This document shows positions 1-64,000 of a stretch of DNA of 64,000 nucleotides, in pieces. Numbering within the stretch: position 1 is the stretch's first letter; the number at the start of each line of letters is the position of its first letter. The notes under the pieces are model-generated. The model had not been told where the DNA came from. It saw nothing but the letters and a program-made list of their open reading frames with translations, and did not search any database. The position numbers and the translations under genes are program-made. Source of the stretch: Azolla caroliniana (Eukaryota; Plantae; Polypodiophyta). The stretch is taken from contig JBHGNT010000027.1 of assembly GCA_043228905.1 (NCBI GenBank), positions 429,058-493,057 on the forward strand, written 5' to 3'.

Positions 1-252
1 GCGGAACCACCTAACGAGTATTTTAAACAGCAAGCATGATGAACCGGCATGTTCATCAAACCAAACAGGTTCTTCATGCATGCATGAAGGCCTTCATGAT
101 GATGAAAACCGCTTCATTGGAATGTCACCGTCTCATTGACAACACGAATGATAACGAATTGACAATATGAATAGTCACGTTAGTTTCCCATTCTTAAGCA
201 TGGATTATTATACAATAATCTTCATTTGCTTTTTTACTGTTGACAACATGTA

Positions 253-326
253 GTGCGGGGGCAGGGTTTGAACCCGCAGTCTTCAGGTCATGAGCCTGAC
301 GAGTTGGCCATTTACTCCACCCCGCA
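253..326 (-). tRNA. trnfM: tRNA-fMet(CAU), native mitochondrial type
   Basis: Reverse complement GCGGGGTGGAGTAAATGGCCAACTCGTCAGGCT-CAT-GACCTGAAGACTGCGGGTTCAAACCCTGCCCCCGC folds as a cloverleaf and resembles plant mt trnfM. Confidence 0.9.
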
Positions 327-691
327 AGCAAGCAAGCAATTGATCTCTCTCTAGCGAATCGGAATTTATTTTAGAAAAAAAGAAGCCGGCCAACTCCTAT
401 TCAATCTACTTGTGCGGGGGAATGTTTGCTTGCCCGCAGACCCAACTCCACGTGTTATTGATCGCATTTCCCGCTGTCCGTCCAAATGAACTTGCACTAC
501 TGGTTATTAAAGCAGCATTGATGTTACCTTAAAAGCAGCAAGCGCGCAAGAAAAGAAAAGAAAAGAAGCAAAAACTAGCACTCCCTTACCGGCTAGGTCT
601 CTCCCGGCAGGCCACTGCCGCATTCCCAAAAAGCAATGTATGGGTTTCTTCCATCACGTCACTGTCGCATCGCTCGTGCTTCGCACTCGCT

Positions 692-779
692 CGGAGGAAA
701 TGGGATTCGAACCCATGATACAAGAAGATTGTATGTTGATTTAGCAAACCAATGCCTTAAGCCGCTCAGCCATACCTCC
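692..779 (-). tRNA. trnS: tRNA-Ser(GCU)
   Basis: GGAGGTATGGCTGAGCGGCTTAAGGCATTGGTTT-GCT-AAATCAA, long variable arm, GGTTCGAATCCCATTTCCTCCG. Confidence 0.95.
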
Positions 780-784
780 GGTTG

Positions 785-811
785 GGATGGGGGATTCATC
801 AAGCCCCCATC
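785..811 (-). terminator. Stem-loop downstream of nad9 (putative 3'-end/stability element); near-identical copy downstream of cox2
   Basis: GGATGGGGG...CCCCCATCC inverted repeat; the same ~75-bp module recurs at 55770-55846. Confidence 0.5.
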
Positions 812-817
812 CCGAAG

Positions 818-848
<31 letters not shown>

Positions 849-1028
849 CTACTTGGGCCAGCATGCACCTATTCTTTCTTTCTTTATCCCGACCGCTCGT
901 CGGTTTACAATGAACTGATTTCGGATTCGGAGGGCTTCCGAGCCGCCTCGGCGGTTAGTACTAAAAGATCTGGGCGGCGTTAGTCGCCAAGGACTGGCAA
1001 AATTACAAAAGGATCTGGGCGGCATTAG

Positions 1029-1583
1029 TCGCCAAGGACTGGCCAAATCAGAATAGCAAAATTCTTGAACCATCTCCATCAGTTCAGGAACCACACATTT
1101 CTCCAGATCATCGTGACGTACTTCCACGTATCCACTTAAGAGGAAGTCTTTTCATAATAAATGACCCTCGAAACCGTAATCGGTTAATGTACGGCGTAAA
1201 TCAGGATAATTAGGAGAATGTAAACCAGACGTATCCCGCACTTCTCGCTCCCACCGGCCGGCTGATAGGGATATACTGATTACCAAACTTGCAGAAGTGA
1301 TTTCATCTACACCAATTCGTACACGAATGCATGGGTTATATCAAATGCTTGGTGAGTTATAGACTACTCCGAATCTTCATTTTTGAGAAGGATAATCAAC
1401 TCCGCGAGTATCGATCGGAATTCCAAGACGTATATTGATATGATACCTCGAAAACCACAGGAATTAAAATGGATAGTCCGGAGTGGCGCATAATATGCTT
1501 TCTTCCTTCGATGTTCAAAATCTATGTATCCGTTTGAAAACCGATAGAACAGTAGCAAATTATTTAAGTGGACTGCAAGCCAT
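1029..1583 (-). CDS. nad9: NADH dehydrogenase subunit 9 (heavily edited)
   Basis: The frame from ATG 1583 gives GVDYPS..RF.VVYN, GRWERE, DLRR.LTDYGFEGH, SGYVEVR.DD and QEF..D.ASPW. Internal TAA/TGA codons need U-to-C editing. The stop is predicted by CGA>UGA at 1031-1029; the genomic frame stays open to 849. Confidence 0.9.
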
Positions 1584-2242
1584 GATAAAGTTCAGGCAGG
1601 GTTTCATAAAAATCGTAGTGAGCATTGATTCTTTATAATCATGGCTGTTTAATCGGAGGGCTGAAACCTTAAGCGAAACCGCGTCGAGGCCGGTCATGAG
1701 ATTCCGCCGTATCCCGGCAGCCTTATCATCAATTAAGGATCCCTACCCAAAGATTCTATATGCTTTTCGTTAGGGTTCCTTGATGGGCGGCTTTGGAATG
1801 CGTGCTGGCAACCGCTTCATCCGCGCCAAAGCGAAAAGGTTCTGGGGCCGTGGTGGGTTCGATTGATGGGCCAATCTTCTCAACTAGTTTTGTGCATATG
1901 AAGCAAACTTCTCATTCACAACGTTGGAAGATCGCATACCCGAGTACGGCGGCTGGGGGGGTTTGCTCTAAAGCCATTCCTACACCAAAAGAAAGGAGCA
2001 AGCCAAGGTTCTCATCACGGGCATCCCAGGGATTGTTATTATACGATAATCCTTGCATCACTCGTGCGAATCGCAAAGCCACCGTTTCCGGATGAATCAT
2101 GCCTGAACGAGCCAGTCAATAGGGCGGGTGAAAGTATTGAAGAATCGTGAATTCATTTACCAAATTAATTGTCGACTTGCTGCTGAAGGCGGCGGCTTTA
2201 GGTTTTTTTTTCGATCAAATCGTGGATGGGGTATTCATGGCA

Positions 2243-2329
2243 AGGAAGGGGAGGGATTCGAACCCTCGGTAAACAAGAGTCTACATAGCATTTCCAGTGC
2301 TACACTTTAAACCGCTCGGCCACCCTTCC
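2243..2329 (-). tRNA. trnS: tRNA-Ser(GGA), plastid-like
   Basis: GGAAGGGTGGCCGAGCGGTTTAAAGTGTAGCACT-GGA-AATGCTATGTAGACTCTTGTTTACCGAGGGTTCGAATCCCTC resembles chloroplast trnS-GGA. Confidence 0.9.
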
Positions 2330-2582
2330 TCAGAGAGAGAAAGCCATGGAACAAAGGCAATTGCCAACGATCTTTCTATATACGAAATTTCGGGTTATAG
2401 AACAAATTTAGAATAATTCAGACCTCCGCCGGTGGTTAGAAGCTTACCTAGCGCTAACAGCGTCACAGGGACCAAATGCGGCCGGGTGAAGCCGGCGGTT
2501 CATGCGTTAGTGGACCGCAAACACAGATTAACTACATGGCCTAGCATTGGCAGGGACCCCTTCAAGTCGATAGCTTTTTGGC

Positions 2583-2619
<37 letters not shown>

Positions 2620-3248
2620 GGTATATTAAGAATACAGAGACGGAAATGGCAATAGGAGCGGAGAACGCTATTGCAGCATTGTAGGGACTACAACATTGTA
2701 CGCAAGTTCGAATTGACAAAATCAAAGCCTAGCATGGTTTTTTGTCGAGGCTATGCTTCGTATCCTGAAACCCAAGAATCGGCGAAGAGAATCTTGAATT
2801 TCTCAGGCAGGATTTCATTTCTAGCGCGAACTGATCAGAAGCCCGCTACGGATAGACCGTCGCTGGGGCCGAAGATAATGGTGGTCCCGTCGAGGCCGAA
2901 GATGGTGGTCCCGGGCCGAAGGTGGTGGTGCCGCGCTGAGGCTTCTTTCATTTCCCGAGGAAGAGTTGTTGCCCTTCTTGCTGATTCGCTGGGGTTCAAG
3001 TCCTTATTACTACCGCTGCACGCGGCTGCGCATTGACTGTGAGCTCATTAGCCGGCAGCTAAGCAGCAATCACACATGGAGAAGACGTGCCAGACCCAGA
3101 GATACAAAGGCGTGCGTGCCCGCTTCTTCCGCCGCGCGCGCGCGCCGGTTCATCCCGGAGGAACCGCAGAGAAGAGATGCACCAGACCTTGCTTGAAAGT
3201 TGCAGCCAGCTAGAAAGCTAGAACCGGCCGGCAGAAAGCTGCCAACAG

Positions 3249-3281
<33 letters not shown>

Positions 3282-6200
3282 ATGCAGCCAGCAACAAAAA
3301 TGCGCCAGACCTAGAAACCAAAGACGAGCAAAAAAAAAGAAAAGGACAAACGAGCAGATATGAACACGGCCAACAGAGGGTATAGCAGAAGCCGCCAGAA
3401 GCAGCGGATGACCTGTTTCTACAAAAAAAACAGCTGCATATAGCAGAAGCCACTTCCAGGAAGATGCGGTGTAGAGCTGAACTGCGGACGGAGCGTGAAG
3501 AATTGTGAAATTCGGGAAGAATCTGTTACACCAAGTATCAGAATTACGAACACGAAAAGCAGCCAGCCGGACTGCAGCCATGCTGCGCACCTTTGGTGGA
3601 GCTGCGAGACAAACGTAAAGCGGCAGCTAACAGACTACAGTGAAGCTAGACTACAAGCCATTAGTAAACCCCGATGATTAGGTTCAGCTGTTGGCTGTGC
3701 CCGCGTATATCAATCCGTTTTTTCTGCTTGCTGTGATGCGGCATGAAACGATGAACCACAGAGACGATTTGCCAGCCAAGCCAGCCAACCGGGAAGCTAA
3801 ACTACGAACCAAGACCGTGCTCATCCCTGCTCGTTGCCGAAGCTAACATGCACTGATGAGGAGTTGAACCTTATGCAAGGAGCTCCGTTAGCTCTCAGTA
3901 CATCAAAAGAAATCAGTAAAGTAAGTAGAGCTCTTGCTTGCCTAAAACACAAAAAACAAGGTAAACTTTAATATTGGAAATTATTCATGTTATCTTTTAC
4001 GATTAATATCCTACCTTACTGATCCAATTCTTCTCTTTCCATTTCTTTCACTTTAGAAGCACCCGGTAGGGTCTTGTATCTACTAGAGCTAGACCTTTGA
4101 CTTCTATCTGGTTCTTCCTCTTTCTTCTACTTTGCTTTATTTTAGAAGCACCCACCTGCTACTTCCGCCTCATTTACACTAAAAATAGTATGCCGGCGAA
4201 CGTGGAAATTCAGCTTTCCGCCTCTGCCCTCGTAGGTGAATCGATGGGCGGTAAATTGTCGTCTTCTGCGGCGGCCCGCATCATAGGCGCGTTGCTGCTT
4301 TCTGCGGCATCCTCGTAGGGTGAGTTGTGTTCTATGGTATACTGCGATATAGGTAAGGATTCTTCGGCCGAAATAATCTTATTGGATTATAAAACGCCGC
4401 ATTAATTGTATAGCTCTGCGCCATTCGTATTTAGCGTAAGCTCCCTTCATCAGGGAGTCGAGTTCTTCAATCCGCTCAATATCTTCCGTACCCTCAGTCT
4501 GAGTTACACGCTCATTGATGTGCGGTTGATCTAATGCTTCAGCGGTGTCTGCTGTGCTTGCAGCACTTCCTCTTCTACTGACGATGTTGGTAAAATTAAC
4601 GAATAGATAGTTATTGAGCCTTTGCATGTGCTTTTTTATTTAGTGTTTAGGTCTAATTAGTAGGCTAGGCGTTAACCTGCCCGAAGAGGTCAGACGTCCC
4701 TCTCCTGCTCGTTCTTCGTATCCATAACGATTTTGTTTCAAGTAAGGTTTTAGGGTTTAGTGAATGGGAATCCCTTTAGATTATAAATGTCCTGCGAGGC
4801 AAAAAACCTGGTGAAGCATCTGATAAAGCAGCTCATTTTTAGCTCATATTCTTCCTGGGCGAAGCGCCGCTCGTCTCATATTCTTTTATCCTCCCCTGAG
4901 TAGACTTCTACTAACTTCTTTTCTCTAAAAGGGAACAATTCGTTTGTGAGAATAGCCGTATTATTCTTTTTGGACGGAAAGACCTGCTTCACTGTTCCCG
5001 CTGTGGGATTGGCTTCGAGCTCTTCTTTCTTGCGCGGGCGGCTTAGGTGGAAGGTAAAGAGGGTCCCTTTCTGGTCATTCAATTTCTACCAAAAAGCAAG
5101 CAGCAAAGTAATCTATAAATTCTATCTAAGTTATAGGAGGAGAGACAGGTCGTTTTCCAGATCCTTCGACAACGAAAAGAATGGGGTTGAGAACTGCTGA
5201 ATAGCTGGTTTGCCTGCACCGTACAGTTCTGGCTTTGACTTTCGGTCGATTCCCCATTACTGTAAACGTGGCGGAAACTGCCTGCGGTTAAGTGCCGGCA
5301 CAGAACAAACATTTCGATGATAGAATGTCGGTTTAGTTTCCGCAGGCCATGCCGGTCGGATCGCCGTTCCGGCGGACCAAACCTGCCGTGGCTTTGCCTT
5401 TCCCTTTGCCTTTGAATCGAGTCTCGAAAGCAGCTATGAAACCGTGGGGGGCGACCCCTGCAGGACCTGTGCTGTAGGCCACCCCTAAAGCAGATAGAAC
5501 CAGAATCGGATCGTGAAAGACTGATGGAACGAGTGACATGACCGAATGATTGTTTAGCTAGTGATAGATTTTACGGGTCTTAAACGTTGTATGCTTTCTT
5601 TTTGGGGTGTTGGAGTATTGAACTTTTATTTCCTCATCACCTAGCCCGGGATTTAGTGAAATTCTCCCTACACCTTGACTAAACGATCATTTCGAATGGA
5701 CGACGCAGGAGAGGAGTCGCATCCTTTCTCCTTCCGTATCCGCTCTTGAAAATCACCGGCCCGCCCCTTCCACCCATCATAGTGCCCCCTCGTCCGTTAC
5801 TTTACCTCAGTGCTCTCCTGCCCGCGTAACATTATGAAAGGGTTGAGAACAGCAACGGCGACGGTATAGCAAGAGAAAGCTAGAGAGAAAGGGCTATGGG
5901 AATGTGAAGGACTCCCTTCGTTGAAAAAGAAAGTGTCGATTGTCTATTCTTTAGGCACTCGCGGGAGACTAATCTCTCCTAGAGAACACGTGTGGGAAGT
6001 ATTCGTTTCTAATAATCCCAAAGTCTTTAAGGTTTTGACCATTTTGTGTAACCATTAGGATGCTCCGAAAACACTGGAGTACAGGAAGGAAACACTGGTG
6101 TCAAAGCATTCTTTGGGAACCACATCCTGTTCTTCCTAGATGGATGATTTGCCCCGTTTGATGCCGTCGTGTGAAAGTTGTTTTCATGATTTAGGAATTC

Positions 6201-6355
6201 AACTGATTTTAGGTAATCCATCTTTATGTGGCACGACATGAAAGGTGCTATGAAAAACACGTAACCGACCGAATTACGTGAAATGGATAAATCAATCTGG
6301 TTAGGGCATTCTTTAGAACTTACTTCAGGAAGAATCATCCAGGGCTGCGGTTGCG

Positions 6356-6720
6356 GTTTCTTCTTTCTTGTATTCATAACTTTTTTCTATTGCTTTTTCG
6401 GCGAAAAGGCAAGCAAGTTTTACCTGACTTAACTGAAAAGCCTAGAAGTGTTTGTAATGCACAGCATCCTTAGCTCAGTCGGATAGAGCAACAACCTTCT
6501 AAGTTGAAGGTCACAGGTTCAAGTCCTGTAGGATGCGGAAAGTGCACATTAGATTATATACCTACGGAATGCTTTGCCCTTGTTCAGGGCGGGCTAGCGG
6601 GTTCTTCCTTTCAACCGAACCTGCATCATGCTTCGGTCACTTTTCGCTATATTGGTATATGGGATTACTTGCCCCTTTTCACTTCTTTTTAAACAGCCAT
6701 GATTATAAAGAACCAATCTC
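6356..6720 (+). repeat. trnR/leader cassette, also at 24038-24402 and (from the 6402 equivalent) at 35411
   Basis: Identical sequence at offsets 17682 and 29009. Confidence 0.9.
6464..6537 (+). tRNA. trnR: tRNA-Arg(UCU), copy 1
   Basis: GCATCCTTAGCTCAGTCGGATAGAGCAACAACCT-TCT-AAGTTGAAGGTCACAGGTTCAAGTCCTGTAGGATGCG. Confidence 0.93.
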
Positions 6721-6871
6721 AGATTTTTATGAAACCCTGCCTGAACTGAACTTTATCATGGCTTGCAGTCCACTTGAATAATTTGCTACTGTTCTATCAG
6801 TTTTCAAACGGATACATAGATTTTGAACATCGAAGAAAGAAAGCATATTATGCGCCGCTCTACCGTATGAA

Positions 6872-7549
6872 ATGGAAAAAGGAAAGAAAGAGTATTATTC
6901 CAAAAAGGAAAAGAAAGTCATTTTTTAAAGATTACCGAATACAAGCGCACATTCGGGCTATTAGGGACCCCCAACTCCATATTATTAAAGATATTTATAC
7001 GGATTTAGACGCGGAAGGGCTATTATTGATTTGGAAAAAACACTTTTATTCTTGAAGATTGCTTGTAATGCGATTGGATCTATCATTCGTAAGGAGGGCC
7101 ATTTATTGTTGGTGAATATTGATCTTTTGTACGATGACACAATGAAAAAAATGGCGAGAAGGACCAATTAAAGTCATATCAATTCCAAATGGATTGGTGG
7201 TTTCTTAATCAATTGGGAACATATGAAACATGAAGAACGCTTTAAGTATTCATCCACGTGGCGGCATTCTAGTCTACGTTTTTTAAAGATGTAAAGATAT
7301 TTCGAAGGACTGATAACATGCTAAATTTCAGATAGTTTAGTTATACCGAATGCACGTAAAGATTTCATAGCTATATTTGAAGCTAATTGATCATGAATAT
7401 TTATTGCATTCCTGGTGGATTCTACTCTCCTAGAGGGATTACATAGGTTAGTTATTTATCTCATTCTGGTAAATAATGATTCCGTGTGGTTCACAAATCC
7501 ATTTTGCTAATTGGTCACGAAAATAGTCATTCATTCGAAAAAGGCTTGA
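6872..7549 (+). CDS. rps2: Ribosomal protein S2, copy 1; an alternative in-frame start at 6758 comes from a duplicated nad9 5' end
   Basis: YLYGFR..AIIDLEKTL, GHLLLVN, KWIGGFL.NW.HMK and AI.EAN motifs; many editable stops. The 3' end is uncertain (7549 or 7612). Confidence 0.85.
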
Positions 7550-8563
7550 GAACCCAGCAGAAAAGCCAGTAAAATAAGGAAAATTCAAAAAAGAAAAAAG
7601 AATACCCACTAGAAAGGATGCTAGTTGCTGTCTCTCACCTCTTCAGAGCGGCACCAGAAATCAAGCAAGAACCAGTATTATTCGTCACCTTACTATGCGT
7701 CCCTTTGCCATTCTTTGCGATGGCGAAAGCGGCTCCAGATGAGAAAAAGAGCCCAGCACAGCCCTGGAATTTGGGCTTGATACACTGGGAGGTTATAAAC
7801 AGTCACACCCGCAGAGAGCGGCTGGGCGGTAAGTTGGAGGGAGTTTTCTGCAACAACTTTAACTTTCGCAGCTAACAGAAATCTCCTCTGTCCTAGAAGA
7901 TGACGTTAGATCAAACCTATGCTCTCAGGCGCTTCTAACGTCCTACAAAACCGAAATCAAGTCAACAACGCCGCAAGCAATTAGTGACCTCAGTTCAGCT
8001 AGCAGGAAATATGATACTGGGATAGGGTAGCAGGCACTATCGCGAGGCGCTCCCCTATCCCAATGGGACTACAGGAAAGTCCGCAATGCAATATTGTGGA
8101 GAATGAATTAACCCCATTAAGGCAACCACGAAAGCATACCGCTTACGGTTTGATGAGTCTGATCTCGAGCGAGAATGAATTATCATTTTGTTCTGAGAAT
8201 TCATCTGTTGGCTCAGCTCCTGGGGATGTAGAGGGCTAAAAGTAACAACAACTTGGTTATGGAAAATTGTCTTCAATTAAGTCATTTTTTATCCTATACG
8301 TCGGGGCGGGGTCCGCCCCCTCCCACGCCAATTGAACCAGTTAAAGGGAAGACAAGATCGACCCTCAACCATGCTGCTTTTACGGCATGCTCTTCCTTTC
8401 TTCCTGTGCTTGTTCTCTTCAGTCTAAGCTACGTAACTCCTCCCTTCAGTCCAAACCTTCGTCCCAATTCGTAAGCCTTCGCTTGACCGCAGTCCCTCGG
8501 TAGAAATGGGTTTGGTTTTCCCATAGCCATGATCTGTAGCCATCCTTTGTCCTATTTGTCAGT

Positions 8564-8634
8564 TGCGGATAACGGGAGTCGAACCCATATCCTCTGCTTG
8601 GAAGGCAGATAATCTACCGTTAATCTATATCCGC
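8564..8634 (-). tRNA. trnG: tRNA-Gly(UCC), copy 1
   Basis: GCGGATATAGATTAACGGTAGATTATCTGCCT-TCC-AAGCAGAGGATATGGGTTCGACTCCCGTTATCCGCA. Confidence 0.93.
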
Positions 8635-9045
8635 CTAAGTTTCGTTTCCGAAAGGAGGGGTATTATGAAGAAAGAGATCATTCCTATAATACAAATCGGC
8701 CGAAGCGCGGGGCCTTCTATGCGCGCGCAAAGACTTTGCCCCGCTCAAGCACCTAGTAGAATGCGAGTGATGGATCATTTGTGTTCAATTCGTTTCATAT
8801 ACGATAATTCATGGAACGCTATCGATGAAAATTTTCTGTTCGTATCTCTCCAATTCAAGAGCAATCAAGCCAAACTGCAGAGCCACCATTCGACCCTGCC
8901 TCTACAGGTACAAAGAAGGATGTAGCGGGAAGGGAAAAGGGCCTAGAAAGAAAGTCTTATGTCCTTGCAGCAAGCAAGTCGCAGCAATGCAATGAAGGCC
9001 TTCGCTTTGTCGTCGTCTTTCGATCTATACGTTTTTCGAACTCCA

Positions 9046-9078
<33 letters not shown>

Positions 9079-9429
9079 GCTTTAGGCTTTAGCGAGGTTC
9101 ATGAAATCTCGAAGAAAGCAGCAAGCAGCTGGGGTCTTTGAATAGTTAACGTCTCACAGGTCATGAGGCGGCTCGAAAGTCAAAGAATGTATATGATACT
9201 AACCGTACATTTTCCCTTCCCGCGCTGGTAGCTCAACTGTTAACCGCTTCATCCGCGATTGGTCTACGGTTTCAATCCCTTCATGCGCTTCATGAAGAAG
9301 CGCTTCCTCCTCGCGCATAGCGCTTCATCCGGCCGGGCCGGGCCGGGCCGGGCCGGGCCGGCATTTACCCAACTTGGAATTAACTTCATCAAGTCAGTAC
9401 AGTTAACGAAAGGACGCTGGCGCTTCCCT

Positions 9430-9652
9430 TTGAGATTCCCTCCAGCCACAGGTTCCCCTACGACTACCATGTTACGACTTCACCCCAGTCACTGACCCAA
9501 CCGTGATATGCGCCAAGAAGACCACCAATACCAAAATGGGCCACACTCAACGTAGGCATGGAACACTTTAGTAATGGGTGATCTCTGGTCGATGCTTCGG
9601 GCGAAACCAATTCCCAGGGTGTGACGGGCGGTGTGTACGGGGCCCGAGTACA

Positions 9653-9702
<50 letters not shown>

Positions 9703-10138
9703 TTCTCGAGTTGCAGAGAACAATCCGAACTGAGGCAATCTTTCTGGATTCGCTCCGCCTTACGGCCCTGCTTCCTATTGTAATTGCCATTGTAGCACGT
9801 GTGTAGCCCAGCCCATAAGGGCCATGCGGACTTGACGTCATCCTCACCTTCCTCCATAGTAGAACTACGGGCAGTCTCTTGTGAGTGCAACATCGGCACA
9901 GAGGGAGTGTCATCAATCCTGGCTAACCGCTGACTGAACACAGATTCATGGGCAGGTACCGATGAAGCGGCTCACTTACCACCGGCTCGCTCGTCGGAAC
10001 CTCAAGTTCGTCGGAAGCCAGCCCATGTTCTATGTTCCTGCTTGCCGAGGGTGAATGATGACATTGATCCTCTGGGAGCAGCATATCTTAGCAACACAAA
10101 ACGAGGGTTTCGCTCGTTATAGGAGTTAACCAAAAACG

Positions 10139-10177
<39 letters not shown>

Positions 10178-10284
10178 ATGAATTTTCGTTTCATCCCGTT
10201 AAGGACAAGCACACCGGTTCATATGTCAAGTGTTCATACGTCAAGTGTTCATATGTCAAGGGCTGGTAAGGTTTTGCGCGTTGT

Positions 10285-10317
<33 letters not shown>

Positions 10318-10437
10318 AGGCCCCCGTCAATTCCTTTGAGTTTCAGTCTTGCGACCGTACTCCCCAGGCGGAGTGTTTAACGCGTTAGCTGGGCCCCCGA
10401 TCCGCGGACCAAGGACGAACACTCATCGTTTACGGCA

Positions 10438-10473
<36 letters not shown>

Positions 10474-10713
10474 AGCTTTCGCACCTCAGCGTCAGTAGAG
10501 ACCCAGAAAGCTGCCTTCGCTACTTCGGCGTTCCTTCGTATATCTCCGGATTTTATCCCTACACACGAAATTCCACTCCCCTCTGTCCCACTCGAGTAAA
10601 TTGGTTTTGAAAGCATTCCGCCAGTTGAGCTGGCGCCTTTGACTTTCAACCTGATTCACTGCCTACGTGCCCTTTACGCCCAGTCATTCCGAATAACACT
10701 TGCCCCCCCCGTC

Positions 10714-10749
<36 letters not shown>

Positions 10750-10905
10750 CTTCTTCGAGTCTTGTCATAATCGCGTACTCGACGAAAGAGCTTTACAAGC
10801 GGCATTGCCCTTCCTCGCGTTAGCGACGTTTTTCACTCACTCACGCGATATTGCTGGATCGGGCTTTCGCCCATTGTCCGATATTCCCCACTGCTGCCTC
10901 CCTAC

Positions 10906-10943
<38 letters not shown>

Positions 10944-11051
10944 GTCCGAAAAGATCAGCTAAGCATCTGCGGCTTGGTCAGCCTTTACCCAACCAACTAC
11001 CTAATACTACGCAGGCTCATCAAACAGCGCTTTTTAGCTTTATCGAAAAGC

Positions 11052-11087
<36 letters not shown>

Positions 11088-11260
11088 AGCTGCTTTCGTT
11101 TCTTTGGGATTCGGCCCAAACTGTTTGGCAGATTCCCACGCGTTACGCACCCGTTCGCCACTTTGTCTTCAACTGTTCTATAGACGAAAACAACGTTCGA
11201 CTTGCATGTGTTAAGCATATCGCTAGCGTTCATTCTGAGCCAGGATCAAACTCGGTTTTT
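9430..11260 (-). rRNA. rrn18: Mitochondrial small-subunit (18S) rRNA, copy 1; ends approximate
   Basis: Universal SSU motifs on the minus strand: GAGTTTGATCCTGGCTCAG, GTGCCAGCAGCCGCGGTAA, AAACTCAAAGGAATTGACGG, GTACACACCGCCCGTCA and AAGTCGTAAC. Confidence 0.97.
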
Positions 11261-12159
11261 TGGTCAATTTCTGCCATACGAGGCAGGTTGATGAATTCAT
11301 GTGCAATATTTGAATTTTGGTGTGACTCTTGGTTGGAGAAGGCCACACCACAGTTGGTCTCTTCTCCATAAGCCGGACCGCCAACGTCAAGGCGAGATCA
11401 CATTGGTCCAGTCCCCGCATAGCCAGTGGAAGGGTGAGGTGCATCCACTCAGATAGCATGGGGAGGTCGAATGACTGCGGCCACGTCAATCCGCTTCTTT
11501 TCTTTTCTTGTTGGGCCGCTAGCAATTGTCTAGCTTCTGCTACCAACTCCCCCATCGGGCCGTCTGACTTTACCGTAGCCGATAAGTAGCGTTAATCGTC
11601 TTCATCGCGCTGATGAAGCAGCGGGTTCATCCACCACCTTGGTTCTTCCCCGCAAGCAACTTCCGCCGTATTATCCATAGCTGTTCATCAAGAAGGCCTA
11701 GAGTTAGTTTTCCGATAAGATTCAAGCTACAATTTCAAACAGCACCTTTTCTTCATGAAGCGCAAGAAAACTGCACTGCGGAAGAAGAAGAAGCGGTAAA
11801 AAGTGTAATATAAATGGCTACCAAAGTTCTTCTTTTGAACTTTCAAGAAGGCCTGAATATTCATGGATTATTATACGATAATCTTTAATGCGGCTCAGAT
11901 TGCGGAAAGAATTGAATGCTGGAATTTCGAAATTCCGTTGGTAAAATTCAGAAGGATCATGCAAGAAGGCAATATCATCTTCTGGCCATAATCTGCGAAT
12001 CCAGCAAAGCAAAGCAAAGCAGCACTTTTCTTTTCACTTTAAACCGAGCCGGCGGCAATCTTGATGAATCACTGGCAAGAAGATGCTTTGCACTTTTCTT
12101 TCCACTTTAAAGCAGCAATCTTTTCACTCGGAAATGGCAAAAGAGCTTGGAAGAAGAAT

Positions 12160-12230
12160 AGGCTAGGGACGGAGTCGAACCGTCATTCCAGGATTTGCAG
12201 TCCAATACATTGCCATTATGTTACCCAGCC
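12160..12230 (-). tRNA. trnC: tRNA-Cys(GCA), copy 1
   Basis: GGCTGGGTAACATAATGGCAATGTATTGGACT-GCA-AATCCTGGAATGACGGTTCGACTCCGTCCCTAGCCT. Confidence 0.93.
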
Positions 12231-12436
12231 AGCAGAACGTTTTTCCCGCTTAAATGAAGAGAGGCGGGACTCTCATTTAAGGGGGGTGACCTTAGGCCAC
12301 CCTTTGAAATAATCTAAAGCCTTACAATCAATTTCTGCGATGCCATAAAATGTGAACCAACGACAACGATTTTGGGCAAAATAAGAATTAGTGATTGAAA
12401 AAGACCCGCAGCTTGCTTGTGAAGCCGACCAGCGTA

Positions 12437-12622
12437 CTGCCAACACGACTTGTTTATGCCTATTAAAGAACCTTTTAATGCTAATTCACAGAAAACTATA
12501 CGAAGCATACAAAATAACTAATATACGAAACGGAAGCGACCGATGGAAATACGTCAGTTTCTTACTCATGTAAATAAACTATTTCTTAACAACGGCGACG
12601 ACTTTTCCGGAGTCTTATTTCG
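12437..12622 (-). CDS. rps14: Ribosomal protein S14, exon 2
   Basis: LRNS.F.(R)VRN(R).IS.GR.R.VY, RIVF.ELA.KGSL.GI.KSCW; stop predicted by CAG>UAG. Confidence 0.88.
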
Positions 12623-12968
12623 GTTTTGGTCGGCCAATCAGGTTAGGAGTTCCCTGCCTGACCGCCAATTCAGAACCGCTCGTGACAGTTTCCCGTCATA
12701 CGGCTCCCCGCATCCCATCAGGTGAGGGTTCCGGAATACGAGCTCCCCTGCCCTCTTTTGATCGTGACGATGCCCATGCAGCCAGCAACTGCCGCAAATT
12801 GGCAGCTCATGCCTCCCGGACGACGACGTAGATGCGATCCATCTGTGATGTCCACAGGCGGCCGGCCGGCGGAAAGAACACCTACGCCGTGGTTGGAGTT
12901 CTACTTCCTTGTCGTCGCTTTAGCCCTATCGGCTAGCTAGGGCCATTGCTCAGTTTGTTTCCTCACGC

Positions 12969-13001
<33 letters not shown>

Positions 13002-14225
13002 ATAACTCCTAGACTCAAGTGAAAAACCGACCATCAGCGTATCTGATGAGAGAGGATTGAAACCTCGTATCTTCCCCATTTTCCCGCGTCTCGTGACTAA
13101 TTCAAAAATTTCCTTGCATCAGCGTCGATTACGTACTCTGGCTTTCTTGTTGATAGATATGTGGATCACTCTGGTGGCGTCATGGCGGCGAGATCGACCC
13201 GAGCGAAAGTAGCTATTGGGTTCGAATCCCGCTTCTTTTCTTCCGCGGTTCGCCTTTAGGCCATGAGGGCGATCCGATCCCCAGTAGCAGGAGTCCTGAA
13301 AGGTCATGGAACTGGCCATACTTCCACTTTCACTCTCACTTTCGCTTTTGCTTCTACTTTCAGAGGTATGTATATTCAGCAAATCGGATCAGATTGTCTA
13401 TCCATGACAGAGCGAGTGCTACTCGTAGTTCAGGGGCAAGGTATTTTACGTTGCTTACTTTCCTTTTGGCCAATCTGCGCTCTTTATCTTCGAATGTTGA
13501 AGCATATTGGCTGCTCCCTTTCCCTTAAAATTAGATGCGGGGACACTTTGGCACGTCCCGATAATTAATTACTACCGGGCCCTCGCTTATTGTCCCATCC
13601 TATCCCTGTTCACCGTACGGTTGGCTCTTCTGAGTGCGACCTCAGAGGTGTGCGGGGTTCTCCAGTTCCGGGATTCCATATTTCAAAGAACCAGGCCGTA
13701 AGGCTTCCGCTCTACGCCGGAGGCGCGCTCGAAGAACGGGAAAGGACAGACAACCCCTTTCCCTCGGCCTCTGTCCCATATTTTGGACGCAGGAAGCAAT
13801 CCTGCTTTCCTGTTTCGACGCTTCAAACGCTAGGATTGCGGTTGCCTGCTGTCCGGTTCAACTTAGGCTTAGCCTTCGGGGATGCAGTACCGCCACTCAG
13901 CACTCACCTAGACAATACCCAAAGTGTTTCATTCCCACCCTGTCTCCCAACGAAAACAAAGAAGGGGCAGATATCGTCACGCGCGCCCTTGCTTGAGATT
14001 CAAAGTTCCCCACTTTCGCCGGGTTCTGAATCCCTTTCATGCCCAGCTTCATGCCTTTGGATGCCATTCTCCCAGCACGTGGGCACGCTGTTACCCTGTT
14101 CCCGAGGGAGAAGGACTTTCACCTTCATGGAAACTCAGTTCACTAACTCCGCCATCCGAGCGCGAATGAATGCAAAATGAGTGCACAGACGCGACTCAAC
14201 GTCTTAACCTGTGAACAGGTCACGC
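12623..14225 (-). other. Group II intron rps14i114g2
   Basis: Inserted after exactly 114 coding nt; 5' end GCGTG; domain V GAGCCGTATGACGGGAAACTGTCACGAGCGGTTC; ends in AC. Confidence 0.88.
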
Positions 14226-14339
14226 TACCCGACCAGAAAGATTTCTATCTTAACGAATGGCTTTATAGGGCATTCATTTTAATTCATATTTAGCCGCAGG
14301 CTTTCACGGTTTCTAATCTCATATATTCTTATTAGACAC
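14226..14339 (-). CDS. rps14: Ribosomal protein S14, exon 1 (GTG start)
   Basis: VSNKNI(R)D(Q)..AAKYELK(R)..YKA..(Q)D.NL; 38 codons. Confidence 0.85.
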
Positions 14340-16384
14340 CCATATAACCTTCTCTAATGACGTATGACTAAACCTCGACACATAACTTAACCTTTTTTTA
14401 TGACCCTTCCATCTGCCTTTCTCATATCTCCAAAGTTTCGTATGTTTCGGATATGGCGCTTGAAGTAAGTCCCTTTTTGAATGAAAAAAAACTCATATTA
14501 GTGGCGTTGGCTTCTGTAAATCCCCTGCGTGCGATGTGCTCTAAAGGCACAGAGAATCGTACACTTAAGCGGCTTAGGCGGTTGAGAGATACCTTCCCTT
14601 CCCAACTGCTGGCTGGGGTAGAATCCTATTACTAAAAGGCGGGCGCATGAACCCTCTTTCAACCTTCTCAGGAACCATATTCTTATGGTTACTGCATCAG
14701 GACCTACCTAAAGGTGAATCAAACCCTGAATTGAATACACGGGTCTCTTCATGAATAGTTGTGCAATGGATTCGAGAATCCGGGGAAATTTCCTCCGAAG
14801 CATACCCATCCAATCCGATAGCCGTTAATGTCCTAAGTGTGGGGAATTGAGACTCGGCGACCGAAGCAACTTATCCGACCATCCAATCATGACCGGCTGT
14901 TGCCTGATGGTCTAACGGCTCGAAAACGGGTGGGTCCTTAGACACTCGCTAGACCGGGACTAAACGTCGGTCGGAAAAATCTGATCCAAATTAATTGCGA
15001 AACCAGAACTAGAAGAAGTTTCTAGATACAGAACACGATTAAATACAACCTTACCAACATTTGATATGATCTCAACTTGATACCTGTTAAGTTGAATCTG
15101 CCTATGGTTGTTAAGCCTGTGCCTTGGCATGTAGAGACGGAAAAAGAGACCAAGAATGGTAAGACCTTAGTTACAGCGGCGGTGGTTACTTAACTGATTC
15201 CGTTGATGTGTATTATCGTTACCGTTTATTAAGCAGTAAGAACCCGCCCGGCCCGGCCCGGCCCGGCCCGGCCCGCCGTAAATAGACGAAACACTTCCCG
15301 CATGCACCCCGGCTAACAAATAAGTACTAGTTTAAAGTAATGAACTAGTGAAAAGCACTACAGGCATTCATGCCATCTTATTGAGAATAAATATTATGGT
15401 TGGCATCCAGTTGAAAAATTAGAGCAACCAAGCTTTAGGCGAGCAACCCTTGCCTTATTCTCTATCGGAGCGGTTCTTCCCCCTCGTCCGCCTAAAAAAA
15501 CACGAAACCAAACACAACAAAATGATGGAACACGCACGAAAAACAACAAAAAGCGCGTCCCGCAATCAGATTCACCAAAACAGAAGCGAGAAATGAGCAC
15601 AGAACAACCCAGCGTCCCGCAAGCAATCAGAGACTGTACAGGAAGCTGGCAAAAACAATAACGAAGATGATGATGAGTCTAAATGCATGCCGCGAAGAGC
15701 CAGCCCGAGAGCGCACGCACCGGGAACACTACAGCGGATAAAAAGAAAAGCAAAGAGTATCGGTTGGACGCTGCGATGGTTGATGAAACACAACAAAAAA
15801 AAGATGGTGAGACTAAGGAGGAGATCGACCCGATACAGGATGCACATTTGAAAAGCAGCAAAGAGGATTGTTCGAAGTCTGATGATGAAAGCAGCAGGCA
15901 GCATTGTCAGTGATGAAGATTATGAAGACGATTGCGAGAATGGGGGTAAAGATGTGTGGGGTAAACTGCTGGATGCGGGTGCTTTTCTGGACGAATCAGT
16001 ATCTAAGGTTGATGATGATGAGAAGCCTTTAAGTCAAAGGATTGATAAGGAGTTATCAAAAGAAGCCCGCCGGCACCTGTAAAAAGGCGGAAGAAGCCGG
16101 CCGAAGAAAAGAAAAGAAAAGAAGCGGTTTTCATCATCCGGATGAACCGGCCGGGCCGGCCGGCGGATTAGAAGGCGGCTTTAAAGCATTGCTTTATAGA
16201 ATAGATAATGCTATGAGGCTGAACCTTCATGGATGCAAGTTTTACGCTTATCAGCAGCATTATGGCAGTATATTTACTGATTTTACTACGGCAGGCAGTT
16301 GGCAAATTTGTTTTACTGAAAGAAAGGTCGGGACTGTACTACTTTTTGTAATGAGAGAGTGAAAGAGAGGTTGGGACCGCACTA

Positions 16385-16415
<31 letters not shown>

Positions 16416-16711
16416 CGCGTGAAAGACTCATGGTAGGCTCTAGTCAATGGGATTCCCTGCCCACCAAGAGGAGACGGAACTGAAGCACCTAATAAGGCAG
16501 GCTCGCTTCGCTCGTCTCAACTATTTCACTCGCAAACCAATACCTTAAGCCAAACATACATCTCATTCTGTCGAATCAATTCTGGATCAATTGGCAATGG
16601 TTTTATTCTTAATGAGGGGAACTATTTGAGGAATAGGCTTTCCTGCCTGGGCGCCCACTTCCTTCGCGAAGCGAAGCGTTCCTGCGGGCAGTTCTTCTCC
16701 TTACACTGTAA

Positions 16712-17119
16712 TTACGACCATTGAACAAACTTGGTTGACACACGTGGTCTATGCGCTGCTAATGTTGCAGCTTCTCAAACATTTAACAAACTCACACCAT
16801 CCGTTTCGGATAAGATCTATCCCGTCACCACACGAGCCATCCAACCTGAAGGGTTTCCCTTTCCCTTTCCCATTCTCACTTCTGTGGGCTTACGGGTAAT
16901 GGGAATATCTGCGAAGATTCTTACCCATATTCGACCATTTCTCTAGAAATGTCTGCTTGTAGCGCGACGCGCTGCTTCAATGGTTTAATATAGAATACGA
17001 CCCGCTGAACAGCTTTTAATGCCATATTTTCCGAAACTAAGTCATGTACCGTCCGTTCTGCAACCTTTACATTTGCCCTTTTAACATTTCCAAAACTTTG
17101 TACGTTTTAGATATAGCAT
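16712..17119 (-). CDS. rpl16: Ribosomal protein L16
   Basis: [55 protein letters not shown] and TKFVQWS*. Confidence 0.95.
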
Positions 17120-18062
17120 CCGAATTGAGTCCCTTCTTGTTCTTTGAAACATGTTTGGAATACAGAATCCACACCTTGACGCCCGGGATCCCATAACGAG
17201 TGAATATTTCTGCTCTTGCGTAATCAATATAATCAGAAGATACATGTAAGGATATTGAACCATATTTCATACATTCAGTTTGAGCTATTTCTGCACCATT
17301 CGATCAACCTGGACGACAAATACAGATTCCCTTCACACATTCGCAGTTTTCAATCTATTAGAATATGGATGTACAAATTTATACAAATGATTTCTTTTTT
17401 TCTGGTCCCCAAGGTATCTCCTAAGCTATTGGAAAAGCACTTTAATGGAAAAAATCAGCTCTTACTGGCTTAATCGGGATATTAGTGCTTGTTTCACTAG
17501 ATGAAAAAAGTTACATTTCAGGCCACCAAGGTTTAATCTTCTTCCGGCAACGATGACTGCATACTTTCTTAGTTCCTCTGAATCAGGCGTTCACTATGTG
17601 CGAGCGTCAGCGGGCATCTCCTCCTGAAGAAGAGTGACTATTGCACGGATCCTTCTCTCTGGGTTTCGTACATTCACGTCAGGCATCCTTATTATAGTGG
17701 TACCGACAGCACAGATTTCTTGCTTTCTCACGTAAGGCATTCCCTATATACAGACACAGTTTCCTCTCTGCAAACCTACCCCGAGCATTCCTCATTTTCT
17801 CAGAGCGTCGGGCGGCATCCCTACTATAGGAAAAGGATAACAGAGAGGGAGAGAGAAGCAAAAGATTGTCATCAGTTATGTTAACCGTAGTGGGGTCAGA
17901 ATGAATTTAGTTCTTCATACGAAGAAAGTGTTGCACGACCAGAGGCATAATAGGTGCGGTTGCCAAGGGGCGGCGAGAGTTTTCGGAGGCCTTCTCGCCG
18001 CGGTTTTCCCCTAGTAATCCTCCCTCTTCTCTCCTTTTTCATATCGCCCTGCGGTCCGTGAG
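17067..18062 (-). CDS. rps3: Ribosomal protein S3, exon 3 (overlaps rpl16)
   Basis: C-terminal KYGSISLHV...[19 protein letters not shown]; phase 0 after the intron end CTCTAT. Confidence 0.88.
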
Positions 18063-18988
18063 ATAGAGTCGAGAGTCCACTTGCGCCTAGTAAGAGGGTT
18101 CATGCGGGCTCCGCATGAATGAACCGCTTCATCGGCTTGACGAGGGCAAAGCACAGGAAAGGCAGATGGGCATTTCCTATGTCCCATCCCCCTCTCGTAA
18201 CTAGTGCAGGCTACACAAGTGCTCTCCGAACCGGGCTGGATAGTCACCCATCACACGGCTCTCTAACTTGACGGGTGAAAGGCCGAGTGGGAACCCCGGA
18301 AATTACCCCTTTCCCCTTCGGCTCTCAGAGCGTGACAAGTGCATAGGCTCCTTCCCGTTTTCTACTTGGCATTCACCAAGTGCCGGTTCCGCCTTAGGAG
18401 GGTAGGCAGGTGGTATGGGCCCTCTGACTTCTTTCCGGGGCTTTCCTCCCATAAGATCTCGCCGTTGTTTCCTACATGGCTTGTCCAATTGTTGATCGAA
18501 CGCCCTGTGTTGGGATGTCATTTAGTGTTTTGTCCCCAGTAACATGGGTAACCTGCTCTATCCTTTCCTTTCCCTTCTGTGCAATGGGTGGGTCGAGGGA
18601 AGATCATTCGGCCCAATTAATCAAAACCCTCAGTAGGCATAGAGCGAGGCAGCGTGCGTTCGCGCTCCCCATTCGCCGAAATTAAGTGCCAATGGTTAGC
18701 TGTCGCCGGGTAGCCAGCCCCGAACTTCGATTCGCCAAGCTTTGCCCTCATCTTAATACCGAAAGCAGGCTCGCTCTATGCTGTTGAGTTACCCGTAGAC
18801 TTTTTGGTTCAAAATACGGGCGGGCCTTCGTTCGTTCCGCCAACAAACAAGTTCTTCGAACTTTAACCTCCTTGCCGCACATGCTTTGGTCCTCGCGTTC
18901 GTTACCGAGCAAGAGTAAGTGCAACGCCTTTGTACAGTACATAATTGAGCGCACGCAATTTTTCATGCAGGAACTAGACCGGCCGCCC
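18063..18988 (-). other. Group II intron rps3i249g2
   Basis: 5' GGGCGGCCG; domain V GAGCCGTGTGATGGGTGACTATCCAGCCCGGTTC; 3' AT; shares ~125 bp with the atp1 intron. Confidence 0.85.
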
Positions 18989-19283
18989 TCTCGATTAGCG
19001 TCATCAACAATATCATCAACCAAAAAATAATAGTAAGCATCATTGAACTAGAAAGAAGAATACATGAATGAATGTCCTTTTAGGGAAATGATGAATGATA
19101 CACCTACCAAGGCGAAGGTCAACTTTGCGATTTCTTCCTCTAGTTTTCCTCTTTCTTCCCCCAATTTTATCTTTCCCTCCTTTAGTTTTCTTTTTCTTTT
19201 CCTCGGACAAAATCCTGGGAAAAATTGAACGGAAAAAATATCTAAAATCTACATCCTAATACAACAATTTTCCATAACAGTAA
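18989..19283 (-). CDS. rps3: Ribosomal protein S3, exon 2
   Basis: (D)YCYGKLLY(Q)DV.FR and LRLGRCIIHHFPKRTFIHVF; phases fit both flanking introns. Confidence 0.85.
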
Positions 19284-19505
19284 ATGGAGTCAAGAGTTAC
19301 TCTGTCTGGCTGTGGGAAAAGCAGCCGAAAGAAGCCAGCCGTGTGAAGGGCTGGCTTCCATTCACCAGCCAGCGCGGACTAAATCAAGTGCTCTTCGAAC
19401 CGTGCAAGATGGTTGCCCATCACACAGCTCTTCAACCCAAGTTGCCTATATCGTGCGTTGCGTGGTGGATCCCAAGTCTTTCAAGCAAGAAGCGCTTGAT
19501 CCTCT

Positions 19506-19539
<34 letters not shown>

Positions 19540-20671
19540 TCCCCACGCTGTGCACTTGCTTCTCTCCGCCGATCAAGCAGCGATGCTGCTCGAACCGCTT
19601 CTTCCGCATGATGAAAACCGCTTCTTCGGCCGTTAGGTTCCGACACTCTGCCGGCCGCATGAACCGCCGCGCCGGCCGGAATGCCTTTCGAAAACAGCAA
19701 GCAGCTTTTTATCTAAAATGCCCACGTGCGCTCTCCCAGTCAAACGTGGGTCGGAAGCTTGAAAAGAAAAAAACGCGTCTTCAGTCAAAGCCTTCGGCCT
19801 TGGCTCACTGAATCTCCTAGAGTTTGAAGTGATTCCAGGTGCCTGCTAATGACCGCGACAGCTTCGATCAGGCAGCTTGGGCTATCCACTTGAAGTCTTC
19901 CACGTCGTCGGTCGTTTTCCCTTGTTTCAATGATGACTTAATCTCTGGCCGAAGGGCGGGCGGGCTTCCCGGCCGGCGCGGCGGCACAAGGTCGATCGGT
20001 GTTAAAACGGTTCGTAGCTGTTCAGTCTCATCTAAGAGTTGACCCGATATCTCTGTACTGCTTGAGTGTGCAATGCTGAACCCGTTCTTTCTTGCTTGTG
20101 GGCGCGTTGATTTAGGCTCCTCCCCTTCCACTGCATAGCTGCGCTTCCTTATCATCCGCTTCTTTTCTTTTCTTTTCTTTTCTTAGGCGCGTTTTTTGGC
20201 GGGTACTATGAGCCTTCTGCCCCACGCGTCCGCCCGCAGGTTAGATGCGTGGTTCACCGGTTCCACCGAATACTCTCACTTGTTGAAGCACAGTGCGCTT
20301 TAGGCCCAAGCCGCAGGGCTTCCCGAAGGGCTCGGGCCCTCTTTGTCCGGGTACATGCGCCAGCGATCAGCGCATGTACAGAGAAGGCGTGGTGTTGCCT
20401 TTCCCCCTGAAAAGCTAGGCTTGGTATCCCTTCCGCCGCACCTCGCGTTCATGGTATCTACATTCAACTGTGCTTTAGAGACACGGTCAAAGTACGCCCA
20501 AGGATTGGTTAGGCTCAGCTCCTGTCACGACATGCTCTGGTCTCCTCCCTTCGTTCCCTGAGGCTGTGGTCCCCTAGCGTTAGAATAAGTTGTGTCCGTC
20601 TTGTTGCGGACATCTGCAATGCCCTGACCGACATGCGGCAGGCAATTCATTCAGTGACTTCGCGGTCGCCC
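19284..20671 (-). other. Group II intron rps3i74g2
   Basis: Inserted after 74 coding nt; 5' GGGCGACC; domain V GAGCTGTGTGATGGGCAACCATCTTGCACGGTTC; ends CTCCAT. Confidence 0.9.
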
Positions 20672-20745
20672 TCACTAAACCGACTTGAATCTGAATGGTA
20701 GTTCGGATTAAGTCTGACTGAAATCAGATTTACCTTTCATGCCGT
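20672..20745 (-). CDS. rps3: Ribosomal protein S3, exon 1 (ACG>AUG start)
   Basis: (M)A(R)KVN.ISVRLN.N..SDSS(W)FSD; 74 nt. Confidence 0.9.
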
Positions 20746-20751
20746 ATCCTA

Positions 20752-21012
20752 TTACCGTACCTTCTATCTCGGCTTGATCTTAGTTGTTCTCGAGGCCTTT
20801 CATATAGAAGCAAACTCTCCAAATTTATGACCAACCTTTTCTTTTGTAACCTTCAAACGAATAAAAGATCGCCCATTATGAATTTATGCATAGCAACCAT
20901 CAAATTTAGGCGAAATGAAAAGTCTACATGACCAAATTCTCCCTCTGATCTTTTTCGTCCTTCTCGACAAGCAAGCATCAACAAAAGGGCCTTTCCATAC
21001 AGATCATGCCAT
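20752..21012 (-). CDS. rps19: Ribosomal protein S19
   Basis: MA(R)SVWKGPFVDA, IWS.R, I.NG and KVGHKFGEFA. Confidence 0.93.
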
Positions 21013-21015
21013 AAA

Positions 21016-21666
21016 CTAATTTCTGCGTTTCCTCACTATTGCTCAAAATCCACATTTGGTGGGCTTTCCCCAAAGTAACACCAAAAGTCTACCTCCTTTC
21101 GTGCGTCCTTCGCCTCCTCCGTAAGAATAATCAACCAGATTCATAACAACACCTCAAACAATGGGGCGTCTGCCTAACCACCGGCTTTGCCCTGCTTTGC
21201 CAAGCTTACGTATGCCATGGTCGAGATTAGACACTATACCGATAGTAGCTCAGCATCAGAAATCTATAGGTTTGTGAACACCTAAGAGTGACCGCGCAAT
21301 ACATTATGTATTCTCTTTCTCAATTGTTTTAGCCTTGACCCCTGCAGCTCAAGCTGACCCTGCGCCTTAACCTGGCTTCCATTCGGTATTATGTACCCAT
21401 GCGCCCCTAGCTATATGGGCTGATGGTATGCGATTTCCCACCATTTAAAAATACGGATCAAGTACATATTTTTTATCGCTATAAGGGTCGGCGTAGTCTC
21501 CTCCAGGGCGTAGCCAGGAACCACTCTAACGGCTTCCCCACGGGACCTTCTCTTCTAACCACTTTCAGCCTTCATTCACTGTGTTGAACGAGGCTGAAGG
21601 TTTAGACCAATCATAATTCATCGCCATCCTGCCTGCTTCCAATTAATAACTAGCTAATATATGGGT
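21016..21666 (-). CDS. rpl2: Ribosomal protein L2, exon 2
   Basis: T.ILAS.(Q)LEAG.M.MN.DWSKP; C-terminal GRRP.V.GVVMN.VD...[11 protein letters not shown]...WGKPTK. Confidence 0.9.
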
Positions 21667-22132
21667 GTTAGCCTAAGCCGCACCATTACTGCTGGGGCTT
21701 GGCTCCCGAACCGTGCATGAGCTATAGGCCTCACACGGCTCTTCCTAAGAACTTAAATCCTCACTGGCTCTGCAATCCCTGATCAGAGAGCCTAAGCATT
21801 CAGTCGAGGCCTTGGGTTCTTCCGGGAATAATACGCTAGAATTCCCGCCCGTTCTGCCCACATCTCCAGCCATTCGTGGCTAAGGTCTTAAGTCTTCGAG
21901 TCAGCCTATTCTTTTTGAAGAATCCTGCTGCACTCACGGGCATACAGCCTGGCGGGCCTTCCGTTTCCGGAGCTTCATGGGCGTTGCCCCGTTCCTCAAT
22001 CAGATGTTTGGATGTGAGCTATACTCCGCGGGAAGCTCCACGAGCGTATGGCCTTGCCAATTGACCCCTTTTCTCGTATGACTGGGAACGCTGCTCAGTG
22101 ACAACCTCTCGATCGTCGCCGCCTTGGCCTCT

Positions 22133-22169
<37 letters not shown>

Positions 22170-22441
22170 CACCACGATAACAGGCCCTCGGTGTGGTCAG
22201 CACCGTCGATTTTCGGGCCACGAAGCTTACACTCATTCACATTGGTTCATCCTGCTACGGCTCGGGCCTTTCGCTCTTGCAACTTCGAAGGTGGCCATTC
22301 TTTTATCAAGGCCTGGAAGTCAGCCGTGCATCTCAGCCACTGGCGGGACTGGATACCCGCATCTGATCAAAGTTCTCGTTGCCTGTGAGAGCAACATGGG
22401 TCGCTTCGCGAAAGACATTGCTTAGGACCAACGGGTCGCAC
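21667..22441 (-). other. Group II intron rpl2i846g2
   Basis: 5' GTGCGACC; domain V GAGCCGTGTGAGGCCTATAGCTCATGCACGGTTC; ends CTAAC. Confidence 0.9.
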
Positions 22442-22903
22442 GAAAGGTGTACGATCTACTTTGCACGCCTTATCTCTCGGCCTTTCATCTGCCTCCAGCC
22501 GTCCCTCAAAGCTATGCTTAGGTTCGAGAATTCTCTTTTCTTCTTCGTTTTACCGAAAACTCTCCAGCGCTTTACGTTTGATTCTCCGCGCCCAGAGAAC
22601 GCTATGCGTTCTCCATCTTCGCGGCGCCCTCACTTTAGAAAGCGCTTTGCACTTTTCAGAACGTGGCACTCCTTCAATCCATCATACTGAAGCAATCCGG
22701 AAGGAACAATTTGGGTCATATTCGATCCTTTCCACAATGCCCAAAGACGAAGCGCTTCATTTCCAATCAATTCTTCACTACAATCACTTCGATCCACCTC
22801 CTCAGTAAAAAACCGTGATACGCCCTGATGGATTCCTCCCGGCGGACCTCTTGTTACTACTGGTCAACTTTCTCAGTGCTTTTTCTCTCCAGTAACCTCT
22901 CAT
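22442..22903 (-). CDS. rpl2: Ribosomal protein L2, exon 1
   Basis: SAGRN.SGRITVF.(R)GGGSK(R)L(Q)(R)RID and GIVERIEYDPN. Confidence 0.9.
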
Positions 22904-23677
22904 GGATTCTTTGGTTTCTTCCCTTCACTCAAAGCATCCGTGACATCAAAGAAAGGTGGTACCATGGCAGGCATGGGGTGTACCCAGTGTCAACGTTATC
23001 AATCATATATACGATGATTGATCGCTTCGCGCATAGAATATACCATATAGCTGATGTTACCCATGAGTGAACAGTGGGCTGGCGTGGTTAAGTGGGCCTT
23101 CGGCCCGTGGTTGGTTTTTCCCCTTCCTTTTAATCAACTGTATATATAGGTGCTGTGATCCCGAAAGCTAGGCACATTGCATTATGTTTGTATATGTGGC
23201 CACTATTCCATACGATCCAAAGTGTTGCCTGCTCAAAGCAGCAGCTTGTTAGCATAAACCAAATAAGAGCTCATTTCAACAGCAGCAGAATTCTGCACAG
23301 CCAAACAGATAATGCGATCCTGTCCTGTTGCATGCATAACAATACAGCATGGTGGAAAGGGTAGCTATCATCCTCTCTCCCCCCGGAAGCCGAGCGGGGG
23401 AAGCGCTATGTGCCGATGAACCAACCGGTTCATCAAACAGGTTCTTCATGCATGCATGAAGGCCTTCATGATGATGAAAACCGCTTCTTTTCTTTTCTTC
23501 GGCCGGCTTCTTCCGCCTTTTTGTCCGCGGAAGCAGCGCATGGTGCTTCTCCGCCGGGCCGGGCCGGGCCGGGCCGGCCGTTATGCTTTCGATTTGATCT
23601 CACTATGTCCGGATTTGCTTGTGCAAACTATAAGCGGTGTAATTCCGCTGTATTTTTCTTCTGACCTGACTTCCTGA

Positions 23678-23986
23678 CTAGAGTTTGACAATCAACTCTA
23701 AACCAGTTTAATAATGAAATGGAATTTTCAATTAAACTCCGAGTGGGTGGTGGAATTTCAACCGAAGCGACTTTTCGCACAATTTATGTGTTTCCGTTTC
23801 TATGACCGGCAATTATTTATGTATTCCCATTTCAGATTGTTCTCTAGACTTTTTATCAATATAAAGTAATCACAGCACTGTATACGAGATTCATTTTCTA
23901 GGCAACCCAATCTAGCATGTGTTATGCGGATGCCCTGTTGGTGGTTTCTCGAGAGATTTAATCATAATGCATACCTTGGCAGTCGT
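23678..23986 (-). CDS. rps10: Ribosomal protein S10 (ACG>AUG start, intronless)
   Basis: (M)TAKVCI.IKS, IGLP.K(R)..YTVL(R)..IDKKSREQ.EM.I.K(Q). Confidence 0.85.
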
Positions 23987-24145
23987 TCCGAAGTAAAGGG
24001 TGGTTTTCTCTTTTTGTTGATTATGCCACTATCATTAGTTTCTTCTTTCTTGTATTCATAACTTTTTTCTATTGCTTTTTCGGCGAAAAGGCAAGCAAGT
24101 TTTACCTGACTTAACTGAAAAGCCTAGAAGTGTTTGTAATGCACA

Positions 24146-24219
24146 GCATCCTTAGCTCAGTCGGATAGAGCAACAACCTTCTAAGTTGAAGGTCACAGGT
24201 TCAAGTCCTGTAGGATGCG
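24146..24219 (+). tRNA. trnR: tRNA-Arg(UCU), copy 2
   Basis: Identical to 6464-6537. Confidence 0.93.
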
Positions 24220-24439
24220 GAAAGTGCACATTAGATTATATACCTACGGAATGCTTTGCCCTTGTTCAGGGCGGGCTAGCGGGTTCTTCCTTTCAACCGA
24301 ACCTGCATCATGCTTCGGTCACTTTTCGCTATATTGGTATATGGGATTACTTGCCCCTTTTCACTTCTTTTTAAACAGCCATGATTATAAAGAACCAATC
24401 TCACTACGATTTTTATGAAACGAAGAAAGACTTTTTCTT

Positions 24440-24742
24440 ACGGATCTGGTCAAATATTTGACATTTTCCATGATTTCCTCTCTTTCAGGTATTCAGGGAA
24501 TTCTCTCAAATAGAAGGAATATTACTATTATGCCGACGCTAATTGAGTTAATGTTATTGGCTGTCAATTTGAACTCTCCGGTATTTTCTGTCTATTCGGA
24601 TGATATGATGGGTTAATCACTCACTTTACTAGTGTTAACGGTGGCAGTTGCGGAATTCGCAATTGGGCTGGCCATTCCGGTGGTAACTTCTCGAATTCGC
24701 GGGACCATTGCCGTGGAATTTCCTAATCGCATGAAAGGTCGA
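24440..24742 (+). CDS. nad4L: NADH dehydrogenase subunit 4L (ACG start; CGA>UGA stop)
   Basis: (M)[34 protein letters not shown](Q), AIGLAI.V...[14 protein letters not shown]; 100 codons. Confidence 0.95.
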
Positions 24743-24805
24743 GCACCATTAAACTCATTGCACTTCGTTTTTCCTTCTTGAATACGAAGTATACTTTGGC
24801 ATTAA

Positions 24806-24884
24806 GGGAGGAGATACGATTCGAATCTCTCTTTTGAAAGCGGATTTACTGAAATCAAACGCTTTTTTCATTCGGCCACTTCCC
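24806..24884 (-). pseudogene. Degenerate tRNA-like remnant (trnY-like)
   Basis: GGGAAGTGGCCGAA...GTAAATC...GATTCGAATC...CTCCC; the arms pair poorly. Confidence 0.3.
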
Positions 24885-25463
24885 GCTTCGACTTTCCGAG
24901 CCAAGATTAGGGTTTATTTTGATATATGAACCCGGGCATATACGGGCTTTATGAGGTTTTTTCATAAAACGAAATACTCCCGATAGAAAAGTAGGGTCCC
25001 ATTCACCTTATTCGCTTGCACCACCGGCTTGCTAGAGGCTCTACCGTTTCCGAAGTAATAACTTTTAATATATTAAGAAGAACAAAATAGAATCACCATG
25101 GCTAATACTTACTCTTTTACAGTCTGTCAGACTTTAAACGGCTTCTTTTCTTTTCTTTTCTTTTCTTTCGGGCCTCGCCCAAGAAAGAAAGCCGGATCAA
25201 GCCAGTTATAGGCTATAAACGTAACAATTGTTATTTGGATTTTCTTATTTACACGCCTGAAGTATCAGGCAACTGTTTGAGGTCCCACGCAGCAGCAGCA
25301 CGGTCTCGCTGATTTGTTTAGTCGAACGAAAAGGTGTCGCAAAAGAGTTTGATGAGGTCCAATGGCCTCGTATATTTTGCTTATTCAACACTCACTGGAA
25401 GATCCTGCTACGCTACCGAGGCTGTGGGCATTGCTAATTCTTTGCCTCTTTGGAGTTCCCCTT

Positions 25464-25504
<41 letters not shown>

Positions 25505-26384
25505 GCGGGCGGAAGAATGGGCACATGTCATTACAGCAGCGGAAGTGAAACCGGAGACCTGGCGGGAGATTACACCCATTACTGCAAACACTACTAACGA
25601 AAAGGTTGGGCAAGAAGACTCAACGATGAAGCGGCACAAAATAACGTAACGAGGGCTACGAGCAGTACAACAGCTACAGGCTGTATACATTCTAACCATC
25701 CATAGTGTTGGAAGCAAAAACGACGACTATCTCAATTATTGGGGGGAAAGGGGGTATATTTTATTTTGCAAAAAGGGGATCACGGCTTAGCCCAACTCAC
25801 TGCTGGATCTTATAGTAGACCGCTTCTTCAGCCACAATGAATGCATAAATGATGCTGCAAACCAAACCACTGCTAGCCAATATCTTACGACATCCAGGCC
25901 GCAGGTCGATTGGGGGTAAACTTCTGTAGGTCATATCGTTGATTTCTCTAGCGGAAACGATGGCATCATTTTGAGGCTATTTCAATTCGTATTAGTAGCC
26001 TTTTGATCAATTATTGGACTTTTCTTTTTCCGTAGTCGTCGCAACGACCGACAGCGGCGAATGACGGGCGGGAGTATTCTCACCAACAGCCAAGGGAAAG
26101 CCATGGCACTTCAAGCGCTCTTTCGCTATTGACCCTTGCCGCCAGACAAAACTGTAACTACAATAAGAAGTATTTCCGAAAAGCAAGCAGCTTTGGCCTA
26201 TCAGGATCCCGGCCCTTATCTTCCGCATCTTCGGCCGTTGCACCGGCCGGGAAAGTATCCGGAATGTAGGATGATCCGCCTTGTCAGTGGCCGTTCCGCT
26301 TACGGTTATTAGCTTTGGCTAATAACTTACTAAGAGATCATCAACCTGCCTCCCTCGTATGGCAGGGATTGACTAAAGAACTGG

Positions 26385-26497
26385 GCTTGATCTTGGCCCG
26401 GAATGAACGCTAGCAATATGCCTAACACATGCAGCAAGTTGGACGTCGTTTCTGTTCTAATTCTATGGAACAGTTGAAGACGAAGTAGCGAACGAGA
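26385..26497 (+). pseudogene. Degenerate fragment of the rrn18 5' end
   Basis: TTGATCTTGGCCCGGAATGAACGCTAGCAATATGCCTAACACATGC...CAGTTGAAGACGAAGTAGCGAACG resembles the reverse complement of 11150-11250. Confidence 0.75.
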
Positions 26498-26749
26498 AAG
26501 CTAATACGGAATGGATTGTCCTTCTATTTGTAGTAGTTTGTTTCGGTATTCTGGTATCTTTCCTTTGTTCTTCATTATGCGTAAAAGTTCAAGTTCTCTT
26601 CGCTGCAGGATCTGCTCGTCTTTTGCGGATGCGGACCACTTTTCTCTGCCGGTCAAGCACCAAGCTTATCATTGGGGAGGACCCGATGATGGTACGCGGC
26701 TGAACGCCAAAGTGATTTGCGTAACCAGAACTGACAGCTAAGGGCAAGG

Positions 26750-27980
26750 TTACAAGCGGCGAAAAATAGGAATCAGGCATGTTCCATTCGGTGGTTCCGG
26801 TTGCTTAAGACTGGTTTCCCTGATAGCTGAAAGTTCTCCAAAAGTATGAAAAGCTGGAGGGCTTTATACCATCCATTCGAATGTGGTTGAATTCTATTCA
26901 CCAGCCCGAGGACTTAGAGCACACTTGTTCCCACTGCTCGAAGTTTTGAAAACTACTACAAAAGAACGAGGGATCCCCGGTACGAGAACATAAGGGCCGA
27001 AACTACTTGAGGCATTCCGTCCGACGTAAGCATCTGGATAATCAGGGATGCAACATGGCATGCCCGAAGGACCTGGGAGATGCGTGAGAGAGAGAGTCAG
27101 ATTCGCTCCAAGGAAAGTAATCCAAAGATAAATTTAACCCGAAGTCTCTAGGTATTAAAGACCAGGCATTTTACCTATCCGGTAGTAGAACCCTACGAAT
27201 AAAGCAGAAACAGCTCCCGTAAGAAATGCATGATAGGAATATGCAGCCACGTGATAAGTATCATATAGAGCAACGTCTATCCCGAAATTAGCCGAGACTA
27301 TACCAGTAAGTCCTCCTATAGTAAACGGAAAAGTAGACCCTACTGCAAATGACATGAGTGTTTTGTATTATATTGAGCCTCCCCACATGATGGCAATCCG
27401 ACTAGGAACCTTGATTCCAATAAGCACGACAATAATCATGATGGCCGCCGTGAAGTAGGCACGTGTATCCACGTCTGAGCCTACAGTAGACGTATAATAA
27501 GCCCGAGCAGTAAATCCAGGAACTCCAATACTGATCATGGCATACACCGTGCCTGAATAACCGAAGACAGGTTTTCTGGGGAGAGTGGAGACGATATAAC
27601 TAATGATACCAAGTCCTGACGGAATAAAAGTATGAACCTCTAGATAACCGGGGAGCCGAGAAGGATGCTAGTATAAGATAGGGTCCCCTCCTCCAGCAGG
27701 GTCAGAAGAGATGATATTAGAGTTTCAATCGGTTGATGACATGGTAATTGCACCCGCCGGTACGAGAGGAGGTGGTAAAGGTAGGAATGCTGTCACTGAA
27801 ACGAACCGAACGGATAGGGATAATCTATGCATGGTCATTCCGGGTCCGCGCGTGTTAAGGATAATGGTTATAAAATTAATGAAACCTAAAATAAAGAAAA
27901 CACCTGATAGGTAGAGACTAGAAGTGGCTAAATCAACAGCTCCTCCGGAATGACTGGTTATACTACTCAGAGGGGGATAG
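26750..27980 (-). CDS. cox1: Cytochrome c oxidase subunit 1, exon 2
   Basis: [62 protein letters not shown] and SPPAFHTF. Genomic TAA at 26750, or an edited CAA stop at 26801-26803. Confidence 0.95.
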
Positions 27981-29061
27981 CACATATGTTAAATAGCCTC
28001 AGGTTGTGTTTGCCTAATGCTATACGCCATATGTCTCTGTATGGATCGGACTGTACCTTTATCTATCATCCTGTCATGAAGCCTTTCCTTTAGAGAATCC
28101 CTCAGGTCTACTCGAACTTTTCCCGATTATTCTTATGGCGGATGGCCCTTGACCGGAGCTTCAGCTCTAGTGATTTTATACGAATCGCTTTAGAAGAGCT
28201 AACTTGTACCAAGCACTGTCCCACTGTAGACAGTCTTGAATCAATAAGGGCGCGCAAGAAAGAAAAGAAAAGAAGCGGCTTCAGCATGAAGGGCGGGCGG
28301 CTGAGTAAGAATATGTGGCCTTCGTCCCATAGCCCCTGATAAAGGCCAATTCGGCCAACCGCTTCTTCTTCTTCGGTTCGGGAAGCGCCTTGTTTTCTGC
28401 CCTTCCTGTATGAGGTCTCTCTGCCTCTATAAAGCCGGTAAGCCGATCAAGGTCAGCGGCCATACCTCCGAGATTGACACAAGTCTCTAGAAGAGTAGCA
28501 CCCCTTGAATCTTTACGGATGTAGCACTTGTGCCCTATTGAGAGCTGCTGCTTTGGATCTTTTAATACCTGATGGGCTGGCTTTACGAACTCCCTCGCAA
28601 TAGAAATGCTTACTAATCAAGTATGGATATTGACCAAATATAAGAAAAAGCTAGCATCTTTCGATCTGATACACTCCCATGATCTTATGCGCCGCATTGA
28701 CAGACCTTACATTAAGCATCTTCCTGACGTAGTAAAGGATCTGTAGATTGTATTTGCCTTGGGCAAGCAATAGGGAGACTCAGGTTGTACTCGCGTCTTA
28801 GAGCACGATGCTGCCTGCTGAAGCAGCTCACACCCACAAGCTATCCGCAGAGTGATAGATATTCCGCATTGAGTCTCTGATGGGAGGGAAGATTCGCCCT
28901 CCCAGGCAGGTTGTCCCCTTGTGGGAAAGGTTTTTGCATATAGCAGTTTGGATTTTGTTGAAGGCCTGCGGCCCGGCTTAGCCTTTTTTTCTGTAGCGAG
29001 GACGTTCCTGCATCGAGCGGAATTACTGTTCCCTATGTCTCCACAGGGCACGGCCTTTTTA
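27981..29061 (-). other. Group I intron cox1i395g1
   Basis: Splits GTGWTV|YPPL exactly 395 nt from the homologous start; the exon ends in U and the intron ends in G; no intact homing endonuclease ORF seen. Confidence 0.88.
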
Positions 29062-29456
29062 ACCGTCCACCCAGTGCCACTACCCACCTCTACTGAGGCT
29101 AAACTTGATGAAAGCAACAGCAAAGATGACGACAACCGAAATAGAATATTATTTAATCATAGAAATGCCGTGTCAGGTGCACCTGTAAGAATCAGAACGA
29201 ACCGGTTACCGAATCCACCTGTCATCGCCAGCGTAACCGGAAGGGATGTCGTTAAAGAAGCGTAAGCGATTATTAACACATTATAAGGTTAATGATTTCC
29301 ACCAGGAATTTAATGGCCGGGTTATGCTGATTCCATACAGATTAGTACTAAGAGGCGTGTGCCCATTACTCCAGCCGTGACACCAAAGATTGAGTGTAGA
29401 GTACCTATATCTTTGTAGTTCGTAGAAAATAGCCATCTTTACACGAAACGGTTTGT
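29062..29456 (-). CDS. cox1: Cytochrome c oxidase subunit 1, exon 1 (no ATG/ACG at the homologous start; possible upstream start at 29738)
   Basis: (Q)RWLFSTN.KDIGTL, AGVMGT, GGN.(Q).YNV, GGFGN.FV..L.GAPD.AF and [11 protein letters not shown]. Confidence 0.93.
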
Positions 29457-30381
29457 ACATGAAAGAGTCTTGGCTACTATAATCAATGTAAGGGAGATGA
29501 ATCCTATTGCAAATACAATCGGAATGAAGAAATCCTAAAATCCAATAATCAGTTCCACAACCGAAGAGACTTCTAGATCTTTCAGGATTTCTAGGCCACC
29601 CGAAAGATCGGGTAGTGTATTCTACGACAGATTGAGGAGCACCTGCGGGAACAACTCTTCGTTGTTATTTTAAAGAGTTGCGATGTCCTCGTGCAATTCG
29701 GTCTATAATCTTTCTAAGCTGTTTATGACTATGGGCATGTCTTATCCAATCTGTTTCTTTTCCTCGGTGCTTTATACCTAGGGCAGTCTCCTGCATTCAT
29801 GGCAGTTCCTATGGTTGCAAAAACAACAAGGAGTCGGTTCCCGTATATACCCGGCTTTTCTTGTATGCTTTCGGCAAGCAAAAAAAACGCTAGCGGGCCT
29901 ACCACGCTTCGCGCCTGCGTCTTTGCCAGACAGTATTTGCCAGTAGTGCCATCCCACCCGACCTGAGGATTTAGTTTGTCCCTTGCTAAAATATCTTTGA
30001 AGAACTTGTACTGATTTTCCAGGTCGGTCCTCGCGAGCGGATATGGGCCCTAGAGGATGGTGTAGAAACTCTCTGCCCGTAAGTCGTGCCTGAAAGCGGT
30101 TCATCCGGGTGAAGCCGGCGGCGAGGAATTGACTGGTGCTGCGTTCACTGCTTGCTCGAAGGCCCGTATCCGCGCAGGCAGTAAGCAACAGATTGGTTCG
30201 TAACAAAAACAGCTTAGAAAAGAAAAAGAATAAAGTTATTTCCTATTAAACTAGTGATTGTAAAGAAAAAAATCCTTCACAACGCCAAGGTATTTTAGCA
30301 AGACACTACATAAGACTTTCGCCCTGGATGATATATGGGTTCTCATGAGAAAGAATGGTCGGTTTCCTTTTAATGAAGTAA

Positions 30382-30503
30382 AATCCACACCTTGACGCCC
30401 GGAATCCCGTAACGAGTGAATGTTTATTAGGAACCGAACTGATGGGCTTTCCCTAAAGTAACACCAAAAGTCTACCTCCTTTCGTGCGTCCTTCGCCTCC
30501 TCC
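30382..30503 (-). pseudogene. Mosaic of short rps3 3' and rpl2 3' fragments (also at 49183-49304)
   Basis: AATCCACACCTTGACGCCCGG..AACGAGTGAAT matches 17166-17205; GGGCTTTCCC..CCTTCGCCTCCTCC matches 21061-21120. Confidence 0.8.
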
Positions 30504-31762
30504 TAAATAAATTCACTTTCTCTAAAGTAGCCCAATGGATTGTTAACAAGTTCTACGATATACTTATCTTCAAGCCAACCAAGTACTTTAGCACCTTATT
30601 GCATACATGTTCGAACTCAACTCCAGGTCGCGTATAATCACTCTCATTGCAATCAACCATGGCTACTCCAATATTAATTAATTTTGGCTTTCTTTCTATA
30701 AACTTTCGTTCCAGCCAGGGAAACGGTGAAGGATAGTGATTTACGGCATGACTGTACAGTTTAGCCGTCACCACTTGTAATTTGAGTCGATAGCCAAACA
30801 CGGATTATGCCCTCTACGCAGACAGAGAACCGCCCAACCTAGCTGCGCAAATTGCTTGCTTGCTTGCTTGCTTGCTTGCCCCCTTCTTGCGGATGCGGAA
30901 GAACTTGCTTGCTGCTAAGTTTTATTAGCGCAGGTGAAGGCCTTTCCGCTGTCTGTGAGGCGGATAACGGGCAATCTCACTCATTGCGCTGTTTTATTGA
31001 CTTCGCCACGGCACCACTTTTTTGGCGGATAAACGGCCTTCATGCTGCCGTTAGTCGAGGCGGCCCGATGAACCAGTGCAGCAGAAAAGAATTTCGGTTA
31101 TAGAATGGCCGGTCTCTTTCACTTGCTTCTGATCAAAGGCCGGCAGAGAAGTAGCCGTACAGATAGCATAGGCTGCGGCCTATTCTTGCAGAGAAAACAA
31201 CTTCGAGAATGATAACCCGTAGGTACCGGTGGGTTCGATCAGTCCCTGGAGTTCGCTAGGTGATATCTATACGGCAAGGAGGATATGAAGCTATCCCTAC
31301 GGAATCCAATCCCTGTGGTCCTAGATCGGTCCCGAAGCACTAGTCCGGTACCTGCTGCAATCAGTCCCTATGGTACTTGCTGCAACCAGTCCCGAACCCA
31401 AAGGTTTGCTACGCTGCCGCTGTAGGCATAGTTGGTACCGATGTTCACTGAGATTGGGAATCCCCGCTTCGTGCTGATCGTATCGTATTCTCTTCGCTTA
31501 TTGCAGCTGTGGTAATCGAGGCTTTGCTTTGTATTCTCGAAGTACGAACGCTAGCTGATCGCTTCGTATCCTTTCAACCGTTGAGGAGCTGCAACTGCTT
31601 GGCGTTGTCTATGGCCATGATTGTATCGCGGTTGGTTCGGGCGGGAATCAATCAAATCGCCACTTTTCACGCGCCCGCCGGTTCATCCCGGAGGAACCGC
31701 ACAGGAGTAATTCAGACTGTTTCTCTAGTCAATTTCGCGTGACCGTAAGACGCAATTCTGCA

Positions 31763-31834
31763 AGCGGAAAAAGGGACTCGAACCCTCAACTCCAGCCTTG
31801 GCAAGGCTATACTCTACCATTAAGCTATTTCCGC
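31763..31834 (-). tRNA. trnG: tRNA-Gly(GCC), copy 1
   Basis: GCGGAAATAGCTTAATGGTAGAGTATAGCCTT-GCC-AAGGCTGGAGTTGAGGGTTCGAGTCCCTTTTTCCGCT. Confidence 0.95.
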
Positions 31835-31973
31835 CAGCGGAACCAGAGCCGAGTGCGGTTCTTCCCCCGTAGAGAAAGCGCTATAGCTTTCGGGGGAAGA
31901 ACCGCAATGAAGACTTCATTGCGGTTCCCTTGGAACTATTGACTTGAGACTTCGATGACTCATCGATAGGTCC

Positions 31974-32032
31974 ATGCCCGGAGAGATTCGAACTATCCCG
32001 GATTCGAAGTTTGGTGCTCGAGCTACAGGCAC
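31974..32032 (-). pseudogene. Internally deleted trnR-like remnant (also ~50775-50833)
   Basis: GTGCCTGTAGCTCGAGCACCAAACT-TCG-AATCCGGGATAGTTCGAATCTCTCCGGGCATG keeps the acceptor and T arms but lacks the D loop. Confidence 0.4.
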
Positions 32033-32577
32033 AAGTTGACCTTACAGACCGAACAGAGGCTAGTAAAATCTAACGCTTAGCTTAGAAGGTCGTAAGATCA
32101 GACCAGACTTCGCCCGGAAAACGAACGTAAAGCATTGAAAGAGCGTTGCTTAGTGGCTGGCTTTGGCCGCCTTTACGACCCAAAGACGAATCTCCGGGTC
32201 CCAGCTTATTATCCTGCAATGTTACGGATTGACTGTTACTGGTGCTAGGTAAGGAGTTTCAGTTTTGGGCGTCACTTTCGAAATATCTCGAGTAATGGGT
32301 TCATGTGAGTGCATGAACAATCCAACTACTCTACTAGGCTGCTTCCCGCCCTGTTTCGCAGCTTGCTCCCCTTCGGCGGCACGGCACGGCACGGCACGGC
32401 ACGGCACGGCACGGCACGCACGCACCTGTCTTCCCGCATTCCGTCCGCTGAGCGCAAAGCGTCGACAAAGAAAGCAGCTACCTTTTCATTATTATACTGT
32501 AATCCCAGCGCAAACAAAAAAACTGCCATGAATATCGAGAACGGAACAAGAAGCCACAACGAAATCAAGTCAAGTCT

Positions 32578-32877
32578 ACGGAAGCTTAATCCGTTTGTTC
32601 TTCGTAAACAATTGGATACAAAGTCAGTACTAACCCATAAGGCTCTGTTTCAGATTCAAAACTAGGGTTCAGCTATGAGATTTGACTCTAGGTCACGCCT
32701 TCGGTTTGTGTTTTCCGCTTGAAACATAATATCACTCGTTGTACCGGAACGGATCCCTGAAAAGTTACTTAATCCGCTGTTAGCGTCAAAAATTGTAAAC
32801 CCCCTGAAGTTCATAAAGGAAGAGGTATAAAATATTGAAATGAAATTATACGTAGAAAACAAGGAGAAAAGAAACAA
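32578..32877 (+). CDS. rpl6: Ribosomal protein L6 (ACG start; predicted CAA>UAA stop)
   Basis: (M)EA, IGYK.STNP(Q)GS, KLGFS.EI(R)L(Q)VT, CTG.D..KVT(Q), CKPPEV.KGRGI.Y(R)NEII.RKQG. Confidence 0.9.
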
Positions 32878-32880
32878 ATC

Positions 32881-33243
32881 GCGTCATATATTCCAGGAAC
32901 CAAATCAGTTTCCAATAAATAAGTCAGACTTGCCTCAACCTAAATCTCCGGAACTGGACCCAAAAAAGCCACTTGGGTTTGTGATTAATCAGGTCCCGGC
33001 GATAACACTAAGGTTAGTAATCTGACTCGGCACTAAATTGACCAGATTAGCATAATAGTACGTTGAAACAATTTCCTAGTTGATTCGGAATTAAAGAGAG
33101 AAATTTAGTAATATATCAAATGATTAATTAATATCAGCCGTTACCGCGGATTCCGTCACAAAGCAGGATTGCCATTACGTGGTTAATGAACCTACAGCAA
33201 TGTTAAGATCTGTCGCAAGTCAAGAAAAGTTTCAATCAATCAA
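32881..33243 (+). CDS. rps13: Ribosomal protein S13 (start position is GCG, possibly edited to GUG; predicted CAA stop)
   Basis: SYI.GT...NK(Q)VRLA.T(Q)I.G.GPKKA, ELKREI, YRGFRH.AGLPLRG(Q)(R)T..N.K.CRK. Confidence 0.9.
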
Positions 33244-33341
33244 CGAAAGAAGAATAATTCGTTTTTCATTCACAAAAATGAGAGAAGGCAAGACGCCAGG
33301 AAGAAAACGAAACCGAAGGAATAGAAATGAAGAATACAATT

Positions 33342-33773
33342 ATGTAAAAGCAGCCTTCTGAACACTAGTAATAGTAGCCGCGCCGCTAACAGAAATGGGG
33401 AAAACACCACTAAAAGCCAAGAAAGCACCACGGTATTGCCCATACTTAACCAACTTTTAGTAATACTTTCATTATCATAATAAATTGCAAGGGAGATGAA
33501 AGAACAGGGTCCTCCTCAGGTTGTTCAAGAGGGTTTAAGGGTTTCCGTCGCTCGGACAAGTATGCAGCTTAAGCAACTGCGGAACGTGTCGCGTAAGCTG
33601 CCACTTAACCCGAAATTAGGTCAGTTGAAGTGAAAATAAAAGGAATTGGTCTTGTAAGAAAGGGATTTTCGCCGAAAAGTTCAAAAGAGGGAGGTCCTGT
33701 TACTATCAGAATTCACGACGTAATCCCAATGCTACATAATGGATGCTGACCCCCTAAAAAACGTCGTGTCTAA
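33342..33773 (+). CDS. rps11: Ribosomal protein S11 (start at 33342 or 33327)
   Basis: HGIAH.(Q).TFSNT, GFKG.RRS..YAA(Q)ATAE, VEVKIKGIG and I.DV.P..HNGC(R)PPKKRRV*. Confidence 0.9.
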
Positions 33774-34354
33774 ATACCACCATAGAGCTATTTGTCTCTA
33801 CTCACCAACGTCAGAAGGTTTGGATTGGTCCTACAGCCCAGCAGGTCATGGAAGGCTTGGCTCGAGCAAGGCGAAGGAATAAACCCGAATAGAGCAGCGA
33901 AGCGGGGAGATGGAATGGAAAAAGTCGACTCAAATTAGAATAATTGCAGTTTAGTTAATACCTTACTCGTCTATTCGTTCATCCAATTTCTCCATACGAC
34001 AAATATCCATTTTTTTTTGCCAATCGATCGAAAGAGTCGGCTCCGCGAAAGGTAGTTGCACTGCGGGGCTCACTCTGGAATTTGATCCTATGATTTAGAG
34101 CTATGTGGATGCCCTCCCTCCGCGTAGTCCCTCACCTTTCAGTTGTATATATCTATTTCTCTCCGTCTCTGCATAGCTACGGATACACGGCTTTAGCGCT
34201 TCATTCACCCAGTCTATTCTGTCAAAACTTACTTTCTTTATAATGCAAACCAACACTGGGGGAAGGTCCGATCCCTCCCCTCTATATCAATGACATGGTT
34301 CACCTCGTCGTGAGGTTACTTCCCTTTCCCATCTCTTTCTTGCTAGGAACTGCC

Positions 34355-34790
34355 ATGAATGCAGGAGACTGCCCTGGGTATAAAGTGCCGAGGAAAGGGA
34401 TTCGACGGAAGAGAAAGGGAACGAGATTGTTTAAAGCTAGAGCAACGGAATAACCATCTACTATCTCGGAAGAAAGAATTACCAACTATCACACCAAATT
34501 GCCAGTGGATGAGATCGGTTGAGTGGTATCGGTTGGGGATGGAATTGCACGTGTTTATGGATCGAACAAGATTCAAGCAGGAGAAATGGTAGAATTCGCC
34601 AGCGGTGTGAAAGGAATGGCTTCGAATTCTGAGAATGAGAATGTAGGAATTGTTATATCCGGTAGTGATACCGCCATTAAAGAAGGAGATATGGTCAAGC
34701 GCACTGGATCTATTGTGGACGTTCTTGTAGGAAAGGCCATGCCGGGTTGTGTAGTTGATGCGTTAGGAGTACTCATTGATGGAAAAGGTG
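34355..34790 (+). CDS. atp1: ATP synthase subunit alpha, exon 1 only (remainder not in window)
   Basis: VDEIG(R)[31 protein letters not shown]...[20 protein letters not shown]...DGKG, followed by an intron at position 361. Confidence 0.93.
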
Positions 34791-35410
34791 GGGCGGCCGT
34801 TAGATCATCTGCGGTCGAAAAAGGTTGCATACAGGCATGAGACTAACCAGAACCCGCGAAGGGAGGCCGAGACCATAGCATGTCGCAAAAGAAAGCACGA
34901 TTGAAGGCAAAGCGGACGAATGAAAATCATCGTGCAGCCCGGTAGTTTGGTGAAAGATGAGGCCGAAAGCAGCAAATCGGAGTCTTTTTCGGGTGACCAT
35001 GCCCTATTCGTTCGTTCGACGTGTTGCCAGATAGACGCGGATATGCTCCCTGCCTGCTATAGGCACATTATGGTCAGGCCCGATTGAGTGCCACTTCTCC
35101 CGCCCGTAAACGAAAGTTTACAGCAAGCATGAGAGCGGATTACCTATCTATTCTATTGGGGACGGAAGACTGAACGACATCCCGGCAAGCCAAGCAAAGT
35201 GGGACCTTTCAACTCTTATCTTATTATGGTCCCAACCATCCGCAGGTAAAACCGGCGAGATCTTCGGCGGGAGGAAAGCCCCGGAAAGAAGTCAGAGGGC
35301 CCATACCACCTGCCTACCCTCCTAAGGCGGAACCGGCACTTGGTGAATGCCAAGTAGAAAACGGGAAGGAGCCTATGCATTTGTCATGCCCGGAGTTCGA
35401 AACAGAATAA
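34791..35410 (+). other. 5' portion (domain I to start of domain IV) of group II intron atp1i361g2; no domain V/VI follows
   Basis: Starts GGGCGGCCG; 35253-35386 is nearly identical to rps3i249g2; then an abrupt junction into repeat R1. Confidence 0.8.
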
Positions 35411-35472
35411 CGAAAAGGCAAGCAAGTTTTACCTGACTTAACTGAAAAGCCTAGAAGTGTTTGTAATGCACA

Positions 35473-35546
35473 GCATCCTTAGCTCAGTCGGATAGAGCAA
35501 CAACCTTCTAAGTTGAAGGTCACAGGTTCAAGTCCTGTAGGATGCG
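35473..35546 (+). tRNA. trnR: tRNA-Arg(UCU), copy 3
   Basis: Identical to 6464-6537. Confidence 0.93.
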
Positions 35547-35880
35547 GAAAGTGCACATTAGATTATATACCTACGGAATGCTTTGCCCTTGTTCAGGGCG
35601 GGCTAGCGGGTTCTTCCTTTCAACCGAACCTGCATCATGCTTCGGTCACTTTTCGCTATATTGGTATATGGGATTACTTGCCCCTTTTCACTTCTTTTTA
35701 AACAGCCATGATTATAAAGAACCAATCTCAGATTTTTATGAAACCCTGCCTGAACTGAACTTTATCATGGCTTGCAGTCCACTTGAATAATTTGCTACTG
35801 TTCTATCAGTTTTCAAACGGATACATAGATTTTGAACATCGAAGAAAGAAAGCATATTATGCGCCGCTCTACCGTATGAA

Positions 35881-36558
35881 ATGGAAAAAGGAAAGAAAGA
35901 GTATTATTCCAAAAAGGAAAAGAAAGTCATTTTTTAAAGATTACCGAATACAAGCGCACATTCGGGCTATTAGGGACCCCCAACTCCATATTATTAAAGA
36001 TATTTATACGGATTTAGACGCGGAAGGGCTATTATTGATTTGGAAAAAACACTTTTATTCTTGAAGATTGCTTGTAATGCGATTGGATCTATCATTCGTA
36101 AGGAGGGCCATTTATTGTTGGTGAATATTGATCTTTTGTACGATGACACAATGAAAAAAATGGCGAGAAGGACCAATTAAAGTCATATCAATTCCAAATG
36201 GATTGGTGGTTTCTTAATCAATTGGGAACATATGAAACATGAAGAACGCTTTAAGTATTCATCCACGTGGCGGCATTCTAGTCTACGTTTTTTAAAGATG
36301 TAAAGATATTTCGAAGGACTGATAACATGCTAAATTTCAGATAGTTTAGTTATACCGAATGCACGTAAAGATTTCATAGCTATATTTGAAGCTAATTGAT
36401 CATGAATATTTATTGCATTCCTGGTGGATTCTACTCTCCTAGAGGGATTACATAGGTTAGTTATTTATCTCATTCTGGTAAATAATGATTCCGTGTGGTT
36501 CACAAATCCATTTTGCTAATTGGTCACGAAAATAGTCATTCATTCGAAAAAGGCTTGA
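35881..36558 (+). CDS. rps2: Ribosomal protein S2, copy 2 (alternative nad9-derived start at 35767)
   Basis: Identical to 6872-7549. Confidence 0.85.
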
Positions 36559-37572
36559 GAACCCAGCAGAAAAGCCAGTAAAATAAGGAAAATTCAAAAA
36601 AGAAAAAAGAATACCCACTAGAAAGGATGCTAGTTGCTGTCTCTCACCTCTTCAGAGCGGCACCAGAAATCAAGCAAGAACCAGTATTATTCGTCACCTT
36701 ACTATGCGTCCCTTTGCCATTCTTTGCGATGGCGAAAGCGGCTCCAGATGAGAAAAAGAGCCCAGCACAGCCCTGGAATTTGGGCTTGATACACTGGGAG
36801 GTTATAAACAGTCACACCCGCAGAGAGCGGCTGGGCGGTAAGTTGGAGGGAGTTTTCTGCAACAACTTTAACTTTCGCAGCTAACAGAAATCTCCTCTGT
36901 CCTAGAAGATGACGTTAGATCAAACCTATGCTCTCAGGCGCTTCTAACGTCCTACAAAACCGAAATCAAGTCAACAACGCCGCAAGCAATTAGTGACCTC
37001 AGTTCAGCTAGCAGGAAATATGATACTGGGATAGGGTAGCAGGCACTATCGCGAGGCGCTCCCCTATCCCAATGGGACTACAGGAAAGTCCGCAATGCAA
37101 TATTGTGGAGAATGAATTAACCCCATTAAGGCAACCACGAAAGCATACCGCTTACGGTTTGATGAGTCTGATCTCGAGCGAGAATGAATTATCATTTTGT
37201 TCTGAGAATTCATCTGTTGGCTCAGCTCCTGGGGATGTAGAGGGCTAAAAGTAACAACAACTTGGTTATGGAAAATTGTCTTCAATTAAGTCATTTTTTA
37301 TCCTATACGTCGGGGCGGGGTCCGCCCCCTCCCACGCCAATTGAACCAGTTAAAGGGAAGACAAGATCGACCCTCAACCATGCTGCTTTTACGGCATGCT
37401 CTTCCTTTCTTCCTGTGCTTGTTCTCTTCAGTCTAAGCTACGTAACTCCTCCCTTCAGTCCAAACCTTCGTCCCAATTCGTAAGCCTTCGCTTGACCGCA
37501 GTCCCTCGGTAGAAATGGGTTTGGTTTTCCCATAGCCATGATCTGTAGCCATCCTTTGTCCTATTTGTCAGT

Positions 37573-37643
37573 TGCGGATAACGGGAGTCGAACCCATATC
37601 CTCTGCTTGGAAGGCAGATAATCTACCGTTAATCTATATCCGC
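37573..37643 (-). tRNA. trnG: tRNA-Gly(UCC), copy 2
   Basis: Identical to 8564-8634. Confidence 0.93.
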
Positions 37644-38054
37644 CTAAGTTTCGTTTCCGAAAGGAGGGGTATTATGAAGAAAGAGATCATTCCTATAATA
37701 CAAATCGGCCGAAGCGCGGGGCCTTCTATGCGCGCGCAAAGACTTTGCCCCGCTCAAGCACCTAGTAGAATGCGAGTGATGGATCATTTGTGTTCAATTC
37801 GTTTCATATACGATAATTCATGGAACGCTATCGATGAAAATTTTCTGTTCGTATCTCTCCAATTCAAGAGCAATCAAGCCAAACTGCAGAGCCACCATTC
37901 GACCCTGCCTCTACAGGTACAAAGAAGGATGTAGCGGGAAGGGAAAAGGGCCTAGAAAGAAAGTCTTATGTCCTTGCAGCAAGCAAGTCGCAGCAATGCA
38001 ATGAAGGCCTTCGCTTTGTCGTCGTCTTTCGATCTATACGTTTTTCGAACTCCA

Positions 38055-38087
<33 letters not shown>

Positions 38088-38438
38088 GCTTTAGGCTTTA
38101 GCGAGGTTCATGAAATCTCGAAGAAAGCAGCAAGCAGCTGGGGTCTTTGAATAGTTAACGTCTCACAGGTCATGAGGCGGCTCGAAAGTCAAAGAATGTA
38201 TATGATACTAACCGTACATTTTCCCTTCCCGCGCTGGTAGCTCAACTGTTAACCGCTTCATCCGCGATTGGTCTACGGTTTCAATCCCTTCATGCGCTTC
38301 ATGAAGAAGCGCTTCCTCCTCGCGCATAGCGCTTCATCCGGCCGGGCCGGGCCGGGCCGGGCCGGGCCGGCATTTACCCAACTTGGAATTAACTTCATCA
38401 AGTCAGTACAGTTAACGAAAGGACGCTGGCGCTTCCCT

Positions 38439-38660
38439 TTGAGATTCCCTCCAGCCACAGGTTCCCCTACGACTACCATGTTACGACTTCACCCCAGTCA
38501 CTGACCCAACCGTGATATGCGCCAAGAAGACCACCAATACCAAAATGGGCCACACTCAACTAGGCATGGAACACTTTAGTAATGGGTGATCTCTGGTCGA
38601 TGCTTCGGGCGAAACCAATTCCCAGGGTGTGACGGGCGGTGTGTACGGGGCCCGAGTACA

Positions 38661-38710
<50 letters not shown>

Positions 38711-39146
38711 TTCTCGAGTTGCAGAGAACAATCCGAACTGAGGCAATCTTTCTGGATTCGCTCCGCCTTACGGCCCTGCTTCCTATTGTAATTGCCATTG
38801 TAGCACGTGTGTAGCCCAGCCCATAAGGGCCATGCGGACTTGACGTCATCCTCACCTTCCTCCATAGTAGAACTACGGGCAGTCTCTTGTGAGTGCAACA
38901 TCGGCACAGAGGGAGTGTCATCAATCCTGGCTAACCGCTGACTGAACACAGATTCATGGGCAGGTACCGATGAAGCGGCTCACTTACCACCGGCTCGCTC
39001 GTCGGAACCTCAAGTTCGTCGGAAGCCAGCCCATGTTCTATGTTCCTGCTTGCCGAGGGTGAATGATGACATTGATCCTCTGGGAGCAGCATATCTTAGC
39101 AACACAAAACGAGGGTTTCGCTCGTTATAGGAGTTAACCAAAAACG

Positions 39147-39185
<39 letters not shown>

Positions 39186-39292
39186 ATGAATTTTCGTTTC
39201 ATCCCGTTAAGGACAAGCACACCGGTTCATATGTCAAGTGTTCATACGTCAAGTGTTCATATGTCAAGGGCTGGTAAGGTTTTGCGCGTTGT

Positions 39293-39325
<33 letters not shown>

Positions 39326-39445
39326 AGGCCCCCGTCAATTCCTTTGAGTTTCAGTCTTGCGACCGTACTCCCCAGGCGGAGTGTTTAACGCGTTAGCTGG
39401 GCCCCCGATCCGCGGACCAAGGACGAACACTCATCGTTTACGGCA

Positions 39446-39481
<36 letters not shown>

Positions 39482-39721
39482 AGCTTTCGCACCTCAGCGT
39501 CAGTAGAGACCCAGAAAGCTGCCTTCGCTACTTCGGCGTTCCTTCGTATATCTCCGGATTTTATCCCTACACACGAAATTCCACTCCCCTCTGTCCCACT
39601 CGAGTAAATTGGTTTTGAAAGCATTCCGCCAGTTGAGCTGGCGCCTTTGACTTTCAACCTGATTCACTGCCTACGTGCCCTTTACGCCCAGTCATTCCGA
39701 ATAACACTTGCCCCCCCCGTC

Positions 39722-39757
<36 letters not shown>

Positions 39758-39913
39758 CTTCTTCGAGTCTTGTCATAATCGCGTACTCGACGAAAGAGCT
39801 TTACAAGCGGCATTGCCCTTCCTCGCGTTAGCGACGTTTTTCACTCACTCACGCGATATTGCTGGATCGGGCTTTCGCCCATTGTCCGATATTCCCCACT
39901 GCTGCCTCCCTAC

Positions 39914-39951
<38 letters not shown>

Positions 39952-40059
39952 GTCCGAAAAGATCAGCTAAGCATCTGCGGCTTGGTCAGCCTTTACCCAA
40001 CCAACTACCTAATACTACGCAGGCTCATCAAACAGCGCTTTTTAGCTTTATCGAAAAGC

Positions 40060-40095
<36 letters not shown>

Positions 40096-40268
40096 AGCTG
40101 CTTTCGTTTCTTTGGGATTCGGCCCAAACTGTTTGGCAGATTCCCACGCGTTACGCACCCGTTCGCCACTTTGTCTTCAACTGTTCTATAGACGAAAACA
40201 ACGTTCGACTTGCATGTGTTAAGCATATCGCTAGCGTTCATTCTGAGCCAGGATCAAACTCGGTTTTT
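38439..40268 (-). rRNA. rrn18: Mitochondrial 18S rRNA, copy 2
   Basis: Matches 9430-11260 except for one deleted nucleotide near 38560. Confidence 0.97.
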
Positions 40269-40999
40269 TGGTCAATTTCTGCCATACGAGGCAGGTTGAT
40301 GAATTCATGTGCAATATTTGAATTTTGGTGTGACTCTTGGTTGGAGAAGGCCACACCACAGTTGGTCTCTTCTCCATAAGCCGGACCGCCAACGTCAAGG
40401 CGAGATCACATTGGTCCAGTCCCCGCATAGCCAGTGGAAGGGTGAGGTGCATCCACTCAGATAGCATGGGGAGGTCGAATGACTGCGGCCACGTCAATCC
40501 GCTTCTTTTCTTTTCTTGTTGGGCCGCTAGCAATTGTCTAGCTTCTGCGTTTAGTTTTTTTTTTCGCTCTCGAACGGTTACGATGAACCGGTGCATATGG
40601 CCGGAGAACCAACCTTTGGTTCGAGATGGATTCGGCCTTCCCTTACGTCATGTTCATGGCCTTGCATTCCAATGATCACTGCGCTTCACTTGGCTCCAGA
40701 GAGCAAGAAGGCCTAGCTAGAACAACAATCTCAGTGACAAAATTGACCTCGGCTAGAAGGTTACGTAAGTGAATTTCAGTCGGGCCAGCAGCAGTGTTCA
40801 CATGTTCATAGATGCTCCAATGAAAAAGCATAAACATCACGAAGCCCGTCTAAAGTTTAGTTTTTTTCTTCGCTGAAAAGCAGCAGCTCTCGATACACTG
40901 GTGCATATGGCCGGAGAACCAACCTTTGGTTCGAGATGGATTCGGCCGAAGGGAGTGAGAACCGGCGTGTTGGCATTAACAATCATGCTCTCATCTTTC

Positions 41000-41533
41000 G
41001 AATCAGTCGTTACGGGGTCAATGAGCTAGCTCGTAGCTACGAGAGAGATTCCCTAAGAACAAGGTGGTTCTGGAATACGAGATAAAGCAACGAGGACAGT
41101 GGGAACAAGACCTTTTGGTGGTGGGACCCTGGACTGTTTAAGTGTTGGTCCCGGGGCACCTATCCTGGCGCATTCTTGCTTGCTTGCTTGCTTGCTGAAC
41201 CCGGGTTGGCGTTAGCTAACCGCCTACCAAACTTGACCTGCTTTCATCTTGGGGCCTGACCCGCTTTATTCCTCGTCGTTGAGGGCGTGCTTGCTTGCTT
41301 GCTTGCTTGCTTGCTGGGGCACTCGACCGCAATAAAGGGAGAGAAGCTTTCACGACTTCCCACGGTGTGGCCATTACTCTCAAAGGGTAAGCTGGTTTCA
41401 CCGTTATGAGCCAGTTATTGAAAAAGCGTTCGCACGCTTGTGGGGCGAAAGGCCAGAGGAGGACTCCTTTTCCCTCTTCTTGTGGTCCTTCGGACTTCAA
41501 CAAAGGAACGGCGGAGTCGTAGCTCTTTGATTC
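41000..41533 (-). other. 5' part of a group I intron in rrnL (rrnLi825g1-like), copy 1; left end approximate
   Basis: rRNA homology stops after GGCTAGGGGT; candidate P1 AGGGGU/GUUCCU; P/Q/R-like elements ATAACGGTGAAAC, CACACCGTGGGAAG and CCCGTAACGACTGA; no 3' exon follows. Confidence 0.65.
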
Positions 41534-42543
41534 ACCCCTAGCCACGAGTCATCCCCGTATTTTGCCACATACGTGAGTTCGGTCCTCCAAGGCCTCTGTG
41601 GAGAGCTCGATTCAACCTGCTCGTGGCTAGATCAATCGGTTTCGGGTCAAATAGAAACAACGCCGAAGATTCAACCTCGTTGCGCCTACACCTAATGGCT
41701 TAAGCCGCTGTTCCCATTCACTCGCTGACCCATTATGCAAAAGGTACGCCGTTAGGGTGGAAAGTGCTAAAGCGAGAGCCGACAACGCGAAGCTTCGCTC
41801 AAGGGTTCGCGTATGCGAACATTAGTGGCTTTGCCTCCGAAAGCTACAGCGCTTTCTCAGCTTCGCGTATGCGTTCCATCGAACATTAGTGGCTTTGCCG
41901 CATTTTCTCAGCTTCGCTCTTCCGACTGATAGTTTGCATCGGATTTCAGGTTTTCTATTGCACTCCCGGCATACGGCGGGGTCTTTTCACTTTTCCCTCA
42001 CGGTACTTGTGGTACGCTATCGGTCATTGAGGAATACTTAGGCGCGGGGGTGGTCCCCCTTAGTCACGTAAAGCGATCATTATTCAAACACGGTATCCGC
42101 GTTTTGTAATGGTAATCAAACTTGCCAGGAAAGATCTACGGGGCTATCACCTTCTTTGGCCAGATCTTCCAACCTTTTCAGAATTCCTTGAGGAAGGGTT
42201 CCCACCCTTCCCTCTACTGCAAGTTCTCCCCCGCACGGGGCCAGGGAAAGCGGCCCTTCTGGGCTGGGGCCCCTTCCCTTTTCTTTGCCTAATCCGCTTT
42301 CGCTCGCCGCTACTAACGGAGTCTCAGTTGATTTCCTTTCCTTTAGCTACAATGATGTTTCAGTTCGCTAAGTTTCTCAAGTCCGAGGCAGAGCCGCAGC
42401 ACACGGCATGCCCGGCAAGCTTGGATACGGTTTCCCGATTGGAAACCCATGGATCACAGACGGTATCTCCCCATGGCCTTTCGCCTTTGGAAGCGTCCTT
42501 CCCTCTCAATGCCCAGGCATCCATCCAATGCATTCTTTTCGAT
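41534..42543 (-). rRNA. rrn26: Mitochondrial large-subunit (26S) rRNA, 5' segment only, copy 1
   Basis: GAATGCATTGGATGGATGCC, GAACTGAAACATC, CCGTTAGTAGCGGCGAGCGAAA, CAAGTACCGTGAGGGAAA, CGTACCTTTTGCATAATGGGTCAGCGAG and GGGGATGACT.GTGGCTAGGGGT. Confidence 0.93.
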
Positions 42544-42621
42544 GCAGTAGGAGTTGAACCTACCGAACACCGTACAAAATCTTAATGAGTGTTCTGCGAT
42601 CGCCACTCAACCTGTGACTGC
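42543..42621 (-). pseudogene. Degenerate tRNA-Met(CAU)-like element abutting the rrnL 5' end (also 60616-60694)
   Basis: GCAGTCACAGGTTGAGTGGCGATC...CACT-CAT-...GTAGG-TTCAACT-CCTAC-TGCA: intact T arm, shortened acceptor 3' strand. Confidence 0.5.
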
Positions 42622-42843
42622 TTAAAACCGAGACAAAAAGAAGCCCGCATAGATTATTATACAATAATCTTCGGACGTTTGTAAAATGCGGAAGAAGCGC
42701 GGAAAGAATTGGTCGAGTACTTGGACAGAGGATTCATTGTTTCGACGAAAACGTCTACCAAATGACCCTGCATCCTCTGTTTTTTCCTTTACGCTCTTGA
42801 GTTCTCTTTCCGTGCTGTGCGATACGAAGTTTGTACAATCCGC

Positions 42844-42881
<38 letters not shown>

Positions 42882-43166
42882 AAGGGCTTCGTCCTTCCTC
42901 CTTTCTTAGCGTCTCGTTTAACTAAACACTTTAGATTTCCCTGACAAGTTCCCTAGCTCTCTCGAGCGTAAGAGTTGAGGAACAGATTTTCCGATAATGC
43001 ATGCCAGCCAGGGATTTACGCATCATTGGTATTGTGTGTTTACCGTTCTAATCTGTCTTCACATCCATAGCTTGCTTTTTTGCGTTGTCGTACGCCTTTT
43101 CATTGTTTCTGGCTGATATCAGATTCGCATCTGACCTTTAGGCAATCGCATATACGATTTGAAAGG

Positions 43167-43284
43167 GTCCGGGCTGTCGAACCACGTCTCCCGAAAATTA
43201 TCAGTACATATGGCAGAAAACGCTTTTCACATATCGAGGTCGGAATGGGATCGGGTGTTTCACGTCTTACAAAGATGCCCGGAC
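43167..43284 (-). rRNA. rrn5: Mitochondrial 5S rRNA, copy 1
   Basis: CCGGGCA...AGACGTGAAACACCCGATCCCATTCCGACCTCGATATGTG...CCATATGTACTGA...TTCGGGAGAC...GCCCGG. Confidence 0.93.
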
Positions 43285-43346
43285 GGAACGAAACGCTTGA
43301 TTAATGAACAAAAGAGTGCTAACGACAAAAGCGGCGGGCGCCGAAC

Positions 43347-43383
<37 letters not shown>

Positions 43384-43835
43384 GGAAAGTGCAAATACAG
43401 CTGGTACTTAGCCTTCGATCGCTACCAACCTCACAAGGATGTCATCAATTCGCAGGTGGTTATTAAGTAAAAAGTGTAATATAAATGGCTACCAAACCAA
43501 AGTTCTTCTTTTGAACTTTCAAGAAGGCCTGAATATTCATGGATTATTATACGATAATCTTTAATGCGGCTCAGATTGCGGAAAGAATTGAATGCTGGAA
43601 TTTCGAAATTCCGTTGGTAAAATTCAGAAGGATCATGCAAGAAGGCAATATCATCTTCTGGCCATAATCTGCGAATCCAGCAAAGCAAAGCAAAGCAGCA
43701 CTTTTCTTTTCACTTTAAACCGAGCCGGCGGCAATCTTGATGAATCACTGGCAAGAAGATGCTTTGCACTTTTCTTTCCACTTTAAAGCAGCAATCTTTT
43801 CACTCGGAAATGGCAAAAGAGCTTGGAAGAAGAAT

Positions 43836-43906
43836 AGGCTAGGGACGGAGTCGAACCGTCATTCCAGGATTTGCAGTCCAATACATTGCCATTATGTTAC
43901 CCAGCC
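43836..43906 (-). tRNA. trnC: tRNA-Cys(GCA), copy 2
   Basis: Identical to 12160-12230. Confidence 0.93.
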
Positions 43907-44112
43907 AGCAGAACGTTTTTCCCGCTTAAATGAAGAGAGGCGGGACTCTCATTTAAGGGGGGTGACCTTAGGCCACCCTTTGAAATAATCTAAAGCCTTA
44001 CAATCAATTTCTGCGATGCCATAAAATGTGAACCAACGACAACGATTTTGGGCAAAATAAGAATTAGTGATTGAAAAAGACCCGCAGCTTGCTTGTGAAG
44101 CCGACCAGCGTA

Positions 44113-44263
44113 CTGCCAACACGACTTGTTTATGCCTATTAAAGAACCTTTTAATGCTAATTCACAGAAAACTATACGAAGCATACAAAATAACTAATAT
44201 ACGAAACGGAAGCGACCGATGGAAATACGTCAGTTTCTTACTCATGTAAATAAACTATTTCTT
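44113..44263 (-). pseudogene. rps14: 5'-truncated rps14 exon 2 fragment directly downstream of rps1
   Basis: Identical to 12437-12587; junction at 44263. Confidence 0.8.
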
Positions 44264-44314
44264 GCTGCTGTTGGTGCTTAGGAAGAGACTGCTGGTTAGG
44301 GGGCGGCTTTCGAT

Positions 44315-45036
44315 TCAATGGTGCTTTTTCTTTTCTGAAACTAGCGCAGCACGAATCTCTTCTTTTACCGCAATATTACGCTTTATTGGGTTCGTGTTCA
44401 GAATTCTGGATGTCCTACTTCTGCAGAATGTCTCATTTCTGCTTCTGCGAAACTTTAGACCTTTGTTTCCAAATTTCCCACTTCTGCTTTTATTCTTGTG
44501 GAACCTAAATTTTCTACTTTTGTAAAATTTCTTCTTTTTGTGGAACCTCTCACTCTCATTTTTGCGAAAGGGACTCCTGAAAAGGAAAGCCACGAACCCT
44601 GCAGTAACTGCGGCATACCCACCCTTCATTAAATTGAAAATCAACCCTTTGACCTTGTCGCGGTCACGCCAAATCTTGGTTAGTTCAATCCGAACTATTT
44701 TCTTGTTCAATGGTTTTGACAAAATAATTTCCGGTTTACGTGGTTCTGGCAAAATAATTTTTGGTTCACGAAGCTCTTCCACTTTTTCCAGATTCGAATC
44801 TTCGATCCCAACAGAATTAAACTTTGCTTACTTGGTGATTGGCGCTCTTGCTGTCACTTCATGTTTTAAAAGGATTACAGGAGTTTTCAGTCCTGTATTC
44901 ACCAAGATCATATTCTGCGGGTGTAACAGTTTGATTAAACCTCTGTCCCCATCATGACTTTTGTCCCTGTATTATAATGGTTTCACTGAATATTATAGAG
45001 CGCCTTCACGTAGTAAAGTGGGACTAGAATTATACA
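44315..45036 (-). CDS. rps1: Ribosomal protein S1, exon 2
   Basis: LVNTGLKTPVI, ELTKIWR...KVKG.I.N.MKGGYA...AGFVAFL; phase fits exon 1. Confidence 0.88.
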
Positions 45037-45194
45037 GTTAACCTAAGCCGCACCATTACTGCTGGGGCTTGGCTCCCGAACCGTGCATGAGCTATAGGCC
45101 TCACACGGCTCTTCCCGTCATGCTGGCATCTCCTCCCCGTATTTAGCTATGACGGAAGGCGTTTCGAGTTATGGTATGATTTCACTCCAAATTG

Positions 45195-45225
<31 letters not shown>

Positions 45226-45832
45226 TTAGGACGGTGATTTAACGCGAGTTTGAATACCTTACGTATGATTCGCTGTCATCTACGATCCAATTTGAAGAAG
45301 TTAATGGGTCCCCGTGTCAGCTCTGGAGCTTGGTGAAGAATCCTATTTCCAAGAGCATACAGCCTGGCGGGCCTTCCGTTTCCGGAGCTTCATGGGCGTT
45401 GCCCCGTTCCCCAACCAGATGCTTGGATGTGAGCTATACTCCGTAAGGGATGCCGCGAGCGTAGATGGTCTGTCTCAGACAGAAGAGCCATCGATAACTT
45501 ACTTTTCTCGGGCGTCAAGGGATGCTCAATGACAATCCCCAAGTTGTCACTGCCTTGCTCCCTCCCGCTATTACGATAACGAGTCCCGTGGTCAGCACCG
45601 TCGATTGGGCCACGAAGCTTACACTCATTCATTGTTCGTCCTGCGCCCCGGGCCTTTTGCTTTTGCAGTTTCGAAGGTAGCCGCCCTTCCATCAAGGCCT
45701 GGGAGTCAACTGAACATCTCAGCTACTGGCGGAAAAGATCGGCGATCTCTTTTTGTCCGCTTTTGGTTGAAGTTCACGTTATTAATAGCGTGAGCCGTTT
45801 TGCAGATATTGCTTAGGGCTAACAGATCACAC
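45037..45832 (-). other. Group II intron rps1i25g2 (paralog of rpl2i846g2)
   Basis: Inserted after 25 coding nt; 5' GTGTGATC; domain V/VI nearly identical to 21667-21744. Confidence 0.9.
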
Positions 45833-45857
45833 TGGGGAATAATTAACCAAAGCTCGT
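45833..45857 (-). CDS. rps1: Ribosomal protein S1, exon 1 (ACG>AUG start)
   Basis: ACG AGC TTT GGT TAA TTA TTC CCC A = (M)SFG(Q)LFP; 25 nt. Confidence 0.85.
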
Positions 45858-47423
45858 TCTGCTTTCTCTTATTCTTGTTCTGTTTCTCGTTTCGAGGTCT
45901 GTTTCTAATATCTATGGGAGTTTGTGAGAGGTCCCTCAGGTGAAAGCAGCTTACATGGGAATGAAAGGGATCCTCTTAGCGGCATCTCTAGTAAGAGATG
46001 AAGCTAGGAGGTGGGCTGTCTAGTCCCTTAGCCTTCACCGAACCCATTATGCTCAGATGCATACAAAGGCTTATGGTTCCTGGCGAACTTAACACCCGAG
46101 GCCAAACCTCGCCTCGAATGTAGGAGCTGCTATAAGTCACTTTATATAGAGACCTTCTTTCAGGGATCAAAAGGCCCCCACGACTCAAGCAGTTGGATGG
46201 TTGGATGGGGTGTTCTAAGACCTTTTTCATAGCGTCATACTACCCATACACGATTCCAAATCGGAATCTTTCCCGTCGCTACCGTCTTCGGTGGGTTAGG
46301 GGAGGTGGAGATCGGGCTCGGAAAAGATCCAGAACAGGGTCTCCTCTAATCAATCCCGAACAAGTTCTCGAAGCTGTAATCTTACGTAATGTCGTGTGAT
46401 CAATTCAAGAACCGCTTCTGTTCTGCGCCGATAATCTCAGGATCGCCGCACATTGTTTCTAGTTCGGAGAGAGACACGATCGCCTCTCCTTTCTCCAAAA
46501 TCGATAGATACTGCCCCCGTAACCTCAGAGGCGAATTTTGCCATATACCCAACCCTAACCATGGGAAGGTTTCAGAACTGAGCAAACCAAGGTTCCCATC
46601 CCAAGGCGGCAGAGGTAAAACACCTGCTTGCTTGCTTGCTTGCTTGCTGGGGATGTTAGAACCAACCAGTGCCGATGAACCGGTTCATCATGAAGGCCGG
46701 CCCGGCCCGGCCCGGCCCGGCCGTTTTCACGCATGAGGAGAAAGGTAGCCTTCTACCGCCCGCCGCCGAGAGAGCACCTCACGCGAAACCCGCTCCGCAA
46801 CAACAAAGTCGAGCTAATTCGCCGAAGGCCTCTCGGAACTCAGAGAATCTGCAGAACAAGGGAACGGTCTGAGAAGTCACCTTAGCACTGCTGACGAGAG
46901 AGAATGATACCGAGGAAAGGAAAGGAAAGGAAAGGAAAGGAAAGGAAACATTTCTCCCTTTCCAGGAGAATCGGGGGGCGGGCAGATTCCAAGCTAACGA
47001 CCGAGATGAAGGAAAATAAAAATGGGAAAGGGTAGTAAGTGGGAAACAGGAGGAATGGATGATGATGGAACGGTGATGTATCAGATAAGGTGGACCAGCG
47101 CTGATAGACAACGGAGAGTAGAACCTGAACCCGACTCTATCGTTGGGTATTCGACCCCTGAACCTTTGGCCGGGTACTCATCTAATGCATTCCGAAAAAT
47201 ACAGTAGGAATTGGACCTACCGAGCACCGTATAGAATCGTAAAAGGAAGACAACTAGGTGATTCGTCGAGCCCCAACCGGCCGGATCCCCTGCCCTTGAT
47301 GTTATAAGCCCACCTTCAAAGCAAAGCTGGCCCGCTGAACCCCACAACGTCAGGCTTTTCAACCAGTCAAGTTTCCATTGACCTGCATTCTGCTTGGGGA
47401 AGGGCAAGGCCCATACCTTGTTG

Positions 47424-48221
47424 TCATAAGCCCCCCCACCAATAGATAGGGACAGATGGAAATGACCGAACCACGTCCACAGAATGCCGGTACCGAGCAG
47501 CTGCTTCGAAGCCGAAGTGATGCGAAGGACTAAAATGACCTATATATTAACAAATACCGCGTATCGTCGAGAGAATGGTCCCTGTAGTAACGTAGGACCC
47601 ATAAGACCCGATGGCTAAGAGGAAAGTAAAACCATAAATACCGTCGGAAATGATGAAGAGTGCTTCGTAATATTCCATTCCCTAAAACCCGGTGGGAACT
47701 GGAGCCAGCCGAACGATAGCTACTAAAGCGTGAACCGCTTATTATTTTAAACCTGCGAGTATGGCATGATGAGCCCAAGTCACGGCAGCTCCAGAGGAAA
47801 GGAGAATAAGGGTATTTAGAAAAGGGATTCCCCAGGGATTTAAAACCTCAACTCCTTTGGGGGGCCGAATAGCTCCGATCTCTACCGCGAGTGCCAAAGA
47901 TAAATAAAAGAAAGCCCAAAAAAAGGCTAGAAGAGACATAACCTCCGAGACGATAAACAAGAGAAAACCGTAGCGAAGCCCTAATTATACCACTTTGGTA
48001 TGACGTCCTTCGTAAGTAAATTCACATGTAACATCGCGCCGCCATACAAACATGGTGTATAAGATCAAGCTTAGGCCTAAAGTGAGGAGTGTTCCGTCTC
48101 CCGCGAATGAATGCATATACATAACAGCACCGATGGTGCTTGCTAAGGCTCCGAGTAACCCCAGGAGAGACCATGGACTTGAATCCACCGGATGATAGGG
48201 ATGCTCTTAGGAGACACTCGT
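47424..48221 (-). CDS. cox3: Cytochrome c oxidase subunit 3 (ACG>AUG start)
   Basis: HPYH.VD.SPW, VMYMHSF, EG.HTKVV(Q)[44 protein letters not shown] and IYWWGG; 265 codons. Confidence 0.95.
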
Positions 48222-50563
48222 GTTATTTATTTAATGAATTCACACGAAACGGTTTGTACATGAAAGAGTCTTGGCTACTATAATCAATGTAAGGGAGATG
48301 AATCCTATTGCAAATACAATCGGAATGAAGAAATCCTAAAATCCAATAATCAGTTCCACAACCGAAGAGACTTCTAGATCTTTCAGGATTTCTAGGCCAC
48401 CCGAAAGATCGGGTAGTGTATTCTACGACAGATTGAGGAGCACCTGCGGGAACAACTCTTCGTTGTTATTTTAAAGAGTTGCGATGTCCTCGTGCAATTC
48501 GGTCTATAATCTTTCTAAGCTGTTTATGACTATGGGCATGTCTTATCCAATCTGTTTCTTTTCCTCGGTGCTTTATACCTAGGGCAGTCTCCTGCATTCA
48601 TGGCAGTTCCTATGGTTGCAAAAACAACAAGGAGTCGGTTCCCGTATATACCCGGCTTTTCTTGTATGCTTTCGGCAAGCAAAAAAAACGCTAGCGGGCC
48701 TACCACGCTTCGCGCCTGCGTCTTTGCCAGACAGTATTTGCCAGTAGTGCCATCCCACCCGACCTGAGGATTTAGTTTGTCCCTTGCTAAAATATCTTTG
48801 AAGAACTTGTACTGATTTTCCAGGTCGGTCCTCGCGAGCGGATATGGGCCCTAGAGGATGGTGTAGAAACTCTCTGCCCGTAAGTCGTGCCTGAAAGCGG
48901 TTCATCCGGGTGAAGCCGGCGGCGAGGAATTGACTGGTGCTGCGTTCACTGCTTGCTCGAAGGCCCGTATCCGCGCAGGCAGTAAGCAACAGATTGGTTC
49001 GTAACAAAAACAGCTTAGAAAAGAAAAAGAATAAAGTTATTTCCTATTAAACTAGTGATTGTAAAGAAAAAAATCCTTCACAACGCCAAGGTATTTTAGC
49101 AAGACACTACATAAGACTTTCGCCCTGGATGATATATGGGTTCTCATGAGAAAGAATGGTCGGTTTCCTTTTAATGAAGTAAAATCCACACCTTGACGCC
49201 CGGAATCCCGTAACGAGTGAATGTTTATTAGGAACCGAACTGATGGGCTTTCCCTAAAGTAACACCAAAAGTCTACCTCCTTTCGTGCGTCCTTCGCCTC
49301 CTCCTAAATAAATTCACTTTCTCTAAAGTAGCCCAATGGATTGTTAACAAGTTCTACGATATACTTATCTTCAAGCCAACCAAGTACTTTAGCACCTTAT
49401 TGCATACATGTTCGAACTCAACTCCAGGTCGCGTATAATCACTCTCATTGCAATCAACCATGGCTACTCCAATATTAATTAATTTTGGCTTTCTTTCTAT
49501 AAACTTTCGTTCCAGCCAGGGAAACGGTGAAGGATAGTGATTTACGGCATGACTGTACAGTTTAGCCGTCACCACTTGTAATTTGAGTCGATAGCCAAAC
49601 ACGGATTATGCCCTCTACGCAGACAGAGAACCGCCCAACCTAGCTGCGCAAATTGCTTGCTTGCTTGCTTGCTTGCTTGCCCCCTTCTTGCGGATGCGGA
49701 AGAACTTGCTTGCTGCTAAGTTTTATTAGCGCAGGTGAAGGCCTTTCCGCTGTCTGTGAGGCGGATAACGGGCAATCTCACTCATTGCGCTGTTTTATTG
49801 ACTTCGCCACGGCACCACTTTTTTGGCGGATAAACGGCCTTCATGCTGCCGTTAGTCGAGGCGGCCCGATGAACCAGTGCAGCAGAAAAGAATTTCGGTT
49901 ATAGAATGGCCGGTCTCTTTCACTTGCTTCTGATCAAAGGCCGGCAGAGAAGTAGCCGTACAGATAGCATAGGCTGCGGCCTATTCTTGCAGAGAAAACA
50001 ACTTCGAGAATGATAACCCGTAGGTACCGGTGGGTTCGATCAGTCCCTGGAGTTCGCTAGGTGATATCTATACGGCAAGGAGGATATGAAGCTATCCCTA
50101 CGGAATCCAATCCCTGTGGTCCTAGATCGGTCCCGAAGCACTAGTCCGGTACCTGCTGCAATCAGTCCCTATGGTACTTGCTGCAACCAGTCCCGAACCC
50201 AAAGGTTTGCTACGCTGCCGCTGTAGGCATAGTTGGTACCGATGTTCACTGAGATTGGGAATCCCCGCTTCGTGCTGATCGTATCGTATTCTCTTCGCTT
50301 ATTGCAGCTGTGGTAATCGAGGCTTTGCTTTGTATTCTCGAAGTACGAACGCTAGCTGATCGCTTCGTATCCTTTCAACCGTTGAGGAGCTGCAACTGCT
50401 TGGCGTTGTCTATGGCCATGATTGTATCGCGGTTGGTTCGGGCGGGAATCAATCAAATCGCCACTTTTCACGCGCCCGCCGGTTCATCCCGGAGGAACCG
50501 CACAGGAGTAATTCAGACTGTTTCTCTAGTCAATTTCGCGTGACCGTAAGACGCAATTCTGCA

Positions 50564-50635
50564 AGCGGAAAAAGGGACTCGAACCCTCAACTCCAGCCTT
50601 GGCAAGGCTATACTCTACCATTAAGCTATTTCCGC
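50564..50635 (-). tRNA. trnG: tRNA-Gly(GCC), copy 2
   Basis: Identical to 31763-31834. Confidence 0.95.
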
Positions 50636-51378
50636 CAGCGGAACCAGAGCCGAGTGCGGTTCTTCCCCCGTAGAGAAAGCGCTATAGCTTTCGGGGGAAG
50701 AACCGCAATGAAGACTTCATTGCGGTTCCCTTGGAACTATTGACTTGAGACTTCGATGACTCATCGATAGGTCCATGCCCGGAGAGATTCGAACTATCCC
50801 GGATTCGAAGTTTGGTGCTCGAGCTACAGGCACAAGTTGACCTTACAGACCGAACAGAGGCTAGTAAAATCTAACGCTTAGCTTAGAAGGTCGTAAGATC
50901 AGACCAGACTTCGCCCGGAAAACGAACGTAAAGCATTGAAAGAGCGTTGCTTAGTGGCTGGCTTTGGCCGCCTTTACGACCCAAAGACGAATCTCCGGGT
51001 CCCAGCTTATTATCCTGCAATGTTACGGATTGACTGTTACTGGTGCTAGGTAAGGAGTTTCAGTTTTGGGCGTCACTTTCGAAATATCTCGAGTAATGGG
51101 TTCATGTGAGTGCATGAACAATCCAACTACTCTACTAGGCTGCTTCCCGCCCTGTTTCGCAGCTTGCTCCCCTTCGGCGGCACGGCACGGCACGGCACGG
51201 CACGGCACGGCACGGCACGCACGCACCTGTCTTCCCGCATTCCGTCCGCTGAGCGCAAAGCGTCGACAAAGAAAGCAGCTACCTTTTCATTATTATACTG
51301 TAATCCCAGCGCAAACAAAAAAACTGCCATGAATATCGAGAACGGAACAAGAAGCCACAACGAAATCAAGTCAAGTCT

Positions 51379-51613
51379 ACGGAAGCTTAATCCGTTTGTT
51401 CTTCGTAAACAATTGGATACAAAGTCAGTACTAACCCATAAGGCTCTGTTTCAGATTCAAAACTAGGGTTCAGCTATGAGATTTGACTCTAGGTCACGCC
51501 TTCGGTTTGTGTTTTCCGCTTGAAACATAATATCACTCGTTGTACCGGAACGGATCCCTGAAAAGTTACTTAATCCGCTGTTAGCGTCAAAAATTGTAAA
51601 CCCCCTGAAGTTC
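51379..51613 (+). pseudogene. rpl6: 3'-truncated rpl6 copy
   Basis: Identical to 32578-32812; diverges after KPPEV. Confidence 0.8.
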
Positions 51614-51892
51614 TGCTTAACTCTGTTTGTTTGTGAAATCAACAATTGCGGCTTACATCCGACACGGGTCCCGCCCATTCTCCCATCTGGCACCCTCTCA
51701 TAATGTATCACTCTTGGCATGCCCACGGCCGGGTAGGCGCGAATTCTTCCAGTCTATGCCGCCGCCCTATCATATAGTCTGTTACATATATATAGGTGAA
51801 TGCTCGCGGGAAACAGCGGCGTTCTCTGCCCAAGCACTATGAACAAACTGCCATGAGTACCGAGGACGGAAAGGTAATGGACAGAAACAGAT

Positions 51893-52807
51893 ATGTTGGC
51901 ATCAGGATCCAAAATTCGTCGTTAGATGAGAGAAAACGTTTGGCATAAAAAACTCAATCCGAGAAAGAGAGCCCTTATTCGGGAGTGGGGATTTCCCTTT
52001 ATTTGAAAAGAGAGGCTTTTGACAAAATCGTGGAAAAGAGGGAAATCTGGGAATCTGGCCGACCTAATTCTGGGGTTCTCCTCTTCCCGAAAGGAGCTCC
52101 GGAAAAGACCATTCGAAAGATGAAAATCTGAAGATTTCTCTGAAAAATCACATGCTTCGTGAAAGTCGTCCCTCTCTTACGGATTACCCATGAAAGGAAA
52201 GATATAGAGGCTCGAACCGTTACTAAAAACTATTAAAGAGAAACACATCAATCTTTTACCCTTTCTAGAAAAAAGATTGGACGTTATTCCGGTTTGCATT
52301 CCCTTTCGCGAACATATTCTCTAAGCCAGATAGCCAATAAATCATAAACATATTTATGCCAATCCCAAAGTAGTCAATATTCTCGGTTCCACGGTACCCT
52401 GCGGTGATCTTACACCCATTAAAGAAGCTTCTTGAGATCTTACCAAACTAAACATAGTGTAATGCAGAGGAAAAAAAGAATGAATTAGAAAATCGATAGA
52501 ATAACTGAAATAAAGAAAATGATCTCTTTCAAGGCCTCTCTCCTATCTCTTCATTCATAAAGATTCTTCCTATTATCCTTCCAGTCACAAAGGTTATTGG
52601 ATACCTGAGAAGTATCCTCTTTTCTGAAAAAAAACTTCTCTTTTTTCTTTTCATTGTCTAGACTATTACTACCCACATTATCTGGAGGTTGAGTATGAAA
52701 AACCTAATGTTGTGGTATTCCCCGAACCTCACCATAATTATCTGAAACTTTCCTATAAGAATAAAATAGAGAAACACTGTCTTCCCCAAAACAGGAAAAC
52801 AAAGTAG
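51893..52807 (+). CDS. rps4: Ribosomal protein S4
   Basis: M.AS..K..R(Q)..ENVW, LEKRLDVI.V, (Q)AR(Q).INH..I..N..VVNI....V..GDL, PHYLEV.Y. Confidence 0.88.
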
Positions 52808-52933
52808 CTCGAATAGATCTTGTAAATCATTCATTGGCGGAGCAATTTAATTGCTAACTCCTATTGTTCCCTCTCAATACATATGTGATCAGTACTGTGT
52901 ATGTGATATTTCAATTCACACACAATAGATTAT

Positions 52934-52984
52934 TTGCCTCGCCGGCAAGGCGGCTATTCGCCTCAAACGCCGCCGGCGAGGCAA
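52934..52984 (+). terminator. Stem-loop ~130 nt downstream of rps4
   Basis: TTGCCTCGCCGGC...GCCGGCGAGGCAA is a perfect 13-bp inverted repeat. Confidence 0.55.
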
Positions 52985-54329
52985 ACGCCGCTTTCTTTGC
53001 GCCTGCCGTGAAATGGGCGTTCAGAAAGAAATTAGTCTAGGTCACTCAGAGCTGGAATCGGTCAAGTGCCCTTCCCCTGCAGTTCCAAACGTCAAGTTCC
53101 ATGCCAAGGGTAGACCAATATGTTAGGGAATGCAAGAGAGAGATAAGCAATCTTGAGAAGAACTTATTGAAAGAAATGAAAGGGTTGTCCTATCAATCAC
53201 AAATTGAATCAATTCGTGAGAAGTGGGACACTATAAAGGAAGAAGGTGCGGTGGTGGATTCTGCCTACTCAAATAATGTCAATGTTGGGCGGAGTGAGAC
53301 TGATGAGGACCTACCCAATGATCAGTGCGTGAGAAAAGGAATAGAGCGCAAAGAGAAGGGTAAAGGGACCGAATAACCACGCCTAGATACTGAGACCATA
53401 GCGCCACCTGACTGAGAGGGGGAACCCCTATAGAAAGAGAAGCCCTGGAGGGCCGGCCGGCCGGCCTGAGAGCCGCCGTTCGGGTCCGGGATGGCCAACT
53501 GACTGAAGAGAGCATCCTCATTCTCCGCCGCTAGCAACCTTGGGCCGGTTCGTTAGGCCTAGCAAAGAGTTTTTCATCACCATACCATTTTTCACGAGAA
53601 ATGAGAAGAGAGGAGCCCGCAAGTGATATGAAGACGACCAGCCGCCCGCGCTACATGATTCTAAGACTGATGGGCAAGGACACATGGAGAGGCTGGAAAC
53701 GGCGGAAAACCACCTTATCATTCAGCAATGTGCATTGAAGAATACGTCCGGGAATATACAGAAAGCAAATGGATCAACAGGAAAAATGAAAAAAGAGGTC
53801 GACGCAACAACTTCTTTATTGCTGCAGCAGAAAGATGCTTTGCTGCATTGGGCTCATAAAACAAAGCACGAAAGCCACCCATTCCCCTTTGGTTTCCGGT
53901 GGGAGAGATAGGAGGCGGCACCCAACAGATAGAAGGGCCAAGGCCTAGCTCTGTGCTTGGCTTTTTAACAGGATGGCGGAAAGGAAGGAAGTTATTGGAT
54001 TTGAGGAGGAAAAGTAGAGCCGGGAGCCAAGGATTTGTGATAGTAAATATCGCAGCACGCCCAACGAATCTTAGCAGGGTCCCTCGGTTCCGCGATGCTC
54101 TAGATGTTAAGAAGATAAGTTCCTCGAGTTTGGGAGTAAAGTCTCTTCCGGGGCTGGTGTTAGATTTCATTCTTTTGCTCTTCGGAGAAGTCCTTCATTT
54201 AAGTAAGCTTGCCCTCTAACTCATTTCCTAGTGGAATCGCGCGCGGAGAATCTCGAGTTGACCCGGGCCGCCTATCCAGTCGTTAGGCTGAGCTTCCTTT
54301 ATATAGTAAATTCTCTTTTTTTTATCGCA

Positions 54330-54635
54330 CTCTGTATACTAAACTCGGGTAATACGTAGTTGAGTTCTGTCACCAATTATGCCAGCAGGGGCGCCGGGCA
54401 GAGGTAGTGGCTGGTACAAGGGCCAAGCCATTGAAGTATACCTGGATCCCAAAGAGAAGCAATCCGATATTAGGAGTCGGAGCAATTCGAGGTGTTCCCT
54501 CGACCTCTCGGTTTGAGAATTCCCTTTGATTCTTGTCTTTCATTCGGTAAGCCAGATGCTTTGTGGACTGTAGAAGTAGTCCGGTGCGTTTCGTTGCACT
54601 TCCACCACCTGTTAGATTAGAAGAGGTCAACGCCC
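54330..54635 (-). pseudogene. Orphan 5' fragment of a group II intron paralogous to cox2i373g2
   Basis: 54515-54610 closely matches 57407-57501; begins GGGCG; no host exon or domain V recognised. Left end approximate. Confidence 0.6.
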
Positions 54636-56139
54636 GTACCTGTCAGGTACAGACTCTGAGTCGCTTATCTTATGACTGGTGTAGCAGGAAGTCGTGAAGC
54701 AACCGCCCGCCGTCTAGGCTGACCTAGACACCATGAAACAGTCCTCATAGTTTTGTCATTAAAGTTAGCTATACACACTGTTAGGTCCAGCTCAGGGGCT
54801 GACCGAGCTAGCACTGGACGCTCCCTAACCACCCTGAGGATAGAACTGTACCTGGCCTGTGTAGGGTAAGGATATGGCCTGGTTAGACTGAGCGGCAGCT
54901 ATCAAGGTGAGGGTCTGTCCCTCTAGACAAAGGGCACTAAGGAGAAGAAGGTTGACAGTTGCTCAGACAGAGTATCAGTGATGCCTTTCACATTGAGCCT
55001 CTTCCTTTGGCCTACCAAACCTATAGCGACACTGTCCACGTAGTGGCGCCGGGCTAGGCCTAATAAGTGAGCCAGAGGATATGGACAAGCAGGCCACCTT
55101 AACCGACTCTACGATGTGTAGTGTAGGCCCATTAGCCTCCCCGTCAAAGGTAATGTTAAGTAGGTCAGACAACGGCTTAAGGTCTCTCTGACCCAGTCGT
55201 CGTCTAAAGTAAAGGAGACACCTATACGGACGGTGCAGCAGTCATCTCCTGTGGGTACAAGCTCACTTAGAGCGCAGCAAACAAAGTCCGTACAATAGCT
55301 GAAGTGTTAGCACCGCAACACCGTTAGCTATCTTTCTGGCCTTCCCAGCCTCTTGGAAGTAAGCCGTATACGAACAGCACAGTACTCCTGCCGAAAGCAG
55401 GATTGGTTCACATAGCTCCCAGCGCTCACTGGACAGCCACCAATCCCATCATGAAACCCCTTTTCGCCGGCTTCATCCGGCCCATTCTGTCCACTATAAA
55501 CAATACAACACCACATAAACAATGCATTTTGTCCACGTCCACTATGACAAGAAGGCTATATATAATGAGAGAAACAACAATACCAATAAATAAGTCTTCT
55601 TAATCCAAATAAAGTTATCTTTCTATGAGAAAATCTAACACTAGGCCTAGTGTTGTAAGTTGATAACGCATATTAAATTAAGCAGTTTCATTGTGCATTT
55701 CAACTTTTTTTTGAAAAATAGCATGAACTGCTTTATACAACCCGTCGCACAGACACTAGTTTATAGGGTGAGATGGGGGATTCATTAAGCCCCCATCCCG
55801 AAGTGCCTACTTGGGCCAGCATGCACCTATTCTTTCTTTCTTTATCAATGAGATACAAAGGAAATTAATCCACCGGAGTCACACATACGTAATCGGGATT
55901 GCGATAAAGTTGCTTGCACATTCGGTCGGGACCGTGGTCCAAGCTTGCTTGTCGAGACGTACTTCGGTTTCTCGATCGAATGAAACTCTTGGAATTGCGC
56001 TTCATAACCTTTGGCGGCATAGAGGTTGATTTTTCCCGCAACAGATAATGGTGGTTTGGTTTCTCTTTCAAAAAAAGAGAGACCTCTAATCTAATCTAGA
56101 AGGAGACGACACCAGCATTATTGATGATTGCATTACTGT

Positions 56140-56516
56140 TTACTGACCGGATACCCACTCCAGATAATCATTCTTAGAAACAACTTCCACGACAGTAAGC
56201 GTAAACGCATAATTAGTTCCACAGATCTCGCTGCGCTAACCATGGTAAACTCCCTCTCATTATGTAAAAATGGAAGTCTGATTCGAACAACCGGGTACAG
56301 CATCACATTTAGCACCTGGGAAAGGTACAGCCCGACTATAAAGTACATCAGCCAAAGTTATAATCATACATAAATAAGTCTTGGCTAGTACAACTACTCA
56401 ATTGTCCACTTCTGGTAGACGTGATTAACCTAATTCCAGATCATCCTCCGAAATCATATAACTGTCAAAAGTTAATGACTATTCATCGGAACTGTTATAG
56501 TCTGAATACTCATAAG
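56140..56516 (-). CDS. cox2: Cytochrome c oxidase subunit 2, exon 2
   Basis: [11 protein letters not shown](Q)[13 protein letters not shown](R)VVV, ADVL.S.AVP, KCDAVPG and G(Q).SEICGTN.AF; no cox2i691. Confidence 0.95.
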
Positions 56517-57065
56517 GTTGGGTCGGCGGCCAGCCCTTCTTTAGGTTCATTCGCCTCCCTCCAAACTGTACTTGCAAGTTTCCCTGCAGACAGCTCTCCA
56601 CGCCTATTAACACTTGAAGAGTATACTGTTGCTAGGTCCGTCCTTCTCGAGCGAGTCTTTCAGGCAGGGATAGACCGTCTCTGGCGGATCGAACGATGAT
56701 ATTCCTGGCAAGCTAGGAGTCTGTTTCCCGTTCAATCAAGCCATGATCCTAGTCTTTTTCGTTCGACAGGGTGACTTTCCAAACAAGGAGACTAATATGT
56801 CTTACCTGAAATAATACTTACATTTTCATTTACGGTCAATTCTCTGTGATCTTTGAGTTTCCACTGAATTTCGCAACGTTCCTTACTGCGAGCAGTTGAG
56901 ACCCGACCCAAAAAAAGGGGGGTGGAGTATAAGCGCTGGTCCCCTTCGGTAAAGTGCTTGTGCTCGCTGTTACCTACTGTGGGACCTCCGTACCCGAGGA
57001 AGGCAGAGCAGGAACAGTCAACCTTCGGCCTCGCTCCTCCTCTGGTAGTTTTGTAACCACTGTGG

Positions 57066-57102
<37 letters not shown>

Positions 57103-57518
57103 GCCAACACGTCGGGAATCCCCCATTCCAGAGATGACGGGGTCAGGCCCGTTAGGTCCGAAGTTGTATGCCACTAGCTGTAGTGCCGATAGACTTATTA
57201 CTTCAGCGCCGTCATTGAACATCGCAAGCTGAGCATCCATTTCCTGTACATTGCCTATACTGGAAGCGGGAATGCGTACCTCCAACGACTCCGAGAATGG
57301 AACCATAGGCTTCTCATTGGCTAGGGGAGCCTTCTCAATGCATAGGTAGCACCTCAACTTCCCGTTTCTGGCACGCTCTAGTCTCTTGAGTCTCCCGACG
57401 TCAGACGAGAATTTCCCTTGATTCTCGTCTCTCATTTGGTAAGCCAGATACTTTGTGGACTGTAGAGGTAGTCCGGTGCGTTTTGTTGCACTTCCATCAC
57501 CTTCGTCAAAGGGCGCAC
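56517..57518 (-). other. Group II intron cox2i373g2
   Basis: 5' GTGCGCC after AIGH(Q)(W)Y(W); domain V GAGCTGTCTGCAGGGAAACTTGCAAGTACAGTTT; ends CCCAAC. Confidence 0.92.
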
Positions 57519-57924
57519 TCCGATACCGTTAATGTCCAATAGCTTTGATGATAATGGCTAGATCTACCACCTAGTCCATCAAATATAATAAAGCGAAAGA
57601 TAGTATAACAATAAACATCAGAACGAAACTGAGAGGAATGGTCCAAATAATCTCTGTAGTAGTTCCGTGAACCATTCTTTCAGGAATGGGGTTTCTTCGA
57701 TAATGGAAATGCCATAAAGTGCGGACCAACATCCATAGTACGAAGATCAGAATAATGATTAAGAGGACCGGAATATCGTGATGTGAGTCAATTATTCCTT
57801 ACATCATAGGTATGGCTGCGTCCTAAAATCCCAATTACCAAGGTTCTGCGGCGTCACGAGGAGCAATTGGGACGAATAGCTACCAAAAAAGGGTTCTCGA
57901 AATCACTAAGAGGCGTGTGCCCAT
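57519..57924 (-). CDS. cox2: Cytochrome c oxidase subunit 2, exon 1 (ATG 57924 from a cox1-derived patch, or GTG 57906)
   Basis: DAAEPW(Q)LGF(Q)DAA.PMM(Q)[25 protein letters not shown] and IKAIGH. Confidence 0.95.
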
Positions 57925-59072
57925 TACGAAAGAATCATGCTCAAATATTCCTTTCAACGACTTCTAAGTCTGTTCGGTTTTTTCCCTTTTTCTCTCTCCT
58001 CCATATGCATGGGAGTTAAAGGTTGGTTCTTCAACAAGTCGCAGCAATGCAATGCAATGCAATGCAATGAAGGCCTTCGCTTTGTCTCGTCGACCGCAAA
58101 CAAAGCGGCGATGGGCTGGCTTTCCGCGTTTCCGTAAAGAAAATCGAAAGAACTCTGATTGATTCTTATTCGTAGTTGGGATGCAGGGATAGATTTATTT
58201 CTTCCTCGAAGAACCGTACGAACGATTAGGCCGCTGCGATTTCCACACGCAGACACGCGGATTCAGCATGAAGGGCGGGCGATTTATTCCCCGATCGAAC
58301 GAATGAATGAATGAATGAATAGGGTGTCGTTCGCAATGACAAGGAACGTTAGCTGGAAACGCGGTCAACTAACGGGCACAAGTGCAATATTTTCATTTTG
58401 GTGTGACTCTTGGTTGGAGAAGGCCACACCACAGTTGGTCTCTTCTCCATAAGCCGGACCGCCAACGTCAAGGCGAGATCACATTGGTCCAGTCCCCGCA
58501 TAGCCAGTGGAAGGGTGAGGTGCATCCACTCAGATAGCATGGGGAGGTCGAATGACTGCGGCCACGTCAATCCGCTTCTTTTCTTTTCTTGTTGGGCCGC
58601 TAGCAATTGTCTAGCTTCTGCGTTTAGTTTTTTTTTTCGCTCTCGAACGGTTACGATGAACCGGTGCATATGGCCGGAGAACCAACCTTTGGTTCGAGAT
58701 GGATTCGGCCTTCCCTTACGTCATGTTCATGGCCTTGCATTCCAATGATCACTGCGCTTCACTTGGCTCCAGAGAGCAAGAAGGCCTAGCTAGAACAACA
58801 ATCTCAGTGACAAAATTGACCTCGGCTAGAAGGTTACGTAAGTGAATTTCAGTCGGGCCAGCAGCAGTGTTCACATGTTCATAGATGCTCCAATGAAAAA
58901 GCATAAACATCACGAAGCCCGTCTAAAGTTTAGTTTTTTTCTTCGCTGAAAAGCAGCAGCTCTCGATACACTGGTGCATATGGCCGGAGAACCAACCTTT
59001 GGTTCGAGATGGATTCGGCCGAAGGGAGTGAGAACCGGCGTGTTGGCATTAACAATCATGCTCTCATCTTTC

Positions 59073-59606
59073 GAATCAGTCGTTACGGGGTCAATGAGCT
59101 AGCTCGTAGCTACGAGAGAGATTCCCTAAGAACAAGGTGGTTCTGGAATACGAGATAAAGCAACGAGGACAGTGGGAACAAGACCTTTTGGTGGTGGGAC
59201 CCTGGACTGTTTAAGTGTTGGTCCCGGGGCACCTATCCTGGCGCATTCTTGCTTGCTTGCTTGCTTGCTGAACCCGGGTTGGCGTTAGCTAACCGCCTAC
59301 CAAACTTGACCTGCTTTCATCTTGGGGCCTGACCCGCTTTATTCCTCGTCGTTGAGGGCGTGCTTGCTTGCTTGCTTGCTTGCTTGCTGGGGCACTCGAC
59401 CGCAATAAAGGGAGAGAAGCTTTCACGACTTCCCACGGTGTGGCCATTACTCTCAAAGGGTAAGCTGGTTTCACCGTTATGAGCCAGTTATTGAAAAAGC
59501 GTTCGCACGCTTGTGGGGCGAAAGGCCAGAGGAGGACTCCTTTTCCCTCTTCTTGTGGTCCTTCGGACTTCAACAAAGGAACGGCGGAGTCGTAGCTCTT
59601 TGATTC
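59073..59606 (-). other. 5' part of the rrnL group I intron, copy 2
   Basis: Identical to 41000-41533. Confidence 0.65.
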
Positions 59607-60616
59607 ACCCCTAGCCACGAGTCATCCCCGTATTTTGCCACATACGTGAGTTCGGTCCTCCAAGGCCTCTGTGGAGAGCTCGATTCAACCTGCTCGTGGC
59701 TAGATCAATCGGTTTCGGGTCAAATAGAAACAACGCCGAAGATTCAACCTCGTTGCGCCTACACCTAATGGCTTAAGCCGCTGTTCCCATTCACTCGCTG
59801 ACCCATTATGCAAAAGGTACGCCGTTAGGGTGGAAAGTGCTAAAGCGAGAGCCGACAACGCGAAGCTTCGCTCAAGGGTTCGCGTATGCGAACATTAGTG
59901 GCTTTGCCTCCGAAAGCTACAGCGCTTTCTCAGCTTCGCGTATGCGTTCCATCGAACATTAGTGGCTTTGCCGCATTTTCTCAGCTTCGCTCTTCCGACT
60001 GATAGTTTGCATCGGATTTCAGGTTTTCTATTGCACTCCCGGCATACGGCGGGGTCTTTTCACTTTTCCCTCACGGTACTTGTGGTACGCTATCGGTCAT
60101 TGAGGAATACTTAGGCGCGGGGGTGGTCCCCCTTAGTCACGTAAAGCGATCATTATTCAAACACGGTATCCGCGTTTTGTAATGGTAATCAAACTTGCCA
60201 GGAAAGATCTACGGGGCTATCACCTTCTTTGGCCAGATCTTCCAACCTTTTCAGAATTCCTTGAGGAAGGGTTCCCACCCTTCCCTCTACTGCAAGTTCT
60301 CCCCCGCACGGGGCCAGGGAAAGCGGCCCTTCTGGGCTGGGGCCCCTTCCCTTTTCTTTGCCTAATCCGCTTTCGCTCGCCGCTACTAACGGAGTCTCAG
60401 TTGATTTCCTTTCCTTTAGCTACAATGATGTTTCAGTTCGCTAAGTTTCTCAAGTCCGAGGCAGAGCCGCAGCACACGGCATGCCCGGCAAGCTTGGATA
60501 CGGTTTCCCGATTGGAAACCCATGGATCACAGACGGTATCTCCCCATGGCCTTTCGCCTTTGGAAGCGTCCTTCCCTCTCAATGCCCAGGCATCCATCCA
60601 ATGCATTCTTTTCGAT
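59607..60616 (-). rRNA. rrn26: Mitochondrial 26S rRNA, 5' segment, copy 2
   Basis: Identical to 41534-42543. Confidence 0.93.
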
Positions 60617-60916
60617 GCAGTAGGAGTTGAACCTACCGAACACCGTACAAAATCTTAATGAGTGTTCTGCGATCGCCACTCAACCTGTGACTGCTTAAAA
60701 CCGAGACAAAAAGAAGCCCGCATAGATTATTATACAATAATCTTCGGACGTTTGTAAAATGCGGAAGAAGCGCGGAAAGAATTGGTCGAGTACTTGGACA
60801 GAGGATTCATTGTTTCGACGAAAACGTCTACCAAATGACCCTGCATCCTCTGTTTTTTCCTTTACGCTCTTGAGTTCTCTTTCCGTGCTGTGCGATACGA
60901 AGTTTGTACAATCCGC

Positions 60917-60954
<38 letters not shown>

Positions 60955-61239
60955 AAGGGCTTCGTCCTTCCTCCTTTCTTAGCGTCTCGTTTAACTAAAC
61001 ACTTTAGATTTCCCTGACAAGTTCCCTAGCTCTCTCGAGCGTAAGAGTTGAGGAACAGATTTTCCGATAATGCATGCCAGCCAGGGATTTACGCATCATT
61101 GGTATTGTGTGTTTACCGTTCTAATCTGTCTTCACATCCATAGCTTGCTTTTTTGCGTTGTCGTACGCCTTTTCATTGTTTCTGGCTGATATCAGATTCG
61201 CATCTGACCTTTAGGCAATCGCATATACGATTTGAAAGG

Positions 61240-61357
61240 GTCCGGGCTGTCGAACCACGTCTCCCGAAAATTATCAGTACATATGGCAGAAAACGCTTTT
61301 CACATATCGAGGTCGGAATGGGATCGGGTGTTTCACGTCTTACAAAGATGCCCGGAC
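61240..61357 (-). rRNA. rrn5: Mitochondrial 5S rRNA, copy 2
   Basis: Identical to 43167-43284. Confidence 0.93.
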
Positions 61358-61419
61358 GGAACGAAACGCTTGATTAATGAACAAAAGAGTGCTAACGACA
61401 AAAGCGGCGGGCGCCGAAC

Positions 61420-61456
<37 letters not shown>

Positions 61457-61908
61457 GGAAAGTGCAAATACAGCTGGTACTTAGCCTTCGATCGCTACCA
61501 ACCTCACAAGGATGTCATCAATTCGCAGGTGGTTATTAAGTAAAAAGTGTAATATAAATGGCTACCAAACCAAAGTTCTTCTTTTGAACTTTCAAGAAGG
61601 CCTGAATATTCATGGATTATTATACGATAATCTTTAATGCGGCTCAGATTGCGGAAAGAATTGAATGCTGGAATTTCGAAATTCCGTTGGTAAAATTCAG
61701 AAGGATCATGCAAGAAGGCAATATCATCTTCTGGCCATAATCTGCGAATCCAGCAAAGCAAAGCAAAGCAGCACTTTTCTTTTCACTTTAAACCGAGCCG
61801 GCGGCAATCTTGATGAATCACTGGCAAGAAGATGCTTTGCACTTTTCTTTCCACTTTAAAGCAGCAATCTTTTCACTCGGAAATGGCAAAAGAGCTTGGA
61901 AGAAGAAT

Positions 61909-61979
61909 AGGCTAGGGACGGAGTCGAACCGTCATTCCAGGATTTGCAGTCCAATACATTGCCATTATGTTACCCAGCC
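61909..61979 (-). tRNA. trnC: tRNA-Cys(GCA), copy 3
   Basis: Identical to 12160-12230. Confidence 0.93.
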
Positions 61980-62185
61980 AGCAGAACGTTTTTCCCGCTT
62001 AAATGAAGAGAGGCGGGACTCTCATTTAAGGGGGGTGACCTTAGGCCACCCTTTGAAATAATCTAAAGCCTTACAATCAATTTCTGCGATGCCATAAAAT
62101 GTGAACCAACGACAACGATTTTGGGCAAAATAAGAATTAGTGATTGAAAAAGACCCGCAGCTTGCTTGTGAAGCCGACCAGCGTA

Positions 62186-62371
62186 CTGCCAACACGACTT
62201 GTTTATGCCTATTAAAGAACCTTTTAATGCTAATTCACAGAAAACTATACGAAGCATACAAAATAACTAATATACGAAACGGAAGCGACCGATGGAAATA
62301 CGTCAGTTTCTTACTCATGTAAATAAACTATTTCTTAACAACGGCGACGACTTTTCCGGAGTCTTATTTCG
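62186..62371 (-). CDS. rps14: Ribosomal protein S14, exon 2, copy 2
   Basis: Identical to 12437-12622. Confidence 0.85.
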
Positions 62372-62717
62372 GTTTTGGTCGGCCAATCAGGTTAGGAGTT
62401 CCCTGCCTGACCGCCAATTCAGAACCGCTCGTGACAGTTTCCCGTCATACGGCTCCCCGCATCCCATCAGGTGAGGGTTCCGGAATACGAGCTCCCCTGC
62501 CCTCTTTTGATCGTGACGATGCCCATGCAGCCAGCAACTGCCGCAAATTGGCAGCTCATGCCTCCCGGACGACGACGTAGATGCGATCCATCTGTGATGT
62601 CCACAGGCGGCCGGCCGGCGGAAAGAACACCTACGCCGTGGTTGGAGTTCTACTTCCTTGTCGTCGCTTTAGCCCTATCGGCTAGCTAGGGCCATTGCTC
62701 AGTTTGTTTCCTCACGC

Positions 62718-62750
<33 letters not shown>

Positions 62751-63974
62751 ATAACTCCTAGACTCAAGTGAAAAACCGACCATCAGCGTATCTGATGAGA
62801 GAGGATTGAAACCTCGTATCTTCCCCATTTTCCCGCGTCTCGTGACTAATTCAAAAATTTCCTTGCATCAGCGTCGATTACGTACTCTGGCTTTCTTGTT
62901 GATAGATATGTGGATCACTCTGGTGGCGTCATGGCGGCGAGATCGACCCGAGCGAAAGTAGCTATTGGGTTCGAATCCCGCTTCTTTTCTTCCGCGGTTC
63001 GCCTTTAGGCCATGAGGGCGATCCGATCCCCAGTAGCAGGAGTCCTGAAAGGTCATGGAACTGGCCATACTTCCACTTTCACTCTCACTTTCGCTTTTGC
63101 TTCTACTTTCAGAGGTATGTATATTCAGCAAATCGGATCAGATTGTCTATCCATGACAGAGCGAGTGCTACTCGTAGTTCAGGGGCAAGGTATTTTACGT
63201 TGCTTACTTTCCTTTTGGCCAATCTGCGCTCTTTATCTTCGAATGTTGAAGCATATTGGCTGCTCCCTTTCCCTTAAAATTAGATGCGGGGACACTTTGG
63301 CACGTCCCGATAATTAATTACTACCGGGCCCTCGCTTATTGTCCCATCCTATCCCTGTTCACCGTACGGTTGGCTCTTCTGAGTGCGACCTCAGAGGTGT
63401 GCGGGGTTCTCCAGTTCCGGGATTCCATATTTCAAAGAACCAGGCCGTAAGGCTTCCGCTCTACGCCGGAGGCGCGCTCGAAGAACGGGAAAGGACAGAC
63501 AACCCCTTTCCCTCGGCCTCTGTCCCATATTTTGGACGCAGGAAGCAATCCTGCTTTCCTGTTTCGACGCTTCAAACGCTAGGATTGCGGTTGCCTGCTG
63601 TCCGGTTCAACTTAGGCTTAGCCTTCGGGGATGCAGTACCGCCACTCAGCACTCACCTAGACAATACCCAAAGTGTTTCATTCCCACCCTGTCTCCCAAC
63701 GAAAACAAAGAAGGGGCAGATATCGTCACGCGCGCCCTTGCTTGAGATTCAAAGTTCCCCACTTTCGCCGGGTTCTGAATCCCTTTCATGCCCAGCTTCA
63801 TGCCTTTGGATGCCATTCTCCCAGCACGTGGGCACGCTGTTACCCTGTTCCCGAGGGAGAAGGACTTTCACCTTCATGGAAACTCAGTTCACTAACTCCG
63901 CCATCCGAGCGCGAATGAATGCAAAATGAGTGCACAGACGCGACTCAACGTCTTAACCTGTGAACAGGTCACGC
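62372..63974 (-). other. Group II intron rps14i114g2, copy 2
   Basis: Identical to 12623-14225. Confidence 0.85.
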
Positions 63975-64000
63975 TACCCGACCAGAAAGATTTCTATCTT
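63975..64000 (-). CDS. rps14: Ribosomal protein S14, exon 1, copy 2 (cut by the window end)
   Basis: Identical to 14226-14251. Confidence 0.75.

Follow-up and report, generated by a model that had tools for sequence, protein, structure and literature searches.

The window, which is the whole stretch of 64,000 nucleotides of Azolla caroliniana DNA analysed here, is mitochondrial DNA of the fern type, containing two copies of rrnS, fragments of rrnL, 13 tRNA genes, and several matches to domain V of group II introns. Self-comparison revealed that near-identical repeated blocks form a patchwork along the window, as is expected when an assembler walks alternative arrangements of a recombining mitogenome. 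Within this patchwork lie exon 1 of atp1, the 5' part of its group II intron atp1i361g2, and a 41-nt repeat inside intron domain IV, termed R41, after which the sequence runs into a block with trnR(UCU), trnG(UCC), and rrnS (Table 1). The arms that meet at R41 are referred to as a (atp1 exon 1 and the 5' part of the intron), b1 and b2 (two copies of a 46-nt unit in different contexts), c (the trnR-rrnS block), and d (a continuation absent from the window, which leads to atp1 exon 2). The rrnL gene is represented by 5' fragments only, each present twice (41489-42532 and 59562-60605; Rfam positions 16-564 and 573-1301); a trans-spliced group I intron in rrnL has been described for Haplopteris.

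Table 1. Features of the window that bear on the atp1 locus and on the R41 repeat.
Feature	Position	Strand	Basis or remark
Sequence directly downstream of atp1 exon 2 in cis contigs	1..387	-	present in the window without exon 2
b1 copy: 46-nt b unit and R41, then arm c	6356..6442	+	
b2 copy: 46-nt b unit and R41, then 297 nt of arm c	24038..24124	+	
Further copies of R41	6402-6442 and 24084-24124		upstream of trnR(UCU)
rps3i249g2, complete cis paralogue used as yardstick	18063..18988	-	domain V from 18260
Leader common to the cox1 upstream region	34344..34396	+	53 bp; BLAST match 94% over 53 nt
cox1-upstream copies of the 53-bp leader	29759-29811 and 48560-48612	-	
atp1 exon 1	34421..34790	+	tblastn, translation, editing, spliced RNA
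5' 661 nt of atp1i361g2	34791..35451	+	domains I-III and first part of domain IV
Domain II/III stretch near-identical to rps3i249g2	35244..35386	+	counterpart 18464-18324, minus strand
Start of lineage-specific domain IV	35387..35410	+	alignment of L004 with L026-L028 and rps3i249g2
R41, 41-nt repeat inside domain IV	35411..35451	+	recombination site
Right arm c, non-intron	35452..40548	+	part of the 5139-bp repeat at 6402-11540
Content of arm c	trnR(UCU) 35473-35546; promoter-like motif 35701-35713		also trnG(UCC), rrnS
Repeat pair	6402-11540 = 35411-40548		5139 bp, 99.98%; trnR, trnG, rrnS inside
Repeat pair	29438-32812 = 48239-51613		
Repeat pair	40306-44263 = 58379-62336		

Exon 1 was recognised by tblastn with Escherichia coli AtpA (L001), of which only residues 9-119 align, at window positions 34457-34789. 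Its reading frame opens with an ACG codon at 34421-34423 and contains an in-frame TAA and an in-frame TGA. RNA covering positions 33600-36600 was examined in one raw sequencing run (X24) and two contig sets (X15 and X16), together with one DNA contig set (X1). In the RNA, the ACG is converted to AUG by editing at 34422 (74 of 78 reads in one mate orientation and 7 of 7 in the other), and both stop codons are removed by U-to-C editing, TAA becoming CAA at 34451 and TGA becoming CGA at 34520. Including these three, about 16 sites are edited in exon 1, each at close to 100%. The RNA runs carry small indels relative to the window, namely TTCG after 35006 and AAG after 35190 in a CAAG repeat, and X24 alone has single-base deletions at 35388 and 35412, indicating that the RNA stems from related but non-identical genotypes other than the assembled plant. 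Since RNA and assembly differ in genotype, the apparent editing sites should be checked, and a comparison with DNA from the same plant as the RNA would be desirable.

The preliminary description had placed the start of the gene at an ATG at 34355. This triplet lies within the promoter-like motif AACTGCCATGAAT (34348-34360), which is itself part of a leader also found upstream of cox1, and the real start is the edited ACG. The edges of the leader coincide with loose ends at 34344 and 34396, and RNA depth climbs here. In total, 10 copies of the motif AACWGCCATGAWT were counted in the window, compared with 0.32 expected, and one of them precedes the edited atp1 start by about 60 nt, where RNA depth climbs.

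RNA depth over exon 1 is about ten times that over the intron, which stands at about 10% of the exon. Exon 1 ends at 34790 (GGT G), and beyond this position 52 X24 reads, along with one contig each in X15 and X16, read A-L-S-A-V-E-R-R-R-V, the conserved start of atp1 exon 2; at the junction, the RNA links exon 1 to CTTTGAGCG..., which yields G-A-L-S-A-V-E-R-R-R-V. Exon 1 is thus joined in RNA to the conserved start of exon 2, demonstrating that a correctly spliced atp1 mRNA exists. The intron sits after the first codon base following ...IDGKG, which is position 361 in Marchantia numbering. Ligated exons alone are uninformative as to whether splicing proceeds in cis or in trans. Two database matches were set aside as comparisons: L003, found as P0001, might have passed for a spliced mRNA and is actually DNA of a different fern containing only exon 1 and 5' intron, while L002 (P0004) is a plant atp1 that lacks atp1i361g2 and was not useful.

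The intron begins at 34791 with GGGCGGCC, which is also the start of rps3i249g2, and its RNA is edited at 35049, 35182, and 35183. Alignment of the two introns extends from about 35077 to about 35386-35395, with 73% identity over 320 nt, and includes a stretch of 115 nt (35265-35379) that is 100% identical; in the cis atp1 intron described below, domain V is 90.7% identical to that of rps3i249g2. The paralogy of the two introns is therefore visible from the 3' part of domain I to the start of domain IV, and again in domain V. The preliminary description had reported this alignment, an intact exon 1, and an intact 5' part of the intron, all of which were borne out; exon 1 and the intron part are, moreover, expressed and heavily edited. 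It had also placed domain V of the rps3 intron about 80 nt beyond the end of the alignment; domain V does follow, with a spacing of about 70 nt, and the domain IV before it is about 70 nt long.

In the window, the remainder of the atp1 gene does not follow. No domain V was detected on the plus strand downstream of exon 1 with Rfam models, at either gathering or E-value thresholds, and exon 2 is absent from the window according to tblastn with E. coli AtpA and a blank scan for conserved alpha-subunit motifs, the two exons being searched for separately rather than with a joined exon 1 and exon 2 model. These searches agree with the earlier statement that the window holds no atp1 domain V/VI or exon 2.

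Two sets of observations concern sequence that the two introns have in common. A loose end of X24 reads at 35386 (20 reads) was considered as the true continuation of the atp1 intron and rejected, because the sequence beyond it resembles domain IV of rps3i249g2 with three substitutions, because X24 represents a diverged genotype, and because other X24 reads cross from a into R41. These reads most likely derive from the rps3 intron and were placed on the common 115-nt stretch. Separately, in four metaSPAdes contigs (L007, L008, L009, and L012), atp1 exon 1 and the 5' part of its intron are continued by the 3' part of rps3i249g2 and the rps3 exon. Their switch point lies within the 115-nt identical stretch, and MEGAHIT contigs of k=119 or k=141, judging by their names, lack the switch. 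Either the paralogous introns have genuinely recombined, or these contigs are chimeras produced at small k.

The DNA contig set X1 shows a depth of 68.6 and 74.7 in the intron interior (34907-35379), compared with 12.9 in exon 1, a ratio of about 5, and one of its contigs links the tail of the b arm and CTCTCCC to position 34907. The excess may reflect an additional, higher-copy partial copy of the intron or inflation by the (CAAG)n microsatellite at about 35184-35195.

The continuation of the intron was reached through contigs from X15, X16, and X1, which track the window up to 35451 and then enter sequence absent from it, namely arm d. A search of metagenome contigs with the first 30 nt of d retrieved L004, L005, and L006. 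Positions 1-5516 of L004 equal window positions 29932-35451, the sole difference being a 4-nt indel at 30852-30855, and the intron part at L004 4856-5516 shows zero differences from the window. Past R41, L004 continues with about 150 nt of further domain IV, then domain V/VI at 5667-5750 (RF00029, 49.9 bits against a gathering score of 40), which ends exactly at the splice site, and then exon 2 from 5751, with AtpA residues 129-471 encoded at 5777-6799. The first 30 nt of this exon 2 equal the sequence that follows 34790 in the spliced RNA, except for one U-to-C edit (TGA to CGA). L004 is thus a complete cis atp1 gene with an intron of 895 nt. The same contig was recovered as L010, and further cis copies were found in L013, L011, and L016; altogether, at least four independent assemblies match exon 1 and the 5' intron of the window at 98.3-99.9%. 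All of these cis copies come from samples other than the assembled individual.

The stretch that immediately follows exon 2 in the cis contigs recurs at the very beginning of the window, on the opposite strand: L004 7249-7312 equals window 387-324 at 100%, and L013 4434-4827 equals window 387-1 at 95.5%. Both outer flanks of the block formed by R41, d, and exon 2 are therefore in the window, with the block itself absent. This flanking sequence adjoins trnM(CAU) in the window. In a related fern, L027 carries at 4006-6417, about 2 kb downstream of atp1, an ORF of 803 amino acids with a mitovirus RNA polymerase domain (PF05919), which is either a mitovirus-derived insert or a co-assembled mitovirus.

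Comparison with the cis contigs locates the break precisely. They part from the window exactly at 35452, and positions 35387-35451 are native domain IV of the intron of this species. The preliminary description, which had the intron severed in domain IV, was right about the domain; the position is 35451/35452 rather than 35410/35411. It had also seen the sequence enter the trnR repeat, and from 35411 onward the window does equal the 5139-bp repeat copy listed in Table 1. The intron and the region upstream of trnR share only the 41 nt at 35411-35451, and the copies of R41 next to a, b1, and b2 and in L004 are 100% identical.

Domain IV of this intron is peculiar to the lineage. Related ferns (L026-L028), whose introns are about 89% identical, have atp1i361g2 in cis; their domain IV measures about 60 nt and is near-identical to that of rps3i249g2. 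Unlike these, the Azolla intron has from 35387 onward an unrelated sequence of about 205 nt, including the recombination-active R41, in place of the rps3i-like hairpin. The domain IV of the cis gene folds more stably than shuffled controls (z = -3.5), and in this predicted fold the boundary between R41 and d falls in the 5' strand of an internal hairpin.

The junctions at R41 were surveyed in public assemblies. The ORF of window exon 1 (P0121) occurs in 61 blocks, of which ten places were inspected. In 4 of the ten listed, a leads through R41 into d (L010, L013, L011, and L016); L013 is a metaSPAdes contig, whereas L011 and L016 were assembled with MEGAHIT, and their names point to k=119 and k=141, values that exceed the 41 nt of the repeat. 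The junction of the window, a-R41-c, appears in 1 of the ten listed, L015, an independent contig of k=119 by its name. Four others are the contigs that switch into the rps3 intron, and the remaining one (L014) ends early.

A 58-aa ORF inside arm d likewise occurs in 61 blocks of public assemblies, and the longest ten places were inspected. In 9 of these ten, d is preceded by the 46-nt b unit and R41 rather than by the atp1 intron. The context of b1 (window 6305-6401) leads through R41 into d and then atp1 exon 2 in L018, L019, L020, L022, and L024, and that of b2 (window up to 24083) does so in L017, L021, L023, and L025; L023 equals window 14158-24124 at 99.8% before entering d. With L005, the b-R41-d junction is found in ten contigs, while in L006 the flank to the left of R41-d is diverged. 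Three contigs carry, about 6-7 kb before the b1-R41-d junction, ORFs with a plasmid-type DNA polymerase B domain (PF03175; L018 3269-3640, L022 2361-3625, and L024 3133-3504), which are remnants of a linear mitochondrial plasmid.

All six combinations of the left arms (a, b1, and b2) with the right arms (c and d) were found, several of them backed by k larger than the repeat, and the window itself contains a-c, b1-c, and b2-c only. The census favours long contigs, and its counts are not stoichiometries. An identical repeat is present in both partner loci, and parental as well as reciprocal junctions occur with flanks that are otherwise identical.

RNA depths around R41 indicate where transcripts of the a arm go. 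In X16, depth is about 183 on a, about 126 on b, about 309 on R41, about 80 on c, and about 235 on d; the sums a+b and c+d agree within 2% and are close to the depth of R41. As c is far below a, d must receive at least about 105 of the 183 units of the a arm as cis precursor, an argument that assumes no RNA ends inside R41, the Logan RNA contigs having been built at k=31, which is shorter than 41 nt and gives no strict phasing across the repeat. An X15 RNA contig covers 35269-35451 and then 282 nt of d, with no coverage of c, and plus-strand depth on arm c beyond R41 is approximately zero in X24 and X15. Most RNA of the 5' intron is therefore indicated to run into the cis continuation. Of the arms that would give half-intron transcripts, a is transcribed, and b is represented in X16 by a 46-nt RNA contig, again at k=31 and without phasing across R41.

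Taken together, the window probably represents one recombination isoform (a-R41-c) of a fern mitogenome with multiple arrangements. The ancestral short domain IV of atp1i361g2 would have been replaced by about 205 nt in this species, and the replacement carries R41, a second location of which is 22 nt before trnR(UCU). Right arms would then be exchanged by homologous recombination at R41. The functional gene would be a-R41-d, with exon 1, the 895-nt intron, and exon 2; the form in the window joins exon 1 and 661 nt of intron to the trnR-rrnS block, and elsewhere the b1 and b2 arms lead into the 3' intron part and exon 2. The junctions, the cis gene, the exact splicing, and the RNA editing are direct observations, and recombination, rather than another process, is inferred to have made the junctions. 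Ordinary cis-splicing of the cis form is the most likely source of mature atp1 mRNA, and the a-c copy most likely yields only dead-end RNA of exon 1 and the 5' intron. The cis form presumably also exists in the assembled individual. The preliminary description had offered a recombination isoform or pseudo-copy as its fallback, and R41 within domain IV, the full set of arm combinations, and the independent junction in L015 favour that fallback.

Some observations weigh against the isoform reading. All three copies of R41 in the window lead to c, and the cis form was seen only in other samples. Additionally, b-R41-d precedes d in 9 of the ten longest places, so the split forms are abundant and not rare sublimons. 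Short repeats usually recombine rarely in seed-plant mitochondria.

A rival reading is a mixed state, in which the cis form and the split forms would occur together at similar levels and, besides cis-splicing, facultative trans-splicing of the split transcripts would add some mature mRNA. Here, the lineage-specific insert in domain IV would have brought in the recombination-active R41, and both halves of the split gene would give RNA that is trans-spliced in part. The assembly of all junction types across about 25 samples would fit comparable stoichiometries, and the a, b, and d arms are all covered by RNA in X16. On the other hand, almost no plus-strand RNA lies on arm c beyond R41 in X24, and the cis form alone accounts for the mRNA. 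A mixed state is accordingly considered unlikely; if true, it would be a living intermediate of the cis-to-trans transition and the first case of a trans-splicing group II intron in ferns.

An assembly artefact is highly improbable. It would require that the long-read assembler misjoined the atp1 intron to the trnR block at R41, or that the window is a nuclear copy of mitochondrial DNA, and the patchwork of repeated blocks is indeed typical of an assembler walking alternative paths through a mitochondrial graph. The a-R41-c junction also exists, however, in the independent contig L015, at a k-mer length (by its name) at which single k-mers span the repeat. Against a nuclear copy, the flanks match the cis gene over 5.5 kb except for one 4-nt indel, and the RNA differs mainly at C/U editing sites.

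Obligate trans-splicing, with only a-R41-c and b-R41-d in the sequenced plant and the half-introns associating through domain IV and tertiary contacts, is the least probable of the readings: although the break is in domain IV, where such introns are usually split, c follows all three R41 copies of the window, b-R41-d is common among long contigs, spliced mRNA exists, and a trnR 22 nt after R41 could allow RNase P to define the 3' end of the 5' half, it is opposed by the cis gene in several independent assemblies, by the X16 depths, which demand that most a-arm RNA enter d, by the a-R41-d contig of X15, by the lack of a promoter-like motif in the b arms next to R41, and by the fact that both split halves carry R41 in the same sense, which offers no complementarity for pairing in trans. 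The halves of a trans-spliced gene are found only at separate loci, but here they are joined in L004/L010, L013, L011, and L016, in samples other than the assembled individual. The cis-to-trans transition, or trans-spliced atp1, proposed in the preliminary description is therefore unsupported, given these cis loci and an RNA flow that runs mostly into d. What that description had named as decisive against it was a continuous cis copy at normal read depth elsewhere in the genome; a cis locus was found only in other samples, from this plant or one very close to it.

Trans-splicing mitochondrial group II introns of seed plants and lycophytes (nad1, nad2, nad5, and others) are split in domain IV. 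The Azolla locus resembles them in that, on some DNA molecules, exon 1 and the 5' intron lie apart from the 3' intron and exon 2 with a break in domain IV. It differs in that a cis copy exists and carries the RNA flow, and the split is not fixed.

The intron itself belongs to a known family. Zumkeller, Knoop and Knie (2016, PMC5010907) described the fern-specific intron atp1i361g2 together with its fern paralogue rps3i249g2, both in cis and variable mainly in domain IV, and the Azolla intron agrees with the published atp1i361g2 in its insertion site, its 5' end GGGCGG, domains II/III and V near-identical to those of rps3i249g2, and editing within the intron. In the mitogenome of Haplopteris ensiformis, 32 recombination breakpoints have been described, along with a repeat, R180, inside the group II intron nad2i709g2 and coexisting pseudogene copies, including one of atp1 (PMC10027690). 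Both mitogenomes have a short repeat borne by an intron and common to an unrelated locus, gene fragments beside an intact gene, and, in this fern probably, coexisting isoforms. In Haplopteris, however, evidence for recombination across R180 is very weak, whereas here the recombined forms are often assembled, in many samples and in the genome assembly, and the repeat is only 41 nt long. Mitogenomes of Salviniales have been suspected of similar recombining behaviour (PMC12548569). The case is of a known kind, that of repeat-mediated isoforms, and is distinguished by the shortness of the repeat, the frequency of the recombined forms, and the lineage-specific replacement of domain IV.

Papers of 2022-2023 report that ferns have no known trans-splicing group II intron (PMC10027690; bioRxiv 10.1101/2022.12.23.521604), and a genuine one, obligate splicing of atp1 in trans included, would be the first in a fern. 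The present analysis removes a tempting false positive: trans-splicing is needless for atp1, as an intact gene exists in near-identical DNA of other samples. For annotation, copies of atp1 in this assembly with exon 1 only or exon 2 only should not be read as a trans-spliced gene without phasing at the level of reads. R41 stands as a mapped recombination hub of 41 nt with three left and two right arms, which helps to explain the redundant patchwork of the assembly. By replacing domain IV, this fern lineage would have made the intron prone to recombination, the sort of starting point presumed for the evolution of trans-splicing introns.

Follow-up and report, generated by a model that had tools for sequence, protein, structure and literature searches.

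The 64,000 nt of Azolla caroliniana DNA analysed here (the window) contain the first ~1 kb of a large-subunit rRNA gene (rrnL) twice, and each copy runs out into what resembles a group I intron and then into a different gene, which raises the question of how a complete LSU rRNA is made. The initial annotation had proposed a gene broken inside the intron, with the exons brought together by trans-splicing. We asked where the remainder of the gene lies, whether its exons are ligated, and whether the two parts of the intron reside on one RNA or two.

Two 5' parts of rrnL and the intron behind them

Since it also holds two complete rrn18 genes, many tRNAs and group II intron domains (Rfam), the window is plant (fern-type) mitochondrial DNA. 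Matches to Rfam LSU_rRNA_bacteria were found on the minus strand at 42532-41489 and 60605-59562, from model position 15/16 onward, and agree with the earlier description of ~1 kb of 5' rrnL that stops in both copies at GGCTAGGGGT (41543-41534 in copy 1 and 59616-59607 in copy 2; Table 1). Both pieces are embedded in a 3958-bp direct repeat (40306-44263 = 58379-62336), whose arms are 99.9% identical by self-comparison. Rfam returned no further LSU match in the 64-kb window, the start of exon 2 was absent from it even with 3 mismatches allowed, and no S element was present in it; the reported lack of S element and 3' exon is confirmed. The genes named as downstream neighbours, rrn18 behind copy 1 and cox2 behind copy 2, were recovered as Rfam SSU and COX2_TM matches, respectively. 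The cox2 frame is readable from ~57906, and its stop-free piece (57798-57574) matches COX2_TM with E = 4e-16. In ferns, in-frame stops are removed by editing; the first 135 codons of this frame (window 57500-57906) include four, which would need U-to-C editing.

Contigs from DNA run X5 follow rrnL over its first 470-560 nt and then part from it (loose ends at 42074 and 41985); they represent extra partial copies of the rrnL 5' end, which also has the higher depth (~220 vs. 135). In RNA and contigs carrying a second organism label, 5 nt are missing at each of 41892 and 42259; these are strain or species indels in expansion segments.

Table 1. Positions in the window of the rrnL 5' halves, their intron features and the neighbouring sequences.
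Feature	Position	Strand	Basis or remark
rrnL exon 1, copy 1	41534..42543	-	~1 kb, 5' end approximate; Rfam LSU model positions 15 to ~825
5' splice site U41534 / G41533	41533..41534	-	junction reads
P1 extension hairpin, includes GTTCCT (41509-41504)	41455..41533	-	fold
Internal guide sequence GGCCUUUC+GCCCC (P10 + P1)	41442..41454	-	complementarity to both exons
P2-like hairpin GCGU-GCGA-ACGC, GNRA loop	41426..41437	-	read from sequence
P-like element UUAUUGCGGUCGAGUG	41320..41333	-	stem search
5'-half-specific intron body	40549..41441	-	(GCAA)n microsatellites, two 44-nt element copies, R-like AACGACUGAUUCGA (41011-40995)
Segment X, copy 1	40322..40548	-	common to 5' half and 3' half; R-like invariant block inside
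rrn18 leader, copy 1 exit from intron	40321-40270	-	same arrangement in independent assemblies L011, L047
rrn18 after copy 1	40269-38439	-	Rfam SSU
rrnL exon 1, copy 2	59607..60616	-	Rfam LSU match and self-comparison
Intron part of copy 2	58363..59606	-	as copy 1 through X (58621-58395), plus 32 nt of 3' part
Flank D: spacer, then cox2 start	57574..58362	-	translation and COX2_TM match
Third X copy (11540-11298) after flank C (11795-11541), then rrn18	11298..11795	-	self-comparison; C-X-rrn18 contigs

The sequence that follows exon 1 begins as a group I intron would. The fold of 41545-41438 reaches -42.2 kcal/mol (z = -3.05) and pairs GGGGU, the last nucleotides of exon 1, with GCCCC (41446-41442), forming a P1 with the canonical U.G pair at the splice site; the adjoining GGCCUUUC is exactly complementary to the 8 nt with which exon 2 begins, GAAAGGCC (P10, 8 bp). 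With up to one mismatch allowed, the 13-mer guide occurs in the window only at the two intron copies, against 0.13 occurrences expected by chance. The hexamer GTTCCT, previously taken for the P1 guide, sits instead in the P1 extension hairpin, a stable fold of the 79 nt that separate splice site and guide, the true guide being GGCCUUUCGCCCC at 41454-41442. Within the P-like element, GGUCGAGUG can form 9 bp with CAUUCGACC (40481-40473, in segment X), a pairing that is not significant alone in the stem search. As to the P/Q/R-like elements reported earlier, the sequence is indeed the 5' part of a group I intron, but the Rfam group I model does not recognise it and gave no match in 40270-42700, 41180-41560 or 40290-41200. 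The R-like element placed at ~41008 (AACGACUGAUUCGA) lacks comparative or profile support, and a better one lies in an invariant block at 40424-40395. The intron had also been drawn too short: 41000-41533 is less than half of the intron-derived sequence, which reaches position 40322 in copy 1 and position 58363 in copy 2.

Two kinds of repeats punctuate this region. A 44-nt element with a GAACC/GGUUC hairpin occurs twice per intron copy (40900-40943 and 40590-40633; 58973-59016 and 58663-58706); RNA and DNA contigs branch at its borders, and it may be dispersed elsewhere in the genome. Microsatellites of the type (GCAA)n (41289-41315, 41175-41196, 40062-40095, 42845-42882 and 43347-43382) are frequent, lying inside the intron, inside rrn18 and near repeat borders.

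Ligated rRNA and the missing 3' half

Two poly(A) RNA-seq runs (as raw reads), one rRNA-depleted RNA run (as contigs) and one independent DNA run were aligned to 40200-42700. At 41531, 99 and 143 reads from the two runs (242 in total), together with one RNA contig, leave the window sequence and continue as AGGCCAACCAAGAUCGGCAAUAGCUGGUUU, which lies outside the window and is identical to exon 2 of public contigs. In these reads U41534 is joined exactly to GAAAGGCCAACC..., the continuation is fully consistent, and nearly all reads that reach the end of exon 1 are ligated to exon 2. Three nucleotides, GAA, fit both sides, which puts the junction after U41534 (GGGGU|GAAAGGCC) and gives the bacterial-type LSU sequence. 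Stranded RNA depth is 110-220 over exon 1, 0 above 42552 and 0-5 over the intron sequence that follows. A DNA contig from the independent sample (41323-42072) crosses the border between exon and intron, so the intron is real DNA. The rRNA is thus ligated across the intron site, with precise excision at the RNA level, and the ligated 26S molecule that the initial annotation had suggested looking for is present in the junction reads and the RNA contig.

The rest of the gene, which had likewise been marked for a search together with its upstream intron half, was found in public contigs. Scanning metagenome contigs with the 33-nt start of exon 2 recovered nine, eight of them high-coverage mitochondrial contigs in which 90 nt (L004:78-167) precede exon 2; the order of the 3' half in public contigs is the 243-nt segment X, these 90 nt and exon 2. 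The 90-nt part carries an S-like element, a GAAA hairpin and a terminal G, the intron ending in ...GGCUUG; UAUAGUCUAACC and the GAAA hairpin align, weakly (E = 1.9), to positions 225-251/253 of the Rfam model Intron_gpI (RF00028), where 225-251 is the J8/7-P7'-P9 region (a 27-nt S/P9 piece). Past the exon-2 start the rest of rrnL (~2.15 kb, model 736-2925) is continuous; this fern therefore has a single rrnL intron, in agreement with the published Azolla preprint (bioRxiv 10.1101/2022.12.23.521604). The intron is at the rrnLi825g1 site, inserted between GGGGU and GAAAGGCC by alignment to the LSU model on both sides. That the break coincides with the site of the Haplopteris intron, as first proposed, is upheld by this junction and by the 8-nt exon of a second fern described below.

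The 5' body shows no significant similarity to the 90-nt part (E = 0.24), and candidate 9-bp stems between them, sought as intermolecular duplexes, were no better than shuffled controls. Two further observations were made around exon 2. A low-coverage contig (L005:1-2149) holds just the intron's final 31 nt and ~60 nt of exon 2, flanked by a CT microsatellite and retroelement-like DNA, and is probably a further nuclear fragment of mitochondrial DNA; and a 217-aa antisense gene near exon 2 reads through stops.

A segment shared by both halves

The sequence directly upstream of the 90-nt part proved identical to window 40548-40322 (L004, L031). Segment X is thus present in both halves, in the same orientation and 99-100% identical, over 243 nt, or over 259 nt when copy 2 is counted. 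Copy 2 runs further than copy 1, its extra 32 nt of 3' part occupying 58394-58363 (...GUUAGUUGACC) before the cox2 spacer begins, and this arrangement recurs in L036/L046. X is entered from two sides, the 5' intron body (A) and flank C, and left in three directions, towards rrn18, the cox2 side and exon 2; the existing combinations are A-X-rrn18, A-X-cox2, C-X-rrn18 and C-X-exon 2. X is evidently a recombining repeat with at least four contexts. Given these four combinations, the cis form, A-X-exon 2, should also arise: a single crossover at X would yield a continuous gene with an intron of ~1.3 kb.

In RNA, contigs that enter X from C have a depth of 73 and those from the 5' body a depth of 18. 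In the rRNA-depleted run, contig depth jumps inside X, at 40411, from ~73 to ~2145 (window 40330-40411), and at 40320/40321 the signal is mostly of the exon-2/cox2 type (2443 vs. 330 of the rrn18 type). The jump may come from a promoter or a processing site in X, or from a 3' intron fragment that is stable; reading it as an RNA 5' end at ~40411 is tentative, as contig ends can also reflect sequence variants.

A second fern offers a comparison of the core. In one of its contigs (L043:497-947, run SRR18067428), X and the 90-nt part are contiguous and 84-85% identical to those of the window's fern. Its homology begins at the same X boundary (GCAGAAGCUAG...), and the DNA upstream resembles neither A nor C. 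Behind the intron, the 8-nt exon GAAAGGCC gives way to GUGCGAC, with which the group II intron rrnLi833g2 begins, an intron that the window's species lacks; an 8-nt exon followed by GUGCG has been described for Haplopteris and Pteridium (PMC10027690; bioRxiv 10.1101/2022.12.23.521604). The 30-nt block GGGGACUGGACCAAUGUGAUCUCGCCUUGA (40424-40395) in X is invariant across all copies, is R-like and is a candidate for the 5' strand of P7; its GGACU/UGGAC can pair with the S element. In L043 the S element carries a U-to-C change that turns a G.U pair into G-C and so remains compatible with pairing, and the P9 loop changes from GAAA to GAGA with the stem kept. Applied to L031, L042 and L043, the Rfam group I model matched nothing except the 27-nt S/P9 piece, and the core as a whole went unscored.

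Two assignments of P7 fit this comparison of three near-identical sequences. Our preference is for the one that pairs the invariant block with the S element, since it agrees with the Rfam alignment and has a canonical J8/7-P7' motif; by this assignment both window copies would lack P8', J8/7, P7', P9 and the terminal G. The alternative would put P7 wholly inside X (CAGUC/GACUG), include a 9-bp P3- or P4-like pairing of 41328-41320 with 40481-40473, and place the break in P9, as modelled for Haplopteris. The initial annotation had the core split after the 5' strand of P7; exon 2, the terminal G and the candidate 3' strand of P7 (S) do lie elsewhere, but the halves are not cleanly divided and overlap by X.

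A probable assembly of one intron from two RNAs, and its known relatives

We looked for an unbroken gene among public contigs and by exact-protein look-ups of ORFs in or spanning the modules. About 14 public contigs carry the 5' module and extend beyond 40483, leading into rrn18 (L011, L047 and similar), into the cox2 side (L036/L046 and similar) or through a 65-nt stub of X into a tRNA cluster (L010, L044, L045 and similar), and none leads into exon 2. The last of these is a fourth context of exon 1 and the 5' intron module, absent from the window (L010:1-4440, L044, L045), in which the stub (cf. window 40483-40548) is diverged, with the variant ggcgcggccca and a 5-nt deletion, and precedes three tRNA genes; in DNA run X5 this variant recurs as a loose end at 40530. 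No unbroken rrnL was found among the ~40 contigs examined, and among 5.8 billion proteins no product that spans X, whether it begins in A or in C, ends in exon-2-type sequence. The C-X-rrn18 arrangement was assembled repeatedly. All exon-2 contigs stop inside X, and in none of the public assemblies is exon 2 reached through X, whichever side one starts from; that A-X-exon 2 is absent is for this reason weak evidence. Contig coverage of the 5' module relative to exon 2 was 53:27 and 31:23 in two assemblies, which indicates that some of the 5' modules, at least, have no linkage to exon 2.

The only direct evidence on the DNA upstream of the 3' half comes from a 670-nt contig (L042, 88-93% identical) that reads copia-like coding remnant, flank C, X and 3' intron part. 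It has the look of mitochondrial DNA that entered the nucleus long ago, and probably fossilises a C-X-exon 2 arrangement. Its nuclear origin is based on the flank motif DADWAG...DRRSTSGY, which we take to be a copia-like RNase H coding remnant; Pfam gave no match for the 47-aa flank. The exons with their intron parts accordingly occupy separate DNA contexts, there being no exon 2 in 64 kb and different DNA upstream of the 3' module.

We favour, with a probability of about 0.6, a model in which separate RNAs of a 5' and a 3' module assemble into one ribozyme that trans-splices rrnLi825g1. The 5' module would consist of rrnL exon 1, the long P1 hairpin, the two-exon guide, ~900 nt of lineage-specific sequence and the conserved 243-nt X, and would be made in rrnL5'-rrn18 and rrnL5'-cox2 arrangements, presumably by co-transcription with these genes. 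The 3' module, made separately, would comprise flank C, X, the 90 nt with J8/7-P7' (S), the P9 GAAA hairpin and the terminal G, and the remaining 2.15 kb of rrnL, uninterrupted. The two RNAs would then assemble through putative core helices that bridge the molecules, and exon joining would follow the usual group I chemistry. The established facts around which this model is drawn are that the exons are exactly ligated, that one guide forms both P1 and P10, that the intron ends in G, and that the halves lie in separate DNA contexts and overlap.

The most serious competitor is cis-splicing. A recombinant or master isoform would carry exon 1, the 5' body, X, the 90 nt and exon 2 without interruption (intron ~1.3 kb), and the window copies, with their rrn18 and cox2 ends, would be by-products of recombination at X and 32 nt beyond it. 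Such an isoform would sit well with the occurrence of X in at least four contexts and the 32 nt of 3' part kept in copy 2, and the near-identity of the X copies implies that exchange is ongoing. The annotation of a single, correctly spliced cis rrnL intron in Azolla (bioRxiv 10.1101/2022.12.23.521604) also speaks in its favour, although that study used short reads, which cannot resolve a 243-bp repeat. The lack of significant complementarity between the half-specific parts and of an Rfam score for the core as a whole counts against the trans-splicing model. Against cis-splicing, the cis junction pair turned up in no contig, ORF product or fossil copy, and the one direct view upstream of the 3' half, L042, shows flank C. 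On balance we consider cis-splicing the less likely explanation. That the window copies are dead, with the functional rrnL complete elsewhere or the LSU rRNA left in two pieces, is highly improbable: X5 does contain the partial rrnL copies noted above (first 470-560 nt, loose ends 42074 and 41985), but exon 1 as in the window is transcribed at rRNA level with nearly all end reads ligated to exon 2, the guide matches both exons perfectly, and no second, different exon 1 was seen. The initial annotation had itself named an LSU rRNA that stays as two unligated pieces as contrary to its proposal; this is excluded by the junction reads.

Were the trans-splicing model correct, rrnLi825g1 might be split in a second fern lineage (probably Salviniales) and in an undescribed way, with overlapping halves that each contain the 243-nt core module, a 5' half in rrnL5'-rrn18 and rrnL5'-cox2 arrangements, and the P7 3' strand, P9 and terminal G supplied by the other RNA only; we advance this fuller picture tentatively, at somewhat less than even odds. 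As the homology with L043 begins at that X boundary too, the split could be of old date and common among leptosporangiate ferns rather than peculiar to Haplopteris. We found no description of a split rrnL intron in Azolla or Salviniales in the literature. The short-read Azolla mitogenome was reported to have a single rrnL intron of ordinary type, in a preprint that describes ferns as having no known trans-splicing intron (bioRxiv 10.1101/2022.12.23.521604); trans-splicing here would contradict that ordinary intron. Natural trans-splicing group I introns are very rare; the Haplopteris paper (PMC10027690) lists only those of Isoetes, Trichoplax, Helicosporidium, Gigaspora and Haplopteris, with the Haplopteris case alone in an rRNA. 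A split rrnLi825g1 in a second fern lineage would mean that Haplopteris is not a one-off, and would provide a natural bimolecular ribozyme with a duplicated module common to both halves. Should a cis isoform exist instead, the locus would illustrate how repeat-mediated isoforms in long-read fern assemblies can mimic split genes.

Among known systems, the closest is rrnLi825g1 of Haplopteris, which is trans-spliced (PMC10027690). Compared by description, the two share the gene, the site GGGGU|GAAAGGCC and a ligated rRNA, and in both a fern mitochondrion with many recombination repeats has the exon 1 module duplicated on a large repeat. They differ in that Haplopteris rrnL has three more introns, including rrnLi833g2 after the 8-nt exon, whereas none follows here, and in that its break is modelled in P9.0/P9.1, whereas here the 3' module carries an S-like P7' and the halves have 243 nt in common. 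The cox1 intron of Isoetes engelmannii (PMC2731911) is similarly a discontinuous group I intron in a highly recombinogenic genome, with alternative routes downstream of the 5' exon; its 5' half, however, contains the whole core (P1-P8), the break falls in P9/L9, the interrupted gene encodes a protein and no overlap is reported. The locus also resembles the recombination isoforms that plant mitochondria form at intermediate repeats, where an identical repeat joins a module to alternative neighbours. The phenomenon and the intron site are thus already known from Haplopteris; what is distinctive here is the overlap of the halves and a likely different break point.
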